Positions 1-64,000 of a stretch of DNA of 64,000 nt are shown here, piece by piece (positions within the stretch are counted from its first letter, which is position 1; each line of letters begins with the position of its first letter). Origin of the DNA: Candidatus Chisholmbacteria bacterium (GTDB taxonomy: Bacteria; Patescibacteriota; Microgenomatia; UBA1400; Chisholmbacteraceae). The translations under genes and the position numbers were made by a program. Under the pieces are notes generated by a model. The model had not been told where the DNA came from, did not search any database, and worked only from the letters and a program-made list of their open reading frames with translations. Location: the NCBI GenBank assembly GCA_963704905.1, contig CAVPHZ010000002.1, positions 634 through 64,633 of the forward strand. The letters run 5' to 3'.

Positions 1-2
1 TC

Positions 3-509
3 CCAAAAGATGTTAAAGAACTTTCAGCACTTGCAAAAAGCGTCGGTGAGGGAGATGGTCTTTTTGAAAAAATTGATCAGCTGAATGAGAATCGTATTCC
101 CAGACTTGTCAATGAATATAATGCCATTTCAGATATGAAAAATAAAACTGTCGCCGTCCTCGGTCTTTCATTTAAACCAAATACAGACGATATGCGAGAG
201 GCTCCGAGTATGAAATTTATATCGCTACTTATCCATTTGGGAGCCAAGGTGACTGCATATGATCCTAAGGCTATGGAAGAGGCAAAAAAACATTTCAAAG
301 ATACGATTCAGTACGCAAAAGATGCCTACCAAGCGGTCAAGGACGCAGATGTATTAATATTGCTGGTTGAATGGGATGAATTTAAGCAATTAAATTTGAA
401 GAAATTAAAAAACAACATGAAAGGTAATCTATTTATAGACACCCGAAATGTATATGATCCTAAAACAATAGAAAGAGAAGGATTTAAATATATAGGGATA
501 GGAAAATGA
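3..509 (+). CDS. nucleotide-sugar 6-dehydrogenase (UDP-glucose / GDP-mannose dehydrogenase family), C-terminal portion; 5' end lies outside window
   Basis: The frame is open from the window edge with no stop between nt 3 and the first Met of the ORF-track entry. The translation ...NKTVAVLGLSFKPNTDDMREAPS...KVTAYDPKA... matches the C-terminal UDP-binding domain signature (GLxFKpnTDDxREsP) of Ugd/AlgD-type dehydrogenases. The stop overlaps the next start (ATGA at 506-509). Confidence 0.8.
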   Translation, partial: PKDVKELSALAKSVGEGDGLFEKIDQLNENRIPRLVNEYNAISDMKNKTVAVLGLSFKPNTDDMREAPSMKFISLLIHLGAKVTAYDPKAMEEAKKHFKDTIQYAKDAYQAVKDADVLILLVEWDEFKQLNLKKLKNNMKGNLFIDTRNVYDPKTIEREGFKYIGIGK

Positions 510-1411
510 GAATTATCATTACAGGTGCATCAGGTTTTGCTGGAACGCACCTTGTCGAATACTACAGAAAAAATCGAAAAAAAGTTGATCTCATATGCTT
601 GACCTATGGTGGATTTGAGTCAATTACAGACTTGGTTCCGGAAGAAAATATTCTTGAATTAAATCTTTTAGAAAAAAATAAAGTTGATGAACTCATCAAT
701 GAAGTTGAACCAGATGCAGTTATTCATCTGGCAGCGCTGGCCTCAGTCGGTAAAAGTTTTCAAAACCCACAAATTGTATTAGAAAATAACATCCTCTCAA
801 CTGCAAATATTCTCGAATCCGTACGAAATCACGCCAAGAAGGCAAGAGTGTTGCTAATCGGCTCAGCTGACGAGTATGGGGCGATTGATCCTGAATCAGT
901 TCCTCTTAGTGAGGACACACCACTGCGACCGACAAGTCCATACGCAGTCTCAAAGGTCGCTGTTGATTATCTGGGATTGCAATATTTTCTGGCTTATAAC
1001 ATGGACATCATCAGACTACGGCCGTTTAACCACATTGGAGAAAACCAAGCAACAGGGTTCGTTGTATCTGACTTTGCCAAGCAAATCGTGGAAGCGGAGC
1101 TCGGGAAAAAAGAAGTTATTACGGTTGGGAATTTAAGCGCAGTAAGGGATTTTACCGATGTAAAAGACATGGTACGGGCATATGATATCGCTCTAGAAAA
1201 ATGCGCCAGCGGTGAAGTCTATAACGTTGGTTCTGGACATGGAGTTCGAATCCAAGATCTTCTTAATAAAATGATTACTCAAGCCAGAGAAGAAATACGG
1301 GTGGAAGTAGACTCGAAACTGTACAGACCCATTGATACCGAATCAATCATCGCAAATACAGAAAAATTCGAAAAAATACCGGTTGGCGAGCCAGAACTCC
1401 GCTGGATGTGA
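506..1411 (+). CDS. NAD-dependent epimerase/dehydratase (SDR), likely GDP-4-keto-6-deoxy-D-mannose reductase (Rmd-like) partnering Gmd
   Basis: N-terminal Rossmann motif IIITGASGFAGTHL and a catalytic YxxxK (YAVSKVAVDY). It sits immediately upstream of gmd, the classic gmd-rmd arrangement. Rmd versus another GDP-sugar epimerase/reductase cannot be decided from the sequence alone. Confidence 0.7.
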   Translation: MRIIITGASGFAGTHLVEYYRKNRKKVDLICLTYGGFESITDLVPEENILELNLLEKNKVDELINEVEPDAVIHLAALASVGKSFQNPQIVLENNILSTANILESVRNHAKKARVLLIGSADEYGAIDPESVPLSEDTPLRPTSPYAVSKVAVDYLGLQYFLAYNMDIIRLRPFNHIGENQATGFVVSDFAKQIVEAELGKKEVITVGNLSAVRDFTDVKDMVRAYDIALEKCASGEVYNVGSGHGVRIQDLLNKMITQAREEIRVEVDSKLYRPIDTESIIANTEKFEKIPVGEPELRWM

Positions 1412-1473
1412 CCCTCAAGCGCGTGTTACACTACTGGAGAAATAAGATCATTACTTCAAAGGAGCTAGGGTAG

Positions 1474-2448
1474 ATGTCAAAGCAAAAGAAAAAAGCGCTC
1501 ATCACAGGTATAACCGGCCAGGATGGTTCGTACCTCGCAGAATTCTTACTTGATAAAGGGTATGCCGTCTTCGGACTTACTCGTCGTACCAGTACTCCCA
1601 ACTATGACCGGATTAAGAACATTGTGGAAAAAATAACCTTAGTCCAAGGAGATCTTCTCGATCAACATTCACTGACAATGGCCATTAAAGATGTTCAGCC
1701 AGACGAAGTTTATAACCTTGCTGCTCAAAGTTTCGTACCCACCTCATGGAACCAGCCGGTGTTAACAGGAGAGTTTACCGCTCTTGGAGTTACACGCATT
1801 CTTGAAGCGATACGTCTAGCCAAGCCCGATGCAAAATTTTATCAGGCGAGCTCGAGTGAAATGTTTGGAAAAGTCCGTGAGACACCACAAAATGAAAACA
1901 CACCATATTATCCCAGAAGCCCATACGGAGTAGCCAAAGTGTACGGACATTGGATTACGGTGAATTATCGAGAGTCTTATAACCTGTTCGCAGTATCTGG
2001 AATCTTGTTTAATCACGAATCTCCCCGACGAGGTCTTGAGTTTGTAACCAGGAAGATTACTCATGGAGTGGCACGAATCAAATTAGGTAAGCAAAAAAAG
2101 CTAGCACTGGGAAATCTAAGTTCAAAACGTGACTGGGGGTACGCCCCTGAGTATGTTGAAGCAATGTGGATGATGTTGCAGCAAGACAAACCAGAGGATT
2201 TTGTCATTGGAACCGGAGAAACGCATTCTCCAAAAGAGTTTGCTAAAGTTGCTTTCGAGTCAGTTGGTTTACATTGGCAAGACTATGTCGTAACAGATAA
2301 AAAATATATGAGGCCGGCTGAAGTAGATTATCTTGTAGCGGATCCAACGCAAGCAAAGAATAAGCTCGGCTGGAAATATAAGACTGGTTATAAACAACTC
2401 GCAGAGATTATGGTGCAAGCCGACATTGAACTGCTCAAGAGCCAATGA
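1474..2448 (+). CDS. gmd: GDP-mannose 4,6-dehydratase
   Basis: Hallmark Gmd N-terminus KKALITGITGQDGSYLAEFLLDKGY, the ...YNLAAQSFV... stretch and catalytic YxxxK (YGVAKVYGHW); the length (324 aa) is typical. An AGGAG RBS lies about 8 nt upstream. Confidence 0.93.
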   Translation: MSKQKKKALITGITGQDGSYLAEFLLDKGYAVFGLTRRTSTPNYDRIKNIVEKITLVQGDLLDQHSLTMAIKDVQPDEVYNLAAQSFVPTSWNQPVLTGEFTALGVTRILEAIRLAKPDAKFYQASSSEMFGKVRETPQNENTPYYPRSPYGVAKVYGHWITVNYRESYNLFAVSGILFNHESPRRGLEFVTRKITHGVARIKLGKQKKLALGNLSSKRDWGYAPEYVEAMWMMLQQDKPEDFVIGTGETHSPKEFAKVAFESVGLHWQDYVVTDKKYMRPAEVDYLVADPTQAKNKLGWKYKTGYKQLAEIMVQADIELLKSQ

Positions 2449-3555
2449 AAATCGTCATTATCCTTCCCACATACAACGAAGTAGAAAACATAGAACAGAT
2501 AATCGTAACGCTTCAAGAAAGTTCAAAAAAATATTCCCAACACCAAACACATCTTTTAGTAGTGGACGATAATTCACCAGACAAAACTGGCGATAAAGTA
2601 AAAGAACTTCAAGGAAAAGTACGATAATCTCCACTTATTATCTGGTGAAAAGAGAGGATTGGGTCAAGCCTATTTGAGGGGAATGGATTACGCCACCGAA
2701 AAACTCGGGGCTGAAGTGATGTTTGAGATCGACGCTGACTTTCAGCACGATCCACATGCCACACCGGAATTCATCTCAAAAATCGACGAAGGGTTCGATT
2801 TCGTTATTGGAAGTCGATACATCAAAGGTGGTTCAATTCCAAGCAATTGGGGTCTGAAAAGAAAAGTATTCAGTATCATAGGTAACCTAATCGTTCGTGG
2901 CGCATTAACAAATATTTCTGTTCATGACTGGACGTCGGGTTATCGGGCAATAAAAAGTTGGGTGTATAAAAAAGTTCGTGATGATTTAGCGCAATATAAT
3001 GGGTACACGTTTCAAGTAGCTTTCCTGCACAAAGCAATAGAGTCAAAAGCCAAGATTGTTGAAGTGCCAATTCAATTTGGTGAGAGAAAATATGGAAAAT
3101 CAAAAATTGGTGGAGAGTATATAAAAAATCTACTCCTGTATCTTATACACACAAGAATTCGATTCATCAAATTTCTCATCGTTGGAACCATCGGCTTCAT
3201 CGTAAATACCATAGGATTAGAAGGGTTCATCTACTTGGGCTTGAGACCATCATTAGCTGGAGCCGCCGGAGCGGAACTAGCTATCTTTTCTAATTTCACC
3301 TTAAATAATCTCTGGACATTCAAGGAAAATAAAATTACTTCAGTGAAACAGATCCCGGTCAAATTTCTTATCTTTAACGCTGCATCATTTGGCTCCGTTG
3401 TCATACAAGCAATTACGATTGAAATAGGATCTCGATTGTTTGGCGTGGAGCTCTATAGACTCTATTTTATTATCGGAGTTGGTATAGGCCTCATCTGGAA
3501 CTACGTTATGTATAATCGTGTCGTTTGGAAAACCCACAAAACCGATGTCAAATGA
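2445..3555 (+). pseudogene. polyprenyl-phosphate sugar synthase (DPM1/GtrB-like GT2) fused to a C-terminal GtrA-like 4-TM domain; reading frame broken by a +1 frameshift near nt 2616-2621, either an authentic pseudogene or an assembly error
   Basis: ORF 2445..2627 encodes the GT2 N-terminus (IVIILPTYNEVENI...LLVVDDNSPDKTGDKVKELQGK). Shifting +1 in the 'ggaaaagtac' tract continues directly as YDNLHLLSGEKRGLGQAYLRGMDYA...IDADFQHDP...IGSRYIKGG, the canonical DPM-synthase continuation, into ORF 2659..3555. The last ~120 aa (FLIVGTIGFIVNT...LWTFKEN...IWNYVMYNRVVWK) match the GtrA-family signature. Confidence 0.75.
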
Positions 3556-4292
3556 AAAAGGTACTTCCCAAACTTATAACTGTTACCCTTGCCGTACCAG
3601 TCTACAACGAACAACAACAACTTGAGAAAAATATCAAGAAGCTGAATTCCTTCATAACGGAAAACAAATTTTCTAACTTTAGCATTCAAATAGTCATTGT
3701 TGATAATGGCTCAACTGATGACACACCCAACATCGGCAATACGCTTGAGAGAGAAATAGAAAACGTAACATATCTTCGTTTAGAGGAAAAAGGAAGAGGA
3801 CGTGCCTTAAGAGCTATTTGGATGAAAAGTGAAGCAGATATTCTATCGTACATGGACGTCGATCTTTCCGCAGACCTCGAAAGCGTGTACCCACTTCTCA
3901 GTATAGTGGCATCAAAAGATGCAGAGATTGCCATCGGCTCAAGACTTATGAAGGAGTCAGATGTAAAGGGAAGAACTCGTGCTAGAGAGATCATGTCTCG
4001 AAGTTACAATTTCTTAGTTCAGGTGCTGCTGAATGTCAAGATAAAAGATGCACAATGTGGATTTAAGGCTATACAACGAGATGCATTCCGTACAATCGAG
4101 CCTAAGATACAAAATCAGAATTGGTTTTTTGATACAGAATTGCTAGTGATTGCCAGCAAAATGGGATTGAGGATTCATGAGATACCAGTCAAATGGACAG
4201 ATGATCCAGGTTCTACTGTCAAGATTGCCAGAACTGCAATGGAAGACATCCATGGGATAATGCGATTAGTAAAGGAAAAACCATGGCTCTAA
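3552..4292 (+). CDS. GT2 glycosyltransferase, dolichyl/polyprenyl-phosphate beta-glucosyltransferase (Alg5/DPG-synthase)-like
   Basis: VTLAVPVYNEQQQL...IVIVDNGSTDDT...EEKGRGRALRAIW...DVDLSADLE...AIGSR...CGFKAIQRDAF. The start at the internal Met (3552) gives an ATGA overlap with the upstream stop; the ORF-track start at 3525 is also possible. Confidence 0.85.
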   Translation: MKKVLPKLITVTLAVPVYNEQQQLEKNIKKLNSFITENKFSNFSIQIVIVDNGSTDDTPNIGNTLEREIENVTYLRLEEKGRGRALRAIWMKSEADILSYMDVDLSADLESVYPLLSIVASKDAEIAIGSRLMKESDVKGRTRAREIMSRSYNFLVQVLLNVKIKDAQCGFKAIQRDAFRTIEPKIQNQNWFFDTELLVIASKMGLRIHEIPVKWTDDPGSTVKIARTAMEDIHGIMRLVKEKPWL

Positions 4293-5824
4293 AAGTAAAA
4301 CATGTTGTAAAGTACTGTTGCGAAAATAAATTGGAGCTTCTGATCCTCACTTCGATTTTACTCATTGCACTATTTCTCAGAACCTACAAAATAAGAGAAT
4401 TTATCATATTTTTAGGGGACGAGGGTAGAGATGCGCTTGTCGTCAGGAGAATGATTGTCGATTACAAATTTACACTTCTCGGACCTACAGCATCAGTTGG
4501 TGGATTTTACTTAGGACCAATCTACTACTATTTCATGATTCCATTCCTTTGGCTCGCTAATTTTGACCCAGTAGGGCCAGCTGTGATGGTAGCGTTACTT
4601 GGAACAATAACGGTTGCTTTGGTGTACTGGACATCGAGAGAGTGGTTCGATGTTCGTACTGCAATGATCACCTCAATGGTCTATGCGACCGCACCGGGAA
4701 TAATTCTTTCCTCTCGTTCTTCATGGAATCCAAATATTATGCCGTTCTTTGCTCTGTTGGCGGTAGTTTCTCTCTATAAAGCTGCAACAAAAAACAAACT
4801 CATGTGGACATTCATCAGTGGAGCTTCCATTGGCGTGGCAATCCAATCACATTATCTTGGACTGATACTCGGGCCGATCATTGCAGTATCCGCATTAGTG
4901 TCCTTTGAAAAAAGACATTGGGTGAAAAATACGCTTACTGGAATAGTTGGCTTTTTCACTGGAGGATCGATGTACTTTGCTTTTGAGTTTAGACACAATT
5001 TTCCAAACATCAGATCAGTTCTAGAGTTCATCGGTCGTGGAGGCAACACAACCGGCCCGAGAAGCATAAACATTGTTTGGTTATTCATCGATATGGTGAA
5101 AAGAATGTATGAGGCGGCGTTCATAACCCTTGACTTGTCAATACGAAATTGGTTGGTGTACTTGAGTATTACTGGATTACTACTAGTGCTTATCAATCGT
5201 TGGAAGAAAAAAAGGAAACTTTCGCTTGGGTTTAAACTTCTTCTTGTGTGGCTGGTTGTCGGTATTTTTGGAATTGGATCGTATAAAGGTCAACTCTATC
5301 CTCATTATTTTGGGTTTCTTCTTCCTGTTCCGGTTTTGATACTTGGAGTCTTGCTTGGTCAGTTAGTCAAGAAAAATTCGACTAAATATGTTGCATATCT
5401 GCTTGTGGGTCTACTACTGTACTTGAATCTATCAACTCTTCCCATTTGGGGCAGAGGCTCTAACTTAATTGATCAGACTGAACGGGTTGCCGAGGCGATA
5501 GGAGAAATTACAGATGATGAACCATTTAATTTTGCATTGATCTCCTCAGGAAATTCAGATCATGCATACAGATATTTCCTGGAGATTAACGGAAAGAAGC
5601 CAAGAACACTTGAAGAAGAAGTCACACAACAACTCATTGTCATTTGCGAAGAAATCGATAATCCCTGCCTTCCTCTGGGACATCCTCTTTGGGAGGTAGC
5701 TGGATTTGGGCGGGCAGAGGTTGTGCTGGAGAAATCCGTAGATCCAGGGATTAAAATAGTAAAAATGGTCCATCACGAAGATTCTAAACATCTCATCGGA
5801 AGCCCAGCACCAAAAGGAGGATGA
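4283..5824 (+). CDS. GT-C fold polytopic membrane glycosyltransferase, ArnT/PMT-like (GT83/GT39-like) paralog
   Basis: Multi-TM protein with a first-loop acidic motif (FLGDEGRDALVVRRMI) and the YxxGPIYYY stretch. It is clearly paralogous to the 7713 gene and to the pseudogene at 11461. Confidence 0.7.
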   Translation: MALKVKHVVKYCCENKLELLILTSILLIALFLRTYKIREFIIFLGDEGRDALVVRRMIVDYKFTLLGPTASVGGFYLGPIYYYFMIPFLWLANFDPVGPAVMVALLGTITVALVYWTSREWFDVRTAMITSMVYATAPGIILSSRSSWNPNIMPFFALLAVVSLYKAATKNKLMWTFISGASIGVAIQSHYLGLILGPIIAVSALVSFEKRHWVKNTLTGIVGFFTGGSMYFAFEFRHNFPNIRSVLEFIGRGGNTTGPRSINIVWLFIDMVKRMYEAAFITLDLSIRNWLVYLSITGLLLVLINRWKKKRKLSLGFKLLLVWLVVGIFGIGSYKGQLYPHYFGFLLPVPVLILGVLLGQLVKKNSTKYVAYLLVGLLLYLNLSTLPIWGRGSNLIDQTERVAEAIGEITDDEPFNFALISSGNSDHAYRYFLEINGKKPRTLEEEVTQQLIVICEEIDNPCLPLGHPLWEVAGFGRAEVVLEKSVDPGIKIVKMVHHEDSKHLIGSPAPKGG

Positions 5825-5828
5825 GATT

Positions 5829-6590
5829 ATGTTCGACAAAGCCCCCTATTTATCAGTTGTCATACCAGCTTATAACGAAAAAGCAAACTTCAAAAAAGGT
5901 GTGCTCGAGCAGGTCAATACGTATTTAAAGCAAAGAGAATACTCATTCGAAGTAATTGTAGTTGACGACGGATCAACTGACGCAACAGCAGATTTGGTAG
6001 AGAAGTGGATAGTAGGAAAAGGAAATTGGAAGTTAATTCGTAAACCGCACAAAGGCAAGGCTCCCGCAGTTACAGCAGGTATTAAAGAAGCAATAGGAGA
6101 AATAATTGTTTTTACTGATTTTGATCAAGCAACCCCAATTAGTGAAATAGAAAAACTCTTACCCTTTATGAAAAAAGGATACTCCATTGCTATCGGATCA
6201 CGTGAAGTAAAAGGAAGCAGGAGAGAAGAAGAGCCATGGCATCGACACCTCATGGGTAGAGGGTGGAACATCATCGTACAAATAGTTGCGCTTCGAGGCA
6301 TCCACGATACCCAGTGTGGATTTAAGTTATTTAAAGCAGATAGTGCCAAAAAGCTCTTTGATGGGCTTTATGTCTATAAAGATGCAATAGAGAAGGAAGC
6401 CTATACAGGTGCTTTTGATGTAGAATTGTTATACCTCGCTCAAAAAAAGGGACTTCAAATTGCTGAAGTACCAGTCCATTGGAAGCATATTGATACAGAT
6501 CGAGTAAACCCCATTCGTGACTCGGTTCGTATGTTTATTGACCTTTTAAAAATACGACTCGCAGATGTAATGGGAAAGTATGAAAAATAA
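5829..6590 (+). CDS. GT2 glycosyltransferase, polyprenyl-phosphate sugar synthase (Alg5/DPG-synthase-like)
   Basis: LSVVIPAYNEKANF...VIVVDDGSTDATADL...GKAPAVTAGI...FTDFDQATP...AIGSREVKGS...QCGFKLFKADSAKKLF. An AAAGGAGG RBS lies upstream. Confidence 0.88.
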   Translation: MFDKAPYLSVVIPAYNEKANFKKGVLEQVNTYLKQREYSFEVIVVDDGSTDATADLVEKWIVGKGNWKLIRKPHKGKAPAVTAGIKEAIGEIIVFTDFDQATPISEIEKLLPFMKKGYSIAIGSREVKGSRREEEPWHRHLMGRGWNIIVQIVALRGIHDTQCGFKLFKADSAKKLFDGLYVYKDAIEKEAYTGAFDVELLYLAQKKGLQIAEVPVHWKHIDTDRVNPIRDSVRMFIDLLKIRLADVMGKYEK

Positions 6591-7752
6591 GAGATTCTTA
6601 TTGATATTATTAGGGTATATACTAACCCTTTTTGGACTGCTGGTTTATTCATACGCCCACATCGATCTCAACCTCACACTTTCATCAAATTCTTTCTATC
6701 AAAGCTTTCAAAATCAACTCATTCAGCTTGGATACTTTAAACGGGGATTATCCACGCAGCTATTTGTAGTACTTACAACTCTTCTCTTCATACTCCAATC
6801 GATAGTTGTAGATGCCATTAGAAAAAAATATATTCGGACAAGTCACGTTCTTAAGCTAAGTATAATAGCTGCTGGGCTATTACTATTTGCGTATCCTGCT
6901 TTTTCCCATGATATCTTTAACTATATTTTCGATACGAGGTTACTCATTGAGCACAACGTTAATCCTTGGCAGTACACAGCCCTAGATTTTCCGCAGGATC
7001 TATGGACTCGATTCATGCGCTGGACTCACCGGACCTATCCATATGGACCAACATGGCTTCCCTTGACTGTCCCATTTTATCTTGCTGGGTTAGGAAAATT
7101 TACACCCACATTGTTTTGGTTCAAGTTTCTTGGTGTGCTGAGTTACCTAACCAGTGTGTGGTCGGTCAAAAACATACTTAAAATGACTAAGCCCAAGTAT
7201 CAGACGGTCGGACTGGCGCTTTTCGCATTGAATCCATTAATAATCATCGAAAGTTTAGTGACGGCTCATCTCGATGCAGTCATGGCTGCAGTCTTTTTGG
7301 CTGGGTTGGTTTTTTTACTCAATGGTAGAAATGTCTTAAGTTGGATTTTCTTACTGCTTTCAGCTGGGATGAAATATGTCACCGCCTCAGCGGTACCAGT
7401 GTGGTTATGGTGGAAAGGAAAAAAGAATAACTTCAATCAAGCGGTTATGACAATGCTTGTGTTTTCACTCGTAGCTACAGGAGTTGCAATTTATCTTCGA
7501 GAAATTCTTCCCTGGTACTTTATCACGCCGTTGGCATTACTCTCGCTCCTCCCAGAAAGGAAAGAACTCCAAGCAGCAAGTAGTATCATTTCCGCAGGTT
7601 TGCTGTTTCGTTACACACCATTTATTCTGATTGGAGAGTACACACAACAAGTCAATACCATGAGGAATGTTGGCACTGGAGTAGCTTTTCTAATTAGTAT
7701 TGCAGTATTCGTATGGATAAAAAACAAAAGCTTCTCTTCACCTTCATTATAG
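6580..7752 (+). CDS. GT-C-like polytopic membrane protein, DUF2029/GT87-like (putative polyprenyl-P-sugar-dependent glycosyltransferase)
   Basis: At least 9 predicted TM segments, with the motif block SHDIFNYIFDTRLLIEHNVNPWQYTALDFPQDLW...YPYGPTWLP. The same motif block occurs in the 47122 and 48446 genes. The family call is from memory of DUF2029 signatures. Confidence 0.55.
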   Translation: MKNKRFLLILLGYILTLFGLLVYSYAHIDLNLTLSSNSFYQSFQNQLIQLGYFKRGLSTQLFVVLTTLLFILQSIVVDAIRKKYIRTSHVLKLSIIAAGLLLFAYPAFSHDIFNYIFDTRLLIEHNVNPWQYTALDFPQDLWTRFMRWTHRTYPYGPTWLPLTVPFYLAGLGKFTPTLFWFKFLGVLSYLTSVWSVKNILKMTKPKYQTVGLALFALNPLIIIESLVTAHLDAVMAAVFLAGLVFLLNGRNVLSWIFLLLSAGMKYVTASAVPVWLWWKGKKNNFNQAVMTMLVFSLVATGVAIYLREILPWYFITPLALLSLLPERKELQAASSIISAGLLFRYTPFILIGEYTQQVNTMRNVGTGVAFLISIAVFVWIKNKSFSSPSL

Positions 7753-9080
7753 TCGTTGGATTCTTACTCCGGATTTATAAATTGAGAAGCGCAATGGGCT
7801 TTGATTACGATCAAGAGGTTGCTGCATTTGCGGTTCAAAGGATTCTATCTGGGGATTTTACTCTCATCGGTCAGGAAATTAGCATCGGTGGTGTATTTAT
7901 TGGTCCTGGATACTATTATCTGTTATCAATCTTCTATTGGTTGTTTGCTGGAGATCCGCTCGGAGCGGGAGTGATGGTTTCGCTATTCTCAGTAGCAACT
8001 ATGGTATTACTATTCTCCGTCTCTCGTAGTCTCACAAATATAGAAACAGCATTCATCGCGCTCACGCTCTTTGCTACTAGCAGTAAAATCATCTTCTTTG
8101 ACAGAACCACAGCTCCATCAAATCTCTTGATGCTCTCAGCATTACTCGTGCTATTTATTCTTATTCAAATTAAAAAGTATGGATCAAAACTAGTTCCACT
8201 ACTCAGTCTCATCCTCAGTGGGGCAGTTATTCATATTCACCCGACTGCTATTACTCTCGCACCAATAATATTTTTCCTTTGGCGGTTATGGAAATTGGCA
8301 AAACCAAATCCAAGTCAGATTCTCATGACAATGATAGCTGCGCTTCTTCCTCTTTCACCACTTATCATTTTTGACCTAAAGAATAACTTTCTCAACTTAA
8401 GAGGAGTCTTCCATGCGACAGGCATCCATGGCAGCGAAGCTTACTTCTTTCTATTAAAGTTTCTTCTACTGGTACGGATACAGATTGAGAACCTTGCCTC
8501 GCTATTTCCTTTCGGGAATTTAAACCTACTCATTGCAATTTCCTTTGTGTTCATATTCATACGATATTCAAAAAAAGAAAATCGACAACTATTGGTGGGA
8601 TGGGTGCTGATGTCAACCATGACACTCAGCTTCTACACAAGACATGTTCCAGAATATTACCTGCTCCCGTCTTTACCTGCTTTGCTAATTATCGCTGCAG
8701 TAGCGATAAGATTAATAATCAAAACGTTACCTAATAAAGTCATCTTGACCGCATTCCTCTCAATAGTTCTGTGGAACGGCTACCTTTCACTTTTGACTGA
8801 TAATCCGTACAGCCTATTGTACCGTCAGCAAACTGTCGACTATATTAAAACAGCCCAAAAAGAGGATGTGTATGTTTCCTTTGACACAGATTATGGACTA
8901 GAATCAGGATTTCATTATTTACTGAAGGTCAATGATGTTAAAATAGCCGATAAAGATCATATACCCTCTCACACGATTATCATGCCTCCAGATAGAAGAA
9001 TCGCAAAGAATAGGGAAGTTACATTCGGTGGTATAAAAGTGATAGAAAATATAGAGAGAACCTCAATAAATCATGAGTAG
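7713..9080 (+). CDS. GT-C fold membrane glycosyltransferase, ArnT/PMT-like paralog
   Basis: FDYDQEVAAFAVQRILSGDFTLIGQEISIGGVFIGPGYYYLLSIFYWLFAGDPLGAGVMV aligns residue-by-residue with the 4283 protein and with pseudogene 11461. Confidence 0.7.
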   Translation: MDKKQKLLFTFIIVVGFLLRIYKLRSAMGFDYDQEVAAFAVQRILSGDFTLIGQEISIGGVFIGPGYYYLLSIFYWLFAGDPLGAGVMVSLFSVATMVLLFSVSRSLTNIETAFIALTLFATSSKIIFFDRTTAPSNLLMLSALLVLFILIQIKKYGSKLVPLLSLILSGAVIHIHPTAITLAPIIFFLWRLWKLAKPNPSQILMTMIAALLPLSPLIIFDLKNNFLNLRGVFHATGIHGSEAYFFLLKFLLLVRIQIENLASLFPFGNLNLLIAISFVFIFIRYSKKENRQLLVGWVLMSTMTLSFYTRHVPEYYLLPSLPALLIIAAVAIRLIIKTLPNKVILTAFLSIVLWNGYLSLLTDNPYSLLYRQQTVDYIKTAQKEDVYVSFDTDYGLESGFHYLLKVNDVKIADKDHIPSHTIIMPPDRRIAKNREVTFGGIKVIENIERTSINHE

Positions 9081-10596
9081 AATTGCACAGATCTCACTAG
9101 TTTTGTTGATGAGTATAAAACTCTTTATCCTATACTGGGAAGATTCAGCGAAATTTTCACAACAAGTGCATGTGGAGTCTAGTTCCTCACTTACTGATTT
9201 CGAAGTCCTAAGTCAAGTGAACTATTATCAGTTCAAATTCAGGCCTCAATCGACTCAACAGATTACTGTAAACATTCCACCTAGATATGGATTGAATTTG
9301 TATGTTGATGGAGTTAAAACCAATTATCAAGACAAGAAGTCTCAAATAAGTTTTGAGGTCCCAAAAAGGGAATGGGGAAGGTCAAACGTCGTGATAAGGA
9401 ATGAGTCACCGCTTGAAATTTGGATCGACTTGTTGATCGCAATATCAGTAATAGCAATGATATTTTCAGTCTCGAATCAGAAACAAAAAAATGCAGTCGC
9501 AGTACTCCTCCTTTCCTTTTCAGTTGTATATATTAGCGTATATATTTCACTGCATTTTGGAAAAATCTTTGAAAAAACTAACATAAATAAATACGCAGAT
9601 TTATACCAAAGGTCACAGTACGTTATGGGTCAAGGTGCAGATGAGATTGTTGAAGATGAAGTTGTATATACACTTGCCGGGTACCACTACGCAGTTGATG
9701 GAGCTGATCCGACTTCCATTGATTTTGAACATCCACCTTTAGCTAAGTATATGTACGGATATGCAATACGACTGTTTGATCGTGCTCACCTAGCAAGCAT
9801 GGGAACGTACATACTATTAGTCGGTATATTTTTCATAGTTTCTCGACTAGTGTTAAGAGATCAGTTGCTCTACGCTAGCGCAGTTGCTTTGTTTGCCGTA
9901 GAAAAAGAGACTTTATCGTTAATGCGTTCTGCGACCTTAGATCTGCCACTCACATTATTTTTACTATCAACTTATTTGTTTTACTTACTCTTAGAGAAGA
10001 AGAAAAATTTTGCTCTGATACTTCTGATGGGAGTTGGTTTGGGCTTTTCAATGGCAGCAAAAATTTATTTTACAGCTATCATCTTTTTCCTAATTATTGT
10101 ATTAGATATGCTTTTAAATAATAAAAAGATATTAAAGTACTCTATTCCAATAATTCTCGTGGCTGTAGCAATCTATACTCTCACTTATGCAGCCTTTTTA
10201 AAAGACCATTCCTTTTCTGAATTTATAAATTTTCAAAAATGGATGCTCTCATGGTTCAAAGGTAAACCTGATACAAAAGGTATTGGAGCAATCTTCTCAA
10301 CCTTATTCATAGGCAGAATTAAGGCATGGTGGGATTTTGAAACAGGAAATATTATCCGTATAACGAACTGGAGCCCATTCTGGAGTCTATATGGAGCATC
10401 TACTATGATTGGAGCTTTAAAGTTCTTGAGAACAAAAAAGTATCATATAATATACATCTGGCCAGTGGTCTACTTACTATTTTTAAGTCTGGGTGCATCT
10501 GGACCGAATTTACTTGTAGTCTTGTTCCCATTTTTTGTGCTGAACTATGTACTACTAGTATCAATTATCTCAAAACATTTTAGCAATAACCCATGA
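9073..10596 (+). CDS. protein O-mannosyltransferase-like GT-C (PMT family, GT39-like) with extra N-terminal ~130-aa domain
   Basis: First-loop acidic motif GADEIVEDE and the canonical PMT/ArnT HPPLAKY motif, followed by multiple TM helices. The N-terminus carries a signal-anchor and a beta-rich segment not seen in the other paralogs. Confidence 0.72.
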   Translation: MSRIAQISLVLLMSIKLFILYWEDSAKFSQQVHVESSSSLTDFEVLSQVNYYQFKFRPQSTQQITVNIPPRYGLNLYVDGVKTNYQDKKSQISFEVPKREWGRSNVVIRNESPLEIWIDLLIAISVIAMIFSVSNQKQKNAVAVLLLSFSVVYISVYISLHFGKIFEKTNINKYADLYQRSQYVMGQGADEIVEDEVVYTLAGYHYAVDGADPTSIDFEHPPLAKYMYGYAIRLFDRAHLASMGTYILLVGIFFIVSRLVLRDQLLYASAVALFAVEKETLSLMRSATLDLPLTLFLLSTYLFYLLLEKKKNFALILLMGVGLGFSMAAKIYFTAIIFFLIIVLDMLLNNKKILKYSIPIILVAVAIYTLTYAAFLKDHSFSEFINFQKWMLSWFKGKPDTKGIGAIFSTLFIGRIKAWWDFETGNIIRITNWSPFWSLYGASTMIGALKFLRTKKYHIIYIWPVVYLLFLSLGASGPNLLVVLFPFFVLNYVLLVSIISKHFSNNP

Positions 10597-11483
10597 GGAG
10601 TATGAACATATCAACCACTTGTTATGTGTGCAGTCAGAGAAGAGTAAAAAAAGCCTTTGATAAGTTAGGTTGGACCATTTTGAGGTGCAGCGCCTGTGGA
10701 CTCTACAGCTTGAAATTTGAAGGTTCGTACGAAAAGTTCATTAAAGAGTACTACAACAAAAAGTTTTTTACTGGAAGCAACGAAAGAGCAGGGTATTTCG
10801 ACTACGAAGGTGACAAAGAAGCTGAAAGGCGAAATATGAATTCATATCTTGAGGGCATTCGATCATCAGTGAAAAAAGGCACACTTCTTGATGTAGGCTG
10901 TGCAACCGGACTTTTTATGATCGAGGCTGAAAAAGCAGGTTTTGAGGTGTATGGTGTAGATGTTTCAAAATACGCGATCGATATTGCCAAAAAACGTTTC
11001 AAAAACAAAGTCAAACAATCAAGTATCGAACAGGCTCACTTCAAAAAGAATACCTTTGATGTCATCACGCTCTTTGACGTCATTGAGCATGTAAGCAAGC
11101 CAAGAACAGTGCTTAAAAAGCTTCGCTCTCTACTTATGGACAATGGGCTATTAGTGATAAATACTGGTGATACTGGAAGCCTGTTTGCTAAGATGCAAGG
11201 CTCGTATTGGCATTTTTTTATCCCACCACAACATTTTTTCTATTTCAGCAAAAGTACATTAAGCAAACTTCTTTCGCAGGAAGGATTTGAAGTTCTTCGA
11301 GTTGAACACAAGGGGAAATGGGTGAGTCTTCGGTACCTTTTTCATCTCGCCCGACAAATTCAAAATGATATATTTGGAAAAATCGGCTTCTCTTTGGTTG
11401 GAAATAATGCCATTGGTAAGATACCGGTGTACCTTAATTTATTTGATAACATGACGGTATATGCCAAAAAAACTAACACGTAA
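10593..11483 (+). CDS. class I SAM-dependent methyltransferase with N-terminal CxxC...CxxC zinc ribbon
   Basis: CYVCSQ...CSACG zinc ribbon, then SAM motif I LLDVGCATGLF, EVYGVDVS and motif post-II FDVITLFDVIEHV. Start and stop overlap as ATGA. Confidence 0.85.
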   Translation: MRSMNISTTCYVCSQRRVKKAFDKLGWTILRCSACGLYSLKFEGSYEKFIKEYYNKKFFTGSNERAGYFDYEGDKEAERRNMNSYLEGIRSSVKKGTLLDVGCATGLFMIEAEKAGFEVYGVDVSKYAIDIAKKRFKNKVKQSSIEQAHFKKNTFDVITLFDVIEHVSKPRTVLKKLRSLLMDNGLLVINTGDTGSLFAKMQGSYWHFFIPPQHFFYFSKSTLSKLLSQEGFEVLRVEHKGKWVSLRYLFHLARQIQNDIFGKIGFSLVGNNAIGKIPVYLNLFDNMTVYAKKTNT

Positions 11484-12662
11484 GAGGAAAAAAAGCACAG
11501 GGAAATGGAGCAAGTCACATGTCTTATTGCTTATCTTCATCTCGATCATAGGCTTGGCACTCCGTTTAGGACCAGTTTTTCGCGATACTGTTCACTTCAG
11601 CTACGATCAAGGAGTCGATCTCGCGCTGGTTCGCACGCTAATCAATGACCATAAACTCAGCCTTATTGGTCGCTTCACAGGATTACAAGGTGTCTTCATG
11701 GGACCATATTGGACATTTGCATTAGCCATTCCCTATGTCATCAGTGGAGGAAATCCGGCAGCGAGTGTTATCGTTTTTTTCGCTTCTGGGAGTAGTTGCT
11801 ATATGGATTACTTACTCGATTGTCAGGAAATGTTAGATGAAAGGGTTGATCTATCGTGCTTTATATGTTGCTATTTCGAATCCTTTCGTCAGCGCGTGCT
11901 CACGTTGTTCTTTCACCCAGCCCTCTTCTCTACCTTATGATATTTTATATTTGGTTTCTATGGGAATTCGTCAAAATAAAAACCTGAGAGTTCTTCCCCT
12001 CCTTGCGTTGCTCATCAGTTTCTTTTTTCAACTGGAAATCGGTTTTGCCCTCTTTTTCTTACCAGCGACATTCATTGTGATTGTATCCTTTAAGGCTTTT
12101 CGGAAACTTACTTTAAAGCACCTCGGTATTGGTTAGTTGGTTTTTTCCTTCCTTTTCTACCTCAAGTACTTTTTGAACTTCGCCACGACTTTCTGATGAC
12201 AAATTCAGTATTGCGTTTACTCTCCGGAGAAAATACTAGCCTAGGAATTCAAGGCACAGGTCTGCTAGCCCGATTTAGCATACGAGCCGGATACATTATG
12301 GGAAGATTACGTGTCATCAGTGAGTTGGATCGGAAATAATTTACTAGCCACTCTCTTCATCACAGTACCTGCGATCTATGGAATTCAGGCTAAACTTAAA
12401 AATAACAGATGAAAAACTTCATCATCATGCTGTTCTAATCATCCTAACTATGTATGTGGGTTTTGCACTCTATCCCGCACCGGTGTGGGTGTGGTATCGA
12501 GCTGGTGTGCCAATTGTCTTTGTACTTCTTATTGCTATTGGCTGGACCAAGCTTATGGATGAAAACATATATGGAATAAGTTTAACGTCATTTTATTTTA
12601 CTGGACTTGTGCTGGTTAACATTAATCCAGTCATTCTAATATCACAATTTATTCGACATTGA
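11461..12662 (+). pseudogene. decayed ArnT/PMT-like GT-C paralog (multiple frameshifts, truncated)
   Basis: ORF 11461..11940 matches the N-terminus of the 7713/4283 family (FSYDQGVDLALVRTLINDHKLSLIGRFTGLQGVFMGPYWTFALAIPYVISGGNPAASVIVFFASGSS), then degenerates. A second frame (11837..12136) continues the homology (LPLLALLISFFFQLEIGFALFFLPATFIVIVSF versus 7713 VPLLSLILSGAVIHIHPTAITLAPIIFFLWRLW). A third fragment (12378..12662) is hydrophobic. The total remnant is shorter than intact paralogs. Confidence 0.7.
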
Positions 12663-13035
12663 GCAGTGGTGTTTCTTCTTGAAGAGCCAAAAACAGGCAA
12701 TTGACTCATCATGAAGGATGGTGGTGGGGATAAACTACGATCTTTACGTATATACTCCGCCAGTTTACACGTATGTTTGGGATCACATGATCTATTGGTA
12801 TGCAAGAGAACAGTTATGATAATCTACCAAATGATTATGGATATAGAGATCTCCAGAGGCTGAATAATTTTTATTTATTAATCGAACCAGATGACAATAC
12901 AAGACAGAATTGACGGATGGAAAGGTAACTTTACCAGTGAAGGTCAATCTACTCAAACCTGGCATCTCAACAGTGGCATAACCATAGAAAAATGGGAAGC
13001 AAATTCAAAGACAACTGAAGAGATACGCTAATCAC
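12663..13035 (+). promoter_or_regulatory. only sizeable non-coding gap in the window; presumed promoter/5' leader for the downstream YfhO-like operon
   Basis: About 370 nt without a convincing ORF, AT-rich, sitting between a pseudogene and a run of ATGA-coupled genes. No confident -35/-10 pair could be picked out by eye. Confidence 0.3.
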
Positions 13036-15342
13036 ATGAACAGGAAACATATAGTCCTGCTATTGGCATTTTTTATTTTTATTCCATTTATTATTTATTG
13101 GAAAATTCCACTCTTAGGTCTCATTCCATTTCCCGGAGATCTCCTAGTAGGAAGATTTTTTCCATTCAATTCTGTGGAGTGGCTAGGGTATCCAAATGGC
13201 GTGCCGTATAAAGAATTCATCAACGCTGATGTAGTCAGACAGCTCTATCCATGGAGAAATCTAGCCATCACTACGCTTAAAAGCGGTCAACTCCCAGGAT
13301 GGAATCCTTATGCATTTTCAGGAAATCCTCTTCTTGCAAATATTCAATCGGCCGCATTTTATCCCTTAAATATTCTCTATTGGTTGATGAGCCATCAATC
13401 AGCGTGGATCGTTGGAGTTCTTCTCCAACCCATACTAGCAATGATCTTTATGTATATGTTTACCAAAGAGTTAAAGTTCTCGTCACCAGCGTCAATTCTA
13501 TCAAGCCTAGCATTTGCCTTCAGTGGGTATATGGTAGTCTGGTGGGAGTTTAATACTGTTGGTCATGCTGCACTTTGGGCTCCACTTATATTGTGGGCTA
13601 TTGAGCGATTTAAACAATCGAAGCACTCGAAATATCTCATAGTCATATCATTTGCACTTTCAGCATCTTTGCTGGCTGGACATCTCCAGACCTCGATCTA
13701 TGTGACGATCATCTCAATCACTTATGCCGCCTTTCGGTTATCACAAGAAGAAAGACGATCTCTGCTTGCAGTCAAACTAATAATTGCTATGACAACAAGC
13801 ATTCTCATTGCTTTTCCACAGTTGCTACCAGCCTTGAAATTTGCTCCACTCACGCCAAGAGGTACACAACCGGATGCTGAAATCTTCATGCAGTTTAGAA
13901 TACCTCTCGAAAATCTCATAACATTCTTATCTCACGACTACTTTGGAAATCCAGCGGTAAACAACTTCTGGGGAAAAGATTATGGAGAATTCATGGCATA
14001 TTTTGGAGTCATCGCATTTATCATGAGTCTCTTTGCACTGCAAAACAATGATAGAAAAACCAAGTATTTTTTCGTTATAGCTGGTCTTGCGCTCATCTCA
14101 GCTCTAAAAACACCACTTCCTCTTCTACTTCATAAAATGAACATTCCAGTTCTCTCAACAAGTGCACCATCTCGAGCTGTATTTATCGTTCACTTTGCAG
14201 CAAGTGTGCTGGCTGGGTATGGTTTTGATGCTTGGAAAAAATACAATATCAATAATATAAAGAAAACTCTAATTCTGGTGGTGCTGATCTTTGCAGCTGC
14301 GTGGATTGTCGCGTTCATTGGATCTTTAAGTTCAGATCTAGCGCATTCAGCGCAATGGAAAGTCTCGCTGAGAAATCTCATCATCCCAACCGGCATTGCT
14401 ATAGCACTATCCGCACTCACGGTTATAAAAGATCATGACTATGTTAGGTCATTCAAATATATTTGGAAGCCGAGCCTCATTGTGTTGTTTTCTTTAGTCA
14501 TTGGAGAATATGTGTATTTTGCCAACAAATATCAGACTTTTTCCGAACCACAATTTTTCTTTCCCAAATCACCAGTCTACGAATATTTGCGAAACGAAAC
14601 TCGGGAGATACCCTATCGATTTTTCGGGGATTACACCGCTTCTGTCACTAGTAATTCTTGGTTACCTTATAATGTATATGGTGTAGAAGGCTATGATGGG
14701 CTTTACTTAAGACGTTATGGTGAGTTATTGATATCTTCACATGAAGGGAAAATACCGGTATCAGTACCAAGATCAGATGCGAACCTTAAAACAAACAGTG
14801 ACGATGTACGACGTAGACGCTTGCAGGACCTTTTAGGAGTGAAGTTCATTCTTGATAAAAATGATTATCCGCAGAGTGATTGGGATCCAGATCCGGTGCG
14901 CTTTCCGGAGGATCGCTATCAACTCATCTGGCAAAAAGGAAAGTTTAAAGTATATGAGAATCTGCAGGTCTTCCCAAGGGCATATCTAGTATCGAATTAT
15001 CTGGTAGAAAAAGAACCTCAAAATATTATTGATATCATTTTCAATGAGAACATCGATCTAACAAAAACCTTGGTTTTAGAAGAAGATATTAAAAAAACAT
15101 TAGAGGCTTCTGAAGGATTAGTACAATTTCAGACCTATGCTCCCAACATCATTGAGCTAGTTGTGGATACCCCAACGCAGCAATTGTTATTCCTTTCAGA
15201 CTCTTTCCATCCAGATTGGCAGGCTTTTGTCGATCAAGATGAGGTGGAAGTCTATAGAGCAGATTATGCATTTAGAGCTATCCTCATTCCTTCAGGGCAG
15301 CATAAAATTAAATTTACGTACAAACCGACCTTTCTTAGATGA
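13036..15342 (+). CDS. YfhO-family GT-C membrane glycosyltransferase
   Basis: YfhO N-terminal loop signature ...LPGWNPYAFSGNPLLANIQSAAFYPLNILYW, many TM segments, and a C-terminal extracytoplasmic domain with FHPDWQAFVDQDEVEVYRADYAFRAILIPSGQHKIKFTYKP. Confidence 0.85.
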   Translation: MNRKHIVLLLAFFIFIPFIIYWKIPLLGLIPFPGDLLVGRFFPFNSVEWLGYPNGVPYKEFINADVVRQLYPWRNLAITTLKSGQLPGWNPYAFSGNPLLANIQSAAFYPLNILYWLMSHQSAWIVGVLLQPILAMIFMYMFTKELKFSSPASILSSLAFAFSGYMVVWWEFNTVGHAALWAPLILWAIERFKQSKHSKYLIVISFALSASLLAGHLQTSIYVTIISITYAAFRLSQEERRSLLAVKLIIAMTTSILIAFPQLLPALKFAPLTPRGTQPDAEIFMQFRIPLENLITFLSHDYFGNPAVNNFWGKDYGEFMAYFGVIAFIMSLFALQNNDRKTKYFFVIAGLALISALKTPLPLLLHKMNIPVLSTSAPSRAVFIVHFAASVLAGYGFDAWKKYNINNIKKTLILVVLIFAAAWIVAFIGSLSSDLAHSAQWKVSLRNLIIPTGIAIALSALTVIKDHDYVRSFKYIWKPSLIVLFSLVIGEYVYFANKYQTFSEPQFFFPKSPVYEYLRNETREIPYRFFGDYTASVTSNSWLPYNVYGVEGYDGLYLRRYGELLISSHEGKIPVSVPRSDANLKTNSDDVRRRRLQDLLGVKFILDKNDYPQSDWDPDPVRFPEDRYQLIWQKGKFKVYENLQVFPRAYLVSNYLVEKEPQNIIDIIFNENIDLTKTLVLEEDIKKTLEASEGLVQFQTYAPNIIELVVDTPTQQLLFLSDSFHPDWQAFVDQDEVEVYRADYAFRAILIPSGQHKIKFTYKPTFLR

Positions 15343-17702
15343 AGCCAAAGATTAATAAATTATTCCCACTTGGAATTGTGTTCCTTTTTTCTTGCCTGAT
15401 CTTTTGGAAATCAATTGTTTATGGATTAGTGCCTATTCCATTCGATCAACTAGTGACCGGTTTTTTTCCATATAACAATGGTGGATGGACTCAAGTGGGT
15501 GCATTTCCACAACCAAAAGGTGGTTGGTATGCAGTCGATGCCATCCGTCAAATGTACCCTTGGAAAGAATTAGTGATCGATCAACTAAAGAATGGACAGA
15601 TTCCTCTTTGGAATCCATATAATTTTTCCGGATATCCTTTGCTTGCAAATATCCAATCTGCAGTCTTCTACCCGCTCAACTTAGTCTTTCTTATCCCATC
15701 TTTTCCCTGGTCTTGGACTGCGTACATTGCGCTTGCTGTACTGCTACCTGCGTACTTTATGTTTCATTTCCTCAGATCATTGGATCGATCACCATTGGCA
15801 TCAGTAATTAGTGCGATTGCATTTGCAGGAGCTGGGCAAATGATTGACTGGCTCGAGTGGGGGGTGATCACTCACACATTCATTTGGCTTCCGCTGTCAC
15901 TATATTCGATAAACAGATTCACACAGAAAAAAGATAAGAAATACTTATTACTCTTTATCTTTAGCATCATCTCAGCGATCTTTTCAGGATATCCACAAAG
16001 AGCTGCCTACAGTCTTATTGTTATTGTATTGTGGATTTTCATGAAATGGAGATCTCAAAAAAAATCTTCAATGAAACATCTAGTACCGATTTCCATGGCA
16101 TTCCTGCTCGCAATCAGCATGACAGCTGTGCAGTGGATTCCGACCGCTGAGTTTTACTTTCATTCGGCTATGCGGGGAGAAGTATCTGAACAGTTAAGCG
16201 AAAGAGGGGGTCTTCCTTGGCAGCAACTGGCAACTATTTTTGCTCCCGATTACTTTGGAAATCGGGTCACCAATAACTATTGGGCCAAAGACTTTGGAAA
16301 CATCGATTACATGGATGCTGATTTGTACATAGGGGCATCAGTAATTCCACTCATACTCTTAGCAATCTTTAGCCTCAAAAATAATAAACATATAAAATTT
16401 CTCACAATTCTGACCGTCATTGGCTTGCTGCTAGGTATCCGTAGTCCAATCTCAGGTATCGTCTCAGGTCTTGGAATTCCAGTGATCAGCACAGGCGTTG
16501 CCTCAGAGGCACTTATTATCACAGTTTTCTCTCTGGCTGCGCTCGCTGCATTTGGTTTTGATGATTTAAAAAGTGAAATCAGTTTTAAAAGACGATTAAC
16601 CTCAATTACAATAACCGGCGCAATCTATGCTCTTTTAATCTTTATGAGTCTCACATTTGATCAGGATAAAACAAGAACTGCATTACGAAATCTCGTTGTA
16701 CCAGGCACAGCTTTTCTTGGTGGAGCCGGTGCAATGATTGTCTTTATCAAGTTCAAGAAATCAACAATCCCGGCATTGCTGTTTATCGGATTCCTCTCAG
16801 TTGAACTACTGTTCCACTCAAATAAGATGCTTTCATTCTCTTCTCCAAACTTAGCGTATCCAGAACACATCCTCTTCAGTGAATTAAATAGCATTGCTGG
16901 CAATGATCGTGTTGCAGGATTTTGGGAAACTGAGATCTCTCCAAATATTCAAACCGCTGTGAGGATGAATTCAATTGAAGGATACGATCCTCTCTACATT
17001 TTACGTTACGGGGAGTTTATAAGTTCAGCTCAACAAGGAAGGTTAGAAAAGATAATTCCTAGGTCCGACGCAGATCTTGAACAGAAAAATGAGCAGAATC
17101 GCAACCGTGTTCTTGACTTAACCAGCGTAAAATATATACCTGCTAAAGTCACCAAATCTGATGAACTTTGGGAGCAAGAACCATTGAAGTACAATCCGCA
17201 GCGTTTCAAACTCGTCTGGCTGCAGGATCGTTTCAAGATCTATGAAAATCTTCACGCTCTCCCGAGAGTCAAGCTCTATTCAGATTGGGAGGTTATAGAA
17301 AGCGATGAGCAGATCATCGAAAAACTCTACGATCCAACCTTCAATCCTCAATCAACAGTAATTCTTGAACACCAGCCCCTACTTAAAGGTTCCGAACCTT
17401 TAAACGGAAAAGTAAGGATAACCTCATATGAACCGAATCGTGTTGATATTGAATCACAGTCAAATATACCAGCAATTCTTCTCCTCACAGATTCTTATTA
17501 TCCTGGCTGGAAAGCCACGGTTGATGAGAAACCTGTAGATATACTTCGTGCCAATTACACTTTTCGTGCGATTGAAGTTCCAGAAGGGAATCATAATATT
17601 ACTTTCAGTTATCAGCCAATTAGCTTCAAAGTCGGGTCCTTAATAAGTATTGTAAGTACTATTGTTGTAAGCGGACTAATCTACACTAAGAAAATATTAT
17701 GA
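15339..17702 (+). CDS. YfhO-family GT-C membrane glycosyltransferase (tandem paralog)
   Basis: IPLWNPYNFSGYPLLANIQSAVFYPLNLVFL and C-terminal YYPGWKATVDEKPVDILRANYTFRAIEVPEGNHNITFSYQP. ATGA coupling to the upstream paralog. Confidence 0.85.
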   Translation: MKPKINKLFPLGIVFLFSCLIFWKSIVYGLVPIPFDQLVTGFFPYNNGGWTQVGAFPQPKGGWYAVDAIRQMYPWKELVIDQLKNGQIPLWNPYNFSGYPLLANIQSAVFYPLNLVFLIPSFPWSWTAYIALAVLLPAYFMFHFLRSLDRSPLASVISAIAFAGAGQMIDWLEWGVITHTFIWLPLSLYSINRFTQKKDKKYLLLFIFSIISAIFSGYPQRAAYSLIVIVLWIFMKWRSQKKSSMKHLVPISMAFLLAISMTAVQWIPTAEFYFHSAMRGEVSEQLSERGGLPWQQLATIFAPDYFGNRVTNNYWAKDFGNIDYMDADLYIGASVIPLILLAIFSLKNNKHIKFLTILTVIGLLLGIRSPISGIVSGLGIPVISTGVASEALIITVFSLAALAAFGFDDLKSEISFKRRLTSITITGAIYALLIFMSLTFDQDKTRTALRNLVVPGTAFLGGAGAMIVFIKFKKSTIPALLFIGFLSVELLFHSNKMLSFSSPNLAYPEHILFSELNSIAGNDRVAGFWETEISPNIQTAVRMNSIEGYDPLYILRYGEFISSAQQGRLEKIIPRSDADLEQKNEQNRNRVLDLTSVKYIPAKVTKSDELWEQEPLKYNPQRFKLVWLQDRFKIYENLHALPRVKLYSDWEVIESDEQIIEKLYDPTFNPQSTVILEHQPLLKGSEPLNGKVRITSYEPNRVDIESQSNIPAILLLTDSYYPGWKATVDEKPVDILRANYTFRAIEVPEGNHNITFSYQPISFKVGSLISIVSTIVVSGLIYTKKIL

Positions 17703-18337
17703 TGATCACTGATTTGTACAAGAAATATTCCATTCCAACAAATCTCCAACAGCATATGTTTCGTGTCGCTGCATTGGGAAACATTATTTGCGATCATCTA
17801 AGAAATATTCAAGCAGATAAAGATATCATTACTCAAATGCTGTTACTTCATGACATGGGGAATATTCTCAAATTCGATTTTTCGAATCTAGATTTATTTG
17901 ATGAGGAGGACAAAAGCCAGATCGATAAATACAGAAAAGCTCAGCACGAATTTAAAAAGAAATACGGTAATCATCCAGATGAAGCGACGGTAAGTATCAT
18001 TGAGGAAACTGCATCAAATTCGAAAGTGTTAGAACTTTATAAAAATAGCCATTGGGAAAATGCTAAGGATTTTGTGAATTCAGAACATTGGGACAGAAAA
18101 ATTGCCTGCTACAGCGACATGAGAATTGGACCGTTTGGAATATTGAGTCTCAAAGAGAGATTTGACAATCTCATCAGCCGCCGACCGGAAACAAAACAAA
18201 GACTTAACGAGCTCTACTCAGACGGTAAAAAATTAGAGAAACAATTACAAGATACAACCACAAATAATCTTCTTACAATTGATGATGAAATACTCAATAA
18301 GAGATTTCAGTATCTTCAACATTTAAATATTAGCTAA
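17699..18337 (+). CDS. HD-domain metal-dependent phosphohydrolase
   Basis: H...HMFRVAALGNII...LLLHDMGN is the HD-superfamily H...HD motif. The predicted protein is soluble. ATGA-coupled to the preceding YfhO gene. Confidence 0.7.
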   Translation: MMITDLYKKYSIPTNLQQHMFRVAALGNIICDHLRNIQADKDIITQMLLLHDMGNILKFDFSNLDLFDEEDKSQIDKYRKAQHEFKKKYGNHPDEATVSIIEETASNSKVLELYKNSHWENAKDFVNSEHWDRKIACYSDMRIGPFGILSLKERFDNLISRRPETKQRLNELYSDGKKLEKQLQDTTTNNLLTIDDEILNKRFQYLQHLNIS

Positions 18338-18435
18338 GTGCTCTCACGACTCACTATACTAGCCCTTCGAAAAAGAACAGCAAACAACTTCAGAGGAGAA
18401 CAGATGATAGAATTGACCGAGATGAGATATTTTCT

Positions 18436-21153
18436 ATGAAAAAGAAACGAAATTCATCAATGTATAAGTGGATTCTGGTTATTGTTCTGCTTTCACTTTT
18501 CATCATTTGGCCGATGTTCCGGTCCGGATACTGGGAGAGTGATGATGGGGAGTGGATGGTGATTCGCTTTTCAGCCTTTCATGAATCACTAACAGATGGT
18601 CATTTTCCAGTTCGCTGGACGCAGAGGTTAAATCACGAGTTTGGCTATCCGGTCATGAATTTCTTGTATCCACTCCCGTTTTATCTTGCTGAATTGCCAA
18701 AGACACTTGGACTTGGTTTTGTTGATAGTGTCAAAGTCGTATTTGCCTCAAGTGTCGTAATCTCTGGTATTGGTATGTTTCTCTATGCCAAAAAGTGGGG
18801 AAGATTGGAAGGATTGCTTGCTTCAATCTTGTATTTATTCGCTCCATATCGCTTTTTTGTCCTCTACACCAGGGGATCATTAGGGGAGAGTGTAGCACTT
18901 GCCTTTGTACCTTTTCTATTTTATTTATTAGATCGACTTTTCAAGAAACCAAATATGAATAATACTTTGTTAAGCGGCATCATATACGCCACACTCATCA
19001 TGTCGCACAATGTTATCGCACTATTATTCACACCCATCGCCATACTGTACGTCTTCTTCAAACGAACAAGTAAAAAATTTTCACTTACCTATCCCCTTTT
19101 TGCCCTCACTATTGGTCTGTTACTTTCAGCATTTTTCTGGCTACCAGCGATAGCTGAACTGCAATACACCAGAGCAGCGAACCTCGTAATCTCCAACTAC
19201 AGCCAGTATCTTTTAAATGATCCACAGCTCATCTCACGACTTGGGCCAATTCACATGTTTGTTATAGCGGCAGGGTTAATTCTTGGTGCAAAATTCTTTT
19301 CAATCATTGGAATAGTCGTTGCATTTCTGATGCATACAAGCTTCAGTCATATTACGCAGTTTGTACCATTAATTCAAAAAATACAATTTCCATGGAGAAT
19401 GAGCACCGTATTCATGTTTGCTTCAGCCGCAACTGGAGCAAAGGTAATAAGCTCTAAACAAATTAAGAAGCGAGTCAAACCATTTATTGTCATCATCATT
19501 GGTGCGATATTTATTGCATTGTCATTCAATCAAACATACGGCATTAGATACGTTTCAAGAGATGAAGGGTTTTATACAACTAATGATGATACGACGACAG
19601 TGCAAAATGAATTCACGCCAATTTGGGTAATGAATGATCCAAAAAACAAAGTTGACCAGATGTTTGAGATTAAGTCTCATTCGGGAAAGTATGAAATTAC
19701 TGGTGAAGACCATCGAACTGGCTTTCACTTTTTCCAAATCCGCCTTAAAGACGAGGTGATCATTAAGGCTAATATTCATTACTTTCCTGGGTGGGAAATC
19801 TATGTTGATGATAAGAGAATAGAGCTAGATCCATCTCAAACTAATGACCTCTTAGAAGTCTTAGTTACGCCAATAGAATTTAAACTCAGAGATGTTAAAT
19901 TTGTCTTTGAATCAACGCCAATTCGCAAAATTTCAGAGTGGATTTCGATAATTGCTGCGGTTGGAATCACTGCATATTTCATATTCAAATATTTCGGAAA
20001 AAAAGATTGGAAAAAAGCATTGGGGATAACCACTGGAACCATTGCTATCCTAACGATAACGTTCTTTCTGCTGTCAAATCTTCATACATTTAGTGACACC
20101 TTTGACCCGAGAATTTCAGAACAAAAATATCTCAACTCTCAATGGATTGAAGGCGATGCAGGAAAAAATGTTCCCATAGGAGATAGTGGATTATATGCTT
20201 GGGCAGGATGGGAATATGTTCACGGAATAAATCCAATTCTCATTAATCCAGAAATGCCACCGATGGGAAAATACATCATTGGATTGGGGTTGTTGACACT
20301 TCACAGACCTGCAGTCATTGGCCTTATTTTTAACGGCTTTGCACTTCTCTCTCACTTTTTCTTAGCTAAAGAAGTAGTGAAGAATAAATGGCTAGCTATT
20401 ACATCAACCGCCCTTTTATCAACCGAGCCCATCATGAGAAACTTGCTCAACCTAACCATGCTTGATGGTCTACAATTGGGTTTTCTTAACCTAAGTTTCT
20501 TATTTTTCATAAAAGGCTTAAAAAATAAACCCTGGTTTATTCTCTCCTCGCTCATGCTTGGTGCGATGGCGTCTACCAAATTTTATGCTTCATCAGCTTC
20601 TGTTATTGGAAGCCTACTTTTATATCTAATAATTTCTCGAAAGTGGAGAGAATTGTGGTACTTCACATTCACCTTGCCAATAGTTGCCCTCGTACATACA
20701 TTTCAGTACATTGTTTACTTTCTAGACGGGAACTCACTGAGAGGATATCTCGGTGTACAAAAATGGATCTATACATTTTACAAACAAGGGAATGTCGGAA
20801 CGATTCCTGCCGGTTCATACTGGTTACTTGTGCTATTTAATCGCTGGAGAGTCTGGTTTACCGATGAGTGGGGCGTCTATAAAACGATTACCAGTGATTT
20901 GTGGAGATTTTCTTGGCCATTGAATTTATTTGCTGTATGTTCCTCAGTTTACCTATCCCTCAAAAAGCAGTTTCAGGAAGGTCAAAATGTTCTCATTATC
21001 TGGTTGCTTGTTTACAGCGGGTTCCTGACCTTCGTCATTGGCTGGCCACATTACATGCTACTCTATTTGCCTTTCAGTTATATCTTGCTTGTCTCCCTTA
21101 TTGATAAACTCGCACCTATTACCTTGAAAAGACTGGAAAAATGGAAAAAGTAA
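18436..21153 (+). CDS. large GT-C-like polytopic membrane protein, divergent YfhO-related family (C-terminal PGW domain); paralog of 21141 and 53800 genes
   Basis: N-terminal signature SGYWESDDGEWMVIRFSAFHESLTDGHFPVRWTQ...GYPVMNFLYPLPFYL, at least 12 TM segments, and C-terminal HYFPGWEIYVDDKRIELD as in the YfhO C-terminal domain. 905 aa. Confidence 0.6.
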   Translation: MKKKRNSSMYKWILVIVLLSLFIIWPMFRSGYWESDDGEWMVIRFSAFHESLTDGHFPVRWTQRLNHEFGYPVMNFLYPLPFYLAELPKTLGLGFVDSVKVVFASSVVISGIGMFLYAKKWGRLEGLLASILYLFAPYRFFVLYTRGSLGESVALAFVPFLFYLLDRLFKKPNMNNTLLSGIIYATLIMSHNVIALLFTPIAILYVFFKRTSKKFSLTYPLFALTIGLLLSAFFWLPAIAELQYTRAANLVISNYSQYLLNDPQLISRLGPIHMFVIAAGLILGAKFFSIIGIVVAFLMHTSFSHITQFVPLIQKIQFPWRMSTVFMFASAATGAKVISSKQIKKRVKPFIVIIIGAIFIALSFNQTYGIRYVSRDEGFYTTNDDTTTVQNEFTPIWVMNDPKNKVDQMFEIKSHSGKYEITGEDHRTGFHFFQIRLKDEVIIKANIHYFPGWEIYVDDKRIELDPSQTNDLLEVLVTPIEFKLRDVKFVFESTPIRKISEWISIIAAVGITAYFIFKYFGKKDWKKALGITTGTIAILTITFFLLSNLHTFSDTFDPRISEQKYLNSQWIEGDAGKNVPIGDSGLYAWAGWEYVHGINPILINPEMPPMGKYIIGLGLLTLHRPAVIGLIFNGFALLSHFFLAKEVVKNKWLAITSTALLSTEPIMRNLLNLTMLDGLQLGFLNLSFLFFIKGLKNKPWFILSSLMLGAMASTKFYASSASVIGSLLLYLIISRKWRELWYFTFTLPIVALVHTFQYIVYFLDGNSLRGYLGVQKWIYTFYKQGNVGTIPAGSYWLLVLFNRWRVWFTDEWGVYKTITSDLWRFSWPLNLFAVCSSVYLSLKKQFQEGQNVLIIWLLVYSGFLTFVIGWPHYMLLYLPFSYILLVSLIDKLAPITLKRLEKWKK

Positions 21154-22895
21154 ATTCTTTACTCAAGCGTCATTGGGCATTCATCGTCATTGTCTTTCTG
21201 ACAATTCCAGCCATGCTTCCATTATTCAAATCTGGATTCTTTCCCATACATGATGATCAACAGGTGGTTCGATTATTTGAACTGGATCGATCGCTTGCCG
21301 CTGGCCAATTTCCTGCCCGGTGGGTTAAGAATCTTGGCTTTGGATTTGGTTATCCATTATTTATTTTTTATCCACCTTTCATCTACTACCTTGGGGAAAT
21401 ATTTCACCTTGGTTTGGGAACAGGATTTATCGATTCAATAAAATTGGTCTTCGCAGCCGCATTTATTGGGGCAGCATATTCTATGTATCTTTGGGTAAAA
21501 GAGCATTTCGGTAAAGTACCGGCAATTGTTGCCGCAGCATTGTATACCTACGCGCCATATCATGCAGTTGATGCATATGTAAGAGGTGCGCTTGCTGAGC
21601 TCATGTCGTTTGTCTGGCTACCTGTAATTTTACTCGCTACAGATCGGTTAATCACAAAAAAACAAAAGCACTATTGGCTGTGGCTGGGAGTTTTTCTCGC
21701 ACTTCTGATGATCACGCATAATCTTATCTTTCTACCATTTTTCCCACTCTTTCTGATTTACGCTGGCTTTCTCCTTCTAAAAACAACTAATAAAACACCC
21801 CATATACTACATACTATTTACGCTATACTCTTAGCCCTTGGACTCAGTGCCTTCTTCTGGATTCCAGCACTTATTGAAAAGCAATACACGTTGGTAGATT
21901 CAATCTTGCTTTCAGAACTGGCCAGTTACAAACTACATTTTGTTGAGTTACAACAACTATGGAACTCTCTTTGGGGATTCGGCGGCTCAACCGCCGGTCT
22001 CTTAGACGGTCTATCGTTTAAAATTGGTAAACTCCATGTAGTTCTTTCAATATTCTCGGTAGCTGTTTTGGGAGTTTACTACAAGCAGACGCGAGAAAAA
22101 CCAATAACATATTCTGTATTTATTGTCTCAATTCTTACTCTCCTAAGTGTATTCCTCACAACTGTGTTTTCTCAAGTCATCTGGGAAATAGCTAGTCCAC
22201 TGCAATTCCTCCAATTTCCCTGGAGATTCCTGACATTTATCGTTCTTGGTTCTGCATTCCTCTCAGCCGGTTTTATTTATGCCTTCGAGATCATACTCAA
22301 AAACTCACTCGCAACACTTGTCCTAGTGATTACGGTTCTTATTCTTTTATTCATTCCAAACCTCAAACTCTTTGCACCCCAGTCATATCTTGATGTAACT
22401 GATAGCTATTACACATCAGATGATTTCATTAAATGGAGAATCAGCAAAACCAGTTTTGAATTTGTACCAAAAGGAGTTAAAACAACTACGGAATATCAAC
22501 AACTTGAAAATAAAGAGATCACTCAGGTTGCAATAAGCGAAAATGAAATTCGAAAAACAGCATATGAAGTTCTCAGCGGAAATGTTGAAGTAAGTATTGT
22601 CCAAGATAATCCCGGAAATATCATACTAGAAACAAAATCAAGCCAAGAAAGCCAAGTTCAGCTCAATACATTTGATTTCCCTGGCTGGTCGGTACGATTG
22701 GATAGGGAAAATATTCAGCACAGTTCTCAAAATGATTTACATTTGATACGGGTAAATATTCCTGACGGTGAACACACGATTGAAGCAAGATTCTCAGAAA
22801 CCCCAGTAAGAAAGCTTTCAGACCTCATAACTCTCTCATCTCTTGGTATTTTCTTCTACTTTTTATTTAATGAGTACTTACTTAATAAGAAGTGA
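21141..22895 (+). CDS. GT-C-like polytopic membrane protein, divergent YfhO-related family (paralog of 18436/53800)
   Basis: SGFFPIHDDQQVVRLFELDRSLAAGQFPARWVKNLGFGFGYPLFIFYPPFIYYL...YTYAPYHAVDAYVRGALAE, with C-terminal FDFPGWSVRLDRENI. Confidence 0.6.
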   Translation: MEKVNSLLKRHWAFIVIVFLTIPAMLPLFKSGFFPIHDDQQVVRLFELDRSLAAGQFPARWVKNLGFGFGYPLFIFYPPFIYYLGEIFHLGLGTGFIDSIKLVFAAAFIGAAYSMYLWVKEHFGKVPAIVAAALYTYAPYHAVDAYVRGALAELMSFVWLPVILLATDRLITKKQKHYWLWLGVFLALLMITHNLIFLPFFPLFLIYAGFLLLKTTNKTPHILHTIYAILLALGLSAFFWIPALIEKQYTLVDSILLSELASYKLHFVELQQLWNSLWGFGGSTAGLLDGLSFKIGKLHVVLSIFSVAVLGVYYKQTREKPITYSVFIVSILTLLSVFLTTVFSQVIWEIASPLQFLQFPWRFLTFIVLGSAFLSAGFIYAFEIILKNSLATLVLVITVLILLFIPNLKLFAPQSYLDVTDSYYTSDDFIKWRISKTSFEFVPKGVKTTTEYQQLENKEITQVAISENEIRKTAYEVLSGNVEVSIVQDNPGNIILETKSSQESQVQLNTFDFPGWSVRLDRENIQHSSQNDLHLIRVNIPDGEHTIEARFSETPVRKLSDLITLSSLGIFFYFLFNEYLLNKK

Positions 22896-24427
22896 AAAAG
22901 TCTCGAAATGCAAAGCTACTCCCTCAAGAGCAGAAGCTCAAAAAGATCATTATAGTAAGTTGTGGTTTACTTCTAGTAGTCACCTTCTATCTTCATGCTC
23001 GACTGATAGTAATCAATGCTCCAATTGAACTCAGAGAAAGTGCAACTGTTCTTACCACCAGTGCATTACTCAAAGGCATCAACCCATTTTCGCTGGAACA
23101 CACACCGGAATTTATTAATGTACACGGAATTCTATACAACCTTGTTGTCTACCCGTTTGCTGCATTCTTCGGATCTACTTTTTTACTCCATCGTAACGTT
23201 TCTGCTTTTTTTATCTTCGCCTCAACTGTTTTGATTTATTTGGCGATATTGAAGGAGAGTCATTCTTCTTGGCTAGCATTTACAGCATCAGTTTTCATAT
23301 ATTCCCAGATCGTAATTGGCACACCGATTGGGATGTCAGGAGGTTTTGATGTGGTTTCACGACCGGATTCACTTGGAATGTTTTTGTTTTTAGCCAGCCT
23401 GCTCATACCATATTGGTTAAAGTTCAGTAATAGAGGATTAATAGTAGGTTTAACACTTGGAATATTGGCGTTTTTTGCAAAGCCGTACTTTATTCTCGGA
23501 CTTGTCTTTCTAGGCATTTACCTGTTTCTCTTCAATGCAAAGAAGACAGGTCTGATATTTTCACTAGGCGGAGTAGCGCTATTCATATTCGTTGCATGTA
23601 TCGTACAGTATTATTTTGAAACCTATTTTTTTAATGTTGTCCTCATCCATCATGGTATTCGTAGCTGGAGCTTTCCACATCTCATCAGCCAGATTAAGAC
23701 GATAGTTGTGTGGAATGGAGCACCATTAGCCGTGCTCATTTTGTGGCTAACGCAAAAGAAAGCAGCAAGAGTAAAAATTGACTATTTTTCATCAGCGCTG
23801 GTTTTTTTTACGATTATAACTGTTACGCTTTTCGGACCGCACATGGGAAATGCGATGAGCTACTTCACTCACCTCATCACACCTTTTCTGCTTATCTGGG
23901 TTTTTTCCAACATCCAAAATCCTCTATTCAACAAAGATCGCTTGTTTTTATATTTCCTGATAATCGTAAACGTAGGCATAGTGGGATTTGCAGCTACCTC
24001 ATACTATCCAAAAACTCAGATAAATAAGGCAGAGTGGAAGTGGTGGGAACAGCGGTTGAAAAAAAGTGAGAAAATATTTAACTCTTCAGCAACAGCTCAC
24101 ATAGTATTTGAGCAGAATAAGCAGCTCTATGATAATGGCCATTCTGAGTATCTAAAATATGGTCTTGAGACAAACGACAAACTTATGCTTGTACCAAGCG
24201 CAAGAGCTAAGCTGGAAGCGTATACAACTGATATACAGGGTAAAATTCACAGTCAGTTTTTCGACCTCGTTATCATCGGCGAAAATAGTTTTCCGGTCTT
24301 TTCCCGCCAAGAACTTGCCAAGACATATCAACTCGAAGACACGCGCCGAATCACCATGTACAAACAATCTTGGCTAGAAGAACTGTGGATTCCAAGAATC
24401 GATACAGAGGAGGTTAGTGAGAAATGA
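22892..24427 (+). CDS. polytopic membrane protein, uncharacterised (possibly another GT-C-like protein); GTG start
   Basis: 511 aa with about 12 hydrophobic segments and a roughly 150-aa hydrophilic C-terminal domain. No family signature recognised. GTGA overlap with the upstream stop. Confidence 0.5.
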   Translation: MKKSRNAKLLPQEQKLKKIIIVSCGLLLVVTFYLHARLIVINAPIELRESATVLTTSALLKGINPFSLEHTPEFINVHGILYNLVVYPFAAFFGSTFLLHRNVSAFFIFASTVLIYLAILKESHSSWLAFTASVFIYSQIVIGTPIGMSGGFDVVSRPDSLGMFLFLASLLIPYWLKFSNRGLIVGLTLGILAFFAKPYFILGLVFLGIYLFLFNAKKTGLIFSLGGVALFIFVACIVQYYFETYFFNVVLIHHGIRSWSFPHLISQIKTIVVWNGAPLAVLILWLTQKKAARVKIDYFSSALVFFTIITVTLFGPHMGNAMSYFTHLITPFLLIWVFSNIQNPLFNKDRLFLYFLIIVNVGIVGFAATSYYPKTQINKAEWKWWEQRLKKSEKIFNSSATAHIVFEQNKQLYDNGHSEYLKYGLETNDKLMLVPSARAKLEAYTTDIQGKIHSQFFDLVIIGENSFPVFSRQELAKTYQLEDTRRITMYKQSWLEELWIPRIDTEEVSEK

Positions 24428-25449
24428 GTAAGCTTTCAATCTGGGCAAATCTATGTCCAAGAAAGTTATTTTGGGAACTTCGTCAACTTGATGACACACC
24501 CGCTTCAATCAAGCCATGGTGGAAACAAACACAGATCCTCTATAAATGTCTTAAGCTGTTAAAAAACATTGGTATTGATGGTTTGCGTCTCAATATATTT
24601 AATCTGGAACTAACATCAGATGGAAAGCGAATACACTGGAATCGGTTAGAGAAGATCTTAGAAATGACCAGTAAACTAGGGTTGAAGATCGACTATTGTC
24701 TCGGGCCATTTCAATATCCTCAATGGCCAGGCATTCGTCTCCCGGAAAAGATACTTTCTTACTGTGATGGAAGATTAACTCTTGATGAGGTAGATGTCAT
24801 TAAAGAATTTGGTCTGAAATTTCTTGCATTGCAACTGAATCGTCTTGGAAATGATAAGAGAATTTCAAGTTTTTACTTGGGGAACGAATGGCCAAATCGT
24901 CAAGAGATAGAAGGAACTAAAGGCAAGTATATCTCAATCTCCAAAGACTTCATGTTGAAATCAGCAGAACTTTATAAAAACGTAACGAATAAACCAATAA
25001 TCATGAATACCAATATTGACGCAGGTGAAACAAAAAAACTCATAGAAGTTTTTTCTCCTTTTATAGATCTTCTGAGATCACAATTATGGATAGGTCTAGA
25101 TATTTACCCTTCCAGAGAGAACCTTCTGCATCATCCAAAGATATGGTGGCACCGAAAAAGAGGGAACTATATGAGCTCGATAGGAAGGCTCAAAGATGAA
25201 CTCACAAAGAACTTACTCTTTTCTGAAGTTGAAGCCCAACCATGGGGAAAAGGAGAATCATGGGTTGAATATTTCAAGTTAAAGATGGAAACCTACACCA
25301 AGAAAGATTTTAAGAATACAATGAATAACATTATTATCCCCTCGGGATTGGAAAAAACCACACTCTGGGGTGCAGAATTCTGGCTCCTCAGTCATTTTCT
25401 AGGCTTCAACTGGCCACTGAGGATAATTAATGAACTGACATCAACTTAA
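24424..25449 (+). CDS. soluble hypothetical protein, possibly TIM-barrel clan GH-A-like glycoside hydrolase
   Basis: No TM segments or signal peptide. Contains LGNEWPN (reminiscent of the GH-A acid/base 'NEP' motif) and a later EVEAQPWG. This is a weak, motif-only inference. ATGA coupled. Confidence 0.4.
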   Translation: MSKLSIWANLCPRKLFWELRQLDDTPASIKPWWKQTQILYKCLKLLKNIGIDGLRLNIFNLELTSDGKRIHWNRLEKILEMTSKLGLKIDYCLGPFQYPQWPGIRLPEKILSYCDGRLTLDEVDVIKEFGLKFLALQLNRLGNDKRISSFYLGNEWPNRQEIEGTKGKYISISKDFMLKSAELYKNVTNKPIIMNTNIDAGETKKLIEVFSPFIDLLRSQLWIGLDIYPSRENLLHHPKIWWHRKRGNYMSSIGRLKDELTKNLLFSEVEAQPWGKGESWVEYFKLKMETYTKKDFKNTMNNIIIPSGLEKTTLWGAEFWLLSHFLGFNWPLRIINELTST

Positions 25450-25461
25450 ATTCAACACTTT

Positions 25462-26970
25462 TTGAAATGCTACAATAGTTTCATGCAGGAACACACCCCT
25501 GAAGATCGCCTTCTGGAAGAAATCGATATTGAGGAAGTGAAGCATAGGTCTGTAAAAGGCGTCGTTGCCTTAGCTGGTCGAACTGGTTTTCTTCAGACAC
25601 TGACACTTGTAGCAACCTTCATGCTCACAGTATTTCTTTCCCCTCAGGAGTACGGTATATTTTTTGTGGTCTCAGCAGTAGTTAATTTTCTCATCTATTT
25701 TTCCGACATTGGTCTTGCAGCAGCGCTCATTCAAAAGAAAGAAAGTATTGAAGAGGATGATCTCGCTACAACCTTCACTATCCAACAGATGATGGTAGTA
25801 ACCCTTGTTGTAATTTCTCTTTGGGGCTCAGCACACATAGCAGGTTTCTATCAGTTGAGTCCTGGTGGTTTATCGCTCCTCCGTGCTTTGATCGTTGCAT
25901 TTTTCTTATCATCACTCAAAACAATTCCATCAATTATTCTTGAACGTAAACTTCAATTTAATAAACTAATAATTCCTCAAATTGTTGAAAATATTGTTTT
26001 TTATTCGGTAGCCGTCTACTTTGCCTGGCAAGGAAAGGGAGTTGAAAGTTTTACTGTAGCAGTTCTGCTCAGAGGATTATCGGGGTTGTTTGTTATGTAT
26101 CTCCTCCAACCATGGAGGCCAGCCTTCGCTTTCAAGAGAAAATCTGCCAAACAACTCCTGTCTTTTGGTGTTCCCTTTCAGGCCAATAGCTTGCTTGCAC
26201 TGGTAAAAGATGATTTACTCACAGCCTATTTAGGCAGAGTACTGACACTTGCTGAGGTAGGTTTTATCGGATGGGCACAGCGCTGGGCGCTAACTCCATT
26301 ACGGTTTTTCAGCGATAGCATCATCAAAGTCACCTTCCCAGCCTACTCACGGTTACAACACGAAAAGGAAGCACTAAAAAAGGCAGTAGAAAAATCCATA
26401 TTTGCAGTTGCTACAGTTGTCTTCCCATCCGTAGTTGGGTTAATAACCATTGCACCGGCAATGATTCAAATTATTCCCCGATATGAAAAGTGGCAACCTG
26501 CACTTCTATCACTAACTCTTTTTGGAGTGAATGCACTCTGGTCTTCAATTTCTACCACCCTTACCAATACGCTCAATGCAACCGGGCACATCAAAAAAAG
26601 CCTGATGCTCATGGTAATGTGGACGACGTTGACATGGGTGTTAACACCCGTACTTATAGCAGTAGTCGGATTCAATGGTGTTGCGTTGGCCTCAGCATTA
26701 ACAGCCACGTCCTCAATCGTTGCCATTTATCTCGTCAGAAAGATTGTCCAAATTGAGATCATGCCCAACATTACCGCACCGATCATTTCTACCGCAATGA
26801 TGGGCGCTCTCGTATATGCGCTTACGCCAGTACTAGCCTCTTCATTAGCTAGAATCGGTCTATTGATACTGACTGCTGTTATACTGTATGCGTTTTTAAT
26901 GATGTTGTTTGCGGGCAAAAAAGTGCTTCAAGAATTTGCTTTGGTTAGGAATTATTTAAAGACTAAATGA
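25462..26970 (+). CDS. Wzx-like polysaccharide/oligosaccharide flippase (MOP superfamily, Polysacc_synt family)
   Basis: 502 aa with about 12-14 TM segments; the N-terminal region VKHRSVKGVVALAGRTGFLQTLTLVATFMLTVFLSPQEYGIFFVVSAVVNFLIYFSDIGLAAALIQ is typical of Wzx/RfbX-type exporters. Confidence 0.75.
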   Translation: MKCYNSFMQEHTPEDRLLEEIDIEEVKHRSVKGVVALAGRTGFLQTLTLVATFMLTVFLSPQEYGIFFVVSAVVNFLIYFSDIGLAAALIQKKESIEEDDLATTFTIQQMMVVTLVVISLWGSAHIAGFYQLSPGGLSLLRALIVAFFLSSLKTIPSIILERKLQFNKLIIPQIVENIVFYSVAVYFAWQGKGVESFTVAVLLRGLSGLFVMYLLQPWRPAFAFKRKSAKQLLSFGVPFQANSLLALVKDDLLTAYLGRVLTLAEVGFIGWAQRWALTPLRFFSDSIIKVTFPAYSRLQHEKEALKKAVEKSIFAVATVVFPSVVGLITIAPAMIQIIPRYEKWQPALLSLTLFGVNALWSSISTTLTNTLNATGHIKKSLMLMVMWTTLTWVLTPVLIAVVGFNGVALASALTATSSIVAIYLVRKIVQIEIMPNITAPIISTAMMGALVYALTPVLASSLARIGLLILTAVILYAFLMMLFAGKKVLQEFALVRNYLKTK

Positions 26971-27875
26971 AAATATCGGTAGTAATCACCGCTCATAACG
27001 AGGAAAAGATGATTGAGGATTGCCTCAAGTCTGTAAACTGGGCAAATGAGATTATTCTCGTAGATAACGAATCAAGTGACAATACTGGCACAATTGCGAA
27101 AAAATTTACAGATAAAATATTCACTCATAAAAACGATCCAATAAATTTGAATGACAGCAAAAACTTTGGATTTACTAAGGCTTCCGGAGATTGGATCTTA
27201 AGTATAGATGCGGACGAACGAATTAGTCCTGAACTTCACAAAGAGATAATCCAAAGACTCATGGGCGCTCCTGACTATGTCGATGGCTATCTTATACCAA
27301 GAAAAAATATCATCTTTGGAAAATGGATTAAGCATGGTCTGTGGTATCCAGACCACCAACTGAGACTATTTAGAAAAGGTAAAGGAAAATTCCCAAGCAA
27401 ACACAACCACGAACTTCTTGAAGTTAAGGGTCAGACATTAGAACTTAAACAACACATCGTCCACCTCAACTACACCTCAGTAGATCAATATCTTAACAAA
27501 ATCGCTTATTACTACTCTGACAATGAAGCTGAACAATACCTCAATTCTGGGAAAAAGCTCCAGTGGTATGATGCTATTCGAATGCCAGCTTCAGATTTTC
27601 TCCTTAATTTCTTCGCCAGAAGTGGGTACAAAGACGGTTTACATGGGTTAGCATTGAGTTTACTGCAGTCGTTTTACATGTTCATTGTGTTTGCTAAAGT
27701 TTGGGAAAAACAAGGATTTTGGGAATACAATAGTAAAGAATTTCTTGAGGATACAAAAAAAGAATTCATTTCAAAAGGAAAAGAATTGCGGTACTGGATC
27801 AGTCGAACAAGGGAAGAAAATAGCGGCGATATTGAACGACTACTGTTGAAAGTCAAACGGAAACTACTTCCATGA
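26967..27875 (+). CDS. GT2 glycosyltransferase, WaaE/KdtX-like subfamily
   Basis: ISVVITAHNEEKMIEDCLKSVNWANEIILVDNESSDNTGTIAKKF...WILSIDADERISPEL. Paralogous to the 36140 and 55548 genes. Confidence 0.8.
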   Translation: MKISVVITAHNEEKMIEDCLKSVNWANEIILVDNESSDNTGTIAKKFTDKIFTHKNDPINLNDSKNFGFTKASGDWILSIDADERISPELHKEIIQRLMGAPDYVDGYLIPRKNIIFGKWIKHGLWYPDHQLRLFRKGKGKFPSKHNHELLEVKGQTLELKQHIVHLNYTSVDQYLNKIAYYYSDNEAEQYLNSGKKLQWYDAIRMPASDFLLNFFARSGYKDGLHGLALSLLQSFYMFIVFAKVWEKQGFWEYNSKEFLEDTKKEFISKGKELRYWISRTREENSGDIERLLLKVKRKLLP

Positions 27876-29014
27876 GTAGCCGAAGGGCATACGGAGTACT
27901 TCTCTTAATCATTACTCTTTTCTTTCTTTCATACCTTGTACAAGGACTTGGATTTTTATATGGAGATAACTTGGGTCAGAGAATTCCAGGCATATATTTT
28001 TGGAAAAATGAAGTAACCAGCGGACGATTACCACTTTGGAATCCATATATTCTTGGGGGATTACCTTTTCTCGCAGATCTTTCTCATAACGCGCTTTCAC
28101 CGACCAATATTGTCTATCTAGTAATGTCAGTTCCCTATGCTATTACCGCGTTAACAATAATCTACATCGCCATCGCAGCTTGTGCAACCTACGCGTATGT
28201 ACATAGCGTAACCAACAAAACGCTGCCGAGCATGTTTTCTGCGATTACATTTGCCCTATCAGGTACTGTAATCGCATCAGTAAATGACATCAACTCTTTG
28301 CAGGGTATTACACTTGTTCCGCTTGTGTTGTATGGAGCTCATCGTTTCACAGAAAAAGCAAACAATACCAGAGCATTAATACTTATCTTTGCATTAGTAT
28401 TTCAATTTTTATCCTCACATCCACAGTACAGTTACTACTCATGGATTCTGGTCGCAAGTTACATTGTTGTGTTTGGAACAGGGAAACTGAAAGTAAGAGT
28501 AGCAAAAACATTTGCTGTATTTCTCTTTACTCTCGGACTAATCGCCGTGCAGCTCTTACCTTTTTTAGAGCTTGCTCGAGAGTCATATCGTCCGCAAACA
28601 AGTGAGTTCGCAGCCCAAAATCAACTCAAAATCATTGAACTGCCATCATTTATACTCGCTGATCTATTCGGATCGTGGAGAAGTGGTTCATCTTGGGGTC
28701 CAGGAGCACAGTTAGAAACAGGTCTGGCAAATTCTGAGGGGTATCTTGGCATCCTACCGCTTTTGTTTGCGGTTATCGCAGTCTTAAAGAGGAAATCGAA
28801 ACGGACAAAGTATTGGGTTGTAGCAGGACTCATTGCACTTCTGCTGAGCCTAGGAAATCAAACACCGTTGTATGAATTAGTAAGGCGAGCCTTACCACTT
28901 TTTTCAAATTTCCGATCACCAATACGGATGTTATCTATCTACAGCTTCTCGGTATCAGTATTAGCTGGAGTAGGCCTTTCAGCAATTAAAGTGGAAAGGA
29001 AAAGGAAGAAATGA
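27872..29014 (+). CDS. YfhO-like GT-C membrane protein, N-terminal half (split gene)
   Basis: GRLPLWNPYILGGLPFLADLSHNALSPTNIVYLVMS is the YfhO loop signature. The protein ends after SFSVSVLAGVGLSAIK, the position where full-length paralogs continue (compare FAASVLAGYGFDAW in the 13036 protein). Confidence 0.7.
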   Translation: MSSRRAYGVLLLIITLFFLSYLVQGLGFLYGDNLGQRIPGIYFWKNEVTSGRLPLWNPYILGGLPFLADLSHNALSPTNIVYLVMSVPYAITALTIIYIAIAACATYAYVHSVTNKTLPSMFSAITFALSGTVIASVNDINSLQGITLVPLVLYGAHRFTEKANNTRALILIFALVFQFLSSHPQYSYYSWILVASYIVVFGTGKLKVRVAKTFAVFLFTLGLIAVQLLPFLELARESYRPQTSEFAAQNQLKIIELPSFILADLFGSWRSGSSWGPGAQLETGLANSEGYLGILPLLFAVIAVLKRKSKRTKYWVVAGLIALLLSLGNQTPLYELVRRALPLFSNFRSPIRMLSIYSFSVSVLAGVGLSAIKVERKRKK

Positions 29015-30153
29015 GGCAGATTCTCTATTCAATTGTAGGCACAACTTTCCAAGCTGTGAAACGCCGGCCAATGACAGAAAGTGCAGCTTTTTCTCAAGAT
29101 AAAGTAAATATTATTCTCGATACGAATATCCAAAATATTTTCATCGTACTCGCTATCATAATCATTGCATTGTATGTGGTTAAGAAAAAACGACACCTGT
29201 TGTACCAAGTGATAGTGATCTTAACAATCATAGATCTCTTTACTTTTTCCAAAGGTAATCTCATCACGTTCCCAATATCAATTACCAGTCTAGAAAGCAG
29301 CGCTTCTAAATGGCTTAAACAAAATCTTGGTAATTATCGATTTGTATCAACAAGCGGGAACTTTCCCTATACAGGCTTGGGTGTGTACTGGACACATTTA
29401 AGAGCCAGGGAGCCGTTTTCTCCAAATAACCTTACAGGTGAAGAGTTAAAGCAATTCACAAGACTAAAAAAAGAACTGACGGTCATTCCGGAGAATCAGG
29501 GTCTCAGGAGTAACATCGCTGATGCATCTGGCTACGCTGCAGCAATACCATCAAATTATCTCCATTTTTGGAATGAAGAGCCAAAAAGCCCCAACACAAC
29601 ATCCATTCAAGACTTAAACAGCAACAAACTTAACTTGGCTGGAGTTAAGTACGTTATTACTGGCTATCCCGATGATTATCTAGCTTCACTCGACTCAGTT
29701 CAATTTGAAAGAGTATTTGGTGAAGACCATGTTCAAATTTACGAAAATCAGGATGTAATTCCTCGAGTATTTTTACTCGATAACAACCAAGATCAATATC
29801 CCGCTCAAATTATTGACTACTCTCCAAATCGAGTACTAATTGAAACCGAACTAGATAGGATTTCTGAACTTGTTTTGACTGACACTTTTTACCCTGGCTG
29901 GACTGCGTATGTTGACGGAGAACCTTCGTCTGTAGAATCTTATGAAGGTGCATTTCGAAAGGTAGCTCTTCCGTTCGGGAAGCACATTGTTGAATTTCGC
30001 TATGAACCCGATTCTCTCAGGTTGGGTGCTATAATTTCAGCAAGCACTGTAGTTTTACTTTTCTCAAGCTTAATATGGCAAAAACAAAAGTCGCAATTAT
30101 CATCCTCAATTTCAAAGGCAAACAAGACACGATCGAATGCCTTCAGTCGCTAA
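29011..30153 (+). CDS. YfhO-like GT-C membrane protein, C-terminal half (split gene)
   Basis: Begins with TM helices and ends with the YfhO-type C-terminal domain DTFYPGWTAYVDGEPSSVESYEGAFRKVALPFGKHIVEFRYEPD. It is in a different frame from the N-terminal half, with an ATGA junction. Confidence 0.7.
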   Translation: MRQILYSIVGTTFQAVKRRPMTESAAFSQDKVNIILDTNIQNIFIVLAIIIIALYVVKKKRHLLYQVIVILTIIDLFTFSKGNLITFPISITSLESSASKWLKQNLGNYRFVSTSGNFPYTGLGVYWTHLRAREPFSPNNLTGEELKQFTRLKKELTVIPENQGLRSNIADASGYAAAIPSNYLHFWNEEPKSPNTTSIQDLNSNKLNLAGVKYVITGYPDDYLASLDSVQFERVFGEDHVQIYENQDVIPRVFLLDNNQDQYPAQIIDYSPNRVLIETELDRISELVLTDTFYPGWTAYVDGEPSSVESYEGAFRKVALPFGKHIVEFRYEPDSLRLGAIISASTVVLLFSSLIWQKQKSQLSSSISKANKTRSNAFSR

Positions 30154-31007
30154 AGAATATCAAAACTGATTCAGTAATTGTCAGCACCATTGTTGTTGAC
30201 AACGCTTCAAGCGACTCGTCAGCTACTGAAATACATAAGCAGTTTCCAAACATTGATCTTATCGAAAACAATACTAATCTGGGTTTTAGCGAGGGAAACA
30301 ATATTGGCATTCGCAAGGCACTTGTTGATGGTGCTGACTTTATCTTGCTTCTCAACAACGATACGACAGTTCATTCAGATCTATTAGAAGAACTTGTATC
30401 AGCATCGAACCAGGAGAATGCCGATGTCATCTCCCCAAAAATCTACTTTACGCCTGGAAAAGAATTTCATCAGGACAGATATAAACCACATGAGCGGGGA
30501 AAAGTAATTTGGTATGCCGGGGGACTCATCGATTGGAATAATGTCCTTACATCACATCGAGGAGTTGATGAGGTGGACGAAGGACAATTCGATGAGTTTT
30601 CCAGGACAGAATTTGTAACTGGCTGTGCAATGTTTGTGAAATATAAGGTATTTGAAGATATTGGCTTGCTTGATCCAATGCTATTTGCCTACTTTGAAGA
30701 TGCAGATTTTTCCATGAGGGCCAAGAATGCCGGCTACAAAGTTGCCTATGCACCAAAAGCCGTACTATGGCACAAGAACGCTGCCAGTTTCCAAGGTTCA
30801 GGATCAGAATTTCAAGATTACTTTGTCACTAAAAACCGACTGCACTTCGGTTTGCGCTACGCTCCACTGCGTGCCAAAATTGCTCTACTTCGTGAAGGAT
30901 TACGATATATTTTCGAAGGACCACAGAGAAAACGAGAAGCTATCATCGATGCGCTGTTGAGAAAATCGCCAGACCAGAATAAAGTAACATCGCTTTTGAA
31001 AACCTAG
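30075..31007 (+). CDS. GT2 glycosyltransferase (RfbF/WbbL-like rhamnosyltransferase-type subfamily)
   Basis: VAIIILNFKGKQDTIECLQSL...IVVDNASSDSS...NLGFSEGNNIGI...LLLNNDT. The start overlaps the upstream gene by about 79 nt if the first Met is used. Confidence 0.78.
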   Translation: MAKTKVAIIILNFKGKQDTIECLQSLKNIKTDSVIVSTIVVDNASSDSSATEIHKQFPNIDLIENNTNLGFSEGNNIGIRKALVDGADFILLLNNDTTVHSDLLEELVSASNQENADVISPKIYFTPGKEFHQDRYKPHERGKVIWYAGGLIDWNNVLTSHRGVDEVDEGQFDEFSRTEFVTGCAMFVKYKVFEDIGLLDPMLFAYFEDADFSMRAKNAGYKVAYAPKAVLWHKNAASFQGSGSEFQDYFVTKNRLHFGLRYAPLRAKIALLREGLRYIFEGPQRKREAIIDALLRKSPDQNKVTSLLKT

Positions 31008-31041
31008 ATTTAGCCGGCTCACTTCGCTACAATAGCGACCG

Positions 31042-31770
31042 ATGGCTAAACAACCTTTCCTCTCACTTATAATCCCTGTATATAACGAAGAAAAGCGGAT
31101 TAAATATGGTCTGACACAGATTTTCTCCTTTCTTAAAAATAAGAAGTTCAGCTGGGAATTAATCATCGTGGATGACGGATCCATTGATAACACAGTTGCA
31201 CTAGCTAAAAAACTCACACTCACAATAAAGACTGTAAAGATACTCAACAGCAACCATCAAGGAAAAGGTGGGGCGCTCAAAAAAGGGGTAAAGAGTGCAC
31301 AAGGAGAGTGGCTCATCTTTTTTGATATCGATATCGCAACCCCAATGGATGAATACAATAATTTCGAAAAATGGATGGGTAGGTTCGATGTCATCATTGG
31401 ATCACGAAAAATGAAAGGGGCGCATATAGAAGTACATCAACCATTTTTTCGAGAATTTGGCGGGAAAGTATTTACCCTACTTACAAACACGCTGGTAACG
31501 AGAAATATTTCGGATGTTACTTGTGGCTTTAAACTCTTTAAAACCAAAATCGCCAAAGATCTGTTCCAGCGCTCAAGGCTCGCAGATTGGAGTTTTGACG
31601 CCGAGATTCTTTACTTAGCGCAAAAAAAAGGTGTGAAAATCAAAGAAGTTCCTGTTCGTTGGAAGGATGACCCTCAAACAAAAGTCAATCTTATGAAAGA
31701 TACCATCGATGCGTTTTATGGGCTTCTTAAAATCCGCTTCAATGACTTCCAAGGTTTGTACGATCGTTAA
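31042..31770 (+). CDS. GT2 glycosyltransferase, polyprenyl-phosphate sugar synthase (Alg5/DPG-synthase-like)
   Basis: LSLIIPVYNEEKRI...LIIVDDGSIDNT...GKGGALKKGV...FFDIDIATP...IGSRKMKGA...CGFKLFKTKIAKDLF. Confidence 0.88.
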   Translation: MAKQPFLSLIIPVYNEEKRIKYGLTQIFSFLKNKKFSWELIIVDDGSIDNTVALAKKLTLTIKTVKILNSNHQGKGGALKKGVKSAQGEWLIFFDIDIATPMDEYNNFEKWMGRFDVIIGSRKMKGAHIEVHQPFFREFGGKVFTLLTNTLVTRNISDVTCGFKLFKTKIAKDLFQRSRLADWSFDAEILYLAQKKGVKIKEVPVRWKDDPQTKVNLMKDTIDAFYGLLKIRFNDFQGLYDR

Positions 31771-32503
31771 GTTTTCTGCTAAGACAAACAATAGATAATC
31801 CAAACGGCATACGAATGTGCTGGAGAACCGACGCCTCAACGGTGGTGATTTGAACGAGCAACCAATTAATTGATTTTGGGACCTCAATAAAATCTGAACG
31901 CTGCTTCATAGATTTTCCGAAAATTGACTTAGCAACTCGAACAATAATTGCGACAGGAACCAAATACCAATAAAAATATGAGCTCATCTCAACCTCAAAT
32001 CCAGTCTCCTTCAACTTTGCAACAAGAGCACGACGACGATATCGCCGTTTATGTCCCAGTACTTCATCCCAATAAGTCCATAGCCATGGGTAAGCAGGTA
32101 CAGTGAGTACAAATCTGCCTCCCGGTTTTAAAACTCTCTGAATCTCAGAAAGAATGAGCCTATCGTTATCCAAATGCTCAAGTACGTCGAGCATTGTGAC
32201 AGCGTCGAATAGTTCATTTTGGAACGGAAGCGGCTTAGTGAGATCAGTGGCTGCGACATTTGAAAATCCACGTTTTTTACAATACGATATCGCCTTTGTC
32301 GAGCCGTCAACCCCAAATACCTCTCCAAACCTGGAAAAATCTTTCATCATCATGCCTGTTCCACATCCAATATCTAGAAATCTTGGATCTTGTAGTGAAT
32401 TGAGATATGAGTCAAGCATACGAAGAATAAGACGGCGCTTCGCCACATGCCACCAATAGGTGGACTCAAGCCGGTACATTTCATCAAAAAGATCGCTACG
32501 CAT
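31739..32503 (-). CDS. class I SAM-dependent methyltransferase
   Basis: This is the only substantial minus-strand gene. It carries SAM motif I FLDIGCGTGMMM, VFGVDGS, FDAVTMLDVLEHL and LKPGGRFVLTVP. Its 3' end overlaps the 3' end of the + strand GT2 at 31042..31770 by 32 nt (convergent overlap). Confidence 0.85.
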   Translation of the reverse strand: MRSDLFDEMYRLESTYWWHVAKRRLILRMLDSYLNSLQDPRFLDIGCGTGMMMKDFSRFGEVFGVDGSTKAISYCKKRGFSNVAATDLTKPLPFQNELFDAVTMLDVLEHLDNDRLILSEIQRVLKPGGRFVLTVPAYPWLWTYWDEVLGHKRRYRRRALVAKLKETGFEVEMSSYFYWYLVPVAIIVRVAKSIFGKSMKQRSDFIEVPKSINWLLVQITTVEASVLQHIRMPFGLSIVCLSRKLNDRTNLGSH

Positions 32504-32554
32504 AATTTTCTCAACAGGTTTGTCTATAATAGCAGGAGAGAACCTATTCTAGCT

Positions 32555-34480
32555 ATGCAAAACCTGTTGATAAACATACTGCTTTTTATGTCTGTCTTTT
32601 GCGTTTTGTGGTGGTTACCAGGACTCTATTTGTTGCCTAAGGACAAAAACCTCAAGACTTTAGATAAAAGTTTTCTTGCCGTAACACTCGGTGTTAGCAT
32701 TTATTCTTTAGTTATATATATCGTTCGTCTTGTTGGATTGCCATTTTGGATTGGATATTTTCCATTTTTATTCTTGACATTTCGGTTCTTCCGGACAAGA
32801 ACCATTTCACTTTCAAGATTAAAAATGAAATCCGTGACTGCGACCTTTATCATGATCATGCTCATTTCAGCAGCTATCCAAGCCCTGGTGCTCACTAGAA
32901 GTGCCAATCTGACATCAGAAGGAATGAGCTTTATTGAATTGTCCGCCCATGACTCTCTGCAACATGTGTATCTGATCAATGAACTAAAGGATCATTTTCC
33001 TCCTAGGCATCCCGGATACTCACCGATAGAGGTTAAAAATTATCACTTTCTTATCGATGTCACGCTCGCTTCAATCTCAAAATATCTTCCATTTTCAACC
33101 TTTCATCTGTATTACAGAATTCTTCCCCTAGCCGTATCAGCTCTGTTTAGTATCGGTGTATTTACATTTATACGTCATCTGACGAAATCTCCATGGCTTG
33201 CCAACGCAGCCGTAGTACTTACAATATTTTCTGGAAACGCTGCATGGGTTATGAAGTTTTTCCGAGGTGATGAATTCACGGTTAGCGCAAATTCCTTCAT
33301 GCTCGATCCGGTGATAGATCTTCTGCAAAATCCCATGGCAGTGTTGGTCTTTCCTCTCATGATTGCCGGAAGTTGGACGCTGCTGAACCTGGAAAAAAAG
33401 CCAAACCTCAAATGGAACTTCATTGGTGCAATCCTCTTGGGCGTAATGATTGGATTTAAAGCCTGGGGTGGCACGCTAATGTTAATTGGTCTTGGAGTAC
33501 GTGCTATCTACCTAAGTGTATGGAGAAAGAGAATGGATGGTTGGGTCACGACTTTCTTGACATTGGGTGTTGCGCTAACCATCATGCTTCCTGTCTATGA
33601 TCGGCAAACTGCAGCCAACCCGATTTTCACACCGGGCTGGCTCCTGAAACGAATGGTAGAGGATCATGATAGGTACAATACGTTAAACGATTATTTTCTC
33701 GAACAGCATTACAGAGAAAAAGGAAATCTTCCGCGTTTGATTCAGCTCAACGTAAAACAGCTCGCAATCTATACTTTTGGAAATCTGTGGATAAAGTTCC
33801 TGGGACTGGTGTATTTTGCAAAACTTATAAAAAAACCATCTGGGTTTGGAGTATTTCTTCTCACTGTTACAGTCTTTTCACTTTTTCTGCCAGTGCTGTT
33901 TAACCAGGGCAGAATGTCATATGACATCATCCAATTCGGACCATATGCGTTGGTGTTGATGTCACTATTTACAATAGTATCTCTGCCTTTGATATTAAAG
34001 CGATTTTCATCAATAACTTCCGGCATCATTGTTGGTATACTCTTGCTCCTTTCGTTTCCCTCAAACATCAAAAGTATTCAAGATAGATATAGAGCTGACA
34101 GCTTCCTAGTGACAAATCAAGAGCTCGAGGCATTTGAATATATAAAACAACATACAGATTTAAGCAGTACTCTCATGGTATATCCATCTCATAGAAATGA
34201 TTCAAGTCTGCTCGTGGCTGCATTCACTGGTCGTCCCACCTATTTTTCAGGCAAATCATTTGCGCGAATCACCGGTGAAGATTATGAAGGAAGGGCAATT
34301 CGCTGGAAGGAGTTTTTCAACCAGGCGAACCCTGGAGAACGACAACAAACTCTTAAAGATGGCTCTATTGGCTATCTCTTACTTACTTCTGAAGAAGAAC
34401 ATACGTTCAACAAAACCGGACTAAATCTTAAAACAGTATATTCAAATGAAGAAACGATCATCTACCAAATCCAAAATTGA
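32555..34480 (+). CDS. polytopic membrane protein, GT-C-like, unrecognised family (paralog of 34446)
   Basis: About 640 aa with at least 12 TM segments. N-terminal loop signature ELSAHDSLQHVYLINELKDHFPPRHPGYSPIEVKNYHFLIDV is shared with the downstream paralog. The start was chosen at internal Met 32555, because the ORF-track start at 32447 would overlap the divergent minus-strand methyltransferase. Confidence 0.6.
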   Translation: MQNLLINILLFMSVFCVLWWLPGLYLLPKDKNLKTLDKSFLAVTLGVSIYSLVIYIVRLVGLPFWIGYFPFLFLTFRFFRTRTISLSRLKMKSVTATFIMIMLISAAIQALVLTRSANLTSEGMSFIELSAHDSLQHVYLINELKDHFPPRHPGYSPIEVKNYHFLIDVTLASISKYLPFSTFHLYYRILPLAVSALFSIGVFTFIRHLTKSPWLANAAVVLTIFSGNAAWVMKFFRGDEFTVSANSFMLDPVIDLLQNPMAVLVFPLMIAGSWTLLNLEKKPNLKWNFIGAILLGVMIGFKAWGGTLMLIGLGVRAIYLSVWRKRMDGWVTTFLTLGVALTIMLPVYDRQTAANPIFTPGWLLKRMVEDHDRYNTLNDYFLEQHYREKGNLPRLIQLNVKQLAIYTFGNLWIKFLGLVYFAKLIKKPSGFGVFLLTVTVFSLFLPVLFNQGRMSYDIIQFGPYALVLMSLFTIVSLPLILKRFSSITSGIIVGILLLLSFPSNIKSIQDRYRADSFLVTNQELEAFEYIKQHTDLSSTLMVYPSHRNDSSLLVAAFTGRPTYFSGKSFARITGEDYEGRAIRWKEFFNQANPGERQQTLKDGSIGYLLLTSEEEHTFNKTGLNLKTVYSNEETIIYQIQN

Positions 34481-36143
34481 TATAGAGGTAAAAGCACTTA
34501 CACCGGCCGAAAAATTAGTTCTCGGATTTGTGTTAGTGGTAGCGAGCGTAACTCAAAGCTGGCATTTTTTCACAGCTTGGAAAATGAAAGCAGAAACCAT
34601 TGAGTTCAGCCAGTTTCATGATGCACTATGGCACATAGCGCTTATTAAAGAACTCTCCCGATCGTTCCCACCTCAGCATCCGGGGTTAGCAGGAGAAATA
34701 TTGAGTAATTATCATTACCTTACGGATCTTCTCCTTGCGATAGTTCATAAGTTCACAACCATTCCTGTCGAAACGCTGTATATTCACGTCGCTCCGCCAC
34801 TCGTGTCTGCTTTTTTTGCCTTTGCAGCATTTAAACTCGCTCAGCTGTTAAGCAGGTCAAATGAAACTGCAATCATAGCAACAATATTTACCGTGTTTAC
34901 TGGAAGCGCAGCATACTTCATTCCCGTGTTTTTAGGCAAAGGGGTAGCTTGGACAGCCAACTCATTCATGCTTGACCAGCCCTTTGATCAACTCACCAAT
35001 GTGCATACTGTCCTTGGCTTTGCGATGTTTTTGACTGGAACGTTTTTTCTGGTGCGTTTCAACAAATTCAGCAAATTATCAGACGGAATCCTTGCCGGCA
35101 TGATAATTGGTCTTGCAACAGGCATAAAAGCCTATGCAGGAGCAGTAGGAGTCGCAGCTTTGATGATCACGTTAGGTCTGGAACTAACCATATTGAAAAA
35201 GCGAAAAATGATATTGCCATCAGCAATTGCAGCAAGTATATTTTTACTCCTGACCGTATTTACTTCCTCATCAAATCAATCTCCACTCCAATTCGCCCCT
35301 GGATGGATCCTCACCAAGATGGTCGAAGATTCTAACCGCTTCTATTACGAAAAGTGGTCACAGCTGGAAGCTCATTATCGTGAAGCTGGAAATATCATTC
35401 GCGTAGCACAAATCAAAACCCAGGAGCTGGTCCTGTATATTATTGGCAACCTCGGTGTCCGTTTGATTGGCTTTATCTGGATCATAAAAAAATTGAAAAA
35501 ACTCAAACACATAAAAGCTCACGAAATATTCCTGATCGTAACCATCATCATTTCTCTGACCATTCCACTTATCTTTGTCCAACCGGTGTCGGTCTACAAT
35601 ACCATTCAATTTAGTCCATACGCGCTCATGATACTCAGTATCGTAGTTGTTCTAGAGACGGTAACTTGGAGAAAGAATATTCTCATGTTAACTCTTCTCT
35701 TCCTGCTGTCGCTACCCACAACCCTTCAGACATTTCTGATTCGATTAAAACCTGAGTACATCATGAGTAAAAATGAATACACAGCCCTAAAAGCTATCGA
35801 AAATACACCCGAAGATGCAGTATTTCTCACACCTCCAACAGGAGAACACTTCGTATTTATGAAAGTTCCGGGGATAGGTGGAAGAAGAACCTACTTTTCA
35901 GGAGAAACGTTCGCCATACTCACGGATACTGATTACCAGCTTCGTAAATCCATAAACGAGGAATTTTTTAGAGAACTGACTGATGACCAGAGGCGTAATC
36001 AAATACTCGAAGATGCTAAAATTACACATATCTATACTGATGAGAGTACATATACCGAGTTTCTTGAAGAATTAGAGGAAGGAAGATTTCCGATCAAAGC
36101 AATCTATACGCAGGATAAATTTGCTATTTTTAAGCGCATATGA
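34446..36143 (+). CDS. polytopic membrane protein, GT-C-like, unrecognised family (paralog of 32555)
   Basis: FHDALWHIALIKELSRSFPPQHPGLAGEILSNYHYLTDLLLAIV aligns with the 32555 protein; multi-TM core plus a hydrophilic C-terminal domain. Confidence 0.6.
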   Translation: MKKRSSTKSKIDIEVKALTPAEKLVLGFVLVVASVTQSWHFFTAWKMKAETIEFSQFHDALWHIALIKELSRSFPPQHPGLAGEILSNYHYLTDLLLAIVHKFTTIPVETLYIHVAPPLVSAFFAFAAFKLAQLLSRSNETAIIATIFTVFTGSAAYFIPVFLGKGVAWTANSFMLDQPFDQLTNVHTVLGFAMFLTGTFFLVRFNKFSKLSDGILAGMIIGLATGIKAYAGAVGVAALMITLGLELTILKKRKMILPSAIAASIFLLLTVFTSSSNQSPLQFAPGWILTKMVEDSNRFYYEKWSQLEAHYREAGNIIRVAQIKTQELVLYIIGNLGVRLIGFIWIIKKLKKLKHIKAHEIFLIVTIIISLTIPLIFVQPVSVYNTIQFSPYALMILSIVVVLETVTWRKNILMLTLLFLLSLPTTLQTFLIRLKPEYIMSKNEYTALKAIENTPEDAVFLTPPTGEHFVFMKVPGIGGRRTYFSGETFAILTDTDYQLRKSINEEFFRELTDDQRRNQILEDAKITHIYTDESTYTEFLEELEEGRFPIKAIYTQDKFAIFKRI

Positions 36144-36937
36144 ATAAGATCTCATGCATCGTCCTTACATATAATGAACAGGAATACCTTCCAGGATGTC
36201 TGCAGTCACTCGGCTGGGTTGATGAAATTGTCATTATTGATGCTGGATCGGCTGACGATACGCTGAAGATAGCCGAGAAGGCCGGTGCGAAGATAGTTAA
36301 AAATTCATGGCACGGGTTTCCAAATCAACGAACTATTGGCGCCAAACATGCCAGCGGTGAGTGGATTCTGTACATCGATGCTGACGAGCGAGTCTCTTCA
36401 AAACTAAAAGAAGAAATTCAAGTACTTTTGAGAAATAATCCAGCATTTCATTCGTATAAAATACCTCATAAAAATTACATTCTGGGGAAATGGTTGAAAT
36501 ACGGAGGTTGGTATCCTGAATATCAACACCGACTCATGAAAAGAAGTGAATTACATAGATGGAACGGAGAACTCCATGAACATCCGATCATAGATGGAGA
36601 AGTAGGCATTCTCGAAGGAGAAATCATTCATCTGACCCATCGAGGAATGGAATGGATGCTGAATAAAACAATTCGCTACACCAAAATGGAAGCCGATTTA
36701 CGTTTTCAAGCCAATCACCCAAAAATCAAGGCTCATCATTTCTTCTCATCAACACTTCGGGAATTTTGGTATCGAGCAATAACCAAGAACGGTTGGAAAG
36801 ATGGAATTATCGGCTGGATTGAAATATTTTATCAGTCTTTTAATCACTTTCTGATTATGGCATGGCTATGGGAGATGCAGAGAAAAGAAGATATTCACAC
36901 CACATACAAAAAACTAGATGAGGAGTTATCAGAGTGA
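36140..36937 (+). CDS. GT2 glycosyltransferase, WaaE/KdtX-like subfamily
   Basis: ISCIVLTYNEQEYLPGCLQSLGWVDEIVIIDAGSADDTLKIAEKAGAKIV...WILYIDADERVS. ATGA coupled. Confidence 0.82.
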   Translation: MNKISCIVLTYNEQEYLPGCLQSLGWVDEIVIIDAGSADDTLKIAEKAGAKIVKNSWHGFPNQRTIGAKHASGEWILYIDADERVSSKLKEEIQVLLRNNPAFHSYKIPHKNYILGKWLKYGGWYPEYQHRLMKRSELHRWNGELHEHPIIDGEVGILEGEIIHLTHRGMEWMLNKTIRYTKMEADLRFQANHPKIKAHHFFSSTLREFWYRAITKNGWKDGIIGWIEIFYQSFNHFLIMAWLWEMQRKEDIHTTYKKLDEELSE

Positions 36938-37755
36938 GCTATAAACAATTTGTACCCGACGTAGGTGAAGAGTGGGATGAGTATTGGAAAAAAACTTCAA
37001 TCAGCAAAGAACTCAAGCTAATTGACACCGACGGTCTTCGCCCTATTTTTTCAAAATTTCTTCCAAAAAAAGGAAAAATTCTCGAAGCTGGCTGTGGTAT
37101 GGGTAAATGGGTTGTTGACCTTTCAAAGAAAGGCTATGACATCATTGGTGTTGACAATAATAAATATGCACTCAAGAAACTGAATGAGTTCGATCCAAAA
37201 ACCAAAGTCAGGTTAGCGGATGTTACCAAACTTCCATATGCTGATGAGACATACGATGCGTATCTATCCCTGGGCGTTATTGAGCACTTTGAAGAGGGAC
37301 CGCAGAAAGCGCTCAGCGAAGCGTACCGCATACTAAAGCGGGGTGGATTGGCGATTGTCGAAGTTCCATTCGATTCATTGCTTCGAAAAATAACCAGACT
37401 TTTCACAATGTTACTTATCTCAATTAAAACGCCTGCGAGGATTACACTCCAACGTATCGGACTAAGAAAGCCGCGCGAACGATTTAAAATGATGTTCTAT
37501 GAATACCGCTACACAGTTCAGGAGCTAACGGACTTCATGAAAGAAGCGGGATTTGAAGATATGAAAATTATATCTAAAGACGACCTAAAAGAGACGAGAA
37601 GTATTGGTTTGTGGTTGGACTATCAATTTCTCCACCATCCAAATGGAGAGCTATTTGAATTAAATGATCTTGGAAAAATAGTAAAAGCTGTTCTCAACTT
37701 TGTTTCACCATTTACGTATTCAGCGCTTATCGTCGCAGTTGCAAAAAAGAAATGA
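36934..37755 (+). CDS. class I SAM-dependent methyltransferase (GTG start)
   Basis: GKILEAGCGMGKW (motif I), DIIGVDNN, YDAYLSLGVIEHF and LKRGGLAIVEVP. GTGA overlap with the upstream stop. Confidence 0.82.
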   Translation: MSYKQFVPDVGEEWDEYWKKTSISKELKLIDTDGLRPIFSKFLPKKGKILEAGCGMGKWVVDLSKKGYDIIGVDNNKYALKKLNEFDPKTKVRLADVTKLPYADETYDAYLSLGVIEHFEEGPQKALSEAYRILKRGGLAIVEVPFDSLLRKITRLFTMLLISIKTPARITLQRIGLRKPRERFKMMFYEYRYTVQELTDFMKEAGFEDMKIISKDDLKETRSIGLWLDYQFLHHPNGELFELNDLGKIVKAVLNFVSPFTYSALIVAVAKKK

Positions 37756-38837
37756 AAGCTGCACTTTATCATCCAGCACTCGATACTCTCGGCGGCGGCG
37801 GCGTGTATATCGCTACAGTTGCACAGTGTCTACTCCAACAAGGATATCAAGTCGACTTTTTTTGGGGAGATGGGCGCATTTTGAAACGTATCGATAAATA
37901 TCTCGGAATAGACCTAGACAAAGTCAAAGTAAATGTCTATGGTCATTTCCTCTTTTCAAAAAAAGGTGAAGTGATCAAAAAACGATCATTGCTCAAACAA
38001 TATGATGTATCCTTCTTCGTCAGCGATGGGAGTATTCCTTGGTTATTTGCAGATAAAAATATTCTTCATTTCCAGATTCCTTTTAAACACGGAAGTGGGA
38101 GGACCCTCTCAAACTGGCTGAAGCTAAAAAACATACATTCAACTGTTTGTAATTCTCAGTTTACAAAACGATTCATCGATAAAACATATGGCGTGTACTC
38201 ATCGGTCATCTACCCACCAATAAATATTGCCGTTCAAGAGAAAAAAAAGACCAATACAATCCTCGCAGTTGGAAGATTTACCACTGCGCTTCACAATAAA
38301 CGTCAAGACATTTTGGTAAAGGCGTTTAAATCAATGGTAGACAATGGTTTGACTGATTGGGTACTTCGCATCATCGGAGATGCCACTGAAACGGAGGGCA
38401 AGCAACTACTCAACACAATCAGAACAGAGGCAATTGGATATCCAATTGATATTGTTACCAACATATCTCATGCGAGACTCGAAAAAGAATATGCAAAAGC
38501 AAAAATATTTTGGCATGCCGCTGGATTTGATATTGACGAGGAAAAGTTTCCGGAGCAAGTAGAGCATTTTGGTATAGCTACAGTGGAAGCAATGGCAGCT
38601 GGTTGTGTTCCAGTGGTTTTAAATAAAGGCGGTCAACCAGAAATTGTGCGTGATGAAAAAAACGGAATACTCTGGAACAGTATCGGTCAACTCCAGGAAA
38701 AAACGTTCAAACTAATCAAAGATGAAAAGCAACAAGTAATATTTCGGTTAGTTGCAAAAAAAGCCCTCAGAAAATATTCAAAAGCCCGTTTTTGTAAAGA
38801 ACTAAAAGATACCATATATTCAATGAATAAAAATTAA
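37752..38837 (+). CDS. GT4 (GT-B fold) glycosyltransferase
   Basis: The C-terminal segment ...FGIATVEAMAAGCVPVVLNKGGQPEIV...NGILW is the GT4 E-x7-E region; the N-terminus has a glycine-rich DTLGGGGVY. Confidence 0.8.
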   Translation: MKAALYHPALDTLGGGGVYIATVAQCLLQQGYQVDFFWGDGRILKRIDKYLGIDLDKVKVNVYGHFLFSKKGEVIKKRSLLKQYDVSFFVSDGSIPWLFADKNILHFQIPFKHGSGRTLSNWLKLKNIHSTVCNSQFTKRFIDKTYGVYSSVIYPPINIAVQEKKKTNTILAVGRFTTALHNKRQDILVKAFKSMVDNGLTDWVLRIIGDATETEGKQLLNTIRTEAIGYPIDIVTNISHARLEKEYAKAKIFWHAAGFDIDEEKFPEQVEHFGIATVEAMAAGCVPVVLNKGGQPEIVRDEKNGILWNSIGQLQEKTFKLIKDEKQQVIFRLVAKKALRKYSKARFCKELKDTIYSMNKN

Positions 38838-38843
38838 CGAGTT

Positions 38844-41093
38844 ATGAAAAATAAGCTAGCTCTATTCTGTCTTTTACTTCCAATTGTCATTTTCTTTAAC
38901 CCAGTTATATTGAGGGGAAAAATGCCAATCCCTGCCGACACAATTGTCGGACTCTACCATCCATATAGAGATGTTGTCTGGAACGGGCTTACAGCAGGAG
39001 TACCATTTAAAAATTTTCTTATTACTGATGCTGTTCGACAACAATATCCATGGAGGAAACTTGCATTTGATGTTTTAAAAAAGGGTCAATATCCTGGATG
39101 GAATCCGTATACTCATGCTGGAACACCGTTGGCTGCCAACATCCAAACAGCTCTCTTCAACCCACTAAATATTTTGTATTTACTTTTTCCCTTCAATCTG
39201 GCTTGGACGTTTCAAGTAATGAGTCAACCGATCTTACTTTCATTGTTTATGTATTTATATCTTCGAAAAATCGGAAGATCAAAAGAGGCAAGTCTGTTAG
39301 CAAGCCTTGTATTAAGTTTTTGTGGATTTTCAATAGCTTGGCTTGAGTGGAATACAACACTTCATACACTTGTTTGGTTACCTGCTAGCCTTCTAGCCAT
39401 CGAGAACATCTTGGAAAAATCTTCCCAAACAAGATGGTATTTGCTCCTTGTGTTCGCGCTCTCTAGTATTCTCTTTGCTGGTTTTCTACAGACGGCATTT
39501 TATATCTACACTCTCATCGCTGTATATATACTGTTCCGAATACAGTCATCAGAGAATCGAGAAAGACGAAGTAAGCTTCTCTCTCAGTTTTTCGTACTTG
39601 GTGTTTTAGTATTAGCGATTACCTCAATCCAATGGCTGCCGACAATAAGGTTTATCCAAAATTCAGCCAGAAGTTTTGATCAAGGAAATGTACTCGGTCG
39701 AGAAGATTGGTTTATTCCGTGGCAACATCTTGTTCAATTTATCGCACCGGACTTTTTTGGTAACCCAGCAACCTTGAATTATTGGGGTGTATTTAATTAC
39801 GTAGAATACATCGGATATATCGGCGTTGTACCTTTAATATTCGTTCTTCTTGGACTGCGTACTAAAGAAGATAAGCACCTTCATCAAAAGCGATTCTTTA
39901 TTTTTTCACTGCTCACCGCGTTGTTATTCGCGACAAACAATTTCATTGCAAGAATACCTTTCCATCTACATATTCCTCTGATTTCCACTGCTCAGCCGTC
40001 AAGACTCATGGTCATTATCGATTTTTCATTAGCGGTGTTAGCAGCATTCGGTGTTGATTGGTTCTTGAGTAATTTAATAAATAATGAGATGAGGATTCTA
40101 CTGGAACGAACAGGAAAGGTTGTCGGGTTACTTTTATTCATTCTCTTTGGTCTCTGGACAATCACTTTTGTATCAGGAGGGACGTTTGAAAATATTTCTC
40201 CAGAAAATCTCCATGTGGCCCAACGAAATCTTATCCTTCCATCCGGGTTTGTTCTTCTCAGTAGTATCATCTTATTTGGGGGATTACTAAGTAGTCATCA
40301 AGTAAAAAAACGCAAAAATGTCATTCAATCGTTAATATTCACAATACTGTTTCTCATTACCGTTGCTGATCTCTTTCGCTTTGCCTGGAAATTTACACCA
40401 TTTTCTAATGCAGACTACCTCTATCCCAAGACCGAAGTAATCAAATTTTTAGAAAAGGATCAGTCAGTTTGGAGATATATGACTACAGACAGAAGAATCA
40501 TTGCCCCAAATTTTTCCATTTCTCACAAATTTCAGACAATTGAGGGGTATGACCCAATTTATCTCAAACGATATGGTCAGCTTATTGCAACAGCCCAACG
40601 TGGCCAACCAACATTGGATGAGGTTGAATTCCACCGCATTATCCGTCCGGACAATTTCGAGTCACCTATTTATGATCTGCTTAATGTGAAATATATTCTT
40701 GCACTGCGTGACATCGACCATTCAAAGCTTCAGAAAGTATTTCAAGAAGGGGAAACAAGAGTGTATGAAAATATGAACGTTCTGCCTCGAGCATTTATAC
40801 TCCCAGATTATCAGGATGTCTCAGAAATGAACCAGTTAAGCATGGCTTTTGAGGTTACGAATCAAAATATCCGCCATACTGCTCAAATTACCTCCTACGA
40901 GGAAAATGAAGTTGAGCTAACCGTTGAGGACGATCAAGGTGGCATGCTGGTGCTTGCAGACGTGTACTACCCTGGTTGGAGCGTCACTATTGATGGGTCT
41001 CCAGCAGAGTTAAAACCTATGTTTCACGCCCTGCGTGGTACAATTATCCCATCTGGGCGACATGAAGTTATCTATCGTTATTCCCAACTATAA
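38844..41093 (+). CDS. YfhO-family GT-C membrane glycosyltransferase
   Basis: YPGWNPYTHAGTPLAANIQTALFNPLNILYLLFP and C-terminal VYYPGWSVTIDGSPAELKPMFHALRGTIIPSGRHEVIYRY. Confidence 0.85.
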   Translation: MKNKLALFCLLLPIVIFFNPVILRGKMPIPADTIVGLYHPYRDVVWNGLTAGVPFKNFLITDAVRQQYPWRKLAFDVLKKGQYPGWNPYTHAGTPLAANIQTALFNPLNILYLLFPFNLAWTFQVMSQPILLSLFMYLYLRKIGRSKEASLLASLVLSFCGFSIAWLEWNTTLHTLVWLPASLLAIENILEKSSQTRWYLLLVFALSSILFAGFLQTAFYIYTLIAVYILFRIQSSENRERRSKLLSQFFVLGVLVLAITSIQWLPTIRFIQNSARSFDQGNVLGREDWFIPWQHLVQFIAPDFFGNPATLNYWGVFNYVEYIGYIGVVPLIFVLLGLRTKEDKHLHQKRFFIFSLLTALLFATNNFIARIPFHLHIPLISTAQPSRLMVIIDFSLAVLAAFGVDWFLSNLINNEMRILLERTGKVVGLLLFILFGLWTITFVSGGTFENISPENLHVAQRNLILPSGFVLLSSIILFGGLLSSHQVKKRKNVIQSLIFTILFLITVADLFRFAWKFTPFSNADYLYPKTEVIKFLEKDQSVWRYMTTDRRIIAPNFSISHKFQTIEGYDPIYLKRYGQLIATAQRGQPTLDEVEFHRIIRPDNFESPIYDLLNVKYILALRDIDHSKLQKVFQEGETRVYENMNVLPRAFILPDYQDVSEMNQLSMAFEVTNQNIRHTAQITSYEENEVELTVEDDQGGMLVLADVYYPGWSVTIDGSPAELKPMFHALRGTIIPSGRHEVIYRYSQL

Positions 41094-41964
41094 TGGAGCG
41101 AAGCTCCTAAGAAAAAATCTCCCAAAAATAATCGAAGCAGCTAAGAATGCGGAAATTATTGTTGTCGATGATGCATCAAGCGACAACAGCAGATCCATAG
41201 TACGAGAATTTTCTGACAAGATTATTCTTATTAAGAAAGACGTTAATCAAGGTTTTGCTCGAGCCTGCAACGACGGCGTGAAAAGAGCTACAGGAGAGAT
41301 CGTTGTCCTTCTCAATAATGATGTAACTCCTGAAAAAAACTTTCTCTCGTTCTTGAAAACACACTTTAAAGACCCTCTGGTATTCTCAGTTGGGAGTGCA
41401 GAAATAACTGGAGAAACAACTAGGGGAAAAGCAGTCGGAGAGTTCAAGAGAGGTTTTCTTGTACATTCAGAAGCCAAGAATAGTAAGCCAGGATTCACGC
41501 TTTGGTCATTTGGAGCAAGTGCAGCCTACGATAAGAAAAAGTGGAACCAGCTGGGAGGCATGGATTCAATGTTCCGCCCCGCCTATTGGGAAGATATAGA
41601 CATCTGCTGGAGAGCCTGGAAAAAAGGCTGGAAAGTAATGTTTGAGCCAATGAGTCGTGTGCATCATGATCCGGAAAGTACCAACCTGAACGTCTTTGGA
41701 AGAGCGCGCATGAAAACCATGTCATACAAAAATCAAATCTTATTTGTATGGAAAAATATTGAGGATCTAAAATTACTGCTCGCCCATCTGGTATGGCTTC
41801 CAATCCACATCATTTCCTCGCTTTTTACAGGGGATGGCGCTTTCCTGCATGGTTTATTCAACGCCGTAGTTCAATTGCCTGAAGCACTACATAAAAGAAA
41901 TCTTCATACAAGCAAGACGAAGAATACAGACAGCCAAATACTGGAAATGTTTAAAAAGATATGA
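41062..41964 (+). CDS. GT2 glycosyltransferase (RfbF/WbbL-like subfamily)
   Basis: LSIVIPNYNGAKLL...IIVVDDASSDNS...NQGFARACNDGV...VLLNNDV. The start was taken at the Met of MKLSIVIP; the ORF-track start 41035 is the alternative. Confidence 0.8.
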   Translation: MKLSIVIPNYNGAKLLRKNLPKIIEAAKNAEIIVVDDASSDNSRSIVREFSDKIILIKKDVNQGFARACNDGVKRATGEIVVLLNNDVTPEKNFLSFLKTHFKDPLVFSVGSAEITGETTRGKAVGEFKRGFLVHSEAKNSKPGFTLWSFGASAAYDKKKWNQLGGMDSMFRPAYWEDIDICWRAWKKGWKVMFEPMSRVHHDPESTNLNVFGRARMKTMSYKNQILFVWKNIEDLKLLLAHLVWLPIHIISSLFTGDGAFLHGLFNAVVQLPEALHKRNLHTSKTKNTDSQILEMFKKI

Positions 41965-43613
41965 GAAAAAGAGTTTTCATACTGGTTTCAATAGTTCTAC
42001 TTGCTGCTGTCCTTCGATTTTATGAGATAGGAAAAAATCCTCCCAGTCTCAATCTGGATGAGGTTGCAATTGGCTACAACGCCTACTCAATTTTACGAAC
42101 AGGAAGAGACGAATATGGAGAATCATTCCCACTCTCATTTAGATCGCACGATGACTATAAACCACCTCTGTACATTTATCTGACTGTTCCATCAGTAGCA
42201 GCCTTTGGTCTAAGTGAAATTGCCGTGCGATTTCCTTCGGCATTTTTTGGTACAGTATCAGTTCTAATGATCTATTTTCTGGCGAAAGCGCTTATCGACG
42301 CGCATGTCGATCGGATTGGTCAGGAAAAAATTGCACTCCTCTGCTCATTTTTGCTAGCAGTTAATCCGTGGCATCTTCAATTTTCTCGCGCCGGATTTGA
42401 AACAAACGTCGCCTTATTTTTCTTCATGACCGGTATCTGGGCGTTTTTAAGAGGGATGAAGAAGAACGGATATTGGTGGGTACTTACCGCTGTTATGTTT
42501 GGCTTGTCAATGTATACCTATCAAGCAGCGAGAGTATTTATCCCGCTGATGTCTCTCAGCATGTTGATCCTATATTGGAAACAAAGAATGACACACGTAA
42601 AACAGGTGATCCTTGCAGGCATTGTATTTGTTCTGATAGTTCTTCCACTTATACCGATTGCGACCTCTACAGCCGGTGTTATGCGCTTTAAGGGAACGAA
42701 TGTATTCACCCAACCTGGTTTAGTTGAGGATGAAGTGGAGAGATCCTTCGTTGATGCAGACAGGCAGGATGCATTCTCAATGAAAGTTCTCCATAACCAG
42801 AAAATAGCTGCCACGCTAACCATAGCTGAAGGTTATTTAAAACACTTTCGTCCGGATGTATTGTTTCTGGGGAGAAACGGTCCACCATATAATTACACGC
42901 CGAACGTTGGTTTGTTCTACATCATTGAATTGCCATTGATGCTTTGGGGATTTGCCAAATTGTCTTCAAGAAGTAACAAAGCAATACAGCTCTCTTTCTT
43001 CTGGCTCCTGCTTGCACCAGTTGCAGCCGCCCTCACATGGGATGTTCCGAGCTCTACAAGAACCATGCTCATGTTGCCGCCGCTGCTTATATTCACGAGT
43101 GTTGGAGCATATGAGTTTTTTATTAAAAGGGATATAACTCATAGGTTCGGTGCTACCATACTAGGTTCAGCAGTCCTGCTTACATTGGTAGGAAATATTT
43201 CGTACTATCTACACCAATACTACATTCATGCACCACTTGAATTTGCAGATGCTTGGCAATATGGATACAAACAAGCAGTGGAGTATGCGGAAAGCCAAAA
43301 AGGCAAGTACGATAAAGTTGTTGTATCCACCTACCTCAAGCAGCCTCAGAACTTCTTCGCTTTTTATTCAAAGTATGATCCTAAAACGTATATTGAAAAA
43401 GATGGTGGAACAGTATCAGGTGGATTTCTCGAGTCGAGAAATAAATTTGATAAATACGAATTTCGTCATATTGAATACGCTGATAACGAATGGCAAGGAA
43501 AGATTATGTTCATCGATCTGGAGATTAAACTCACGGAAGAAATTCGCAGCAAAGCAATAAAAACTATCAATCTTCCAAATGGGGAACCATACATAGTCAT
43601 ATCTGAGTTATGA
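41961..43613 (+). CDS. ArnT-like GT-C membrane glycosyltransferase (GT83-like), first of tandem triplet
   Basis: LNLDEVAIGYNAYSILRTGRDEYGESFPLSFRSHDDYKPPLYIYL is the ArnT/PMT_2 loop-1 signature with the DE and KPPL motifs. The conserved NPWHLQFSRAGFE block is shared with the 43610, 45490 and 51465 genes. Confidence 0.85.
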   Translation: MRKRVFILVSIVLLAAVLRFYEIGKNPPSLNLDEVAIGYNAYSILRTGRDEYGESFPLSFRSHDDYKPPLYIYLTVPSVAAFGLSEIAVRFPSAFFGTVSVLMIYFLAKALIDAHVDRIGQEKIALLCSFLLAVNPWHLQFSRAGFETNVALFFFMTGIWAFLRGMKKNGYWWVLTAVMFGLSMYTYQAARVFIPLMSLSMLILYWKQRMTHVKQVILAGIVFVLIVLPLIPIATSTAGVMRFKGTNVFTQPGLVEDEVERSFVDADRQDAFSMKVLHNQKIAATLTIAEGYLKHFRPDVLFLGRNGPPYNYTPNVGLFYIIELPLMLWGFAKLSSRSNKAIQLSFFWLLLAPVAAALTWDVPSSTRTMLMLPPLLIFTSVGAYEFFIKRDITHRFGATILGSAVLLTLVGNISYYLHQYYIHAPLEFADAWQYGYKQAVEYAESQKGKYDKVVVSTYLKQPQNFFAFYSKYDPKTYIEKDGGTVSGGFLESRNKFDKYEFRHIEYADNEWQGKIMFIDLEIKLTEEIRSKAIKTINLPNGEPYIVISEL

Positions 43614-45139
43614 GTAAAAAGAGATATATATTGTTTTTTTGTGCAATAGTTTTACTGGCGGCAGCTCTCCGTTTTTATCGCCTCTCCTCTACACCACCGG
43701 GCTTGTACTGGGATGAGGTCTCTATAGGATACAATGCATATTCGATTCTTCTCACTGGAAAAGATGAATTTGGGGAAAGCTACCCTTTAATATTTAAAGC
43801 CTTTGGAGAATTCAAACTCCCGATATACATTTACACAACTGCTGCGAGTATTGCTCTATTTGGAATAACAGATTTTGCTATCCGCTTTCCCTCGGCATTG
43901 GCCGGATCTCTTTCAGTCGCAATGATAATTATATTGGTTGCTGAAATGTATCCAAGGAAGCGCAGGTCAATACTACCACTCCTGGCAGGATTCTTTCTGG
44001 CAATAAGTCCCTGGCATATTCAATTCTCACATGCTGGATTTGAAGCAAATCTCGCATTATTATTTGTAATATCAGCTCTAGTTGCTTTTCTTCAAGGTTT
44101 ACGGGGGAGGCGCTATGGACTGGTAATTTCAGTGATAGTATTTCTTCTTGCGTTCAATACTTACAACAGCGCAAGAGTATTTGTTCCACTACTGATAGGT
44201 GCTATTACTCTGATTTATCGAAAACAGCTTAAAGGAAGAGGCAAAGAAATTACTCTCGCTCTAATTATTGGCACGCTTGGGTTACTTCCAGTTCTCCCAC
44301 AATTTATTTCAGGTGAGGCTCTCATTCGGGCTCGGTCAGAAAGCATTTTTAACAGAGAAAATGCGATGTCGGAGATGATGAAGAATTATCTTAGTAACTT
44401 TGACACAACCTTTCTTTTCTTCCGCGGTGATCAAAATGGGCGTCATAGCGTGAGAAAATTGGGGATGCTTTATGTATTTGAATTACCACTGATAGTAATC
44501 GGATTGGGTCAGGTATTAAAAAACAGTAAGGATAACAAACAAGGAAAACGTTTACTTATAAGCTGGCTGTTACTTGCACCCATGCCCACCTCACTCACAA
44601 CCATTAACCCGCATGCGATTCGGTCACTAAACATCATGCCAGCTTGGCACATACTCACCGCAATTGGATTAGTAAAAATCATTGAACAATTAAAGAAATA
44701 TAAGATCCATTTGCGTTATATGTTCGCTGTAATAACTTCACTGCTGATCATGTACAACATAACCTTGTACCTGCATCAGTACTATGTGCATTACCCAACG
44801 GTTACTGCACTCGATTGGCAAGACGGTCTCAAAGAAACTGTTCAGATTATCTCATCCCGATTTGATGAGTTCGATGACATCTATATCTCAGATACGTTGC
44901 CGCCAATCTATATTGGCTACTATCTTCCTGTGAAACCGTGGTTGTATCAGCAAATGAACACCGATGAGAGCATCGGAAAACTTCATTATTTTAAACATGC
45001 CTGGGAAGTCGAGAAATCAGAATCAAGCAAGGTATTGTTTATCGCACCACACTGGCAGAAGCCAACAGAAGGAACACCTTTCCAGGAAGTAAAAATGATC
45101 AACGGTGACACAGTGTTTACTATATGGCAGGAGGACTAA
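43610..45139 (+). CDS. ArnT-like GT-C membrane glycosyltransferase (tandem paralog)
   Basis: GLYWDEVSIGYNAYSILLTGKDEFGESYPLIFKAFGEFKLPIYIY and SPWHIQFSHAGFEANLALLF. ATGA coupled. Confidence 0.85.
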   Translation: MSKKRYILFFCAIVLLAAALRFYRLSSTPPGLYWDEVSIGYNAYSILLTGKDEFGESYPLIFKAFGEFKLPIYIYTTAASIALFGITDFAIRFPSALAGSLSVAMIIILVAEMYPRKRRSILPLLAGFFLAISPWHIQFSHAGFEANLALLFVISALVAFLQGLRGRRYGLVISVIVFLLAFNTYNSARVFVPLLIGAITLIYRKQLKGRGKEITLALIIGTLGLLPVLPQFISGEALIRARSESIFNRENAMSEMMKNYLSNFDTTFLFFRGDQNGRHSVRKLGMLYVFELPLIVIGLGQVLKNSKDNKQGKRLLISWLLLAPMPTSLTTINPHAIRSLNIMPAWHILTAIGLVKIIEQLKKYKIHLRYMFAVITSLLIMYNITLYLHQYYVHYPTVTALDWQDGLKETVQIISSRFDEFDDIYISDTLPPIYIGYYLPVKPWLYQQMNTDESIGKLHYFKHAWEVEKSESSKVLFIAPHWQKPTEGTPFQEVKMINGDTVFTIWQED

Positions 45140-45481
45140 TTGGAAGGATTTAGTTGCACACACAATGGCATCCTAAACGATGTGCCACACCAACTCTGGG
45201 AAGCGATTTCCAGTGACGGTGGTGGTACCCCTTTGCTGGTAACAAGGGTTTTGCATAATAAGCCGCTTTTCTTTGCAGTAAACTATCTCCGTTGCTATTT
45301 TCACTATCTGTCCCCTCATTTTTTCGCGCAGCAATTTGGACCAGGGGTTGCTCTTATAATTGTTGCGCTGATCTTCATACTTTGGAGGCAGGGAGGACAA
45401 AATTGGAAAGTTGCCAAGATCATTATTCTGCTCTATCCCATTCTATTGGTATTTGAGCTGCAAACGAAGCTATTTCGATAA
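45140..45481 (+). CDS. hypothetical small protein (113 aa) with two hydrophobic segments; possibly a gene remnant
   Basis: An ORF fills the gap between two ArnT-like paralogs exactly; no recognisable motif; an antisense ORF of similar size exists. Coding status is uncertain. Confidence 0.3.
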   Translation: MEGFSCTHNGILNDVPHQLWEAISSDGGGTPLLVTRVLHNKPLFFAVNYLRCYFHYLSPHFFAQQFGPGVALIIVALIFILWRQGGQNWKVAKIIILLYPILLVFELQTKLFR

Positions 45482-45489
45482 ATCGCCTA

Positions 45490-47121
45490 ATGAAAAATAA
45501 TACAGCCATGATTGTAATCATTGTGTTAGCCGCCTTTTTAAGATTTTGGAATCTTGGTCAAAACCCACCTGCATTGTACTGGGATGAAGCCTCCCTTGGA
45601 TATAATGCCTATTCAATCTTAACCGCCGGGAAAGACGAACATGGTGAGTATCTTCCAGTTACCCGATTTATTGCCTTTGGCGACTACAAACCGCCAGGAT
45701 ACATCTACGCTACAGTTCCATTTATAGCATTATTAGGATTAACCGAATTTTCCATTCGCTCTGCCTCTGCATTAGCAGGAACACTGACTGTACTTGTTAC
45801 ATATTTGTTAGCAAAATTAATATTTAAGAAGAACCATTGGTCATTACATATTGGTCAATGGTCAGTATCACTGGCTGTCATTGCAGCGTTTCTGTTGGCT
45901 GTGAGTCCATGGCATTTACAATTTTCTCGCGGCGCTTTTGAAGCAAATGTTGCAACACTATTTTCAACAGCAGGAATCTATTTCTTCCTTCGGGGTATAA
46001 AAAATGGAAAATATTTGCTACCAAGCGCTATCCTTTTTGTTCTTTCAATGTACACGTTTAACACACACCGGGTGTTTGTTCCTCTGTTAGTTCTTGGACT
46101 AAGTCTACTGTACAGAAAATATTTATCAGCACATTTACGGTGGATAATTGCTTCAGCTATCGTGGGCTTAATCATTCTTTCTCCCCTGATTCCATTTATG
46201 GTATCTAGAGAAGGAAAATTACGCTTCGAAGAAGTCACCATCTTTAATAATCTAGAACCAATTGAAGTCGCAAATAACAGAATTGAGCAGGAAGGAAATT
46301 CCTTTCTTGCCAGACTTCAGCATAATCGCCGTCTGCAGTTTGCCAGAGATTTTGCGCTCCATTATGTAGATCATTTCAAGGGTAGTTTTTTATTTATCTC
46401 AGGAGACGTAAATCCACGGCTTGGAACACGTGAGAATGGTGTGCTCTACCCAATTGAATTACCACTACTTATAATCGGAATCTATGTTTTACTGAGAAGA
46501 AAGCGAGAAACTGCCTTATTACTATTTCTCTGGATCCTAATCGGATTGATACCAGCCGGAACAGCCAGAGAAACTCCACACGCGCTGCGAACCCTAAATA
46601 TATTACCGGCTCCACAGATACTGGTCGCTATAGGAATTGTTTCCGGATGTTCATGGATAAAACAAAAACGCCTCTATCTATCGGTGCTTATTATTTCTTA
46701 CTCACTGCTCATTACGTCCTACCTTCACACCTATCATTCCCACTACCCAAGACAATGGGCAGCATCATGGCAATATGGGTATAAGCAGTTAGTTCAGGAA
46801 GTGACAAAGATTGAAGATGACTATGACAAAATATTCATCACTCGAACCTATGGTAGGCCATATATCTATTTCCTTCTGTACCAGCAATATGATCCTGAAG
46901 CGTATTGGACACAAAGGAATGCAGAGCGGGATTGGTTTGGATTTTGGACAGTCAACGGTTTTGGGAAGTACATCTTTGGCAACCATCCAAGCCTAGAAGA
47001 ACGGGGAGAAGAAAGATGGCTTATCGTGAGTGGTCCAGACGGATTACCAGCAGAAGGCAGGAAACTATCTGAAATTACCTTTCCCAATGGAGAATTATCG
47101 TTCGAAATAGGAGAACTCTAG
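45490..47121 (+). CDS. ArnT-like GT-C membrane glycosyltransferase (tandem paralog)
   Basis: ALYWDEASLGYNAYSILTAGKDEHGEYLPVTRFIAFGDYKPPGYIY and SPWHLQFSRGAFEANVATLF. Confidence 0.85.
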   Translation: MKNNTAMIVIIVLAAFLRFWNLGQNPPALYWDEASLGYNAYSILTAGKDEHGEYLPVTRFIAFGDYKPPGYIYATVPFIALLGLTEFSIRSASALAGTLTVLVTYLLAKLIFKKNHWSLHIGQWSVSLAVIAAFLLAVSPWHLQFSRGAFEANVATLFSTAGIYFFLRGIKNGKYLLPSAILFVLSMYTFNTHRVFVPLLVLGLSLLYRKYLSAHLRWIIASAIVGLIILSPLIPFMVSREGKLRFEEVTIFNNLEPIEVANNRIEQEGNSFLARLQHNRRLQFARDFALHYVDHFKGSFLFISGDVNPRLGTRENGVLYPIELPLLIIGIYVLLRRKRETALLLFLWILIGLIPAGTARETPHALRTLNILPAPQILVAIGIVSGCSWIKQKRLYLSVLIISYSLLITSYLHTYHSHYPRQWAASWQYGYKQLVQEVTKIEDDYDKIFITRTYGRPYIYFLLYQQYDPEAYWTQRNAERDWFGFWTVNGFGKYIFGNHPSLEERGEERWLIVSGPDGLPAEGRKLSEITFPNGELSFEIGEL

Positions 47122-48480
47122 GTGAAGAACTACCTTCTCTTACTCTTGATGTTGCTTGCCTATAGTGCTCTTAGTTTCATCCTCATGCTGCGGGACGATT
47201 GGGCAATAAAAACGATTGGTGACTTATACCCACAACTAGAGACCACACTTCAATCGGCTCGCCAATATGGATTATCCCATCATCTCAATACAACACCAAC
47301 CTTGATGTATGTTCTCATTATTGCTTTCGCTTTCTGGTTTTATTTCAAAGTAGTAAATGGAAAATGGATAAAAAGCCAGTCTGCTAGAAGGATTGTACTC
47401 TGGTCATTGGTATTACATTCAGTTGTAATCATTTCCTACCCAGCTTTATCAACCGACGTATTTGATTACATTCTTCAAAATCGTGTGAAATTTGTTTACC
47501 AAGAAAATCTATGGGTGATGCCAATCATCTCCTACCCAAACGACCAGATGATCAATCTTGGTAGCTGGCAAAGAGTCGCGAGTGTCTATGGCCCCACCCA
47601 CCACTTTTTCGCCGCCGGCGCCCAAATTATTGGAGGAAGTGATCTATTTGGTAATATCTTGATGTTCAAGGAAATTGCTGTGATCTTCTCACTCATCACA
47701 ACAATGATGTTAAGCCACCTGATTCAAGAAGACAAAATGCGTAAACTCGCACTGTTTGCCATGAATCCATTGCTTATCATCGAAACAGCGGGGAACGCGC
47801 ACAACGATATCATCATGGTCGCATTCATGATCGCTGCGCTTATCGCTTTCAAAAGGAAACGATTCGTCATAGTTGGCGCGTTGTTGTCTCTCAGTACCCA
47901 GGTAAAACTGTATGGAGTTGTACTCACACCATTTTTGTTAATTCTACTCATGAGGAAAAAAGAGTATGGACATGCAGCACTAACATTGATTGGCTTGTTA
48001 GTAACAACAATGATTGGAGTGGCAGTCATGGGACCGCAAGCAGTAGCAAATTATCAACATCTCATGAAGTGGGTGTTTACCTTAAAACTTAATTCTCTTC
48101 CTAACCTCTTACACGTTCTTCCAAATTGGATGTTCGTATTCCCATTTATGATCATTGCCATACTTGGAGTAAGAAAAATAAAGTCACTCAGCAACGTCAT
48201 ACAGACATATATTGGTCTCACACTGTTGTACCTCATGTTTGTTATACCATTGTATTGGGCTTGGTATGTAATTTGGTACTTACCATTTTTATCACTTATA
48301 AAAAAAGCAAGTCTCATCAAAGTAGGAATAACATTAAGTCTGACATCTTCTTTGCAGTACGCCATACTCTTTCTATCACATCGTTTTAATTATGAACACA
48401 TCATCTGGACAATTATCATATACATCTTTTTAGTCGTTCCTCCAATTGGAGTGTATGCATTTACCAGACATGAAAAGTAA
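47122..48480 (+). CDS. GT-C-like polytopic membrane protein, DUF2029/GT87-like (GTG start)
   Basis: STDVFDYILQNRVKFVYQENLWVMPIISYPNDQ...VYGPTHH...NPLLIIETAGNAHNDIIM; paralog of the 6580 and 48446 genes. Confidence 0.6.
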   Translation: MKNYLLLLLMLLAYSALSFILMLRDDWAIKTIGDLYPQLETTLQSARQYGLSHHLNTTPTLMYVLIIAFAFWFYFKVVNGKWIKSQSARRIVLWSLVLHSVVIISYPALSTDVFDYILQNRVKFVYQENLWVMPIISYPNDQMINLGSWQRVASVYGPTHHFFAAGAQIIGGSDLFGNILMFKEIAVIFSLITTMMLSHLIQEDKMRKLALFAMNPLLIIETAGNAHNDIIMVAFMIAALIAFKRKRFVIVGALLSLSTQVKLYGVVLTPFLLILLMRKKEYGHAALTLIGLLVTTMIGVAVMGPQAVANYQHLMKWVFTLKLNSLPNLLHVLPNWMFVFPFMIIAILGVRKIKSLSNVIQTYIGLTLLYLMFVIPLYWAWYVIWYLPFLSLIKKASLIKVGITLSLTSSLQYAILFLSHRFNYEHIIWTIIIYIFLVVPPIGVYAFTRHEK

Positions 48481-49933
48481 TAACATTAAAACACTTGGTA
48501 TGAAGTTAAGCTTCTTCTACCTTTTCTATGCACTGTTAAGTTACTTGATTCTGCTTCGCGACGAGTTTCTTTTGGAAAGGATCTCAGTTCTTACGAACAC
48601 CCCGTTGATATTGGAGAAAGGCAGGATATTGGCAAAAGTATTGCGTGTCAATAGTATTCCAACACTTTTTCTCTTCATCATAATTTTCGTTTTGTTTTAC
48701 TTCTATGCCAAAACACTCAGACGGTTGACGCATGAAACTGATGCTAGAGAGACTAAGCGAGTTATCGTCACCTTTTCCTTGATATTCATGGCGATCTCAA
48801 TATTTTCCTTTCCCTCACTTTCAACTGATGTATTTGACTACGTTGCAAGTAATAGAGTGTTGTTCGTTCACAACTCAAATCCTTGGCTTCATGCTCCTGT
48901 GGAATTTCCAACTGATGAATTTATTTATCTCGGTTCCTGGAAGTTTCGTGCGTCGGTATACGGACCTGTGCAGTTCGTTTTTTCATCGTTAGTCCACACA
49001 ATCGCTCAAGACAATCTCATTGGTAATATCATCGGATTCAAGATTATGAACGCTGCATTTTTTCTCGCATCAATAACAATCATAAAAAAGTGGCTAGAAA
49101 AATATTCATCCGACTCTGTCGTATTTGGATTAGCCATCTTTGCTTGGAATCCGCTGGTACATATTGAGATTCTTGGAAATGCTCACAATGACATCATCAT
49201 GGGGTTTTTCTCGCTCTTATGCATGTATTTTCTCTTCGAAAAAAAAGTAATAAAAGGTGCAATAGCGCTATCACTTGCAATATTGGCTAAAGTTACAGCG
49301 GTGATATTTATCCCAGTCATCGCTATCTGGATGTTTCAAAAGCAAAAGAACTCCAGTCTCATGAGCTTTTTGTCAGCCACTGTATCAACCACACTCATAG
49401 GTTTCTTAAGTCTTGGAGATGGACTTGGAGGATTTATTGACAACCTAGGTGTACAACTTGGCTTATATCTGCGTTCACTGCCAACCATCATTCGTTTTAC
49501 ATTTCTCTCACTTGGTTCAAGTATGAACCAGGCCCAATGGGCGGAAAAGCTCTTCACCATACCACCATATCTATATCTGTACGCTTTCCTTGTTAGAAAA
49601 GTAAGAAACATAGGAATACTAGAAGTACTCGTTTCAGCCATGCTGATCTACTTGCTCCTTGTCTCACCAATGCTTCAGCCGTGGTATCTAGTTTGGATTC
49701 TGCCGCTTGTTGCTCTCCTCAGGCAGAGTAGAGTGCAAATAGCTGCAGTAACGATGAGCTTCAGTAGTTTACTCCACTATGTGGTGCTCTTTACTTCATA
49801 TTATTTCTCTCCTTTAAATTTTATTTGGCAAATTATTATGTTTCTCACCATTGCAATACCGCCACTCATTGTCTGGTTTATTCCTAAATCTTGGTATACT
49901 CAACTAGTCAGGAGGATAAATCCATACCTATGA
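48446..49933 (+). CDS. GT-C-like polytopic membrane protein, DUF2029/GT87-like (tandem paralog)
   Basis: STDVFDYVASNRVLFVHNSNPWLHAPVEFPTDE...VYGPVQF...NPLVHIEILGNAHNDIIM. The start is ambiguous (Met at 48446, 48470 or 48500). Confidence 0.6.
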   Translation: MECMHLPDMKSNNIKTLGMKLSFFYLFYALLSYLILLRDEFLLERISVLTNTPLILEKGRILAKVLRVNSIPTLFLFIIIFVLFYFYAKTLRRLTHETDARETKRVIVTFSLIFMAISIFSFPSLSTDVFDYVASNRVLFVHNSNPWLHAPVEFPTDEFIYLGSWKFRASVYGPVQFVFSSLVHTIAQDNLIGNIIGFKIMNAAFFLASITIIKKWLEKYSSDSVVFGLAIFAWNPLVHIEILGNAHNDIIMGFFSLLCMYFLFEKKVIKGAIALSLAILAKVTAVIFIPVIAIWMFQKQKNSSLMSFLSATVSTTLIGFLSLGDGLGGFIDNLGVQLGLYLRSLPTIIRFTFLSLGSSMNQAQWAEKLFTIPPYLYLYAFLVRKVRNIGILEVLVSAMLIYLLLVSPMLQPWYLVWILPLVALLRQSRVQIAAVTMSFSSLLHYVVLFTSYYFSPLNFIWQIIMFLTIAIPPLIVWFIPKSWYTQLVRRINPYL

Positions 49934-51468
49934 AAGATAAATTCAGTGTATTGAAACTCACCTCTCAGGATATTTGGCTAAGTCTAAGTTTAGCGATAGG
50001 ATATTTTCTAACAAGATTAACCAATCTTAGACTCTGGCCAATCTTTACAGACGAGGCAATCTACACGCGCTGGAGTCAAATTGCGCTTCATGATGCTTCA
50101 CTTCGCTTTATTCCGCTCACCGATGGAAAACAACCTCTTTGGCATTGGATCACTATGGCTTCCATGAAAGTCATATCAGATCCGTTAGTGGCCGGAAGAG
50201 TTGTTTCAACAATTTCAGGATTTATAGCCTTGGTTGGTATATGGTTTCTCGCACTCGAAGTCTTCAATAAAAAAAATATTGCCTTCATTGCTTCATGGCT
50301 GTATCTCATCGCACCTTTTACATTATTATATGACCGCATGGCTTTGGTCGATTCGATGCTTTCCATGTGGGGAATCTGGGCAGTATATTTTGGGATAAAA
50401 ACTGCCAAAATGTTGAGACTTGATCTTGCGATGATCACCGGATTTGTGATTGGAGCGGGACTACTCACAAAATCACCATCAATTTTCTTTGAATATCTCT
50501 ATCCACTTAATCTTCTTTTTATTACAAATAAAAAAAGTGTAGGACGATGGATAACTCTACTCATTCCGACCTTCATCATTGCTGAAGCCATGCGAAACAT
50601 CATGCGCCTTTCTCCCTGGATGCATATGATTGCACGAAAAAATCTTGAGTTTGTTATGAGTTTCCCGGAATTTTTCCACACCCCGTTTAAATGGTTTTGG
50701 GGAAACCTTCCTTCCCTTTGGAGATGGTGGACTGGTTCACTTACCTGGCCAATAATGCTAACTGCGATCGTTGGACTCATACTGGTACTTCTTCCGCAAA
50801 AACACATACTTTCACTGAGAAAGAAGTGGAGAACTATAAGCTATCTAGCTGTTTTCGCAATGGTTCCTTTTCTTACGGCAGCAGCTTTTGGAAAGGTGAT
50901 ATTTGCCCGCTACTTATTGTTTGTGACACCAGCGTTATTCCTAATTGCTGCTGCAGCCACAGACACCGTACTGAACCTTGTTAAAAACGTAAGCGCAAAA
51001 ATAGTCTTCATGATCTTTATATCAATTTCTGCCCTGTACGTGGATTACAAAATTATTACAGATCCAATTACTGCGCCAATAATTAGCGCTGATCGCGATC
51101 AATATGTAGATGGATTTCCGGCCGGTTGGGGTATCGATGAAGTAATCGAGTTTTTGAAACTAGAAGCGCAGTCTCAGCAAATATTTCTAGGCACACAAGG
51201 GACGTTTGGTCTCATGCCAGCCAGCTTTGAACTTTATTTATGGGACAATCCAAACATCGAGATAAAAGGATATTGGCCGGTTTCCAAAGTTCCTGAAGCT
51301 GTGACAATGAAAGCAATTTCCAAACCTACATACTTCATATACTACGAGTCAAACGAGGATCAGATTCCTCAGCAAGAGAACCTTGAGCTCATCAAAAAGT
51401 TTAAGAAAGGATCCAGCGATAGATACATGTACTTCTATAGAGTCTATCCAATGGAAATTGCAGTGTGA
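49930..51468 (+). CDS. ArnT/PMT-like GT-C membrane glycosyltransferase (divergent)
   Basis: PIFTDEAIYTRWSQIAL...PLTDGKQPLWHWI resembles the ArnT loop-1 (DE ... PL..W) signature; multi-TM. Start taken at the internal Met giving an ATGA overlap. Confidence 0.6.
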   Translation: MKDKFSVLKLTSQDIWLSLSLAIGYFLTRLTNLRLWPIFTDEAIYTRWSQIALHDASLRFIPLTDGKQPLWHWITMASMKVISDPLVAGRVVSTISGFIALVGIWFLALEVFNKKNIAFIASWLYLIAPFTLLYDRMALVDSMLSMWGIWAVYFGIKTAKMLRLDLAMITGFVIGAGLLTKSPSIFFEYLYPLNLLFITNKKSVGRWITLLIPTFIIAEAMRNIMRLSPWMHMIARKNLEFVMSFPEFFHTPFKWFWGNLPSLWRWWTGSLTWPIMLTAIVGLILVLLPQKHILSLRKKWRTISYLAVFAMVPFLTAAAFGKVIFARYLLFVTPALFLIAAAATDTVLNLVKNVSAKIVFMIFISISALYVDYKIITDPITAPIISADRDQYVDGFPAGWGIDEVIEFLKLEAQSQQIFLGTQGTFGLMPASFELYLWDNPNIEIKGYWPVSKVPEAVTMKAISKPTYFIYYESNEDQIPQQENLELIKKFKKGSSDRYMYFYRVYPMEIAV

Positions 51469-53063
51469 AGTGGAAAAACAAAGTAATCATCGCAATCATT
51501 CTCTTTGCCGCAATCTTACGATTCTATCAACTTGGCAATAATCCGCCGAGTATAGATTGGGATGAAGCATCATTAGGGTATAACGCGTATTCACTTCTCA
51601 AAACCGGCAGAGATGAATATGGTAATAGTTGGCCCATCTCAATTCGATCATTTAATGATTACAAACCGCCACTCTATGTTTACCTCTCAGTACCTTCAAT
51701 TGCAGTATTTGGATTAACTGAGTTCGCAATACGCTTCCCTTCCGCACTACTCGGAACGGTTGCTATAGGGGTATTGTTTCTTCTGGCGAGAGAATTGATC
51801 CAGGGCAAGCAGAAAAATCACTTTCCTGAGATTGCTGCTTTCCTTCTTGCAATAAGCCCGTGGCATCTGCAGTTTTCTCGAGTCGCCTTCGAAGCCAACA
51901 TTGCACTAACTTTCTTCATGATCGGGGTGTACTTTTTGATGAAGGCATTAAATAAAGCGTCAAGCGGGTATTTCGTCGCATCATCTGCGTTATTTATAGC
52001 AGCGATGTACTCGTATCATTCAGCGCGATTAGTTGTCCCAGTCTTTCTTAGTATTTATCTACTTGTGCACAGAAAGAATTTCTTCGCACAAATTAAACAA
52101 GCATTTCCGGCAATAGCTATCGGTCTTGTACTTCTGATTCCATTAGGGATAACAATTATGAAAGGATCAGCACAGTCGAGATTTTCCACCGTAAGCATAT
52201 TTACCAATCCGGGTATTTTCACCAATGAACAAGAAAAAATAGACAGACAAAGGGTTTACTGGAATGAAGACGAAGAACAAAAGAGTTTATTTTCTATTTT
52301 TCACCATCGATGGATCGTACTCTCAACCATCATAACCGAAGGTTATCTTGATCATTTTAACCTTGATTTCCTATTTCTAAAATCCGATGGCATTGGCAGG
52401 CATAGTGCAGTCGGGATGGGGCTGCTGTACTACTGGGAATTACCGGCAATTCTTATCGGACTCTACTTAGTAGCATCCCAAGATAAAGAGAAATTAAAGC
52501 TTATTGTACCTTGGTTATTATCTGCTCCTCTGGCTGCTGCGCTTACCACTCAGACACCTCATGCTGTCAGAAGCCTTATCATGCTTCCTCCTCTGGTTCT
52601 GATCATTGCATATGCAGTTGATTCTATACAAAAAAGCTGGCTTAAAATTGGTCTATCACTGATTATCGCATTAAATACGCTACACTACCTTAATCTCTAC
52701 TATATTCACACTCCTGTAGAGCGTTCTCATGATTGGCAGTATGGGTATAAACAAGCGTATCAATTTGCTTACCAATATGAGAACGATGTCGAGGAAATTA
52801 TTATGACAACCGAGTACGATCAGCCGTATATCTTTATGTTGTTTTTCAATCAAATTGACCCTGCAGGCTACCAGCCAGATTCTGAGCAAGGAGCTCAGAG
52901 AATTGGGAAATACTCATTTAGAAAAATTAACTTCCAAGAAGACAGTAAACTCTCAGACAGATTACTAATTGGCAGCCCAAATGAAATTCCAGATACTGCA
53001 CAAATAATAGATACCGTTTACTTTCTCAATGGAGAATCAGCATTTTATATCGTAAAAACATGA
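51465..53063 (+). CDS. ArnT-like GT-C membrane glycosyltransferase (GTG start)
   Basis: SIDWDEASLGYNAYSLLKTGRDEYGNSWPISIRSFNDYKPPLYVYL and SPWHLQFSRVAFEANIALTFF. GTGA overlap with the upstream stop. Confidence 0.85.
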   Translation: MKWKNKVIIAIILFAAILRFYQLGNNPPSIDWDEASLGYNAYSLLKTGRDEYGNSWPISIRSFNDYKPPLYVYLSVPSIAVFGLTEFAIRFPSALLGTVAIGVLFLLARELIQGKQKNHFPEIAAFLLAISPWHLQFSRVAFEANIALTFFMIGVYFLMKALNKASSGYFVASSALFIAAMYSYHSARLVVPVFLSIYLLVHRKNFFAQIKQAFPAIAIGLVLLIPLGITIMKGSAQSRFSTVSIFTNPGIFTNEQEKIDRQRVYWNEDEEQKSLFSIFHHRWIVLSTIITEGYLDHFNLDFLFLKSDGIGRHSAVGMGLLYYWELPAILIGLYLVASQDKEKLKLIVPWLLSAPLAAALTTQTPHAVRSLIMLPPLVLIIAYAVDSIQKSWLKIGLSLIIALNTLHYLNLYYIHTPVERSHDWQYGYKQAYQFAYQYENDVEEIIMTTEYDQPYIFMLFFNQIDPAGYQPDSEQGAQRIGKYSFRKINFQEDSKLSDRLLIGSPNEIPDTAQIIDTVYFLNGESAFYIVKT

Positions 53064-53803
53064 AGAAAAAGCCAAACATCATTATCGTCATGCCTGCGTA
53101 TAATGCGGAAAAAACAATTGAAAAAACCGTTAGTGATATTCCGAATGAATTTGCCAGTGAGATCATTCTCGTCGATGATGGTTCGACGGATAAAACAGTC
53201 GAGATTGCTAATAATTTAAAGCTCACTACCTTTACACATCCAAATAATTTAGGATACGGAGGAAACCAAAAAACCTGTTACTGGGAAGCCCTCAAAAAAA
53301 ATCCAGAAGTTGTAGTCATGATTCACCCCGACTATCAATACGATGCCACGCTCACAGAAGAGCTGGTTCGCCCTATTCTTCAGGGACGATACGATTTTAT
53401 GTTTGGCTCTAGGATTCGTTCAAGGCTCGAGGCACTAAAAGGGGGTATGCCTCAGCATAAATATTTCTTTAACCGATTCTACACGTTGCTAGCTAATATG
53501 GTTCTTGGAGTCAACTTCACAGAACACATGAGCGGAATGCGTGCCTACAGTAAAAAGGCTCTCAAGACCATACCTTTTCAACGGTTTTCAAACGATTTTA
53601 TTTTTGACCAGCAAATGACCATTTCAGCGATTTCATATGGTCTACGGATCGGCGAAATTCCGATTCCGGTCCGCTATTACTCAGAATCATCTTCAATTCA
53701 ATTATTACCAGGAATTAAATTTGGAATTGAGAGTTTACTCATTCTTGTACAATATGTCTTTCATCAATTGAAACTCACCCAAAGTAAATTATTCAAAACA
53801 TGA
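53060..53803 (+). CDS. GT2 glycosyltransferase, polyprenyl-phosphate sugar synthase (DPM1/GtrB-like)
   Basis: IIIVMPAYNAEKTI...IILVDDGSTDKTVEIA...GYGGNQKT...IHPDYQYD...FGSRI. Confidence 0.85.
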   Translation: MKKKPNIIIVMPAYNAEKTIEKTVSDIPNEFASEIILVDDGSTDKTVEIANNLKLTTFTHPNNLGYGGNQKTCYWEALKKNPEVVVMIHPDYQYDATLTEELVRPILQGRYDFMFGSRIRSRLEALKGGMPQHKYFFNRFYTLLANMVLGVNFTEHMSGMRAYSKKALKTIPFQRFSNDFIFDQQMTISAISYGLRIGEIPIPVRYYSESSSIQLLPGIKFGIESLLILVQYVFHQLKLTQSKLFKT

Positions 53804-55551
53804 CGATCAGTAAAAATAATTCAACAAAAACCATCTTCATTCTGTTGCTTCTCCTGGTAGCAATAATTCCGGTTATCAAAGCATTATTCATTCCAGGATT
53901 TTATACTAGCCATGATGGAATTACGCACACCGCTCGTCTAGCTAATTTTTACTACGCCCTAAAGGAAGGGCAATTCCCTCCACAACTTGCTCCAAAATTG
54001 TTTGGAAACCTTGGTTTTCCTATATTTATTTTTATCTACCCACTTCCGTACCTTCTAGGAGCAATAGCTCATACTGTTGGGCTAACGTTTACGCAGTCAT
54101 TTGAGCTTGTCATCGGATCAAGTATAGTGCTCTCAGCAGTAACGATGTATCTGTTTGCAAGAGAGCACTTTGGTAAGATAGGCGGATTGTTAACTGCACT
54201 TTTCTATACATGGGCACCATATCGTTTATCTCAAGTGTATGTTCGTGGAGCGCTAGCTGAAAGCTTTGCCTATATATTCATTCCACTTGTTCTGCTATCG
54301 CTGCTAACGCTCACTAAAGAAAAAAAGCATATAAGACGCTGGATTGGAATCGGAAGCCTGTCAGTAGCAGGATTGCTTTTATCTCATCAATTAGTATCCA
54401 TCATGTTTCTTCCAGTTATTGCACTATATGGCGGGTATCTCTTAATACAGGTAAAAGAAAAAAGATTGTTGATAAGAAACAGTATTCTCATGGCAGTTCT
54501 GGGATTTTCAATAAGCGCGTATATCTACCTTCCTTCATTATTTGAGAGAAAATATCTTCACTTTGATGAACTCATCAGTTATTATCAGGAGCACTTCATT
54601 ACTGTTCCTCAACTCATCCACTCACCTTGGAGTTACGGCTTTTCAATGAAAGGGACAGAGCTTGATGATATGTCATTCCAAGTGGGTCTAACGCATTTGT
54701 TGGTAGTTGGAATCTCAACACTTACATTAGGGTTTTTAATCCTTAAACATAAAAAGAAAGTTATTCATAACCCAAACATCCTCTTAGCCCTTATCAGTCT
54801 TTTCCTATTTACCGCAGCAACAAGTCTTACACTAGAGCATCCGTTTGTTCTCTGGTTGTGGAAAAATGTTCCAGGCATTTCGATTGTAGACTTCCCGTGG
54901 AGGTGGATTGGTGTTTCAACATTTTCCGCTAGCCTGCTAGCAGGTTGGCTTACAAATAAATTAGATAATCGATTACTTTTAATTCCACTTATATTTTTAT
55001 TGTTTGTTGCAAATCGAAATCATCTTCGCATTAATCAAACTCTAATCAGGGATGATGAATTTTTCAAATATTATCTTGATACTGCCACTTGGCAAAATGA
55101 GTTCTTACCAAAATGGAGAAAGACGAATAAGTGGCAAAACATTGAAAACGACTTTCATATAGAAGAAGGGGATGCAAACGTAGAAATCATCTCGTCTAAA
55201 ACACAGGAATTAGCACTAAAAATTACCACAAACGACGAGTCAACAATTGTTATACACCGTTTATACTTTCCAGGCTGGACGGTTAAGAATGATGGTATTT
55301 TACTTAAACAAGGCGAAGACGTAAGAGTCACGGAGGAAATTCAAATTGAAACACAAAACACACCATACATCGATCTCTCTGGTCTTATCAAAGTAAATAT
55401 CTCACCCGGTACCCATCGTCTCGAAACAAAATTCGAATCAACTAACCTAAGAAAGTTGGGTATGTTATTGTCTGTCGTTGGAGTGATAACAGCTGTCTCT
55501 TTGATCCTAAACAATCGCCCTCCTGCATTAACGAAACATAAAAAACTATGA
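53800..55551 (+). CDS. GT-C-like polytopic membrane protein, divergent YfhO-related family (paralog of 18436/21141)
   Basis: PGFYTSHDGITHTARLANFYYALKEGQFPPQLAPKLFGNLGFPIFIFIYPLPYLL...YTWAPYRLSQVYVRGALAE, with C-terminal LYFPGWTVKNDGILL. Confidence 0.6.
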   Translation: MTISKNNSTKTIFILLLLLVAIIPVIKALFIPGFYTSHDGITHTARLANFYYALKEGQFPPQLAPKLFGNLGFPIFIFIYPLPYLLGAIAHTVGLTFTQSFELVIGSSIVLSAVTMYLFAREHFGKIGGLLTALFYTWAPYRLSQVYVRGALAESFAYIFIPLVLLSLLTLTKEKKHIRRWIGIGSLSVAGLLLSHQLVSIMFLPVIALYGGYLLIQVKEKRLLIRNSILMAVLGFSISAYIYLPSLFERKYLHFDELISYYQEHFITVPQLIHSPWSYGFSMKGTELDDMSFQVGLTHLLVVGISTLTLGFLILKHKKKVIHNPNILLALISLFLFTAATSLTLEHPFVLWLWKNVPGISIVDFPWRWIGVSTFSASLLAGWLTNKLDNRLLLIPLIFLLFVANRNHLRINQTLIRDDEFFKYYLDTATWQNEFLPKWRKTNKWQNIENDFHIEEGDANVEIISSKTQELALKITTNDESTIVIHRLYFPGWTVKNDGILLKQGEDVRVTEEIQIETQNTPYIDLSGLIKVNISPGTHRLETKFESTNLRKLGMLLSVVGVITAVSLILNNRPPALTKHKKL

Positions 55552-56339
55552 TACATAAGAAGCGCCTTTCGGTTGTCCTGGCGACCTATAATGAGAAAGA
55601 TAATATTAAAAATTGCTTGGATTCAGTAAAAGGTCTCGCGGAAGAAATAATAGTTGTAGATGGTTCATCAGAGGACGACACTCGAAATATTGCCAGAAAT
55701 CTAGGGGCCAGAGTGATTAAAACATCCAATAAACCAATGTTTCACACCAATAAACAAATGGCAATTGATAAAGCGAAAGGTGACTGGATTCTTCAACTTG
55801 ATGCTGATGAAGTAGTTGATAAAGAGTTATATTCTGAGATGGCCAATCTTCTAAATCAGGATAACAAGTATGCTGCATTTTCAATTTCACGAAAAAATTT
55901 CTTTCTCGGCAAATGGCTTAAAAAAGGCGGGCTGTATCCTGACCGAGTCATTAGATTATTTAAAAAAGGTAAAGCCTATCTTCCACAGAAAAGCGTTCAT
56001 GAACAGTTAGAGGTAGAAGGCAATGTTGGCGAACTTCATGGCCACTTGAATCATCACACAGCACCAACGTTTAGTCGATATATTACAAATGCAAATCGCT
56101 ACACATCACTAACTGCTGCTGAGCTGACAAAATCAGGGACAGAGACAAGCATGCAACAAACGATATACTATATTGTGTTTAAACCGCTGTCGATATTCTT
56201 CTCATTATTTGTTCGCCATAAAGGAATGTATGATGGGTACAACGGATTTATTTTTGCGTTATTCTCAGCGCTCCATTGGCCGATAGCCTATATGAAACAT
56301 TGGGAAAATATTCACGTCAAAAAGATAAACATCTCATGA
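55548..56339 (+). CDS. GT2 glycosyltransferase, WaaE/KdtX-like subfamily
   Basis: LSVVLATYNEKDNIKNCLDSVKGLAEEIIVVDGSSEDDTRNIARNLGARVI...WILQLDADEVV. Confidence 0.82.
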   Translation: MIHKKRLSVVLATYNEKDNIKNCLDSVKGLAEEIIVVDGSSEDDTRNIARNLGARVIKTSNKPMFHTNKQMAIDKAKGDWILQLDADEVVDKELYSEMANLLNQDNKYAAFSISRKNFFLGKWLKKGGLYPDRVIRLFKKGKAYLPQKSVHEQLEVEGNVGELHGHLNHHTAPTFSRYITNANRYTSLTAAELTKSGTETSMQQTIYYIVFKPLSIFFSLFVRHKGMYDGYNGFIFALFSALHWPIAYMKHWENIHVKKINIS

Positions 56340-57406
56340 AAGTTATCATCGATATCTCGCCACTAAAAAGCGGCCACAAAACCAGAGGAATTGGAATCTA
56401 TACTCGTCGTCTCGTAGAAGCCTTGCACGAGTTAGATAAGAAGAATAAATATATTCTTACAACTAAATCCCAACATATTGAAAAAGCTGATCTCATTCAC
56501 TATCCGTATTTTGATCTTTTTTTTCATTCACTTCCGATAAGAAAAAAAACCAAGTCAGTTGTGACGATACACGATGTTATTCCCCTGATATTTCCTCAAG
56601 AATTTCCTCCTGGAATTAGGGGTAAGTTTCGTCATCTCCTCCAAAAAAAAGCGCTTGAAAGTGTTGATGCGATCATCACCGATTCAGAAAACTCAAAGCT
56701 AGATATCATTTCAAAACTCAACATTAACGAGAGTAAAATATCCGTCATCTACTTAGCTGCTCCGCAAAAATTCCGTCCCCAATCACAAAGTAATATCAAG
56801 AGTACTAGAGAAAAATATAAAATTCCGGAAAACTATGTGCTCTATGTAGGTGACGTAAATCCAAATAAAAATGTATTACGTTTAATCGAATCATTTGAAA
56901 GAATTCACAATAGAGATAAGAGTCTTCACCTCGTTCTGGTTGGGAGAGCTTTTGGACAAACAAGTAACGAAGCCAAAGCCATCAAAAAACGCATTATCGA
57001 TCTCAACCTTCAAGACCGAGTGTCAATGAAACCAAATGTTCCACTCGATCCATCAGATGACATCATTTCAATATATAGCGGAGCCAAAGCCTACATTCAT
57101 CCATCACTCTATGAAGGATTTGGGCTTCCCATCCTCGAAGCATTTTCTGTAGGAGTACCTGTTGTAGCTGGCAACAGCTCGAGTGTTCCTGAAATAGCGT
57201 CTGATGCAGCCATTCTCGTGAATCCAGAATCAGTAAAAGATATTGCAAATGGACTAATGAAAATTCTTACGATGAATGAGGTGCAGAGAGAAAAAATGAT
57301 TACTAAAGGACTAAACCAAGCAAAAAAATTCTCATGGGAAAAAACTGCAAAACAAACAATCCAAGTCTATGAAAAAGTACTAGCTGAAGGTCAGGAAATG
57401 ACATGA
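56336..57406 (+). CDS. GT4 (GT-B fold) glycosyltransferase
   Basis: YVGDVNPNKNV...EGFGLPILEAFSVGVPVVAGNSSSVPEI; start at the internal Met giving an ATGA overlap. Confidence 0.8.
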   Translation: MKVIIDISPLKSGHKTRGIGIYTRRLVEALHELDKKNKYILTTKSQHIEKADLIHYPYFDLFFHSLPIRKKTKSVVTIHDVIPLIFPQEFPPGIRGKFRHLLQKKALESVDAIITDSENSKLDIISKLNINESKISVIYLAAPQKFRPQSQSNIKSTREKYKIPENYVLYVGDVNPNKNVLRLIESFERIHNRDKSLHLVLVGRAFGQTSNEAKAIKKRIIDLNLQDRVSMKPNVPLDPSDDIISIYSGAKAYIHPSLYEGFGLPILEAFSVGVPVVAGNSSSVPEIASDAAILVNPESVKDIANGLMKILTMNEVQREKMITKGLNQAKKFSWEKTAKQTIQVYEKVLAEGQEMT

Positions 57407-58548
57407 AAGAAAAATCAACAATATCGTGGATACTAAAAGTACTAATTGGCTGGAGATTGGTACTACTGGTTGTTGCCATGTATGCAATTGCAGCCATCCC
57501 ATTCAAAGAGAGTTTTCCCTACTGGGAAACATTACTTGCTCCAAATGGACATCCGCTGTTTTGGAGTTGGGGAAACTTTGACGGTGTTCATTACATCACA
57601 ATAGCTAAACAAGGATATTCGGCACAATTTACTCAAGCCTTTTTTCCGTTGTATCCACTTCTTATGCGCTTCGTTGCGCGATTAACCGGGGAGTACATCT
57701 CTGCTGGTTTACTCATCTCTCACATCTCAGCAGTCGTCGCGTTTATTTTATTCTATAAACTTGTTCGTCTGGATAAAGGTGAAGGTACCGCAAAAAAAAC
57801 CCTTATCCACCTTCTCTTATTCCCAACTGCCTTTTATTTCGGGGCGCTGTACTCGGAGAGTCTCTTTCTTGCGTTTGTCTTGGGATCATTTTATGCTGCT
57901 AGAAAAAAGCATTGGTGGATCGCCGGATTATTGGGTGCAGCTGCATCAGCCACGCGAATATTCGGAATATTTTTACTCCCATCTCTTCTTCTCGAATGGT
58001 ACTACGGGAGAGGGAAGAAAACAGCGTTCTCACGCAGAGAGCTTTTCCAAGCGGTGTTACCAATTCTTTTATCAGCGACAGGCCTTTTACTCTACATGTA
58101 TTACCTCAACCGCGCTTTTTCAGATCCTATTCTATTTCTCAATTCCCAACCTGCATTTGGGGCTCAGCGAAGTAGTGATAAATTAATTCTTCTCTATCAA
58201 GTTTTTTGGCGTTATACCAAGATGTTAGCTACAGTCGATATCAATTCTCTACTGTATTTCACGGTTTCCCAAGAAATGCTCAGCGGGTTTCTTTTTCTGG
58301 GACTAACAGTGCTTGCTTTCAAATACACACGCCTTTCCTATGCGATTTTTGGCTTATTTTCCTATCTAGCCCCAACACTTACCGGGACCTTCTCAAGCAT
58401 GCCCAGATATGTGCTGATATTGTTCCCTTCATTTATGATATTAGGCATGGTAAAAAATCCCCGATTTCATAAGCTCTGGTGGTTCGTCAGTGTTATACTA
58501 CTAGGGATAAATACGGCATTATTTGTAAGAGGATATTGGGTTGCATGA
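57403..58548 (+). CDS. GT-C-like membrane protein, PIG-V/DUF2029-like mannosyltransferase-type
   Basis: NFDGVHYITIAKQGYSAQFTQAFFPLYPLL is the typical PIG-V (GT76)-like loop signature (DG.HY..IA..GY......AFFP.YP); multi-TM. Confidence 0.55.
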   Translation: MKEKSTISWILKVLIGWRLVLLVVAMYAIAAIPFKESFPYWETLLAPNGHPLFWSWGNFDGVHYITIAKQGYSAQFTQAFFPLYPLLMRFVARLTGEYISAGLLISHISAVVAFILFYKLVRLDKGEGTAKKTLIHLLLFPTAFYFGALYSESLFLAFVLGSFYAARKKHWWIAGLLGAAASATRIFGIFLLPSLLLEWYYGRGKKTAFSRRELFQAVLPILLSATGLLLYMYYLNRAFSDPILFLNSQPAFGAQRSSDKLILLYQVFWRYTKMLATVDINSLLYFTVSQEMLSGFLFLGLTVLAFKYTRLSYAIFGLFSYLAPTLTGTFSSMPRYVLILFPSFMILGMVKNPRFHKLWWFVSVILLGINTALFVRGYWVA

Positions 58549-59465
58549 AAATACTAGTTACAGGTGGAGCGGGTTTCATCGCTTCCCACATTGTTGATAA
58601 GTACATTGAGCTCGGACACGAAGTTGCTATTCTTGATGATCTTTCAACTGGGGTTAGTCAGAACATCAACAGCAAGTCACACTTTATAAAAGTTGATATT
58701 CGTAGTCAAGAGGCTGCCGAGCTTCTCAGTGATTTTAAGCCAGAAATCGTAAATCATCACGCTGCCCAGATAGATCTGCGAAAATCTGTGGAAAATCCTG
58801 CACATGATGCAGACATTAATATTTTGGGTTTACTCAATCTCATGCAGGCAATCATTTTAATTGAATCTGTAAAAAAAGTTATTTTCGCTTCAACTGGGGG
58901 AGCCATCTATGGTGATACAGAAACACTTCCCACTCCCGAAGACTATCCCACGAGTCCAGCATCACCATATGGAATTGCAAAGCTTGCAAGTGAATACTAC
59001 CTTAGCTATTATCAGAAAATACATAACATACCGTTTGTGAGCCTCCGCTATGGCAATGTGTATGGACCACGACAAAATCCTCACGGTGAAGCAGGCGTGG
59101 TCGCAATTTTTTCAAAAATGCTTCTTAAAGGCTTGCATCCTTTGATCAATGGAAACGGATTACAGACAAGGGACTTTGTATTCGTTTCTGATGTTGTGGA
59201 AGCAAACGTCAAGGCGCTTGAGGAGAGCACCAACGGAATTTACAATATTGCCACCGGGAAAGAAACCAACATCAACACAATATTTGAGAGTCTAGCACAG
59301 GAAGTTTCTCCCGAGCTAAGAGCAAAGCATGGTCCTGCAAAACCCGGAGAGCAAAAACGGAGTTCGCTCGATTGCTCCAAGGCCAAACAAGAACTCGGTT
59401 GGGAAGCCAAAACTGATCTTCAATCTGGAATTAAGCAAACGCTTTCCTACTTCAAAACAGCATGA
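58545..59465 (+). CDS. NAD-dependent epimerase/dehydratase (UDP-hexose 4-epimerase-like SDR)
   Basis: MKILVTGGAGFIASHIVDKY Rossmann motif and catalytic YGIAKLASEYY. Confidence 0.8.
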   Translation: MKILVTGGAGFIASHIVDKYIELGHEVAILDDLSTGVSQNINSKSHFIKVDIRSQEAAELLSDFKPEIVNHHAAQIDLRKSVENPAHDADINILGLLNLMQAIILIESVKKVIFASTGGAIYGDTETLPTPEDYPTSPASPYGIAKLASEYYLSYYQKIHNIPFVSLRYGNVYGPRQNPHGEAGVVAIFSKMLLKGLHPLINGNGLQTRDFVFVSDVVEANVKALEESTNGIYNIATGKETNINTIFESLAQEVSPELRAKHGPAKPGEQKRSSLDCSKAKQELGWEAKTDLQSGIKQTLSYFKTA

Positions 59466-60145
59466 AACTGACGCTTATCATTCCTGCCTTCAACGAGGAA
59501 AGAGTCATAACCCAAGTCCTTCGTAATGCCAAAAAGGAGCTATCCGGTATACCTAACCTTGAGATTGTCGTGGTCGATGATGGTTCATCTGATGCAACAT
59601 CATCAAGAGCGCAAGAGCAAAATGTGACTGTCCTGCGACATCCAATTAACCGTGGTCTTGGAGGAGCACTTGGGACAGGCTTAGAATATGCAAAACGACA
59701 TAACACAGATATTGCAGTGACATTCGATGCTGACGGTCAGCATGATGCAAAGGATATCAGGAGAGTAATTGAACCTATTGTAAAAAACAAAGCCGACGTA
59801 GTGATCGGATCAAGAACTCTCGAAGGCTTTAATAAAATTCCATTTGATAGAAAAGTAATAATACTCTTAAGCAATGTCGTAACCAGGTTACTCTATGGCC
59901 TGAAAACAACTGATTCTCAGTCGGGTTTTCGGGCTTTTTCAAGAACAGCGTTGCAGCTATTGAATATTAAAACCCAAGGAATGGAAGTCTCTACTGAGTT
60001 TTTTTCAGAGATCAAAACAAAAAAATTAGAGTGTACAGAAATACCAATTTCAGTGATATATTCTGAGTACTCCCGAAGTAAGGGCCAGTCAAATTTGAAT
60101 GCGTTTTCAGTTTTAGCTAGACTACTGCTGCGGATAGCGAGGTAA
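59462..60145 (+). CDS. GT2 glycosyltransferase, polyprenyl-phosphate sugar synthase (DPM1/GtrB-like)
   Basis: LTLIIPAFNEERVI...IVVVDDGSSDAT...NRGLGGALGTG...TFDADGQHD...IGSRTLEG...SQSGFRAFSRTAL. Confidence 0.88.
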   Translation: MKLTLIIPAFNEERVITQVLRNAKKELSGIPNLEIVVVDDGSSDATSSRAQEQNVTVLRHPINRGLGGALGTGLEYAKRHNTDIAVTFDADGQHDAKDIRRVIEPIVKNKADVVIGSRTLEGFNKIPFDRKVIILLSNVVTRLLYGLKTTDSQSGFRAFSRTALQLLNIKTQGMEVSTEFFSEIKTKKLECTEIPISVIYSEYSRSKGQSNLNAFSVLARLLLRIAR

Positions 60146-60156
60146 CAGTAATCAAT

Positions 60157-60531
60157 ATGTCATTCTTATATCTTCCCATACAGTTTCTCATGCTGATGTT
60201 TCTCCTCTTTGCTTTCACAAGGGTTTTTCTTCGATTAAGAGAGGGAACGATAAGCCCCGGAATGTTTTTGTTTTGGTCTGGAATTTGGATTCTCGCCTCC
60301 GTTGGAGTCATAGAGCCTGGGTTCACTACCTGGGTAGCAAATCGTATAGGAATTGGCAGAGGAGTGGACGCAATAATTTACATCTCCCTATTACTGTTGT
60401 TTTATCTGATGTATAGAACCAATGTATTTATTGAGAATTTGAGACATGAAATAACTGAACTGACAAGAAAAATTGCTCTAGAGCAAAAAAATGAATTAAA
60501 ACAGGCAAAAAAAAATCGTAGAAAGAACTAG
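60157..60531 (+). CDS. DUF2304-family small membrane protein (commonly co-encoded with GT2)
   Basis: 124 aa with three or four TM segments and a charged C-terminal tail (KIALEQKNELKQAKKNRRKN); it lies immediately downstream of a DPM1-like GT2, as is typical for DUF2304. Confidence 0.6.
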   Translation: MSFLYLPIQFLMLMFLLFAFTRVFLRLREGTISPGMFLFWSGIWILASVGVIEPGFTTWVANRIGIGRGVDAIIYISLLLLFYLMYRTNVFIENLRHEITELTRKIALEQKNELKQAKKNRRKN

Positions 60532-60571
60532 GTATGACCCATAACAATATTTCTCAGCCTGAAGCAGCACA

Positions 60572-61666
60572 GTGAAAATCCTTCTTGTTACTGAATATTT
60601 TCCCAAGAATGAAAATAAAAAGATGCTTGGCGGTGTACAAGTACGAACGTATTATGTTTCAAAGTACCTCCAAAAGCGGCACACTATCAGTGTCACAAGT
60701 CTAGATCAAGGTAGTATAGAAGCAACGACTGCTTCGATTCTTCGTCGCCTTCAATTTTCCCTAAAAACCGCACTGTCAACCCCTCAGCCAAAACCAGATA
60801 TCATCGAGGCTTCAAACGTAACTGCGTATATTCCCGCGTACCTACTTGGAAAAAGGCTACATATTCCAGTAGTCGTCTGGATTCCAGATGTCATCGGCTT
60901 TGCTCAATGGAGACGCTATTTTAGTCTCCCGGTTGCGCTGGTGGGTAGTCTGATTGAAGAGATTAGTCTTAGGCTCCCATTCTCAGGGATGATTGCAATG
61001 AGCCAGAGCACGAAAGAGAAAATACGAAAACGAGGAGTAATGTCTGAACAAATTAGCGTGGTATATGGAGGAGTTGAAGTAGAGAAGGTGAATAAAATGA
61101 AGGTTGAGAAAAATAAGAGACCTACAATTTGCGCAATTGCCCGGCTTGTATCATATAAAAGACTTGAGGACCTTCTCAATGCACTTCCGCAGATAAAAAC
61201 CGAAATTGAGGACATTCAGTGTGTCATTATTGGTGATGGTCCGGAAAGAAATAATCTCCAGAATCAAATAAACAGACTACGGCTAACTCAACATGTCACC
61301 TTACTCGGGAGTTTAAGTCACGAAGAGACCCTGAGGAGGTTAAAACAGTCTCATGTATTCTGCCTCCCCTCACTGGTTGAGGGATTTGGCATTGTAACCG
61401 TTGAAGCCATGGCTGCCGGAATTCCCTATGTTAGCAGCCGCATAAAACCTACTGTCGAAATAACGCATGGTGGAAGAGGCGGTTTGCTTTTCAGTCCAAA
61501 AGATTCATCAGATCTAGCAAAAAATGTTATCAGGCTCTTAAAGGATGAAGTGCTATATGAAAATAAGAAACAGCAGGGATTGAAGTTAGCCCGAAGTTTC
61601 GATTGGAGCATCATAGCGCAACAGACACTAAAAGCGTATCAACAGGCTGTTACTTTATCAAATTAA
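60572..61666 (+). CDS. GT4 (GT-B fold) glycosyltransferase (GTG start)
   Basis: EGFGIVTVEAMAAGIPYVSSRIKPTVEITHGGRGGLLF is the GT4 E-x7-E region. Confidence 0.8.
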   Translation: MKILLVTEYFPKNENKKMLGGVQVRTYYVSKYLQKRHTISVTSLDQGSIEATTASILRRLQFSLKTALSTPQPKPDIIEASNVTAYIPAYLLGKRLHIPVVVWIPDVIGFAQWRRYFSLPVALVGSLIEEISLRLPFSGMIAMSQSTKEKIRKRGVMSEQISVVYGGVEVEKVNKMKVEKNKRPTICAIARLVSYKRLEDLLNALPQIKTEIEDIQCVIIGDGPERNNLQNQINRLRLTQHVTLLGSLSHEETLRRLKQSHVFCLPSLVEGFGIVTVEAMAAGIPYVSSRIKPTVEITHGGRGGLLFSPKDSSDLAKNVIRLLKDEVLYENKKQQGLKLARSFDWSIIAQQTLKAYQQAVTLSN

Positions 61667-61709
61667 ACTAAATCATTATCCATATGTTAGAATAACATTC
61701 CAAAATTGT

Positions 61710-62723
61710 ATGAAAAACAAAAGAGTTCTCATTACTGGAGGAGCAGGTTTCATCGGAGCAAATATCGCGAGACACTATCTCGAAAAGGGGTATGAAGTCA
61801 CAATTTACGATAATTTATTTCGGAAGAATGTTGAGACCAATGTCAGATGGCTCAAGCGACAGTTTAGAAAGAATCTTCTGGTTACGATAGCTGATGTAAG
61901 GAACTTCACGAAACTGAAAAACGCCGTAAAAGGGAAAGATGTTATCTTCCATTGCGCAGGTCAAACGGCGGTAACCACGTCAATCGAAGATCCAAGACAA
62001 GATTACGAGATGAACGCTCAAGGTACTTTTAATGTTCTAGAGTCAATGCGTCAACTTCATTATAAGGGGATGATGTTTTATTGCTCGACAAATAAAGTAT
62101 ATGGAGAGATGAGCAGAGTCCGGACAACTTCCCGGGGAAAGCGGTACGTATCTATCGAATCACCCAGCATCGATGAGTCTGAACGTATCTCATTCTACTC
62201 GCCGTATGGTTGTTCAAAGGGCAGCGGAGATCAGTACACTTTAGATTACGCCAGAATATACGGATTAAAAACAGTAGTATTTCGTCAGTCATGTATATAC
62301 GGTGCACACCAGTTTGGAGTTGAAGATCAAGGCTGGGTGGCACACTTTGCAGCATCAGCAATTCTTGACAAAACCTTAAAAATATACGGAGACGGGAAAC
62401 AGGTTCGAGATATTTTATACATCGATGATCTGGTTCGGGCTTTCGACAAAGCCTATCGGAATTCTTCGACTACGGCAGGACAGGTATATAACATAGGAGG
62501 AGGAATTGACAACACAGTTTCATTAATTGAACTGACGGAGATATTGGAGAAGATCACAGGCAGGAAAATGAAAATGAAGTTCGCTAAGGAACGTAAAGGC
62601 GATCAAAAGTATTACGTCTCAAATATTGACAAAGCCTATAGAGACTTCCACTGGAAGCCAAAAATATCAGTGGAAAGAGGAATTCACATGCTCTACGAAT
62701 GGCTTGAGGAATCCTTGACATAG
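61710..62723 (+). CDS. NAD-dependent epimerase/dehydratase, CDP-paratose 2-epimerase-like
   Basis: RVLITGGAGFIGANIARHYLEKGYEVTIYDNLFRKNVETNVRWL resembles the RfbE/CDP-tyvelose epimerase N-terminus (DNLSRkG...NL.WL); catalytic YGCSKGSGDQY. Confidence 0.65.
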   Translation: MKNKRVLITGGAGFIGANIARHYLEKGYEVTIYDNLFRKNVETNVRWLKRQFRKNLLVTIADVRNFTKLKNAVKGKDVIFHCAGQTAVTTSIEDPRQDYEMNAQGTFNVLESMRQLHYKGMMFYCSTNKVYGEMSRVRTTSRGKRYVSIESPSIDESERISFYSPYGCSKGSGDQYTLDYARIYGLKTVVFRQSCIYGAHQFGVEDQGWVAHFAASAILDKTLKIYGDGKQVRDILYIDDLVRAFDKAYRNSSTTAGQVYNIGGGIDNTVSLIELTEILEKITGRKMKMKFAKERKGDQKYYVSNIDKAYRDFHWKPKISVERGIHMLYEWLEESLT

Positions 62724-62765
62724 ACTGTTAATTTACTATTTCTTCAGATATTCCTAGAAAATGAC

Positions 62766-63779
62766 ATGGGAAAAATCCGGATTGCAACTCTCATTGACGC
62801 ATGGTTTCCATTTGTCGGCGGTGGTCAGGTGCATGTGCAAGAGTTGACTAAAGCTCTATCACCAAAGTGTGACTTTACAATCTTTCACTCCGATTCTGCA
62901 AGCTCAGCATCAAGAGCAGCGTGGTCGATCAGCGTGATCCCAAAAGTCATCAAAGAAAATAAGAAAAAAAAGTTTGATCTCATCCACGCACATGCTTTTA
63001 TCAGCGGTTTCCCGGCTAAAATTCTTTCAAAAATATTACATATTCCTGTTGTATTCACAGTGCACGGCAGTCACACGTTAGATCTTTGGAATTACTCCAA
63101 GGAATCAGTGAATGATGATATCCATGTATCTTGGGGAAAATATCTTCTGGAAAAGTGGTTGCTGACGCAGATTAAATATGATCGTCTAATTTCTGTAAGT
63201 AGCAGCTTCTTATCATACAAAAACCTGAATACCAATATGTCAGTGATCCCGAATGGAGTAGATACCACAAAGTTTGACAGAGTCCATGTAAGAAAGAAAA
63301 ACAATTTTACACTTATCTTTGTCGGTAGAGACGACCCCGTGAAAGGTATGAAGTATTTAGAAAAAGCAATGCAAATGATCAAACAATCAAACAGGCAGGT
63401 AAAGTTATTGAGAATATCAGATGGAAGACGTAAAGGAAAAAAACTTATTGAAGCATATAAATCAGCTCATCTTTTTGTGCTTCCGTCACTTGCGGAAGGA
63501 CAGCCGATCTCTCTTCTCGAAGCCTGGTCGGCCAAGCTCCCTGTCATTGTCACAGATGTGGGGGATAATAGACGATTAGTTAAGAATGGAGTCAATGGCT
63601 ATCTAGTACCTCCTGCAGATGCTGCTGTACTCGCAAATACGATTCTGAAAGCAATGAAAAACCCTAACCTTGCCAAGCTTGGCTTGTCAGGATACAATCT
63701 GGTCAAGAAAAGCTATTCTTGGGATAACATGGCAAATAAAACACTCAAAGTCTATAAGGAGGTTCTAGATGGCAATTAA
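62766..63779 (+). CDS. GT4 (GT-B fold) glycosyltransferase
   Basis: N-terminal FPFVGGGQVHV glycine loop and C-terminal LPSLAEGQPISLLEAWSAKLPVIVTDVGDNRRLV. Confidence 0.8.
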   Translation: MGKIRIATLIDAWFPFVGGGQVHVQELTKALSPKCDFTIFHSDSASSASRAAWSISVIPKVIKENKKKKFDLIHAHAFISGFPAKILSKILHIPVVFTVHGSHTLDLWNYSKESVNDDIHVSWGKYLLEKWLLTQIKYDRLISVSSSFLSYKNLNTNMSVIPNGVDTTKFDRVHVRKKNNFTLIFVGRDDPVKGMKYLEKAMQMIKQSNRQVKLLRISDGRRKGKKLIEAYKSAHLFVLPSLAEGQPISLLEAWSAKLPVIVTDVGDNRRLVKNGVNGYLVPPADAAVLANTILKAMKNPNLAKLGLSGYNLVKKSYSWDNMANKTLKVYKEVLDGN

Positions 63780-63942
63780 AAAAGATCTCATTGATATCCT
63801 TGCATGTCCGGACTGCAGAGGAGATATTAAGTATTCTAAGAGAGGAAAAAAAGAATCTTTAAAGTGCGTTAAATGCAAGCGAGTCTTTGAGGTAAAAGAC
63901 GGTATCCCCATTATGCTGCCAAAGGACTTCAAAATCGAATAA
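63769..63942 (+). CDS. Trm112/YcaR-like zinc-ribbon protein (DUF343)
   Basis: 57 aa, so absent from the 60-aa ORF track. LIDILACPDCRGDIKY...LKCVKCKRVFEVKDGIPIMLP is the classic Trm112p-like CPxC...CxxC + DGIP signature. It overlaps the upstream stop by 11 nt. Confidence 0.6.
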   Translation: MAIKKDLIDILACPDCRGDIKYSKRGKKESLKCVKCKRVFEVKDGIPIMLPKDFKIE

Positions 63943-64000
63943 CAGCTACTCCACAACCTATGAGAATTGTTGTTATCGCCGCAGACCTCATGCCAGACAA

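Follow-up and report, generated by a model that had tools for sequence, protein, structure and literature searches.

A probable ancient fission of a YfhO-type GT-C glycosyltransferase gene in Candidatus Chisholmbacteria

Described GT-C enzymes and split glycosyltransferases

Most glycans of the cell surface, among them N- and O-glycoproteins, teichoic acids, lipid A and mycobacterial arabinan, are made or modified by GT-C enzymes, a group that is difficult to express and study. To our knowledge, every described GT-C catalytic subunit is a single polytopic chain. YfhO enzymes are responsible for GlcNAc on the LTA of B. subtilis and S. aureus and on the WTA of L. monocytogenes, and the family includes PgfM1 and PgfM2 of S. 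mutans. A naturally split glycosyltransferase is known from the GT-B UDP-GlcNAc transferase ALG13/ALG14 (and bacterial EpsE/F-type pairs), whose halves assemble into an active enzyme.

GT-C enzymes consist of a conserved TM1-7 module and a variable module (PMC12653191, PMC10154233). GPI mannosyltransferase I (Gpi14/PIG-M with Pbn1/PIG-X) is a heterodimeric GT-C in which Pbn1/PIG-X has a beta-rich extracytoplasmic domain, its C-terminal TM helix packing against the variable module (PMC12653191). Our searches of the literature for GT-C enzymes together with gene fission, and for GT-C glycosylation in CPR bacteria, found nothing. Here we analyse a 64,000-nt (64-kb) stretch of DNA from Candidatus Chisholmbacteria, referred to below as the window, in which a YfhO-type protein is divided over two ORFs. 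We consider it probable that this arrangement is an ancient fission of a YfhO-type GT-C gene that has been kept by selection and yields a two-chain enzyme, and not a broken gene. Searches of the window for tRNA genes and Rfam families gave no match.

Two half-size ORFs and their junction

The two ORFs lie on the forward strand in different frames and encode 380 aa each: half A (27872..29014), the N-terminal TM core of a YfhO-type GT-C glycosyltransferase, and half B (29011..30153), the C-terminal part of such a protein. These coordinates and the overlap between the ORFs, as given in the initial annotation, were borne out, and so were the identities that it had proposed: an N-terminal YfhO half with the loop signature and TM bundle, and a C-terminal half with TM helices and a PGW motif. 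Half A matches the Pfam YfhO profile (PF09586, 835 positions, gathering score 28.5 bits) with 35.6 bits at profile positions 61-357, and half B with 54.2 bits, its strongest stretch being at positions 754-835. Each half is above the gathering score and jointly they reach both ends of the profile. Half B also has C-terminal matches to the NCBIfam families PgfM2 and PgfM1, far under the cut-off.

Half A presents about 10 TM helices and a Lys-rich cytoplasmic tail. Its first outer loop contains Asp32 (codon 27965-27967), invariant in 20 split-family members and in the three single-chain YfhO paralogues of the window (13036..15342, 15339..17702 and 38844..41093); the protein thus has, in its first extracytoplasmic loop, the acidic residue that is conserved among GT-C enzymes. 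Separately, the stretch at 11461-13031 is a probable decayed GT-C. Further motifs of half A were defined on an alignment of 20 homologues (PLWNP / ADL / NDINSLQG / QFxSxHPQY / SWGP..ETG / FRSPxR). An AF2 model of half A alone (pTM 0.84) was compared to the PDB with Foldseek: the best seven matches, and 13 of the 14 best, are GT-C enzymes, among them STT3, PglB, ArnT, Pmt4, Emb, DPY19 and ALG9. For STT3/PglB, the match has a probability of 1.0 and a TM-score of about 0.5, with E-values of only about 1e-2. By these matches, half A has the polytopic TM core and helix arrangement of the GT-C fold.

Half B starts with an amphipathic helix (residues 2-17) followed by two TM helices (residues ~29-59 and 61-79; 29095-29247) and an extracytoplasmic domain. 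This domain contains the invariant YTGLGVYWTHLRAREPFSPN-type motif (residues 119-139; 29365-29427), then a GYAA motif, and finally a beta-sandwich with a YPGW motif (residues 294-297; 29890-29901) in which P295, G296 and W297 are invariant (alignment of 15 homologues). A C-terminal TM anchor (residues ~334-356; 30010-30078) precedes an unconserved tail. Modelled by itself with AF2, B reached a mediocre pLDDT of 66, and the top PDB fold match of this model is the periplasmic beta-sandwich of the GT-C AftD. The most conserved loops of both halves were predicted with low confidence when each half was modelled alone, which might reflect an inter-chain interface and might equally reflect shallow alignments. 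Searching the sequences of the PDB with profiles of A and of B did not identify any solved relative.

The two ORFs meet at an ATGA sequence (29011..29014, forward strand), in which the ATG of B at 29011 overlaps the TGA of A at 29012-29014. This is likely a termination-reinitiation site allowing translational coupling. An ATGA junction is by itself nothing special, as 4-nt overlaps are common in the window (19 of its 47 same-strand gene junctions). Directly upstream, a purine-rich run on the same strand (GTGGAAAGGAAAAGGAAGAA, 28990..29010) encodes the Lys/Arg tail of A and contains AAGG/AGGA Shine-Dalgarno-like cores 9-15 nt 5' of the ATG of B. The initial annotation had regarded the absence of any RBS-like sequence as a sign of decay; such a sequence is present in the window but it is not conserved in relatives, since only the window and one other split locus (L010) carry an AGGA/AAGG core, and few genes of the window have one. 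On this ground we reject Shine-Dalgarno-driven initiation of B as a general mechanism and regard translational coupling as the likelier route. The core in GTGGAAAGGAAAAGGAAGAA is probably incidental to the Lys codons.

Conservation of the split and loss of a connector helix

We found the same two-gene split in 12 further lineages, and thus in at least 13 including the window; the break falls on one homologous residue throughout, and the operon is shared. These were identified as adjacent A and B pairs with common synteny (L002/L012, L004-L010 and L013-L015) in MAGs and contigs of Candidatus Chisholmbacteria and other Patescibacteria, at 35-60% identity. Homologues of A (39-59% identity) all measure 377-403 aa, and those of B (43-48% identity) 356-375 aa; over all relatives, B spans 332-375 aa. 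The division into two equal halves described earlier is accurate for the window (380 and 380 aa) but the equality is coincidental. The ATGA junction recurs in L002/L012, L004, L006, L007, L010, L013 and L015. Other geometries are found in the remaining four: a TAAttATG junction with a 2-nt spacer in L005, and B in the +1 frame with overlaps of 14, 32 and 38 nt among L008, L009 and L014. Across all 13 lineages, B has its own ATG, which lies within about 40 nt of the stop of A. These comparisons indicate that the junction has been remodelled between lineages while two ORFs were kept throughout.

Substitution patterns were analysed for nine loci. For both halves and all 36 pairs, pS (0.71-0.87) exceeded pN (0.25-0.48), and dN/dS was 0.13-0.33 where computable; raw pN and pS are given because pS was beyond the Jukes-Cantor limit for most pairs. 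At the nine loci tested, these values indicate that both halves are under purifying selection and that synonymous sites are saturated. In addition, A and B co-diverge (r = 0.81; Mantel test, 0/5000). As expected of a split enzyme, the halves are separately encoded, conserved and under purifying selection. The earlier suggestion that both halves could be translated, and with it their use as separate proteins, is strongly supported by this evolutionary record, and the poor conservation of the second half that would have pointed to decay is contradicted by its pN values and strong motifs.

The same observations bear on whether the locus is a single-chain yfhO gene interrupted by a 1-nt indel, either as a fresh pseudogene, which the initial annotation had considered equally possible, or as an assembly or sequencing frameshift. 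B is in the +2 frame relative to A, a TAA closes the B frame six codons 5' of its ATG, and the A frame is closed at 29012-14, which confines any such frameshift to the A-rich run at 28993-29011. The junction does lie within a homopolymer-rich stretch, the same window contains the probable decayed GT-C mentioned above, and a truly frameshifted YfhO gene is known. The latter (P0048 of L019, on a 2x-coverage contig) was considered as a further split and rejected, being a full-length gene with a frameshift, and was used as a negative control: in L019 the other frame remains open past the break and retains its homology there, unlike at the split loci. The recurrence of the split with intact ORFs in 12 other lineages and a pN far below pS in both halves lead us to reject the pseudogene or sequencing-error option. 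The 35-60% divergence of the related loci also excludes the mis-assembly of one template. Taken together, we consider a frameshifted single gene to be of negligible probability.

Comparison to single-chain relatives revealed a further difference. A profile search, with 37,683 hits, placed the split family among thousands of single-chain relatives of ~750 aa. The nearest ones (~715-790 aa, 24-35% identity to the split halves) include a protein of Candidatus Beckwithbacteria (OGD63320.1, 785 aa) and the three paralogues of the window. In BLASTP alignments, residues 8-373 of A and 5-362 of B correspond to residues 18-389 and 424-784, respectively, of the single-chain protein P0056. The intervening residues 390-423 hold a strongly hydrophobic helix (401-419), and the nearest single-chain relatives present this additional TM helix (TM11) between the A-like and B-like parts, with no counterpart in either half. 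The break had been described as falling in a loop; this is incomplete, as an entire TM helix of the single-chain relatives is missing there. A YfhO protein is normally a single polypeptide of about 650-900 aa that unites the TM bundle, the extracytoplasmic domain and the C-terminal TM helix, whereas this locus has two ORFs and lacks TM11, so that a 1-nt repair cannot restore a normal protein.

The absence of TM11 implies that A ends in the cytoplasm and that B has to start outside the membrane. By alignment, TM12-14 of the single-chain enzyme are the homologues of the three TM helices in B. An N-out insertion of B is suggested by its hydropathy, by the positive-inside pattern and by homology, although its N-terminal tail in the subclade of the window, with 32-38 aa and 2-5 Lys/Arg, is not ideal for tail translocation. 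This topology is relevant to the possibility that programmed ribosomal frameshifting at the A-rich junction yields one fused enzyme of ~760 aa, the two ORFs being a recoding signal. Runs of Lys codons 5' of the junction are A-rich and potentially slippery, L004 presents a heptamer (A_AAA_AAG) in the correct frame for a -1 shift, and most lineages have B in the -1 (+2) frame. However, slippery heptamers are not conserved, with none in the window, and the frame relation varies, with +2 in nine lineages, +1 in three and a spacer in L005. Moreover, every B has its own ATG. Finally, with TM11 absent, the A tail (inside) and the B start (outside) of a fused product would end up on incorrect sides of the membrane. 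The loss of this helix thus requires, for reasons of topology, that the chains be separate. We regard recoding as very improbable.

A second split, at the equivalent loop and also without TM11, was detected in L021 (with P0201), for which a 59%-identical relative (P0100) is unsplit. As in the 13 lineages, B starts close to the stop of A in L021, overlapping it or lying at most 2 nt away. In a neighbor-joining tree, each split clade was recovered as monophyletic in 100/100 bootstraps, and a clade uniting both in 0/100. On this phylogeny, the fission in L021 is independent of that in the window. Another candidate, L020 (P0029), was rejected as a further split: a 425-aa YfhO-like gene is followed there by an unrelated gene, with no B-like partner adjoining.

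A proposed two-chain enzyme and its relation to known systems

The split gene is embedded in a conserved neighborhood. Upstream on the forward strand, a MOP/Wzx-type flippase gene (25462..26970; Pfam Polysacc_synt_3, 1.4e-52; under the cut-offs of the NCBIfam MOP flippase and O-glycosylation flippase families) is syntenic in every relative with enough flank. It is followed by a syntenic GT2 glycosyltransferase gene (26967..27875, forward; Pfam Glycos_transf_2), which overlaps A by 4 nt. Downstream, a second GT2 gene (30075..31007, forward; assigned by Pfam, NCBIfam and synteny) overlaps the unconserved 3' tail of B by 79 nt. Next come a 242-aa GT2 of the polyprenyl-phosphate sugar synthase type (31042..31770, forward) and a SAM-methyltransferase (31739..32503, reverse strand), both syntenic in relatives. 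Among NCBIfam families, the 242-aa GT2 comes closest to dolichyl-phosphate hexose transferase, PgfS, ArnC and PpgS, all under the cut-off; by sequence, its best matches in the PDB are GtrB sll0501, Dol-P-Man synthase and ArnC. This protein probably makes the lipid-linked donor for the GT-C. GT2, flippase and GT-C genes are thus adjacent and syntenic, with the GT2 and the flippase under NCBIfam cut-offs and two more GT2s making the assignment ambiguous. The neighborhood suggests a putative transfer by the GT-C from a polyprenyl-phosphate sugar at the outer face.

Our preferred reading is a two-chain enzyme; we infer both the assembly of A with B and the substrates from sequence. Half A (TM1-10, with Asp32 in an outer loop) would form the catalytic core, its Lys-rich tail ending in the cytoplasm. 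Half B, translated through coupling at the ATGA, would insert by itself. Its short N-terminus would lie outside and be followed by a pair of TM helices, then by an extracytoplasmic domain whose last part is a beta-sandwich of carbohydrate-binding-like type, and finally by an anchor helix at the C-terminus. In the membrane, A and B would associate and restore the YfhO architecture with no covalent bond between them; B would contribute the conserved motifs close to the membrane as well as the domain that binds the acceptor. The donor would be a polyprenyl-phosphate sugar from the adjoining 242-aa GT2, flipped by the adjoining Wzx-type flippase, and the enzyme would glycosylate some cell-surface acceptor.

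It could instead be that the halves are functionally separate, A acting alone as a compact GT-C and B as an independent membrane-anchored glycan-binding or accessory protein, without a stable complex. In silico, half A folds with confidence on its own, some GT-C enzymes are compact and have no large outer domain, and the YfhO-like gene of L020 has no B-like partner next to it. A review has speculated that compact GT-Cs may need a second protein to recognise the acceptor (PMC8035078). Nevertheless, A and B adjoin each other without exception, both in the 13 lineages and in the separate fission of L021, and they co-diverge. B also keeps TM12-13 of the single-chain TM bundle, and its most conserved motif adjoins the membrane. 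Separate functions are, in our view, unlikely.

We tentatively propose, as a plausible rather than a probable generalization, that YfhO-type GT-Cs are composed of two self-inserting modules, one comprising TM1-10 and the catalytic loops, the other TM12-14 and the outer domain for acceptor binding, linked solely by a dispensable connector helix. The gene would have been cut there at least twice independently with the helix deleted each time, yielding obligate heterodimers whose C-terminal module is N-out without a signal sequence. If this is true, the C-terminal module could serve as an exchangeable acceptor-specificity subunit, which may help to account for the very large GT-C repertoire of small-genome CPR bacteria, and would offer a natural design for splitting GT-Cs in structural and engineering work. 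A naturally split GT-C, conserved past the saturation of synonymous sites, would mark a tolerated cut site within the membrane bundle and allow a direct test of the acceptor-recognising part. Two origins of an equivalent split, each accompanied by loss of the connector helix, suggest independent folding and insertion of the C-terminal TM and outer-domain module. The locus would also provide a clean case of polytopic membrane protein fission without a topology break, via removal of an odd helix. In the annotation of Patescibacteria, half-size "YfhO family" ORFs of this kind are not to be marked as pseudogenes.

Compared to single-chain YfhO GT-Cs (PF09586), the alignments of A and B with the single-chain proteins run from end to end and the split halves keep the EL1 Asp and the YPGW and GxH motifs; unlike them, the split enzyme has two genes, TM11 is deleted, and the C-terminal module would insert alone with an N-out tail. 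With its predicted flippase and a GT2 akin to polyprenyl-P sugar synthases, the operon may resemble three-component systems (PMC8035078, PMC5836110), and multi-component transmembrane glycosylation in Gram-positive bacteria has the same layout as that proposed here (PMC8035078). STT3/PglB/AglB and AftD, the best structural matches of our models, have the plan proposed here, in which a TM bundle precedes a C-terminal extracytoplasmic acceptor-binding domain, but they are single-chain catalytic subunits with no detectable sequence relationship to A or B. As in Gpi14/Pbn1, a GT-C catalytic membrane subunit would be paired with a second chain; however, Pbn1 has one TM helix and is not known as a GT-C fission product, whereas B has three. 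ALG13/ALG14 share with this locus glycosyltransferase halves that are separate polypeptides. Those enzymes, however, are soluble or peripheral GT-Bs with two Rossmann domains, split at the natural inter-domain linker, while the split described here lies within a polytopic membrane bundle and required the loss of a TM helix.

Two overlapping reading frames and their junction

The initial annotation described a YfhO-like gene divided into two halves that lie in different frames and meet at an ATGA overlap, and our analysis confirmed the ORFs, their frames and their family. Half A (27872..29014, forward strand, 380 aa) is followed by half B (29011..30153, forward strand, 380 aa), whose start ATG overlaps the stop TGA of A and whose reading frame is +2 relative to A. 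Both ORFs pass the curated Pfam cut-off for YfhO (PF09586), with A matching positions 61-357 and the best stretch of B matching positions 754-835 of the 835-position profile. Both halves belong to the family by sequence, but they do not have its single-chain architecture. Six codons 5' of the B start, a TAA interrupts its frame, and the A frame ends at 29012-14, so that any single frameshift would be confined to the 19-nt purine run 28993-29011.

The geometry of the junction varies among the 13 lineages in which we found the split. Eight lineages, including the window, present ATGA, whereas the junction is TAAttATG in locus L005 and the two genes overlap by 38, 32 and 14 nt in the other (+1) frame in loci L008, L009 and L014, respectively. 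In all junctions compared, B has its own ATG within ~40 nt of the stop of A. The junction was thus remodelled over evolution. The initial annotation had named a lack of any RBS-like sequence, together with a poorly conserved second half in relatives, as what would point to decay; such a sequence (AAGG/AGGA) is present in the window, but among the relatives compared it was found only in L010. Since 4-nt overlaps are common in the window (19 of 47 gene junctions) and few of its genes present a Shine-Dalgarno core, B is most likely initiated through termination-reinitiation coupling, like the neighbouring genes, which would also favour the production of A and B in equal amounts. Programmed frameshifting, by which A and B would be translated as a fused product, is unlikely given that frame relations and junction sequences vary among lineages and that each B possesses its own ATG. 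At its other end, half B is overlapped over 79 nt (30075..30153) by the start of the downstream GT2 gene; this stretch encodes a predicted cytoplasmic tail of variable length and sequence across the split family, and 37-nt overlaps of the same kind occur in L007 and L010.

Conservation of the split among relatives

We searched for homologues of both halves among 5.8 billion proteins. This yielded ~20 homologues of A (39-59% identity, all 377-403 aa) and 12 of B (43-48% identity, all 356-375 aa), with several pairs located on one contig. At the DNA level, the comparison covered two Candidatus Chisholmbacteria species (L002/L012, two assemblies of one species that are identical at this locus, and L013), the Patescibacteria MAG L010, the MAGs L014 and L015, and the metagenome contigs L004-L009. 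The B gene lies directly 3' of the A gene in every relative locus fetched, and the break falls at one homologous residue in all of them, directly past the helix ...FRSPxR..SxYSF....LAGxGL and a short basic tail. Neighbouring genes are likewise shared: a Wzx-like flippase, a GT2, A, B, a GT2, a 242-aa GT2 and an opposite-strand methyltransferase. The search of related genomes proposed in the initial annotation thus recovered the same split in 12 other lineages. By similarity, the window is placed among Chisholmbacteria-like Patescibacteria. One of these loci, L015 (CAYMQI010000008.1), carries the Chisholmbacteria-type split operon in a MAG labelled 'uncultured Pseudomonadales bacterium', and the taxonomic label of the bin or contig is probably wrong.

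Selection was analyzed using codon alignments of nine loci (36 pairs). Synonymous sites are saturated in both halves (pS 0.71-0.87), pN ranges from 0.25 to 0.48 across all 36 pairs for A and B alike, and dN/dS is 0.13-0.33 for those pairs where the Jukes-Cantor correction was possible. Long invariant motifs are found in A (D32, PLWNP, ADL, NDINSLQG, QFxSxHPQY, SWGP..ETG and FRSPxR) and in B (YTGLGVYWTHLRAREPFSPN, GYAA, YPGW and GxH); Asp32, in the first outer loop of A, is also invariant in the single-chain paralogues of the window. Pairwise identities among A halves correlate with those among B halves (r = 0.81, a value reached in 0 of 5000 Mantel permutations), which indicates that the two halves are inherited together.

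Loss of a connector helix and independent fissions

Three YfhO paralogues encoded in the window are full-length (749-787 aa), and A and B align with them end to end at ~25% identity. When a profile of A halves was searched against 1.84 billion cluster representatives (3,984 matches at E < 1e-30), three split-family representatives ranked first (440-593 bits), ahead of a lower-scoring, very large group of single-chain proteins, mostly 715-790 aa long, the best of them in a cluster including Candidatus Beckwithbacteria OGD63320.1. By this distribution, the split is the derived state. Relative to the single-chain homologue P0056, A 8-373 aligns with residues 18-389 (35% identity) and B 5-362 with residues 424-784 (31% identity). 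The intervening residues 390-423 (QKNFISKKELSILLGTSITFLIIVLELWVMNPNT) include a 19-20-residue helix of strong hydrophobicity, TM11, whose hydropathy peak spans 401-419 in P0056 and 405-423 in the single-chain homologue P0052. Neither A nor B has an equivalent of this connector helix, which indicates that fission came with the deletion of the single transmembrane helix joining both parts.

A second pair of split genes was identified from P0113 (372 aa), a profile match that ends at the same loop as A. In its locus (L021, 5001..7008), P0113 overlaps by 14 nt a 300-aa C-terminal half with a Pfam YfhO match, YPGW and a C-terminal TM helix, and the pair lacks both TM11 and the outer loop. In contrast, P0100, the nearest relative of P0113 (59% identity), continues unbroken across the junction and possesses both elements, with a C-terminus probably truncated by the contig end. 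In a neighbour-joining tree of N-terminal regions (100 bootstraps), the main split clade is monophyletic (100/100) next to the unsplit P0052, P0056 and P0057, whereas P0113 and its 79%-identical, likewise 372-aa homologue P0201 group with the unsplit P0100 and P0202 (100/100); no bootstrap (0/100) united the two split groups. YfhO genes were therefore split at this loop, and lost the connector helix, at least twice, the second event being known from one contig and one protein. The surroundings of L021 differ from the main split operon and include PMT_2 genes, Fur and a Zip transporter.

As a negative control for a true frameshift we used L019 (802..3583), a high-GC YfhO-like gene in ORFs of 543 and 343 aa on a contig of 2x coverage. 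There, TM11 is present and the alternative frame continues past the break without a stop and with its homology intact, which identifies the locus as a recent pseudogene or a frameshift of the assembly. The initial annotation had considered that A and B could equally be a fresh pseudogene; this alternative, like an assembly or sequencing error, is excluded by the conservation of the split in 13 lineages, by pN far below pS with invariant motifs in both halves, and by the deletion of TM11, unlike L019. Decay is probable elsewhere in the array, at 11461..13031, the widest interval that has no long ORF: the similarity of a 159-aa ORF (11461..11940) to the GT-C paralogue 7713..9080 is limited to the initial ~90 residues (38% identity), and the following 1.1 kb carries nothing but short membrane-like ORFs spread over different frames, which contrasts with the clean A/B split.

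The AF2 model and hydropathy profile of A present ~10 TM helices, with Lys/Arg clusters and the KVERKRKK tail on the predicted cytoplasmic side. For B, KKKRH between its two N-terminal TM helices and a large domain requiring an outside location suggest that the first helix runs from outside to inside, which would place the N-terminus of B outside the cytoplasm. In the window's subclade this N-terminal tail (32-38 aa) is homologous to an outer juxtamembrane amphipathic helix of single-chain relatives together with their AYNPEK motif. B begins right at AYNPEK in a second subclade (L008, L009, L014 and L015), where the tail measures 13-18 aa with 0-1 basic residues in the two loci measured, L008 and L009. 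Under this topology, an A-B product of read-through or frameshifting would have both ends on the wrong membrane sides, so the chains would have to stay separate, which further argues against recoding.

Predicted structures, surrounding array and known systems

Modelled alone with AF2, A reached a pTM of 0.84 and a mean pLDDT of 78. A Foldseek comparison with the PDB placed GT-C enzymes (STT3, PglB, ArnT, Pmt4, EmbC/EmbA-B, DPY19 and ALG9) in the first seven ranks and in 13 of the first 14; for STT3/PglB the probability was 1.0 and the TM-score ~0.5, with E-values of only ~1e-2. The model of B is weaker (pLDDT 66). From the N-terminus it runs through an amphipathic helix and two TM helices into a region of mixed alpha/beta structure, then into a confidently modelled beta-sandwich (residues ~205-331), and it ends with a TM helix at the C-terminus. 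Among PDB folds, B best matches the periplasmic sandwich of AftD, a GT-C arabinofuranosyltransferase, and next the accessory sandwiches of glycoside hydrolases. AftD, and probably YfhO, have been suggested to bear outer carbohydrate-binding domains for acceptor recognition (PMC8035078). TM1-7 are conserved and later helices variable in GT-C modules (PMC12653191, PMC10154233); by this scheme the split lies within the variable module rather than at a module boundary. Model confidence is lowest in the most conserved loops when A and B are modelled singly, a pattern compatible with an active-site region between the chains but not evidence for one. It is less likely that A and B act independently without forming a stable complex, considering their strict adjacency, their co-divergence, their likely translational coupling and the retention of the bundle helices TM12-13 in B.

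The window (~40% GC) is almost entirely one same-strand glycan-biosynthesis array with at least 20 genes for GT-C-type membrane glycosyltransferases (PMT_2, PTPS_related, GT87 and YfhO) in addition to GT2s, an unusually dense repertoire for a small-genome CPR-type bacterium. No tRNA or Rfam matches were found within the 64 kb. A 905-aa protein (18436..21153) presents tandem GT-C-type Pfam matches (PTPS_related 78-368 and PMT_2 608-748) and may represent two fused GT-C units; genes of 903-908 aa are found at the equivalent position in L004 and in the Chisholmbacteria locus L001/L002. Located 3' of the operon (32447..36143), two large ORFs of 677 and 565 aa without Pfam or NCBIfam matches are syntenic with comparable, likewise unannotated genes of 648-668 aa in L001, L008 and L010, and they appear to be conserved membrane-cluster genes without family assignment.

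Within the operon, the 242-aa GT2 (31042..31770) most resembles the synthases of polyprenyl-phosphate sugars: in NCBIfam it scores best against dolichyl-phosphate hexose transferase, PgfS, ArnC and PpgS, always below the curated cut-offs, and in the PDB against GtrB, Dol-P-Man synthase and ArnC. The MOP/Wzx flippase (25462..26970) likewise has family matches below these cut-offs. Multi-component transmembrane glycosylation systems are known for the glycosylation of teichoic acids and cell-wall polysaccharides (PMC8035078, PMC5836110). With a putative sugar synthase GT2, a putative flippase and a GT-C, the operon has the gene layout of these systems and would be a candidate for one.

Our full-text literature searches found no paper treating GT-C glycosyltransferases together with gene fission. 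A split YfhO is relevant to glycobiology, membrane-protein evolution and CPR biology, and is of practical use for annotation. The classical split glycosyltransferase is ALG13/ALG14, of the GT-B fold. The closest working analogue of the putative A-B complex is GPI-mannosyltransferase I (Gpi14 and Pbn1), a heterodimeric GT-C whose second chain contributes a TM anchor and a luminal domain rich in beta structure but is not a fission product.

Follow-up and report, generated by a model that had tools for sequence, protein, structure and literature searches.

The ORF A and ORF B gene pair

The locus lies in a 64,000-nucleotide stretch of a Candidatus Chisholmbacteria contig, here called the window. 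Two plus-strand ORFs fill exactly positions 32555-36143 (Table 1), in agreement with the original prediction of two adjacent membrane proteins of about 565-640 aa. The first 35 nt of ORF B coincide with the last 35 nt of ORF A. For ORF A, the ATG at 32555 gives a protein of 641 aa. The frame is open back to 32447, and the NCBI start at 32588 gives 630 aa.

Table 1. Genes and protein features of the ORF A/ORF B region, in window coordinates.
Feature	Position	Strand	Description
Wzx-type flippase	25462..26970	+	Polysacc_synt_3 (E 1.4e-52); same conserved gene block as ORF A/B
Upstream GT2	31042..31770	+	242 aa; GtrB/DPM1-like; candidate polyprenyl-phosphate sugar synthase
SAM-dependent methyltransferase	31739..32503	-	Methyltransf_11 (E 7.5e-22); divergent from ORF A
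ORF A (XA)	32555..34480	+	641 aa, long form; 14 predicted TM helices; extracytoplasmic C-terminal alpha/beta domain
N-terminal extension of ORF A	32555..32824	+	about 90 aa; three TM helices
EL1 signature of ORF A	32948..33058	+	residues 132-168; HD..L.H...EL...FPP.HPG...NYHFLID; candidate catalytic Asp133
ORF B (XB)	34446..36143	+	565 aa, short form; 11 TM helices and C-terminal domain
EL1 signature of ORF B	34617..34727	+	residues 58-94; candidate catalytic Asp59 opening the first EL1 helix
C-terminal domain of ORF B	35742..36140	+	residues 433-565; extracytoplasmic alpha/beta domain
Downstream GT2	36140..36937	+	265 aa; Glycos_transf_2 (E 1.2e-19); start overlaps the ORF B stop by 4 nt

BLASTP aligns the two proteins over 579 residues with 28% identity (E 8e-63). 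Judged by this comparison, the similarity is far beyond chance and they are true paralogs, as had been proposed. The ORF A extension consists of helices at residues 2-26, 35-59 and 64-81, with pLDDT values above 90 in the predicted model. These three helices add to a predicted GT-C core of 11 TM. The extension is absent from ORF B, whereas most family members have it.

Gene neighbourhood

The window is part of a 0.5-Mb contig and is given over almost wholly to the synthesis of surface glycans. This CPR island has no recognisable Wzy or WaaL enzyme. It contains about 20 GT-C genes and about six candidate lipid-sugar synthases, so the pairing of donors with enzymes by adjacency is uncertain.

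The upstream GT2 has its closest PDB relatives in GtrB (5ekp, 8.6e-15), the Pyrococcus DPMS (5mlz, 4.7e-14) and ArnC. Its best NCBIfam matches, all under the cut-offs, are dolichyl-P hexose transferase, PgfS, AglJ, ArnC and PpgS. By these similarities, below the equivalog level, it looks like the lipid-sugar synthase that had been predicted there. A GtrB/DPM1-like GT2 is directly upstream of the family gene in the window and likewise in all five related loci with upstream sequence (L001, L003, L004, L005 and L008); these six loci are syntenic relatives and not independent observations. The compact or distant versions (L009, L010, L011, L012 and L013) have no adjacent DPM1-like GT2. There, the genes that recur as partners encode a Wzx-type flippase, cytoplasmic GT2/GT4 enzymes, YfhO and PMT_2.

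The window has 49 ORFs of 150 aa or longer, and the methyltransferase is the only one of them on the minus strand; the reported change of strand polarity was thus found. The inverted gene is also present in L001, L004 and L008; it was not detected in L005. At its divergent junction with ORF A, promoters and terminators show no excess over shuffled controls.

The downstream GT2 is a conserved partner. It directly follows the family gene in L001, L004, L005, L007 and L008, and its counterpart in L003 lies about 1.6 kb downstream. The original prediction called it a WaaE-like GT2. The GT2 assignment holds, but the WaaE-like label found no confirmation, the best solved relatives being GmaR and SunS. 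The Wzx-type flippase is located five genes upstream of ORF A/B and has orthologs in L004, L005, L009 and L010.

Loop signature and membrane topology

Both proteins carry the loop motif, read as HDSLQHVYLINELKDHFPPRHPGYSPIEVKNYHFLID in ORF A and HDALWHIALIKELSRSFPPQHPGLAGEILSNYHYLTD in ORF B. A relaxed regular expression, run on all window ORFs of 100 aa or longer, matches only these two, as expected for the distinctive shared motif described earlier. The family consensus for EL1 is [H/R]-D-x-[L/M/I]-W-H ... F-P-P-x-[H/N]-P-G ... N-Y-H-[Y/F]-x-x-D.

We aligned 76 diverse members. The conserved EL1 columns, in ORF B numbering, are D59 (99%), P79 (92%), N88 (93%) and H90 (96%). The aspartate at D59 (D133 in ORF A) is present in 75 of the 76 members, and the remaining one has glutamate. 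It is the only near-invariant acidic residue in this alignment. The histidine of the HD pair varies more (H in 51/76, R in 17/76). Outside the loop, K228 is invariant and R339 is conserved. In the hhalign comparison, HD59 falls opposite the 'HDD' found just after TM1 in the PTPS_related-type GT-C paralogs of the window.

The positive-inside count puts EL1 and the soluble domain on the extracytoplasmic side. More precisely, K/R make up 17 of the 38 'in' residues and 6 of the 80 'out' residues. This answers whether the motif is extracytoplasmic. Fusions that place a signal-anchored soluble domain before the long form are consistent with the EL1-outside orientation.

A large family without annotation

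The family comprises 1051 clusters at 50% identity (E<=1e-30). Most representatives have 640-660 aa, and the match begins near residue 90-100. In public databases, all of these proteins are named "hypothetical protein". Neither ORF A nor ORF B matches a Pfam or NCBIfam model above threshold, and the Pfam scan of the 76 relatives was equally empty at that level. These scans agree with the earlier failure to place the pair in PMT, ArnT, YfhO, STT3 or DUF2029. Below threshold, there is a weak DUF6798 signal on ORF B residues 452-469 (E 0.0033), as well as scattered matches of single members. The profile search against PDB sequences returned zero matches at E<=10.

A genome scan with an alignment of closer sequences recovered 5 loci, and a word-indexed search based on the profile of the 76 sequences brought almost no further members. 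Cluster records consulted for 10 diverse members yielded neither names nor taxa. The recovered loci with named genomes belong to Candidatus Chisholmbacteria and other Patescibacteria (CPR). Many genomes have a single family copy, which makes an obligate heterodimer unlikely. In the literature, we found nothing relevant on GT-C families in CPR, Patescibacteria or Chisholmbacteria.

Predicted structure and comparison with known families

The predicted structures of ORF A and ORF B are clearly of the lipid-linked-sugar (GT-C) glycosyltransferase type. They show a multi-span core in which a long EL1 with two helices joins TM1 to TM2, and this conserved module superposes on solved GT-C enzymes. The C-terminal extracytoplasmic alpha/beta domain is of a type known from oligosaccharyltransferases such as STT3/AglB/PglB (GT66); in ORF B its fold matches that of the globular (central core) domain at the C-terminus of an archaeal oligosaccharyltransferase, although WWDYG is lacking. 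The nearest structural neighbours include STT3, AglB and PglB, together with ArnT, PMT, AftA, DPY19 and ALG12. STT3, AglB and PglB use diphosphate-linked oligosaccharide donors; ArnT, PMT/Pmt4, AftA, DPY19 and ALG12 use monophosphate-linked sugars. The neighbours span both donor types, so the fold gives no verdict on the donor class. A possible undescribed GT-C-like family had been suggested. The models point the same way, with the GT-C module predicted in structures that no database model reached. The best reading makes ORF A and ORF B anciently diverged paralogs in a large sequence family of integral-membrane glycosyltransferases with the GT-C fold, one that has had no annotation so far.

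The family differs from the known ones in several features. ArnT/PMT_2 (PF13231) is of the CAZy GT83/GT39 type. None of the 76 diverse members reaches the PF13231 gathering score, and weak matches occur in 4 of 15 close members (best E 1e-5). The EL1 of the family has HD...FPPxHPG...NYH, in contrast to DE...YKPP in the PMT_2 paralogs of the window. Compared with ArnT/PMT_2, most members have three more N-terminal helices, and the family has no MIR domain. Mycobacterial AftA (GT85) and the Emb/Aft/PimE set share 8-13% identity with the family, which amounts to no sequence similarity. The setting also differs from that of AftA: the host lies outside the mycobacteria, and genes for DPPR synthase or DprE are missing from the window. 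For YfhO (PF09586) there is no Pfam match, and hhalign against the YfhO paralogs of the window gives a probability of 4.9%. For GT87/DUF2029 there is likewise no Pfam match, and the same comparison with the GT87 paralogs gives 0.3%. Solved Wzy, WaaL and SEDS-type polymerases and ligases show no structural similarity to the pair.

CPR/Patescibacteria genomes are tiny. With the GT-C assignment, more than 1000 sequence clusters left as 'hypothetical protein' by standard annotation gain a testable function. The signature motif and the candidate catalytic residues can be used for a Pfam or CAZy entry. The family also adds to the picture of envelope chemistry in uncultivated episymbiotic bacteria. 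Nothing established is overturned, since new GT-C families are still appearing (GT136, 2024) and the ORF A/B family fits this pattern.

Proposed function and alternative readings

Given the predicted GT-C structures, both proteins most likely attach sugars to a glycan of the cell surface, at the extracellular face of the membrane. The analysis establishes the fold, topology, residue conservation and gene linkage, and we infer the activity, the donor, the acceptor and the residue roles. The enzyme would bind a polyprenyl-phosphate-linked sugar at the outer membrane face, and the most likely donor would be the product of the upstream GtrB/DPM1-like GT2. The D59 (ORF B) or D133 (ORF A) residue may act as catalytic acid/base or as metal ligand. 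The lipid phosphate may be held by K228 and R339. We propose that D59, K228, R339 and Q388 lie in one pocket. The sugar would then pass to a surface glycan, or possibly to a glycoprotein, assembled by the surrounding 64-kb island. As a whole, a new GT-C sequence family using a polyprenyl-phosphate sugar outside the membrane, on a surface glycan, seems reasonably probable to us.

Transfer en bloc is an unlikely alternative. Here, the family would act as an oligosaccharyltransferase, ligase or polymerase of a non-canonical kind. The polyprenyl-diphosphate oligosaccharide, built by the cytoplasmic GT2/GT4 enzymes of the island and flipped by Wzx, would be moved whole to a protein, a cell-wall acceptor or another repeat unit. 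We hold it equally doubtful that the family represents a new class of oligosaccharyltransferases or glycan ligases in bacteria, STT3/AglB-like and with the OST-type C-terminal domain, lacking WWDYG. It would take the lipid-diphosphate oligosaccharide straight from Wzx, sometimes fused to it, and transfer it en bloc to the CPR envelope or to proteins; we give this route a low probability as well. WWDYG is the defining motif of STT3/AglB/PglB, and neither the two ORFs nor the family consensus contain a WWD. There is no recognisable DK/MI or TIXE/SVSE motif, identity is 9-13%, PF02516 (STT3) matches 0 of 76 members, and even the profile search of PDB sequences gave no STT3 match. The single near-invariant acidic residue also speaks against en bloc transfer. 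So do the structural scores of the monophosphate-donor enzymes AftA, ArnT, Pmt4, ALG12 and DPY19, which equal or exceed those of the oligosaccharyltransferases, with AftA as the top match of ORF A. In sequence, PMT_2/ArnT-type proteins come closest (by profile-profile comparison only), and a DPM1/GtrB-like GT2 is immediately upstream in the lineage of the window. Both points count against the en bloc reading.

A PMT-type protein O-glycosyltransferase would share the polyprenyl-P-sugar donor, and its acceptors would be Ser/Thr residues of secreted or surface proteins (S-layer, pili). This also appears unlikely. Eukaryote-type PMTs (GT39) have a DE motif in loop 1 and a lumenal MIR domain. The family has H/R-D instead, and the Pfam scan detected neither MIR nor any other recognised domain in the 76 members. 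The single copies in many genomes also argue against it, as do the fusions, which suggest that the substrate is a polymeric glycan or a lipid-linked one. In one protein (P0131), a Wzx flippase is fused to a family member. In L009, a Wzx-type flippase is directly upstream of a family-member fusion. Some members are fused to a soluble domain with a weak match to DUF3863 and PDB 3lm3, of which the window has no homolog. Finally, a GT-C-fold scaffold, flippase-like protein or transporter with its catalysis lost is very improbable. Such a loss is known in PIG-U/GAB1 of the GPI transamidase.

The preferred reading, a monophosphate-donor GT-C enzyme, resembles the GtrA/GtrB/Gtr* and GT136 systems, in which a polyprenyl-P sugar synthase (GT2) and a GT-C enzyme work with export first (PMC11127046). 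GT136 of Citrobacter is a three-component extracytoplasmic system, founded as a GT-C family in 2024 without sequence similarity to existing families (PMC11127046). The ORF A/B family would be a GT-C family of the same kind. However, unlike the three-gene add-on systems, ORF A/B sit in a very large multi-GT-C island. Unlike the three-component systems, they have no adjoining small GtrA- or SMR-type flippase gene, and the flippase is of the Wzx type instead. We considered the Wzx-like protein as the monophosphate-donor flippase by analogy with a reported 'MATE' flippase. That protein is a four-helix EmrE/ArnE-like transporter (PMC11127046) and so lends the analogy no support. The only GtrA-like TM domain of the window, GtrA_DPMS_TM, is fused to a GT2 at 2659-3555. 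In L006, a GT2 adjoining the family gene carries a fused GtrA_DPMS_TM domain.

The paralogous pair and its family

ORF A and ORF B are real paralogs. BLASTP aligns them over 579 residues with 28% identity (E 8e-63), and both carry the loop motif described in the original prediction (HD.LxH...EL...FPPxHPG...NYH). A relaxed regular expression for this motif finds only these two among the window ORFs of at least 100 aa. Likewise, a 76-member HMM of their family (X) recognizes only ORF A and ORF B as members in the window (E 8e-201, 2e-185). The next matches are other GT-C-type ORFs, with E 1e-5 or weaker. The change of strand noticed beside the pair is also real: among the 49 ORFs that reach 150 aa, the divergent methyltransferase alone lies on the minus strand.

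The end of ORF A and the start of ORF B share 35 nt, and the ORF B stop shares 4 nt with the start of the next GT2. Such short overlaps are typical of one operon. Where ORF A starts is uncertain: in the public annotation (P0161, 630 aa) it begins at 32588. The open frame reaches back to 32447, where a start would overlap with that of the divergent methyltransferase at 32503. We favour 32555, because homologs reach 645-648 aa and the first helix (residues 2-26) is modelled with confidence.

Coordinates of the features in the window and in related loci (L001, L004, L005, L009, L012)
Feature	Position	Remarks
Paralogous pair	32555-36143 (+)
ORF A	32555-34480 (+)	641 aa from the ATG; long form
ORF B	34446-36143 (+)	565 aa; short form
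Divergent methyltransferase	31739-32503 (-)
Upstream GT2	31042-31770	directly upstream
Downstream GT2	36140-36937	translationally coupled to ORF B
DPM1-type GT2s	at 3525, 5829, 31042, 53060, 59462	five, ~250 aa each
GT2 fused to GtrA-type TM domain	2659-3555
Sugar-nucleotide dehydratases/epimerases		GDP-mannose-dehydratase/epimerase-type
Other GT2s, GT4s, methyltransferases		four GT4s, four methyltransferases
GT-C-type membrane proteins		~20: PMT_2 x8, PTPS_related x3, YfhO x4, GT87 x2, one PIG-V-like, X x2
Wzx-type flippase	25462-26970	one
Methyltransferase	10593-11483
Region without long ORF	11461-13036
Fragment in this region	11461-11940
YfhO gene	13036-15342
905-aa protein	18436-21153	PTPS_related, residues 78-368; PMT_2, residues 608-748
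511-aa protein	22892-24427	no Pfam match
341-aa protein	24424-25449	no Pfam match
495-aa protein	48446-49933	no Pfam match
Split YfhO, window	27872-30153
Split YfhO, L001	1304-3594
Split YfhO, L004	3049-5279
Split YfhO, L005	3626-6024
Soluble-domain/X fusion, L009	6663-9848
Soluble-domain/X fusion, L012	252-3449

Pfam and NCBIfam scans of both proteins gave nothing above threshold. Weak PMT_2 matches appear in 4 of 15 close homologs (Pfam; best E 1e-5), none of the 76 diverse members has a convincing Pfam match, and the family profile matches no PDB sequence. A word-indexed search of 5.8 billion proteins gave 15-22 relatives per query, every named one a 'hypothetical protein'. The family proves large when 1.84 billion representatives are searched exhaustively with its profile: 4579 matches at E<=1e-3, 2029 at E<=1e-10 and 1051 at E<=1e-30. 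Alignment is essentially full-length in the best 150.

Most relatives (640-660 aa) are ORF A-like, with an N-terminal extension of ~90 residues. A minority (~560 aa) are ORF B-like, and some are fusions of 1000-1640 aa. In a neighbour-joining tree, ORF B falls in a clade of short forms only, and ORF A falls elsewhere, in a clade of long forms. The pair thus stems from an old duplication rather than from recent tandem copying.

The named genome loci belong to two Candidatus Chisholmbacteria MAGs, one 'Patescibacteria group' MAG and one Gammaproteobacteria-binned 3-kb contig; all except the last come from Patescibacteria. This contig (L002, CAYLWN010000071.1, 3086 bp, 'uncultured Gammaproteobacteria') holds a member with 36% identity to ORF B. 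Its label is doubtful: a binning error is probable, though the contig might also hint that the family is more widely distributed.

Predicted structure and conserved residues

We modelled both proteins with AlphaFold2 without templates, from alignments of 15 sequences for ORF B (pLDDT 89.6, pTM 0.89) and 65 for ORF A (pLDDT 96.2, pTM 0.94). With Foldseek, the ORF A model matches STT3, AglB, PglB, DPY19 and AftA (E 1e-8 to 1e-6, TM-scores ~0.45-0.5). The significant matches include no transporter, Wzy, WaaL or SEDS protein. The GT-C-like nature first suspected from the sequence is borne out by these models, and we assign a predicted GT-C fold to both proteins with high confidence. No single solved family stands out as the closest. 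X looks like an independent branch.

With the model helices taken as membrane spans, ORF B is predicted to have 11 TM helices and a K/R-rich N-terminus. Its loops hold 17 K/R among the 38 residues assigned to the cytoplasm, versus 6 among the 80 in the short loops assigned outside. This bias places the motif loop (residues 43-107, the first extracytoplasmic loop, EL1) and the C-terminal domain on the extracytoplasmic side, as in GT-C enzymes. Three extra N-terminal helices in ORF A would put its N-terminus outside. This orientation agrees with the fusions that carry a signal-anchored soluble domain ahead of the long form.

Across the 76 members (ORF B numbering), the invariant or near-invariant residues are D59 (75/76), P79, N88 and H90 in EL1; F174 and N185 in EL2; K228 (100%) in the outer turn between TM5 and TM6; P285 (100%) and W287 in EL4; G334, N335 and R339 in TM8; Q388 (100%), F389 and Y392 in the loop before TM10; and R500 in the C-terminal domain. 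Both paralogs keep them all, except for R339, which is K in ORF A, so both are probably functional. In the ORF B model, D59 starts the first EL1 helix, the position of the catalytic Asp/Glu in GT-C enzymes. Examples of this residue are PglB D56, ArnT D55 and the DE motif of Pmt1.

Profile-profile comparison with the window paralogs gave 94.8% probability for the PMT_2 type (E 4.9e-8, 339 columns), 72% for PTPS_related, 4.9% for YfhO and 0.3% for GT87. In the PTPS_related alignment, HD59 faces 'HDD' just after TM1 and FPPQ faces 'FPxR'. At the level of profiles, these values establish a remote homology to PMT_2/ArnT-type enzymes.

X is therefore a remote relative of PMT_2, but below the Pfam threshold. 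Unlike GT39 PMT, it has neither the MIR domain nor the DE motif; unlike GT66 OST, it has neither WWDYG nor a sequence match. Membership tests place it outside YfhO, GT87 and Wzy/WaaL. It fits best as a new sequence family of the known GT-C superfamily, marked by an EL1 signature of its own and, optionally, three further helices at the N-terminus. Here, undescribed refers to Pfam (2025 copy), NCBIfam (2026), PDB and the names of public proteins, and to a search of the literature that returned nothing about GT-C families from CPR bacteria. The superfamily continues to gain new families, such as GT136 (PMC11127046). This makes the finding useful and credible, and unsurprising to a specialist.

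Genomic context

Practically all of the 64-kb window forms a single island for glycan synthesis on the plus strand, in a contig of only 508,777 bp. For a genome of CPR size, this investment is unusually large. The upstream GT2 most resembles the polyprenyl-phosphate glycosyltransferases GtrB (8.6e-15), Pyrococcus DPMS (4.7e-14) and ArnC. Its best NCBIfam matches (dolichyl-P hexose transferase, PgfS, AglJ, ArnC, PpgS) are all below the equivalog cut-offs. The downstream GT2 had been called WaaE-like. This label finds no support: among solved structures, the closest relatives are GmaR (3.7e-14) and SunS/ThuS, which are protein/peptide glycosyltransferases, and the protein shows no similarity to LPS-core enzymes.

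The gene order is Wzx - GT2 - split YfhO - GT2 - GT2 (DPM1-like) - methyltransferase (minus strand) - X (A, with or without B) - GT2 - methyltransferase - GT4 - ... - YfhO - GT2 - PMT_2. It recurs in L001, L003, L004, L005 and L008, with protein identities of 40-75%. The window, L001 and L003 have both paralogs; L004, L005, L007 and L008 have the long form alone. L006, at 23-24% identity, carries two copies of X surrounded by DPM1-like GT2s, a GT2-GtrA fusion, three sugar-nucleotide epimerases, and PMT_2 and MptA_B-type GT-Cs. In L011 and L013, X lies among PMT_2 genes.

An N-terminal extracytoplasmic domain of ~450 aa is fused to X in P0131, P0063, P0111, P0179 and P0181 (loci L009 and L012). 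It matches only DUF3863 / PDB 3lm3, weakly, and has no homolog in the window. A Wzx gene directly precedes the fusion in L009; in L012 it is followed by orthologs of the GT2s, GT4 and YfhO named above. P0131 joins a complete Wzx-type flippase, the soluble domain and X in one protein of 1639 aa. X is thus constantly embedded in surface-glycan loci, beside putative lipid-sugar synthases and a Wzx flippase.

Proposed function

We consider it fairly probable that ORF A and ORF B are active glycosyltransferases, similar in mode of action to ArnT, PMT, AftA and Gtr-type GT-C enzymes. They would take a polyprenyl-phosphate-linked sugar at the membrane's outer face and transfer it to a glycan (or protein) that the island produces. 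D59 is the candidate catalytic residue, and K228 and R339 are candidate phosphate ligands. The adjacent upstream GT2 would supply the donor, in line with extracytoplasmic glycosylation systems, which pair a synthase with a GT-C enzyme (PMC11127046).

The main alternative is an OST- or ligase-like transfer, en bloc, of a Wzx-flipped diphosphate-linked oligosaccharide. The resemblance to STT3/AglB, the AglB-like C-terminal domain and the fusions with Wzx point in this direction. However, WWDYG is absent, only one acidic residue is near-invariant, enzymes with monophosphate-linked donors match equally well, and the sequence affinity is with the PMT_2 type. We regard this reading as unlikely. A PMT-like protein O-glycosyltransferase, with the same chemistry and a different acceptor, has a similarly small chance. 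A non-catalytic protein with the GT-C fold is very improbable.

Other observations in the island

Between a methyltransferase and a YfhO gene, the region without a long ORF holds only membrane-protein-like fragments in differing frames. The first opens like a PMT_2/ArnT N-terminus (K/R-rich tail, TM helix, then 'DQG'). This pattern suggests a GT-C gene that is frameshifted or in decay. The 905-aa protein has two GT-C-like halves, possibly two GT-C enzymes fused in tandem. The 511-, 341- and 495-aa proteins show no similarity to X in hhalign; at least the 511- and 495-aa ones, sited among GT-C genes, could be additional unannotated membrane enzymes. Finally, one YfhO-type gene is split into N-terminal and C-terminal ORFs with an overlap of a few bases. 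Three further genomes share this split, which makes it a genuine two-gene arrangement rather than a sequencing error.

Follow-up and report, generated by a model that had tools for sequence, protein, structure and literature searches.

A tightly packed operon of GT-C glycosyltransferase paralogs in a cell-surface glycosylation island of a Microgenomates-group genome

The window analysed here, a stretch of 64 kb in its entirety, is a cell-surface glycosylation island holding an array of GT-C paralogs. In total it contains about 20 GT-C genes and PpgS-like GT2s, together with a Wzx-type flippase, YfhO genes, many GT2/GT4 enzymes and sugar-nucleotide enzymes. The array region is one tightly packed operon of a Microgenomates-group (Patescibacteria/CPR) genome, in which the junctions throughout 41035-56339 are either 4-nt overlaps of the ATGA type or gaps of 0-8 nt. 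The operon codes for seven integral-membrane GT-C glycosyltransferases, namely four old paralogs (clades A-D), one member of a subfamily E and two GT87-like proteins. Five ArnT-like ORFs, placed here by an earlier sequence-only reading, were recovered in the ORF calls with the same coordinates and on the + strand. The genes are as follows.

41035..41964, + strand, GT2 glycosyltransferase, 309 aa (Pfam Glycos_transf_2, 91 bits)
41961..43613, + strand, clade-A GT-C glycosyltransferase, 550 aa (PMT_2, 51 bits)
43610..45139, + strand, clade-B paralog, 509 aa (PMT_2, 34 bits)
45140..45481, + strand, small ORF conserved by synteny, up to 113 aa (start may lie further downstream)
45490..47121, + strand, clade-C paralog, 543 aa (PMT_2, 35 bits)
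47122..48480, + strand, GT87/DUF2029-like GT-C membrane protein, 452 aa (PF09594, 33.6 bits)
48446..49933, + strand, second GT87-like paralog, 495 aa from TTG (start uncertain)
49930..51468, + strand, fifth PMT_2 gene, subfamily E, 512 aa (PMT_2, 45.5 bits)
51465..53063, + strand, clade-D paralog, 532 aa (PMT_2, 57 bits)
53060..53803, + strand, small GT2, 247 aa (resembles polyprenyl-phosphate sugar synthases)

The five proteins scored 34-57 bits against Pfam PMT_2 (PF13231), above its gathering score of 26.1 bits, and the AlphaFold models showed a GT-C fold similar to AglB/STT3, ArnT, ALG12 and Pmt4 (gene A, AF2 model, pLDDT 89; gene 49930, pLDDT 94). Pfam and fold thus both support their description as ArnT/PMT-type GT-C enzymes. 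The grouping of five ArnT-like genes holds insofar as all match PMT_2, but they form two subfamilies, four plus one: genes 41961, 43610, 45490 and 51465 are full-length paralogs with 34-37% identity (BLASTP E 1e-88 to 1e-109), whereas gene 49930 shares only 16-22% identity with them. Profile-profile comparison of 49930 with the four-gene family gave a probability of 98.6%, and its model had ArnT 5f15/5ezm as top Foldseek match (E 7e-9). It is a distinct sister subfamily (E), more ArnT-like than the four paralogs. Its ATG start at 49930 was confirmed by an exact 512-aa protein in NCBI/ENA, where the longer version from TTG at 49891 was not found; homologs reach 73% identity. The exact protein of gene A was likewise found in NCBI/ENA. 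The A-D paralogs fall into a large subfamily of PMT_2/COG1807 type that is typical of Microgenomates; the enzyme class is a known one, of which they are uncharacterised representatives, and they constitute no new kind of system. A literature search on the A-D family retrieved no paper.

The two genes embedded in the array and read as DUF2029-like could be verified as such. Gene 47122 scored 33.6 bits for GT87 (PF09594, formerly DUF2029; cut-off 25), and 48446, which gave no Pfam match at E <= 0.01, is its full-length paralog (31% identity over 463 aa, E 7e-66). Both scored below the cut-off of TIGR03459 (MptA), with 37 and 59.8 bits, respectively. Another paralog of 47122 lies at 6580 in the window.

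Alignment of the four paralogs showed two motif blocks, DE..GYNAYS..TG(R/K)DE.GE...(Y/F)K(P/L)P in loop 1 and SPWH(L/I)QFS(R/H)..FE in loop 2, so that the blocks quoted from the letters alone are indeed present in all four. They are not common to all five copies: 49930 lacks the quoted wording and has DE, GKQP and YDR..D equivalents. The blocks are the only stretches still visible as DNA repeats, with 66-74% nucleotide identity (families D1 and D2), and a repeat search of the array found none exceeding 83 nt in length or 76% in identity. Their positions are given below.

42039..42121, + strand, EL1 block of gene A, PPSLNLDEVAIGYNAYSILRTGRDEYGE, repeat family D1
42159-42167, + strand, K67-P-P of gene A, downstream of the EL1 block
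42354..42433, + strand, EL2 block of gene A, LAVNPWHLQFSRAGFETN..., between TM3 and TM4, repeat family D2
43694..43776, + strand, EL1 block of gene B, repeat family D1
43997..44076, + strand, EL2 block of gene B, SPWHIQFSHAGFE, repeat family D2
45565..45647, + strand, EL1 block of gene C, repeat family D1
45895..45974, + strand, EL2 block of gene C, repeat family D2
51543..51625, + strand, EL1 block of gene D, repeat family D1
51846..51925, + strand, EL2 block of gene D, repeat family D2

Across 279 family members, conservation reached 98% for D33 and E34 and 97% for D50 in loop 1, and 97% for P136, 95% for W137, 93% for S142, 97% for R143 and 91% for E147 in loop 2. When the family profile was compared with the PDB, ArnT 5ezm was the sole sequence match (E 0.005), and HMMER placed KPP on ArnT K85-P-P, E147 on D158 and Y187 on K203. 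The roles of D158, K85 and K203 in ArnT have been described; K85 binds the carrier-lipid phosphate and D158 lies in periplasmic loop 2 (PMC7801869). The positions mapped to ArnT are 83-100% conserved across the 279 members. The loop-1 DE and K-P-P residues of ArnT, on whose conservation the initial assignment hinged, are kept in place, with K67 on K85 and D33/E34 on E. coli D31/E32 (Cupriavidus D55/E56), although the alignment of D33/E34 is weak. Since hhalign gave only 53% probability for the family against E. coli ArnT, and sequence links to solved enzymes are generally weak, the DE mapping is partly a matter of motif resemblance. The PWHLQFSR.AFE block, presumed to be a periplasmic-loop or membrane-edge motif, is situated in loop 2, which connects TM3 and TM4, with its final Glu on ArnT D158. 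Because the four paralogs carry Tyr at the K203 position, their active site is not identical to that of ArnT. The four proteins diverge most in their C-terminal domains, with a mean identity of 26% compared to 57% in loop 1; these domains had been called divergent, which is correct for the least conserved part, yet they are homologous and alignable and have WQYGYK and NGE in common. A diversified acceptor specificity arising from this divergence is plausible.

The history of the copies was followed in 80 related loci, chosen by similarity to gene A and taken with 10 kb on either side, with a family gene defined as an ORF of at least 100 bits against the family profile. Of the 80 loci, 74 contain two to eight family genes and the other six a single one. 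A neighbour-joining tree, computed without support values, separated four clades spread over Microgenomates lineages, with A in 62, B in 10, C in 59 and D in 22 other loci, frequencies that are biased by the choice of loci. Each of A-D has a one-to-one ortholog in a Chisholmbacteria locus (L001), where the order of the genes is the same; identities are 52-60% as compared to 34-37% between the window paralogs (52% for B with L001 11644-13179, 60% for C with 13541-15175 and 54% for D with 19556-21187). Recurrent gene orders in the related loci were ABC(g)(g)ED, CA, CD and gED; the clade-C gene usually adjoins a clade-A gene, and the order GT87-E-D recurs around clade D. The GT2 at 41035..41964, which overlaps the clade-A gene by 4 nt, is its conserved upstream partner, with orthologs of 37-56% identity in 31 of the 80 loci; in several of these the end of the GT2 gene coincides with the clade-A start. 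A recently diversifying tandem triplet, as implied by the suggested check of dN/dS and recombination, does not agree with these data, as orthologs in L001 are closer than paralogs in the window and the clades span lineages; the copies are ancient orthologous groups and not recent duplicates. An analysis of dN/dS and recombination among the copies is uninformative, because synonymous sites are saturated. Across deep Microgenomates lineages, every copy retains a separate ortholog and separate neighbours, which indicates that the paralogs are non-redundant.

Candidates for donor supply are encoded in the window. The GT2 at 53060 matched the NCBIfam models AglJ (71 bits), PpgS (57 bits) and dolichyl-P-hexose transferase (48 bits), in each case under the cut-off, and its orthologs, 72-74% identical, follow the last family gene directly or after 40 nt in two Chisholmbacteria loci (L001 and L044). 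This DPM1/AglJ/PpgS-like enzyme is probably the maker of the lipid-linked sugar donor. Gene 59462 resembles a polyprenyl-P-sugar synthase (PpgS, 176 bits), and 2659-3555 codes for a fusion of a GT2 with a GtrA/DPMS transmembrane domain.

We propose a mechanism in which a cytoplasmic GT2 (53060, with others elsewhere in the window) would put a sugar on polyprenyl phosphate, the lipid-linked sugar would then be flipped outwards across the membrane, and each GT-C enzyme would bind it there and pass the sugar to a cell-surface acceptor. Loop-1 K67 and the conserved R242 and R367 would bind the carrier phosphate, and loop-1 D33/E34, helped by the loop-2 PWH..SR..E motif (E147), would activate the acceptor. 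Each paralog would most likely serve a different linkage or a different acceptor, and the pathway would most likely be the extracytoplasmic assembly or decoration of a surface glycopolymer or glycoprotein. Donor type, topology, catalytic roles and distinct specificities are here predicted by homology with ArnT, PMT and OST. On this basis it seems likely that these enzymes are non-redundant polyprenyl-phosphate-sugar transferases acting outside the membrane in the manner proposed.

We regard as unlikely, if still worth weighing, that the paralogs are protein O-glycosyltransferases like PMT/GT39 or TMTC, each glycosylating (e.g. mannosylating) its own range of surface proteins or secreted proteins (S-layer proteins, pilins and lipoproteins being examples), and not a glycopolymer. 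PMT and TMTC share with them the GT-C-A fold, the loop-1 DE motif and a Dol-P/polyprenyl-P-mannose type of donor. NCBI names homologs 'glycosyltransferase family 39 protein', many of them have precomputed PF02366 (PMT) matches, and the conserved neighbouring pairs C-A and E-D recall the Pmt1-Pmt2 heterodimer, in which paralogs work in pairs. However, MIR and TPR domains are absent from the window proteins, no further module of the PMT loop 5 is present, Pfam gave only PMT_2, and PF02366 was not detected in them at E <= 0.01. Structural similarity was no higher than to ArnT, OST or ALG12, and the island content (Wzx-type flippase, GT2/GT4 and sugar-nucleotide enzymes) is typical of polysaccharide synthesis.

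It appears very improbable that the four proteins are no transferases and instead work, in the manner of archaeal Agl23, as flippases or scramblases that bring polyprenyl-P(P)-sugars across the membrane to the island's other GT-C enzymes. TIGR03663 ('flippase activity-associated protein Agl23') was the best NCBIfam match of all four, and for Haloarcula Agl23 a translocation activity has been ascribed on the basis of lipid-linked oligosaccharide translocation in proteoliposomes and rescue of a yeast rft1 deletion (PMC11182771). The scores of 37-65 bits are far under the cut-off of 126 bits, and the model of 435 positions matches the N-terminal part, which in the individual paralogs means the first 190 to 360 residues or so, and lacks the C-terminal domain of the family. 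This conserved soluble domain fits acceptor binding, the near-invariant DE, K-P-P and loop-2 Glu at catalytic or substrate positions of ArnT favour catalysis over translocation, and four conserved, non-interchangeable paralogs are hard to reconcile with a scramblase.

A genuine ArnT (GT83), transferring 4-amino-4-deoxy-L-arabinose from undecaprenyl phosphate onto lipid A, is effectively refuted. Features in common with the Cupriavidus metallidurans (5ezm/5f15) and E. coli enzymes are the GT-C fold, similar size, PMT_2, a C-terminal periplasmic domain, the loop-1 DE, the (E/Y)K-P motif on K85, the loop-2 acid on D158 and a predicted polyprenyl-phosphate monosaccharide donor from a small GT2. 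JGI labels homologs '4-amino-4-deoxy-L-arabinose transferase-like', ArnT is the only PDB sequence match of the family profile, and the fifth protein, with ArnT as top structural match, has a T-K-(G/S) lysine equivalent to K203. Yet the NCBIfam equivalog NF009784 was detected for only two of the five, with 17-18 bits against a cut-off of 567, so the window proteins are not orthologs; arnA/B/D-type genes or an arn operon context were not detected within the window, and Tyr replaces K203 in the four paralogs, whose second DE (D50/E51), GYNAYS helix and PWH..SR signature are missing from ArnT. Lipid A biosynthesis is not known from CPR/Microgenomates bacteria, the host lineage included. A recent origin by tandem duplication, with recombination or diversifying selection still going on and the copies partly redundant, would suit adjacent genes of the same strand and length whose C-terminal domain diverges fastest, but is refuted by the ortholog identities, the spread of each clade over many lineages and the lack of long DNA repeats.

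The preferred reading, transfer from flipped lipid-linked sugars, has parallels in other systems. The mycobacterial GT-C assembly line (EmbA/B/C, AftA-D, PimE, MptA/GT87, Ppm1/PpgS) likewise uses many GT-C enzymes, including GT87, in series outside the membrane, supplied with polyprenyl-P-sugars by small GT2s, but the lineage is unrelated and orthology does not rise above threshold (MptA model, 37-60 bits against a cut-off of 439). Gram-positive three-component systems (CsbB/GtrB GT2, GtrA-type flippase and YfhO or another GT-C; PMC8035078) follow the same logic of lipid-sugar synthase, flippase and extracytoplasmic GT-C, and YfhO genes and a GT2-GtrA fusion occur in the same window; in these systems a single GT-C serves each modification and the acceptors are known to be teichoic acids, whereas the window holds a multi-paralog array. 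The oligosaccharyltransferases AglB/STT3/PglB (GT66) gave no sequence-level match to the window family, which lacks the WWDYG and DK/MI motifs and has a much smaller C-terminal domain, and their donors are diphosphate-linked oligosaccharides.

Finally, in the alignment the clade-B protein has a gap in the long periplasmic loop (EL4), where a portion of the segment is missing. The small ORF at 45140..45481 always lies 3' of the clade-B gene and is conserved in this syntenic position in L001 (53% identity), L002, L005, L008, L010, L012, L038, L050 and L006. Aligned with the family profile by hhalign (probability 78%, E 1.8e-5), it corresponds to family residues ~268-389 and has the appearance of a mini-protein that arose from the middle part of a family protein.

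The five genes of interest belong to a same-strand run of ORFs (41035-56339) in which neighbouring ORFs overlap by 4 nt or are separated by 0-8 nt. Promoter and terminator scans of the window stayed at chance level, which shows no more than compatibility with a single long operon. The members of the run considered here, named by their start coordinates, are:

41961, GT-C family paralog, clade A
43610, GT-C family paralog, clade B
45140-45481, plus strand, small ORF of 113 aa
45490, GT-C family paralog, clade C
47122, GT87-like gene
48446, GT87-like gene
49930, PMT_2 gene of a separate subfamily, E (the fifth gene)
51465, GT-C family paralog, clade D
53060, GT2 gene

All five genes scored above the PMT_2 (PF13231) gathering cut-off of 26.1 bits (51.4 for 41961, 34.4 for 43610, 34.8 for 45490, 45.5 for 49891/49930 and 57.4 for 51465), and both the loop-1 block (DE...KPP) and the loop-2 block (PWHLQFSR.AFE) were found in four of them, the blocks in agreement with what had been noticed from the sequence alone. 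These four are full-length paralogs with 34-37% identity (BLASTP E 1e-88 to 1e-109). The fifth gene, whose start is ATG 49930 as in the exact 512-aa protein in NCBI/ENA (the longer TTG version is absent there), shares only 16-22% identity with them. The description as five ArnT-like genes in the sequence-only reading therefore applies in so far as all five are PMT_2 genes, but they are not homogeneous, the fifth belonging to another subfamily. Divergent C-terminal domains had also been proposed: the C-terminal ~120 residues are indeed the least conserved part, with a mean identity of 26% compared to 57% for loop 1, yet they can still be aligned. As for the two embedded genes described as DUF2029-like, 47122 reached 33.6 bits against GT87/DUF2029 (PF09594, gathering cut-off 25 bits), whereas 48446 gave no Pfam match at E <= 0.01 and can be assigned only as a full-length paralog of 47122 (31% identity). 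Both weakly resemble mycobacterial MptA and fall far below the MptA equivalog cut-off.

The tandem arrangement had been read in a way that implied recent duplications. In a neighbour-joining tree of 279 family members, however, the four window genes were found in four separate clades, and a related Chisholmbacteria locus (L001) showed the same gene order as the window, namely A, B, small ORF, C, two GT87-like genes, E and D, with one additional family copy upstream. The window paralogs are closer to their positional counterparts in that locus (52-60% identity) than to their window neighbours (34-37%). Only the two loop blocks remain visible as DNA repeats (66-74% nucleotide identity over 80-83 nt); since long or high-identity DNA repeats among the copies were not found, recent duplication or gene conversion is excluded. 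With the proteins at 34-37% identity and nucleotide likeness confined to two blocks, synonymous sites are saturated, as a dN/dS test would be, and there are no candidate conversion tracts. The copies are thus ancient, and recent tandem duplication was rejected.

Clades in the neighbour-joining tree (no support values) and their occurrence in loci selected by similarity to gene A and spanning only +/-10 kb
Clade A, window gene 41961: 62 other loci
Clade C, window gene 45490: 59 other loci
Clade D, window gene 51465: 22 other loci
Clade B, window gene 43610: 10 other loci

The loci come from scanning a single genome for each species, which yielded 579 confirmed stretches; 80 loci were kept. The candidate phyla named among them are Chisholm-, Curtiss-, Gottesman-, Levy-, Roizman-, Woese- and Collierbacteria, the nearest relatives being Chisholmbacteria (54-57% identity). 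When ORFs scoring at least 100 bits against the family HMM were counted as members, 74 of the 80 loci contained two to eight and the remaining six one each. Multi-copy arrays are the rule in the Microgenomates lineage, and the subfamily is conserved within a class that is already known. More than 2,200 scored homologs were obtained for the 41961 protein, itself encoded on a 508,777-bp NCBI/ENA contig, the named homologs coming from Curtissbacteria, Microgenomates or Patescibacteria, and an exhaustive profile search of public metagenomes returned 5,998 cluster representatives (50% identity) at E <= 1e-30. No paper specific to this GT-C family in CPR/Microgenomates came up in literature searches and, to our knowledge, none of the ~6,000 cluster representatives has been studied experimentally. 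The family of the four is very large, unstudied and typical of Microgenomates.

Gene-order units recurring across the loci were ABC, CA, CD and GT87-E-D. Clade C directly upstream of clade A was seen in about 40 loci, Microgenomates-wide, the CD order in about 10 and a GT87-like gene followed by E and D in about 8; the window and the Chisholmbacteria locus join an ABC unit to one of two GT87-like genes, E and D. About 30 loci, in addition to L003, L005, L008, L013 and L014, come from records under the title 'uncultured Gammaproteobacteria/Pseudomonadales bacterium', and a single one from a 'Bacteroidia' record; L078 is also in this set. These misnamed MAG records bear Microgenomates-type gene arrays, and their titles look like placeholder or erroneous taxonomy.

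The proteins show two traits of the GT-C-A class (ArnT/PMT/OST-like), a multi-span membrane fold with the N-terminal module common to solved GT-C enzymes and, in the first extracytoplasmic loop, an acidic D/E motif of catalytic type. For the clade-A protein, the AlphaFold model (pLDDT 89) matched strongly to GT-C enzymes only; Foldseek returned the same set, and its best TM-scores to ArnT were 0.55-0.57, which supports the GT-C/ArnT-type fold proposed earlier. A PDB search with the single 41961 sequence gave no match; a profile of 35 family sequences gave one, ArnT of Cupriavidus metallidurans (E 0.005). In this alignment, for which the 5ezm chain numbering (native + 3) was corrected, K67-P-P fell on K85-P-P, E147 at the end of PWHLQFSR.AFE on D158 and Y187 on K203; R270 and Y345 of ArnT were not among the aligned positions. 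The position equivalent to K203 is 77% Tyr and 21% Phe in the family. In ArnT, K85 touches the carrier-lipid phosphate. D158 sits in loop 2 just ahead of TM4, where it contacts the sugar of the substrate and forms a pair with K203, and enzymes of this class cannot do without the loop-1 DE (PMC7801869). By hhalign to E. coli ArnT at low stringency (probability 53%), D33/E34 aligned with D31/E32, which correspond to Cupriavidus D55/E56. When E. coli ArnT was used as the seed of a homolog search, only enterobacterial sequences of at least 76% identity were returned; because the resulting ArnT profile is shallow and hhalign probabilities reached only 39-53%, D33/E34 as counterpart of the ArnT loop-1 DE is supported, if short of proven, at the level of sequence comparison. 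A lack of positional conservation of the loop-1 DE/KPPL residues relative to ArnT would have spoken against the sequence-only reading; they are instead represented, at the aligned positions, by D33/E34 and K67-P-P. Based on the alignment of E147 with D158 and on its conservation, we attribute the PWHLQFSR.AFE block to the loop-2 half of the predicted active site, in line with the functional periplasmic loop suspected from the sequence.

Conservation of residues (clade-A numbering) among 279 family members
D33, E34: 98%
D50: 97%
K67: 83% (+10% R)
P136: 97%
W137: 95%
S142: 93%
R143: 97%
E147: 91%
R242: 91%
R367: 100%

The fifth gene represents a separate subfamily that is conserved even better, with homologs up to 73% identical. 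Profile comparison by hhalign showed homology to the four over ~400 residues (probability 98.6%, E 9e-16), the invariant D41/E42 aligning with D33/E34. G-K67-Q-P and, in loop 2, YDR..D are kept in the fifth protein as well, and the position of ArnT K203 is taken by an invariant T-K181-S. Its model (pLDDT 94) had ArnT as top Foldseek match (E 7e-9). Together with K181 at the K203 site, this makes the term 'ArnT-like' more suitable for the fifth gene than for the four.

What the four are not could be addressed by equivalog models. Their best NCBIfam match is Agl23 (TIGR03663), with 43, 37, 38.5 and 65 bits against a cut-off of 126.25 bits; the fifth gene gave no match. For Agl23, flippase activity on lipid-linked sugars has been reported (PMC11182771). 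An Agl23-like flippase is a minor rival reading, largely rejected in view of the scores below cut-off, the near-invariant residues of catalytic type and the four paralogs that are not interchangeable. Orthology to true ArnT, the lipid IV(A) Ara4N transferase (GT83), is contradicted more clearly: against NF009784 (ArnT equivalog, cut-off 567 bits) only 43610 (17.4 bits) and the fifth gene (17.8 bits) gave any match, and the window ORFs, searched for an arnBCADTEF-type context, show no domains of the ArnA/B/D type. The four keep the counterparts of ArnT K85 and D158, whereas K203 is replaced by Tyr. The five are not classical PMTs (GT39, PF02366 with a luminal MIR domain in loop 5), as none of them gave a match to either domain (E <= 0.01); many homologs carry precomputed PF02366 matches, so that the N-terminal likeness to PMT is borderline. 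The four do not constitute a new mechanism or system class, but a conserved, uncharacterised large subfamily of a known enzyme class.

Three GT2 genes of the window point to lipid-linked sugar donors:

53060, overlapping gene D at its end; similar to AglJ, PpgS and synthases of dolichyl-P-hexose
59462, 176 bits against the PpgS model
2659-3555, GT2 fused to a GtrA/DPMS transmembrane domain

Orthologs of 53060 in Chisholmbacteria loci (72-74% identity) begin no more than 40 nt from where the last family gene stops. These neighbours, and K67 aligning with the phosphate-binding K85, suggest from sequence that a polyprenyl-phosphate-linked sugar donor may be used on the outer face of the membrane. 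The architecture is the same as in known polyprenyl-P-sugar-dependent extracytoplasmic glycosylation, such as ArnC/ArnT, Ppm1 with the mycobacterial GT-Cs and CsbB/GtrA/YfhO (PMC8035078). From this likeness we infer three steps, in which donor, topology and acceptors are all putative. A GT2 would put the sugar onto polyprenyl phosphate, the lipid-linked sugar would be flipped across the membrane, and outside the membrane each GT-C paralog would use the sugar for an acceptor, polymer or protein, or a linkage of its own.

The small ORF was present wherever a clade-B gene occurs and ranges from 113 to 170 aa. Counterparts directly after the clade-B paralog are:

L001, 13164-13523
L008, 13129-13584
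L010, 13058-13534

It carries the motif C.H..I..DVP.QIWEA..DG...TR.LHNK...NY.RCYF.YLSP.F as well as 2-3 TM helices, and is homologous to family residues ~268-389 (hhalign probability 78%), a loop segment part of which is missing from gene B. The small ORF could be a trans-acting mini-protein partner or, alternatively, a selected-for relic of a truncated paralog.

A more far-reaching possibility, to which we give a low probability, is that the conserved sub-modules are fixed hetero-oligomeric GT-C units of a Microgenomates-specific assembly line for an extracytoplasmic envelope glycan, comparable to the Pmt1-Pmt2 and EmbA-EmbB complexes. The sub-modules are C beside A, GT87-like with E and D, and B followed by the mini-protein from the family loop-4/TM8-10 segment; they could form obligate complexes, with the mini-protein completing one of the enzymes in trans. 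If true, the assembly line would be about as complex as mycobacterial arabinogalactan/LAM synthesis and would make an envelope polymer that defines the lineage, in organisms whose genomes measure about 1 Mb.

The residues D33/E34, K67, R143, E147 and R367, together with the conserved gene pairs, provide concrete targets for mutagenesis, co-expression and complex prediction.

CPR/Patescibacteria have tiny genomes, and their cells are thought to be attached to or dependent on others, so that the glycans on their surface are likely to play a central part in how they live. At least 64 kb for surface glycosylation, on a 509-kb contig, is a very large outlay for a CPR-sized genome. The window (1-64000, ~40% GC) is a glycosylation island that runs almost unbroken along one strand, and its GT-C-type genes, about 20 in number, fall into at least seven paralog groups; no tRNA or Rfam family was matched in it. 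Apart from a dozen or so GT2 and four GT4 genes, methyltransferases, sugar-nucleotide enzymes and several epimerases, it contains:

13036, 15339, 38844 and the split pair 27872/29011, YfhO-type GT-C
18436, 21141, 53800, PTPS_related-type GT-C
4283, 7713, 9073, other PMT_2 genes
6580, 47122, 48446, GT87-like
57403, PIG-V-like
25462, Wzx-type flippase
1474, GDP-mannose 4,6-dehydratase

The large plus-strand ORFs 32447-34480 and 34446-36143, as well as 22892-24427 and 24424-25449, had no Pfam match at E <= 0.001; the first two are paralogous to each other (28% identity, E 7e-61), and all four proteins are candidate glycan-processing enzymes. Several of the GT-C genes have unusual structures:

18436-21153, plus strand, 905 aa, apparent fusion of two GT-C modules (PTPS_related 78-368, PMT_2 608-748); residues 401-891 align with the separate 507-aa protein 9073-10596
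27872-29014 and 29011-30153, plus strand, 380 aa each, N- and C-terminal parts of YfhO, respectively
11461-13036, plus strand, sole stretch without a long ORF, with short overlapping hydrophobic ORFs (11461-11940, 11837-12136, 12378-12662)

The YfhO pair reflects a gene that is truly divided, a frameshift or a fault in the assembly. The short ORFs read like fragments of a membrane glycosyltransferase, and the stretch probably represents a GT-C gene that has decayed or suffered a frameshift. These fragments, the split YfhO and the 905-aa double module suggest that GT-C genes continue to be gained, to fuse and to decay.
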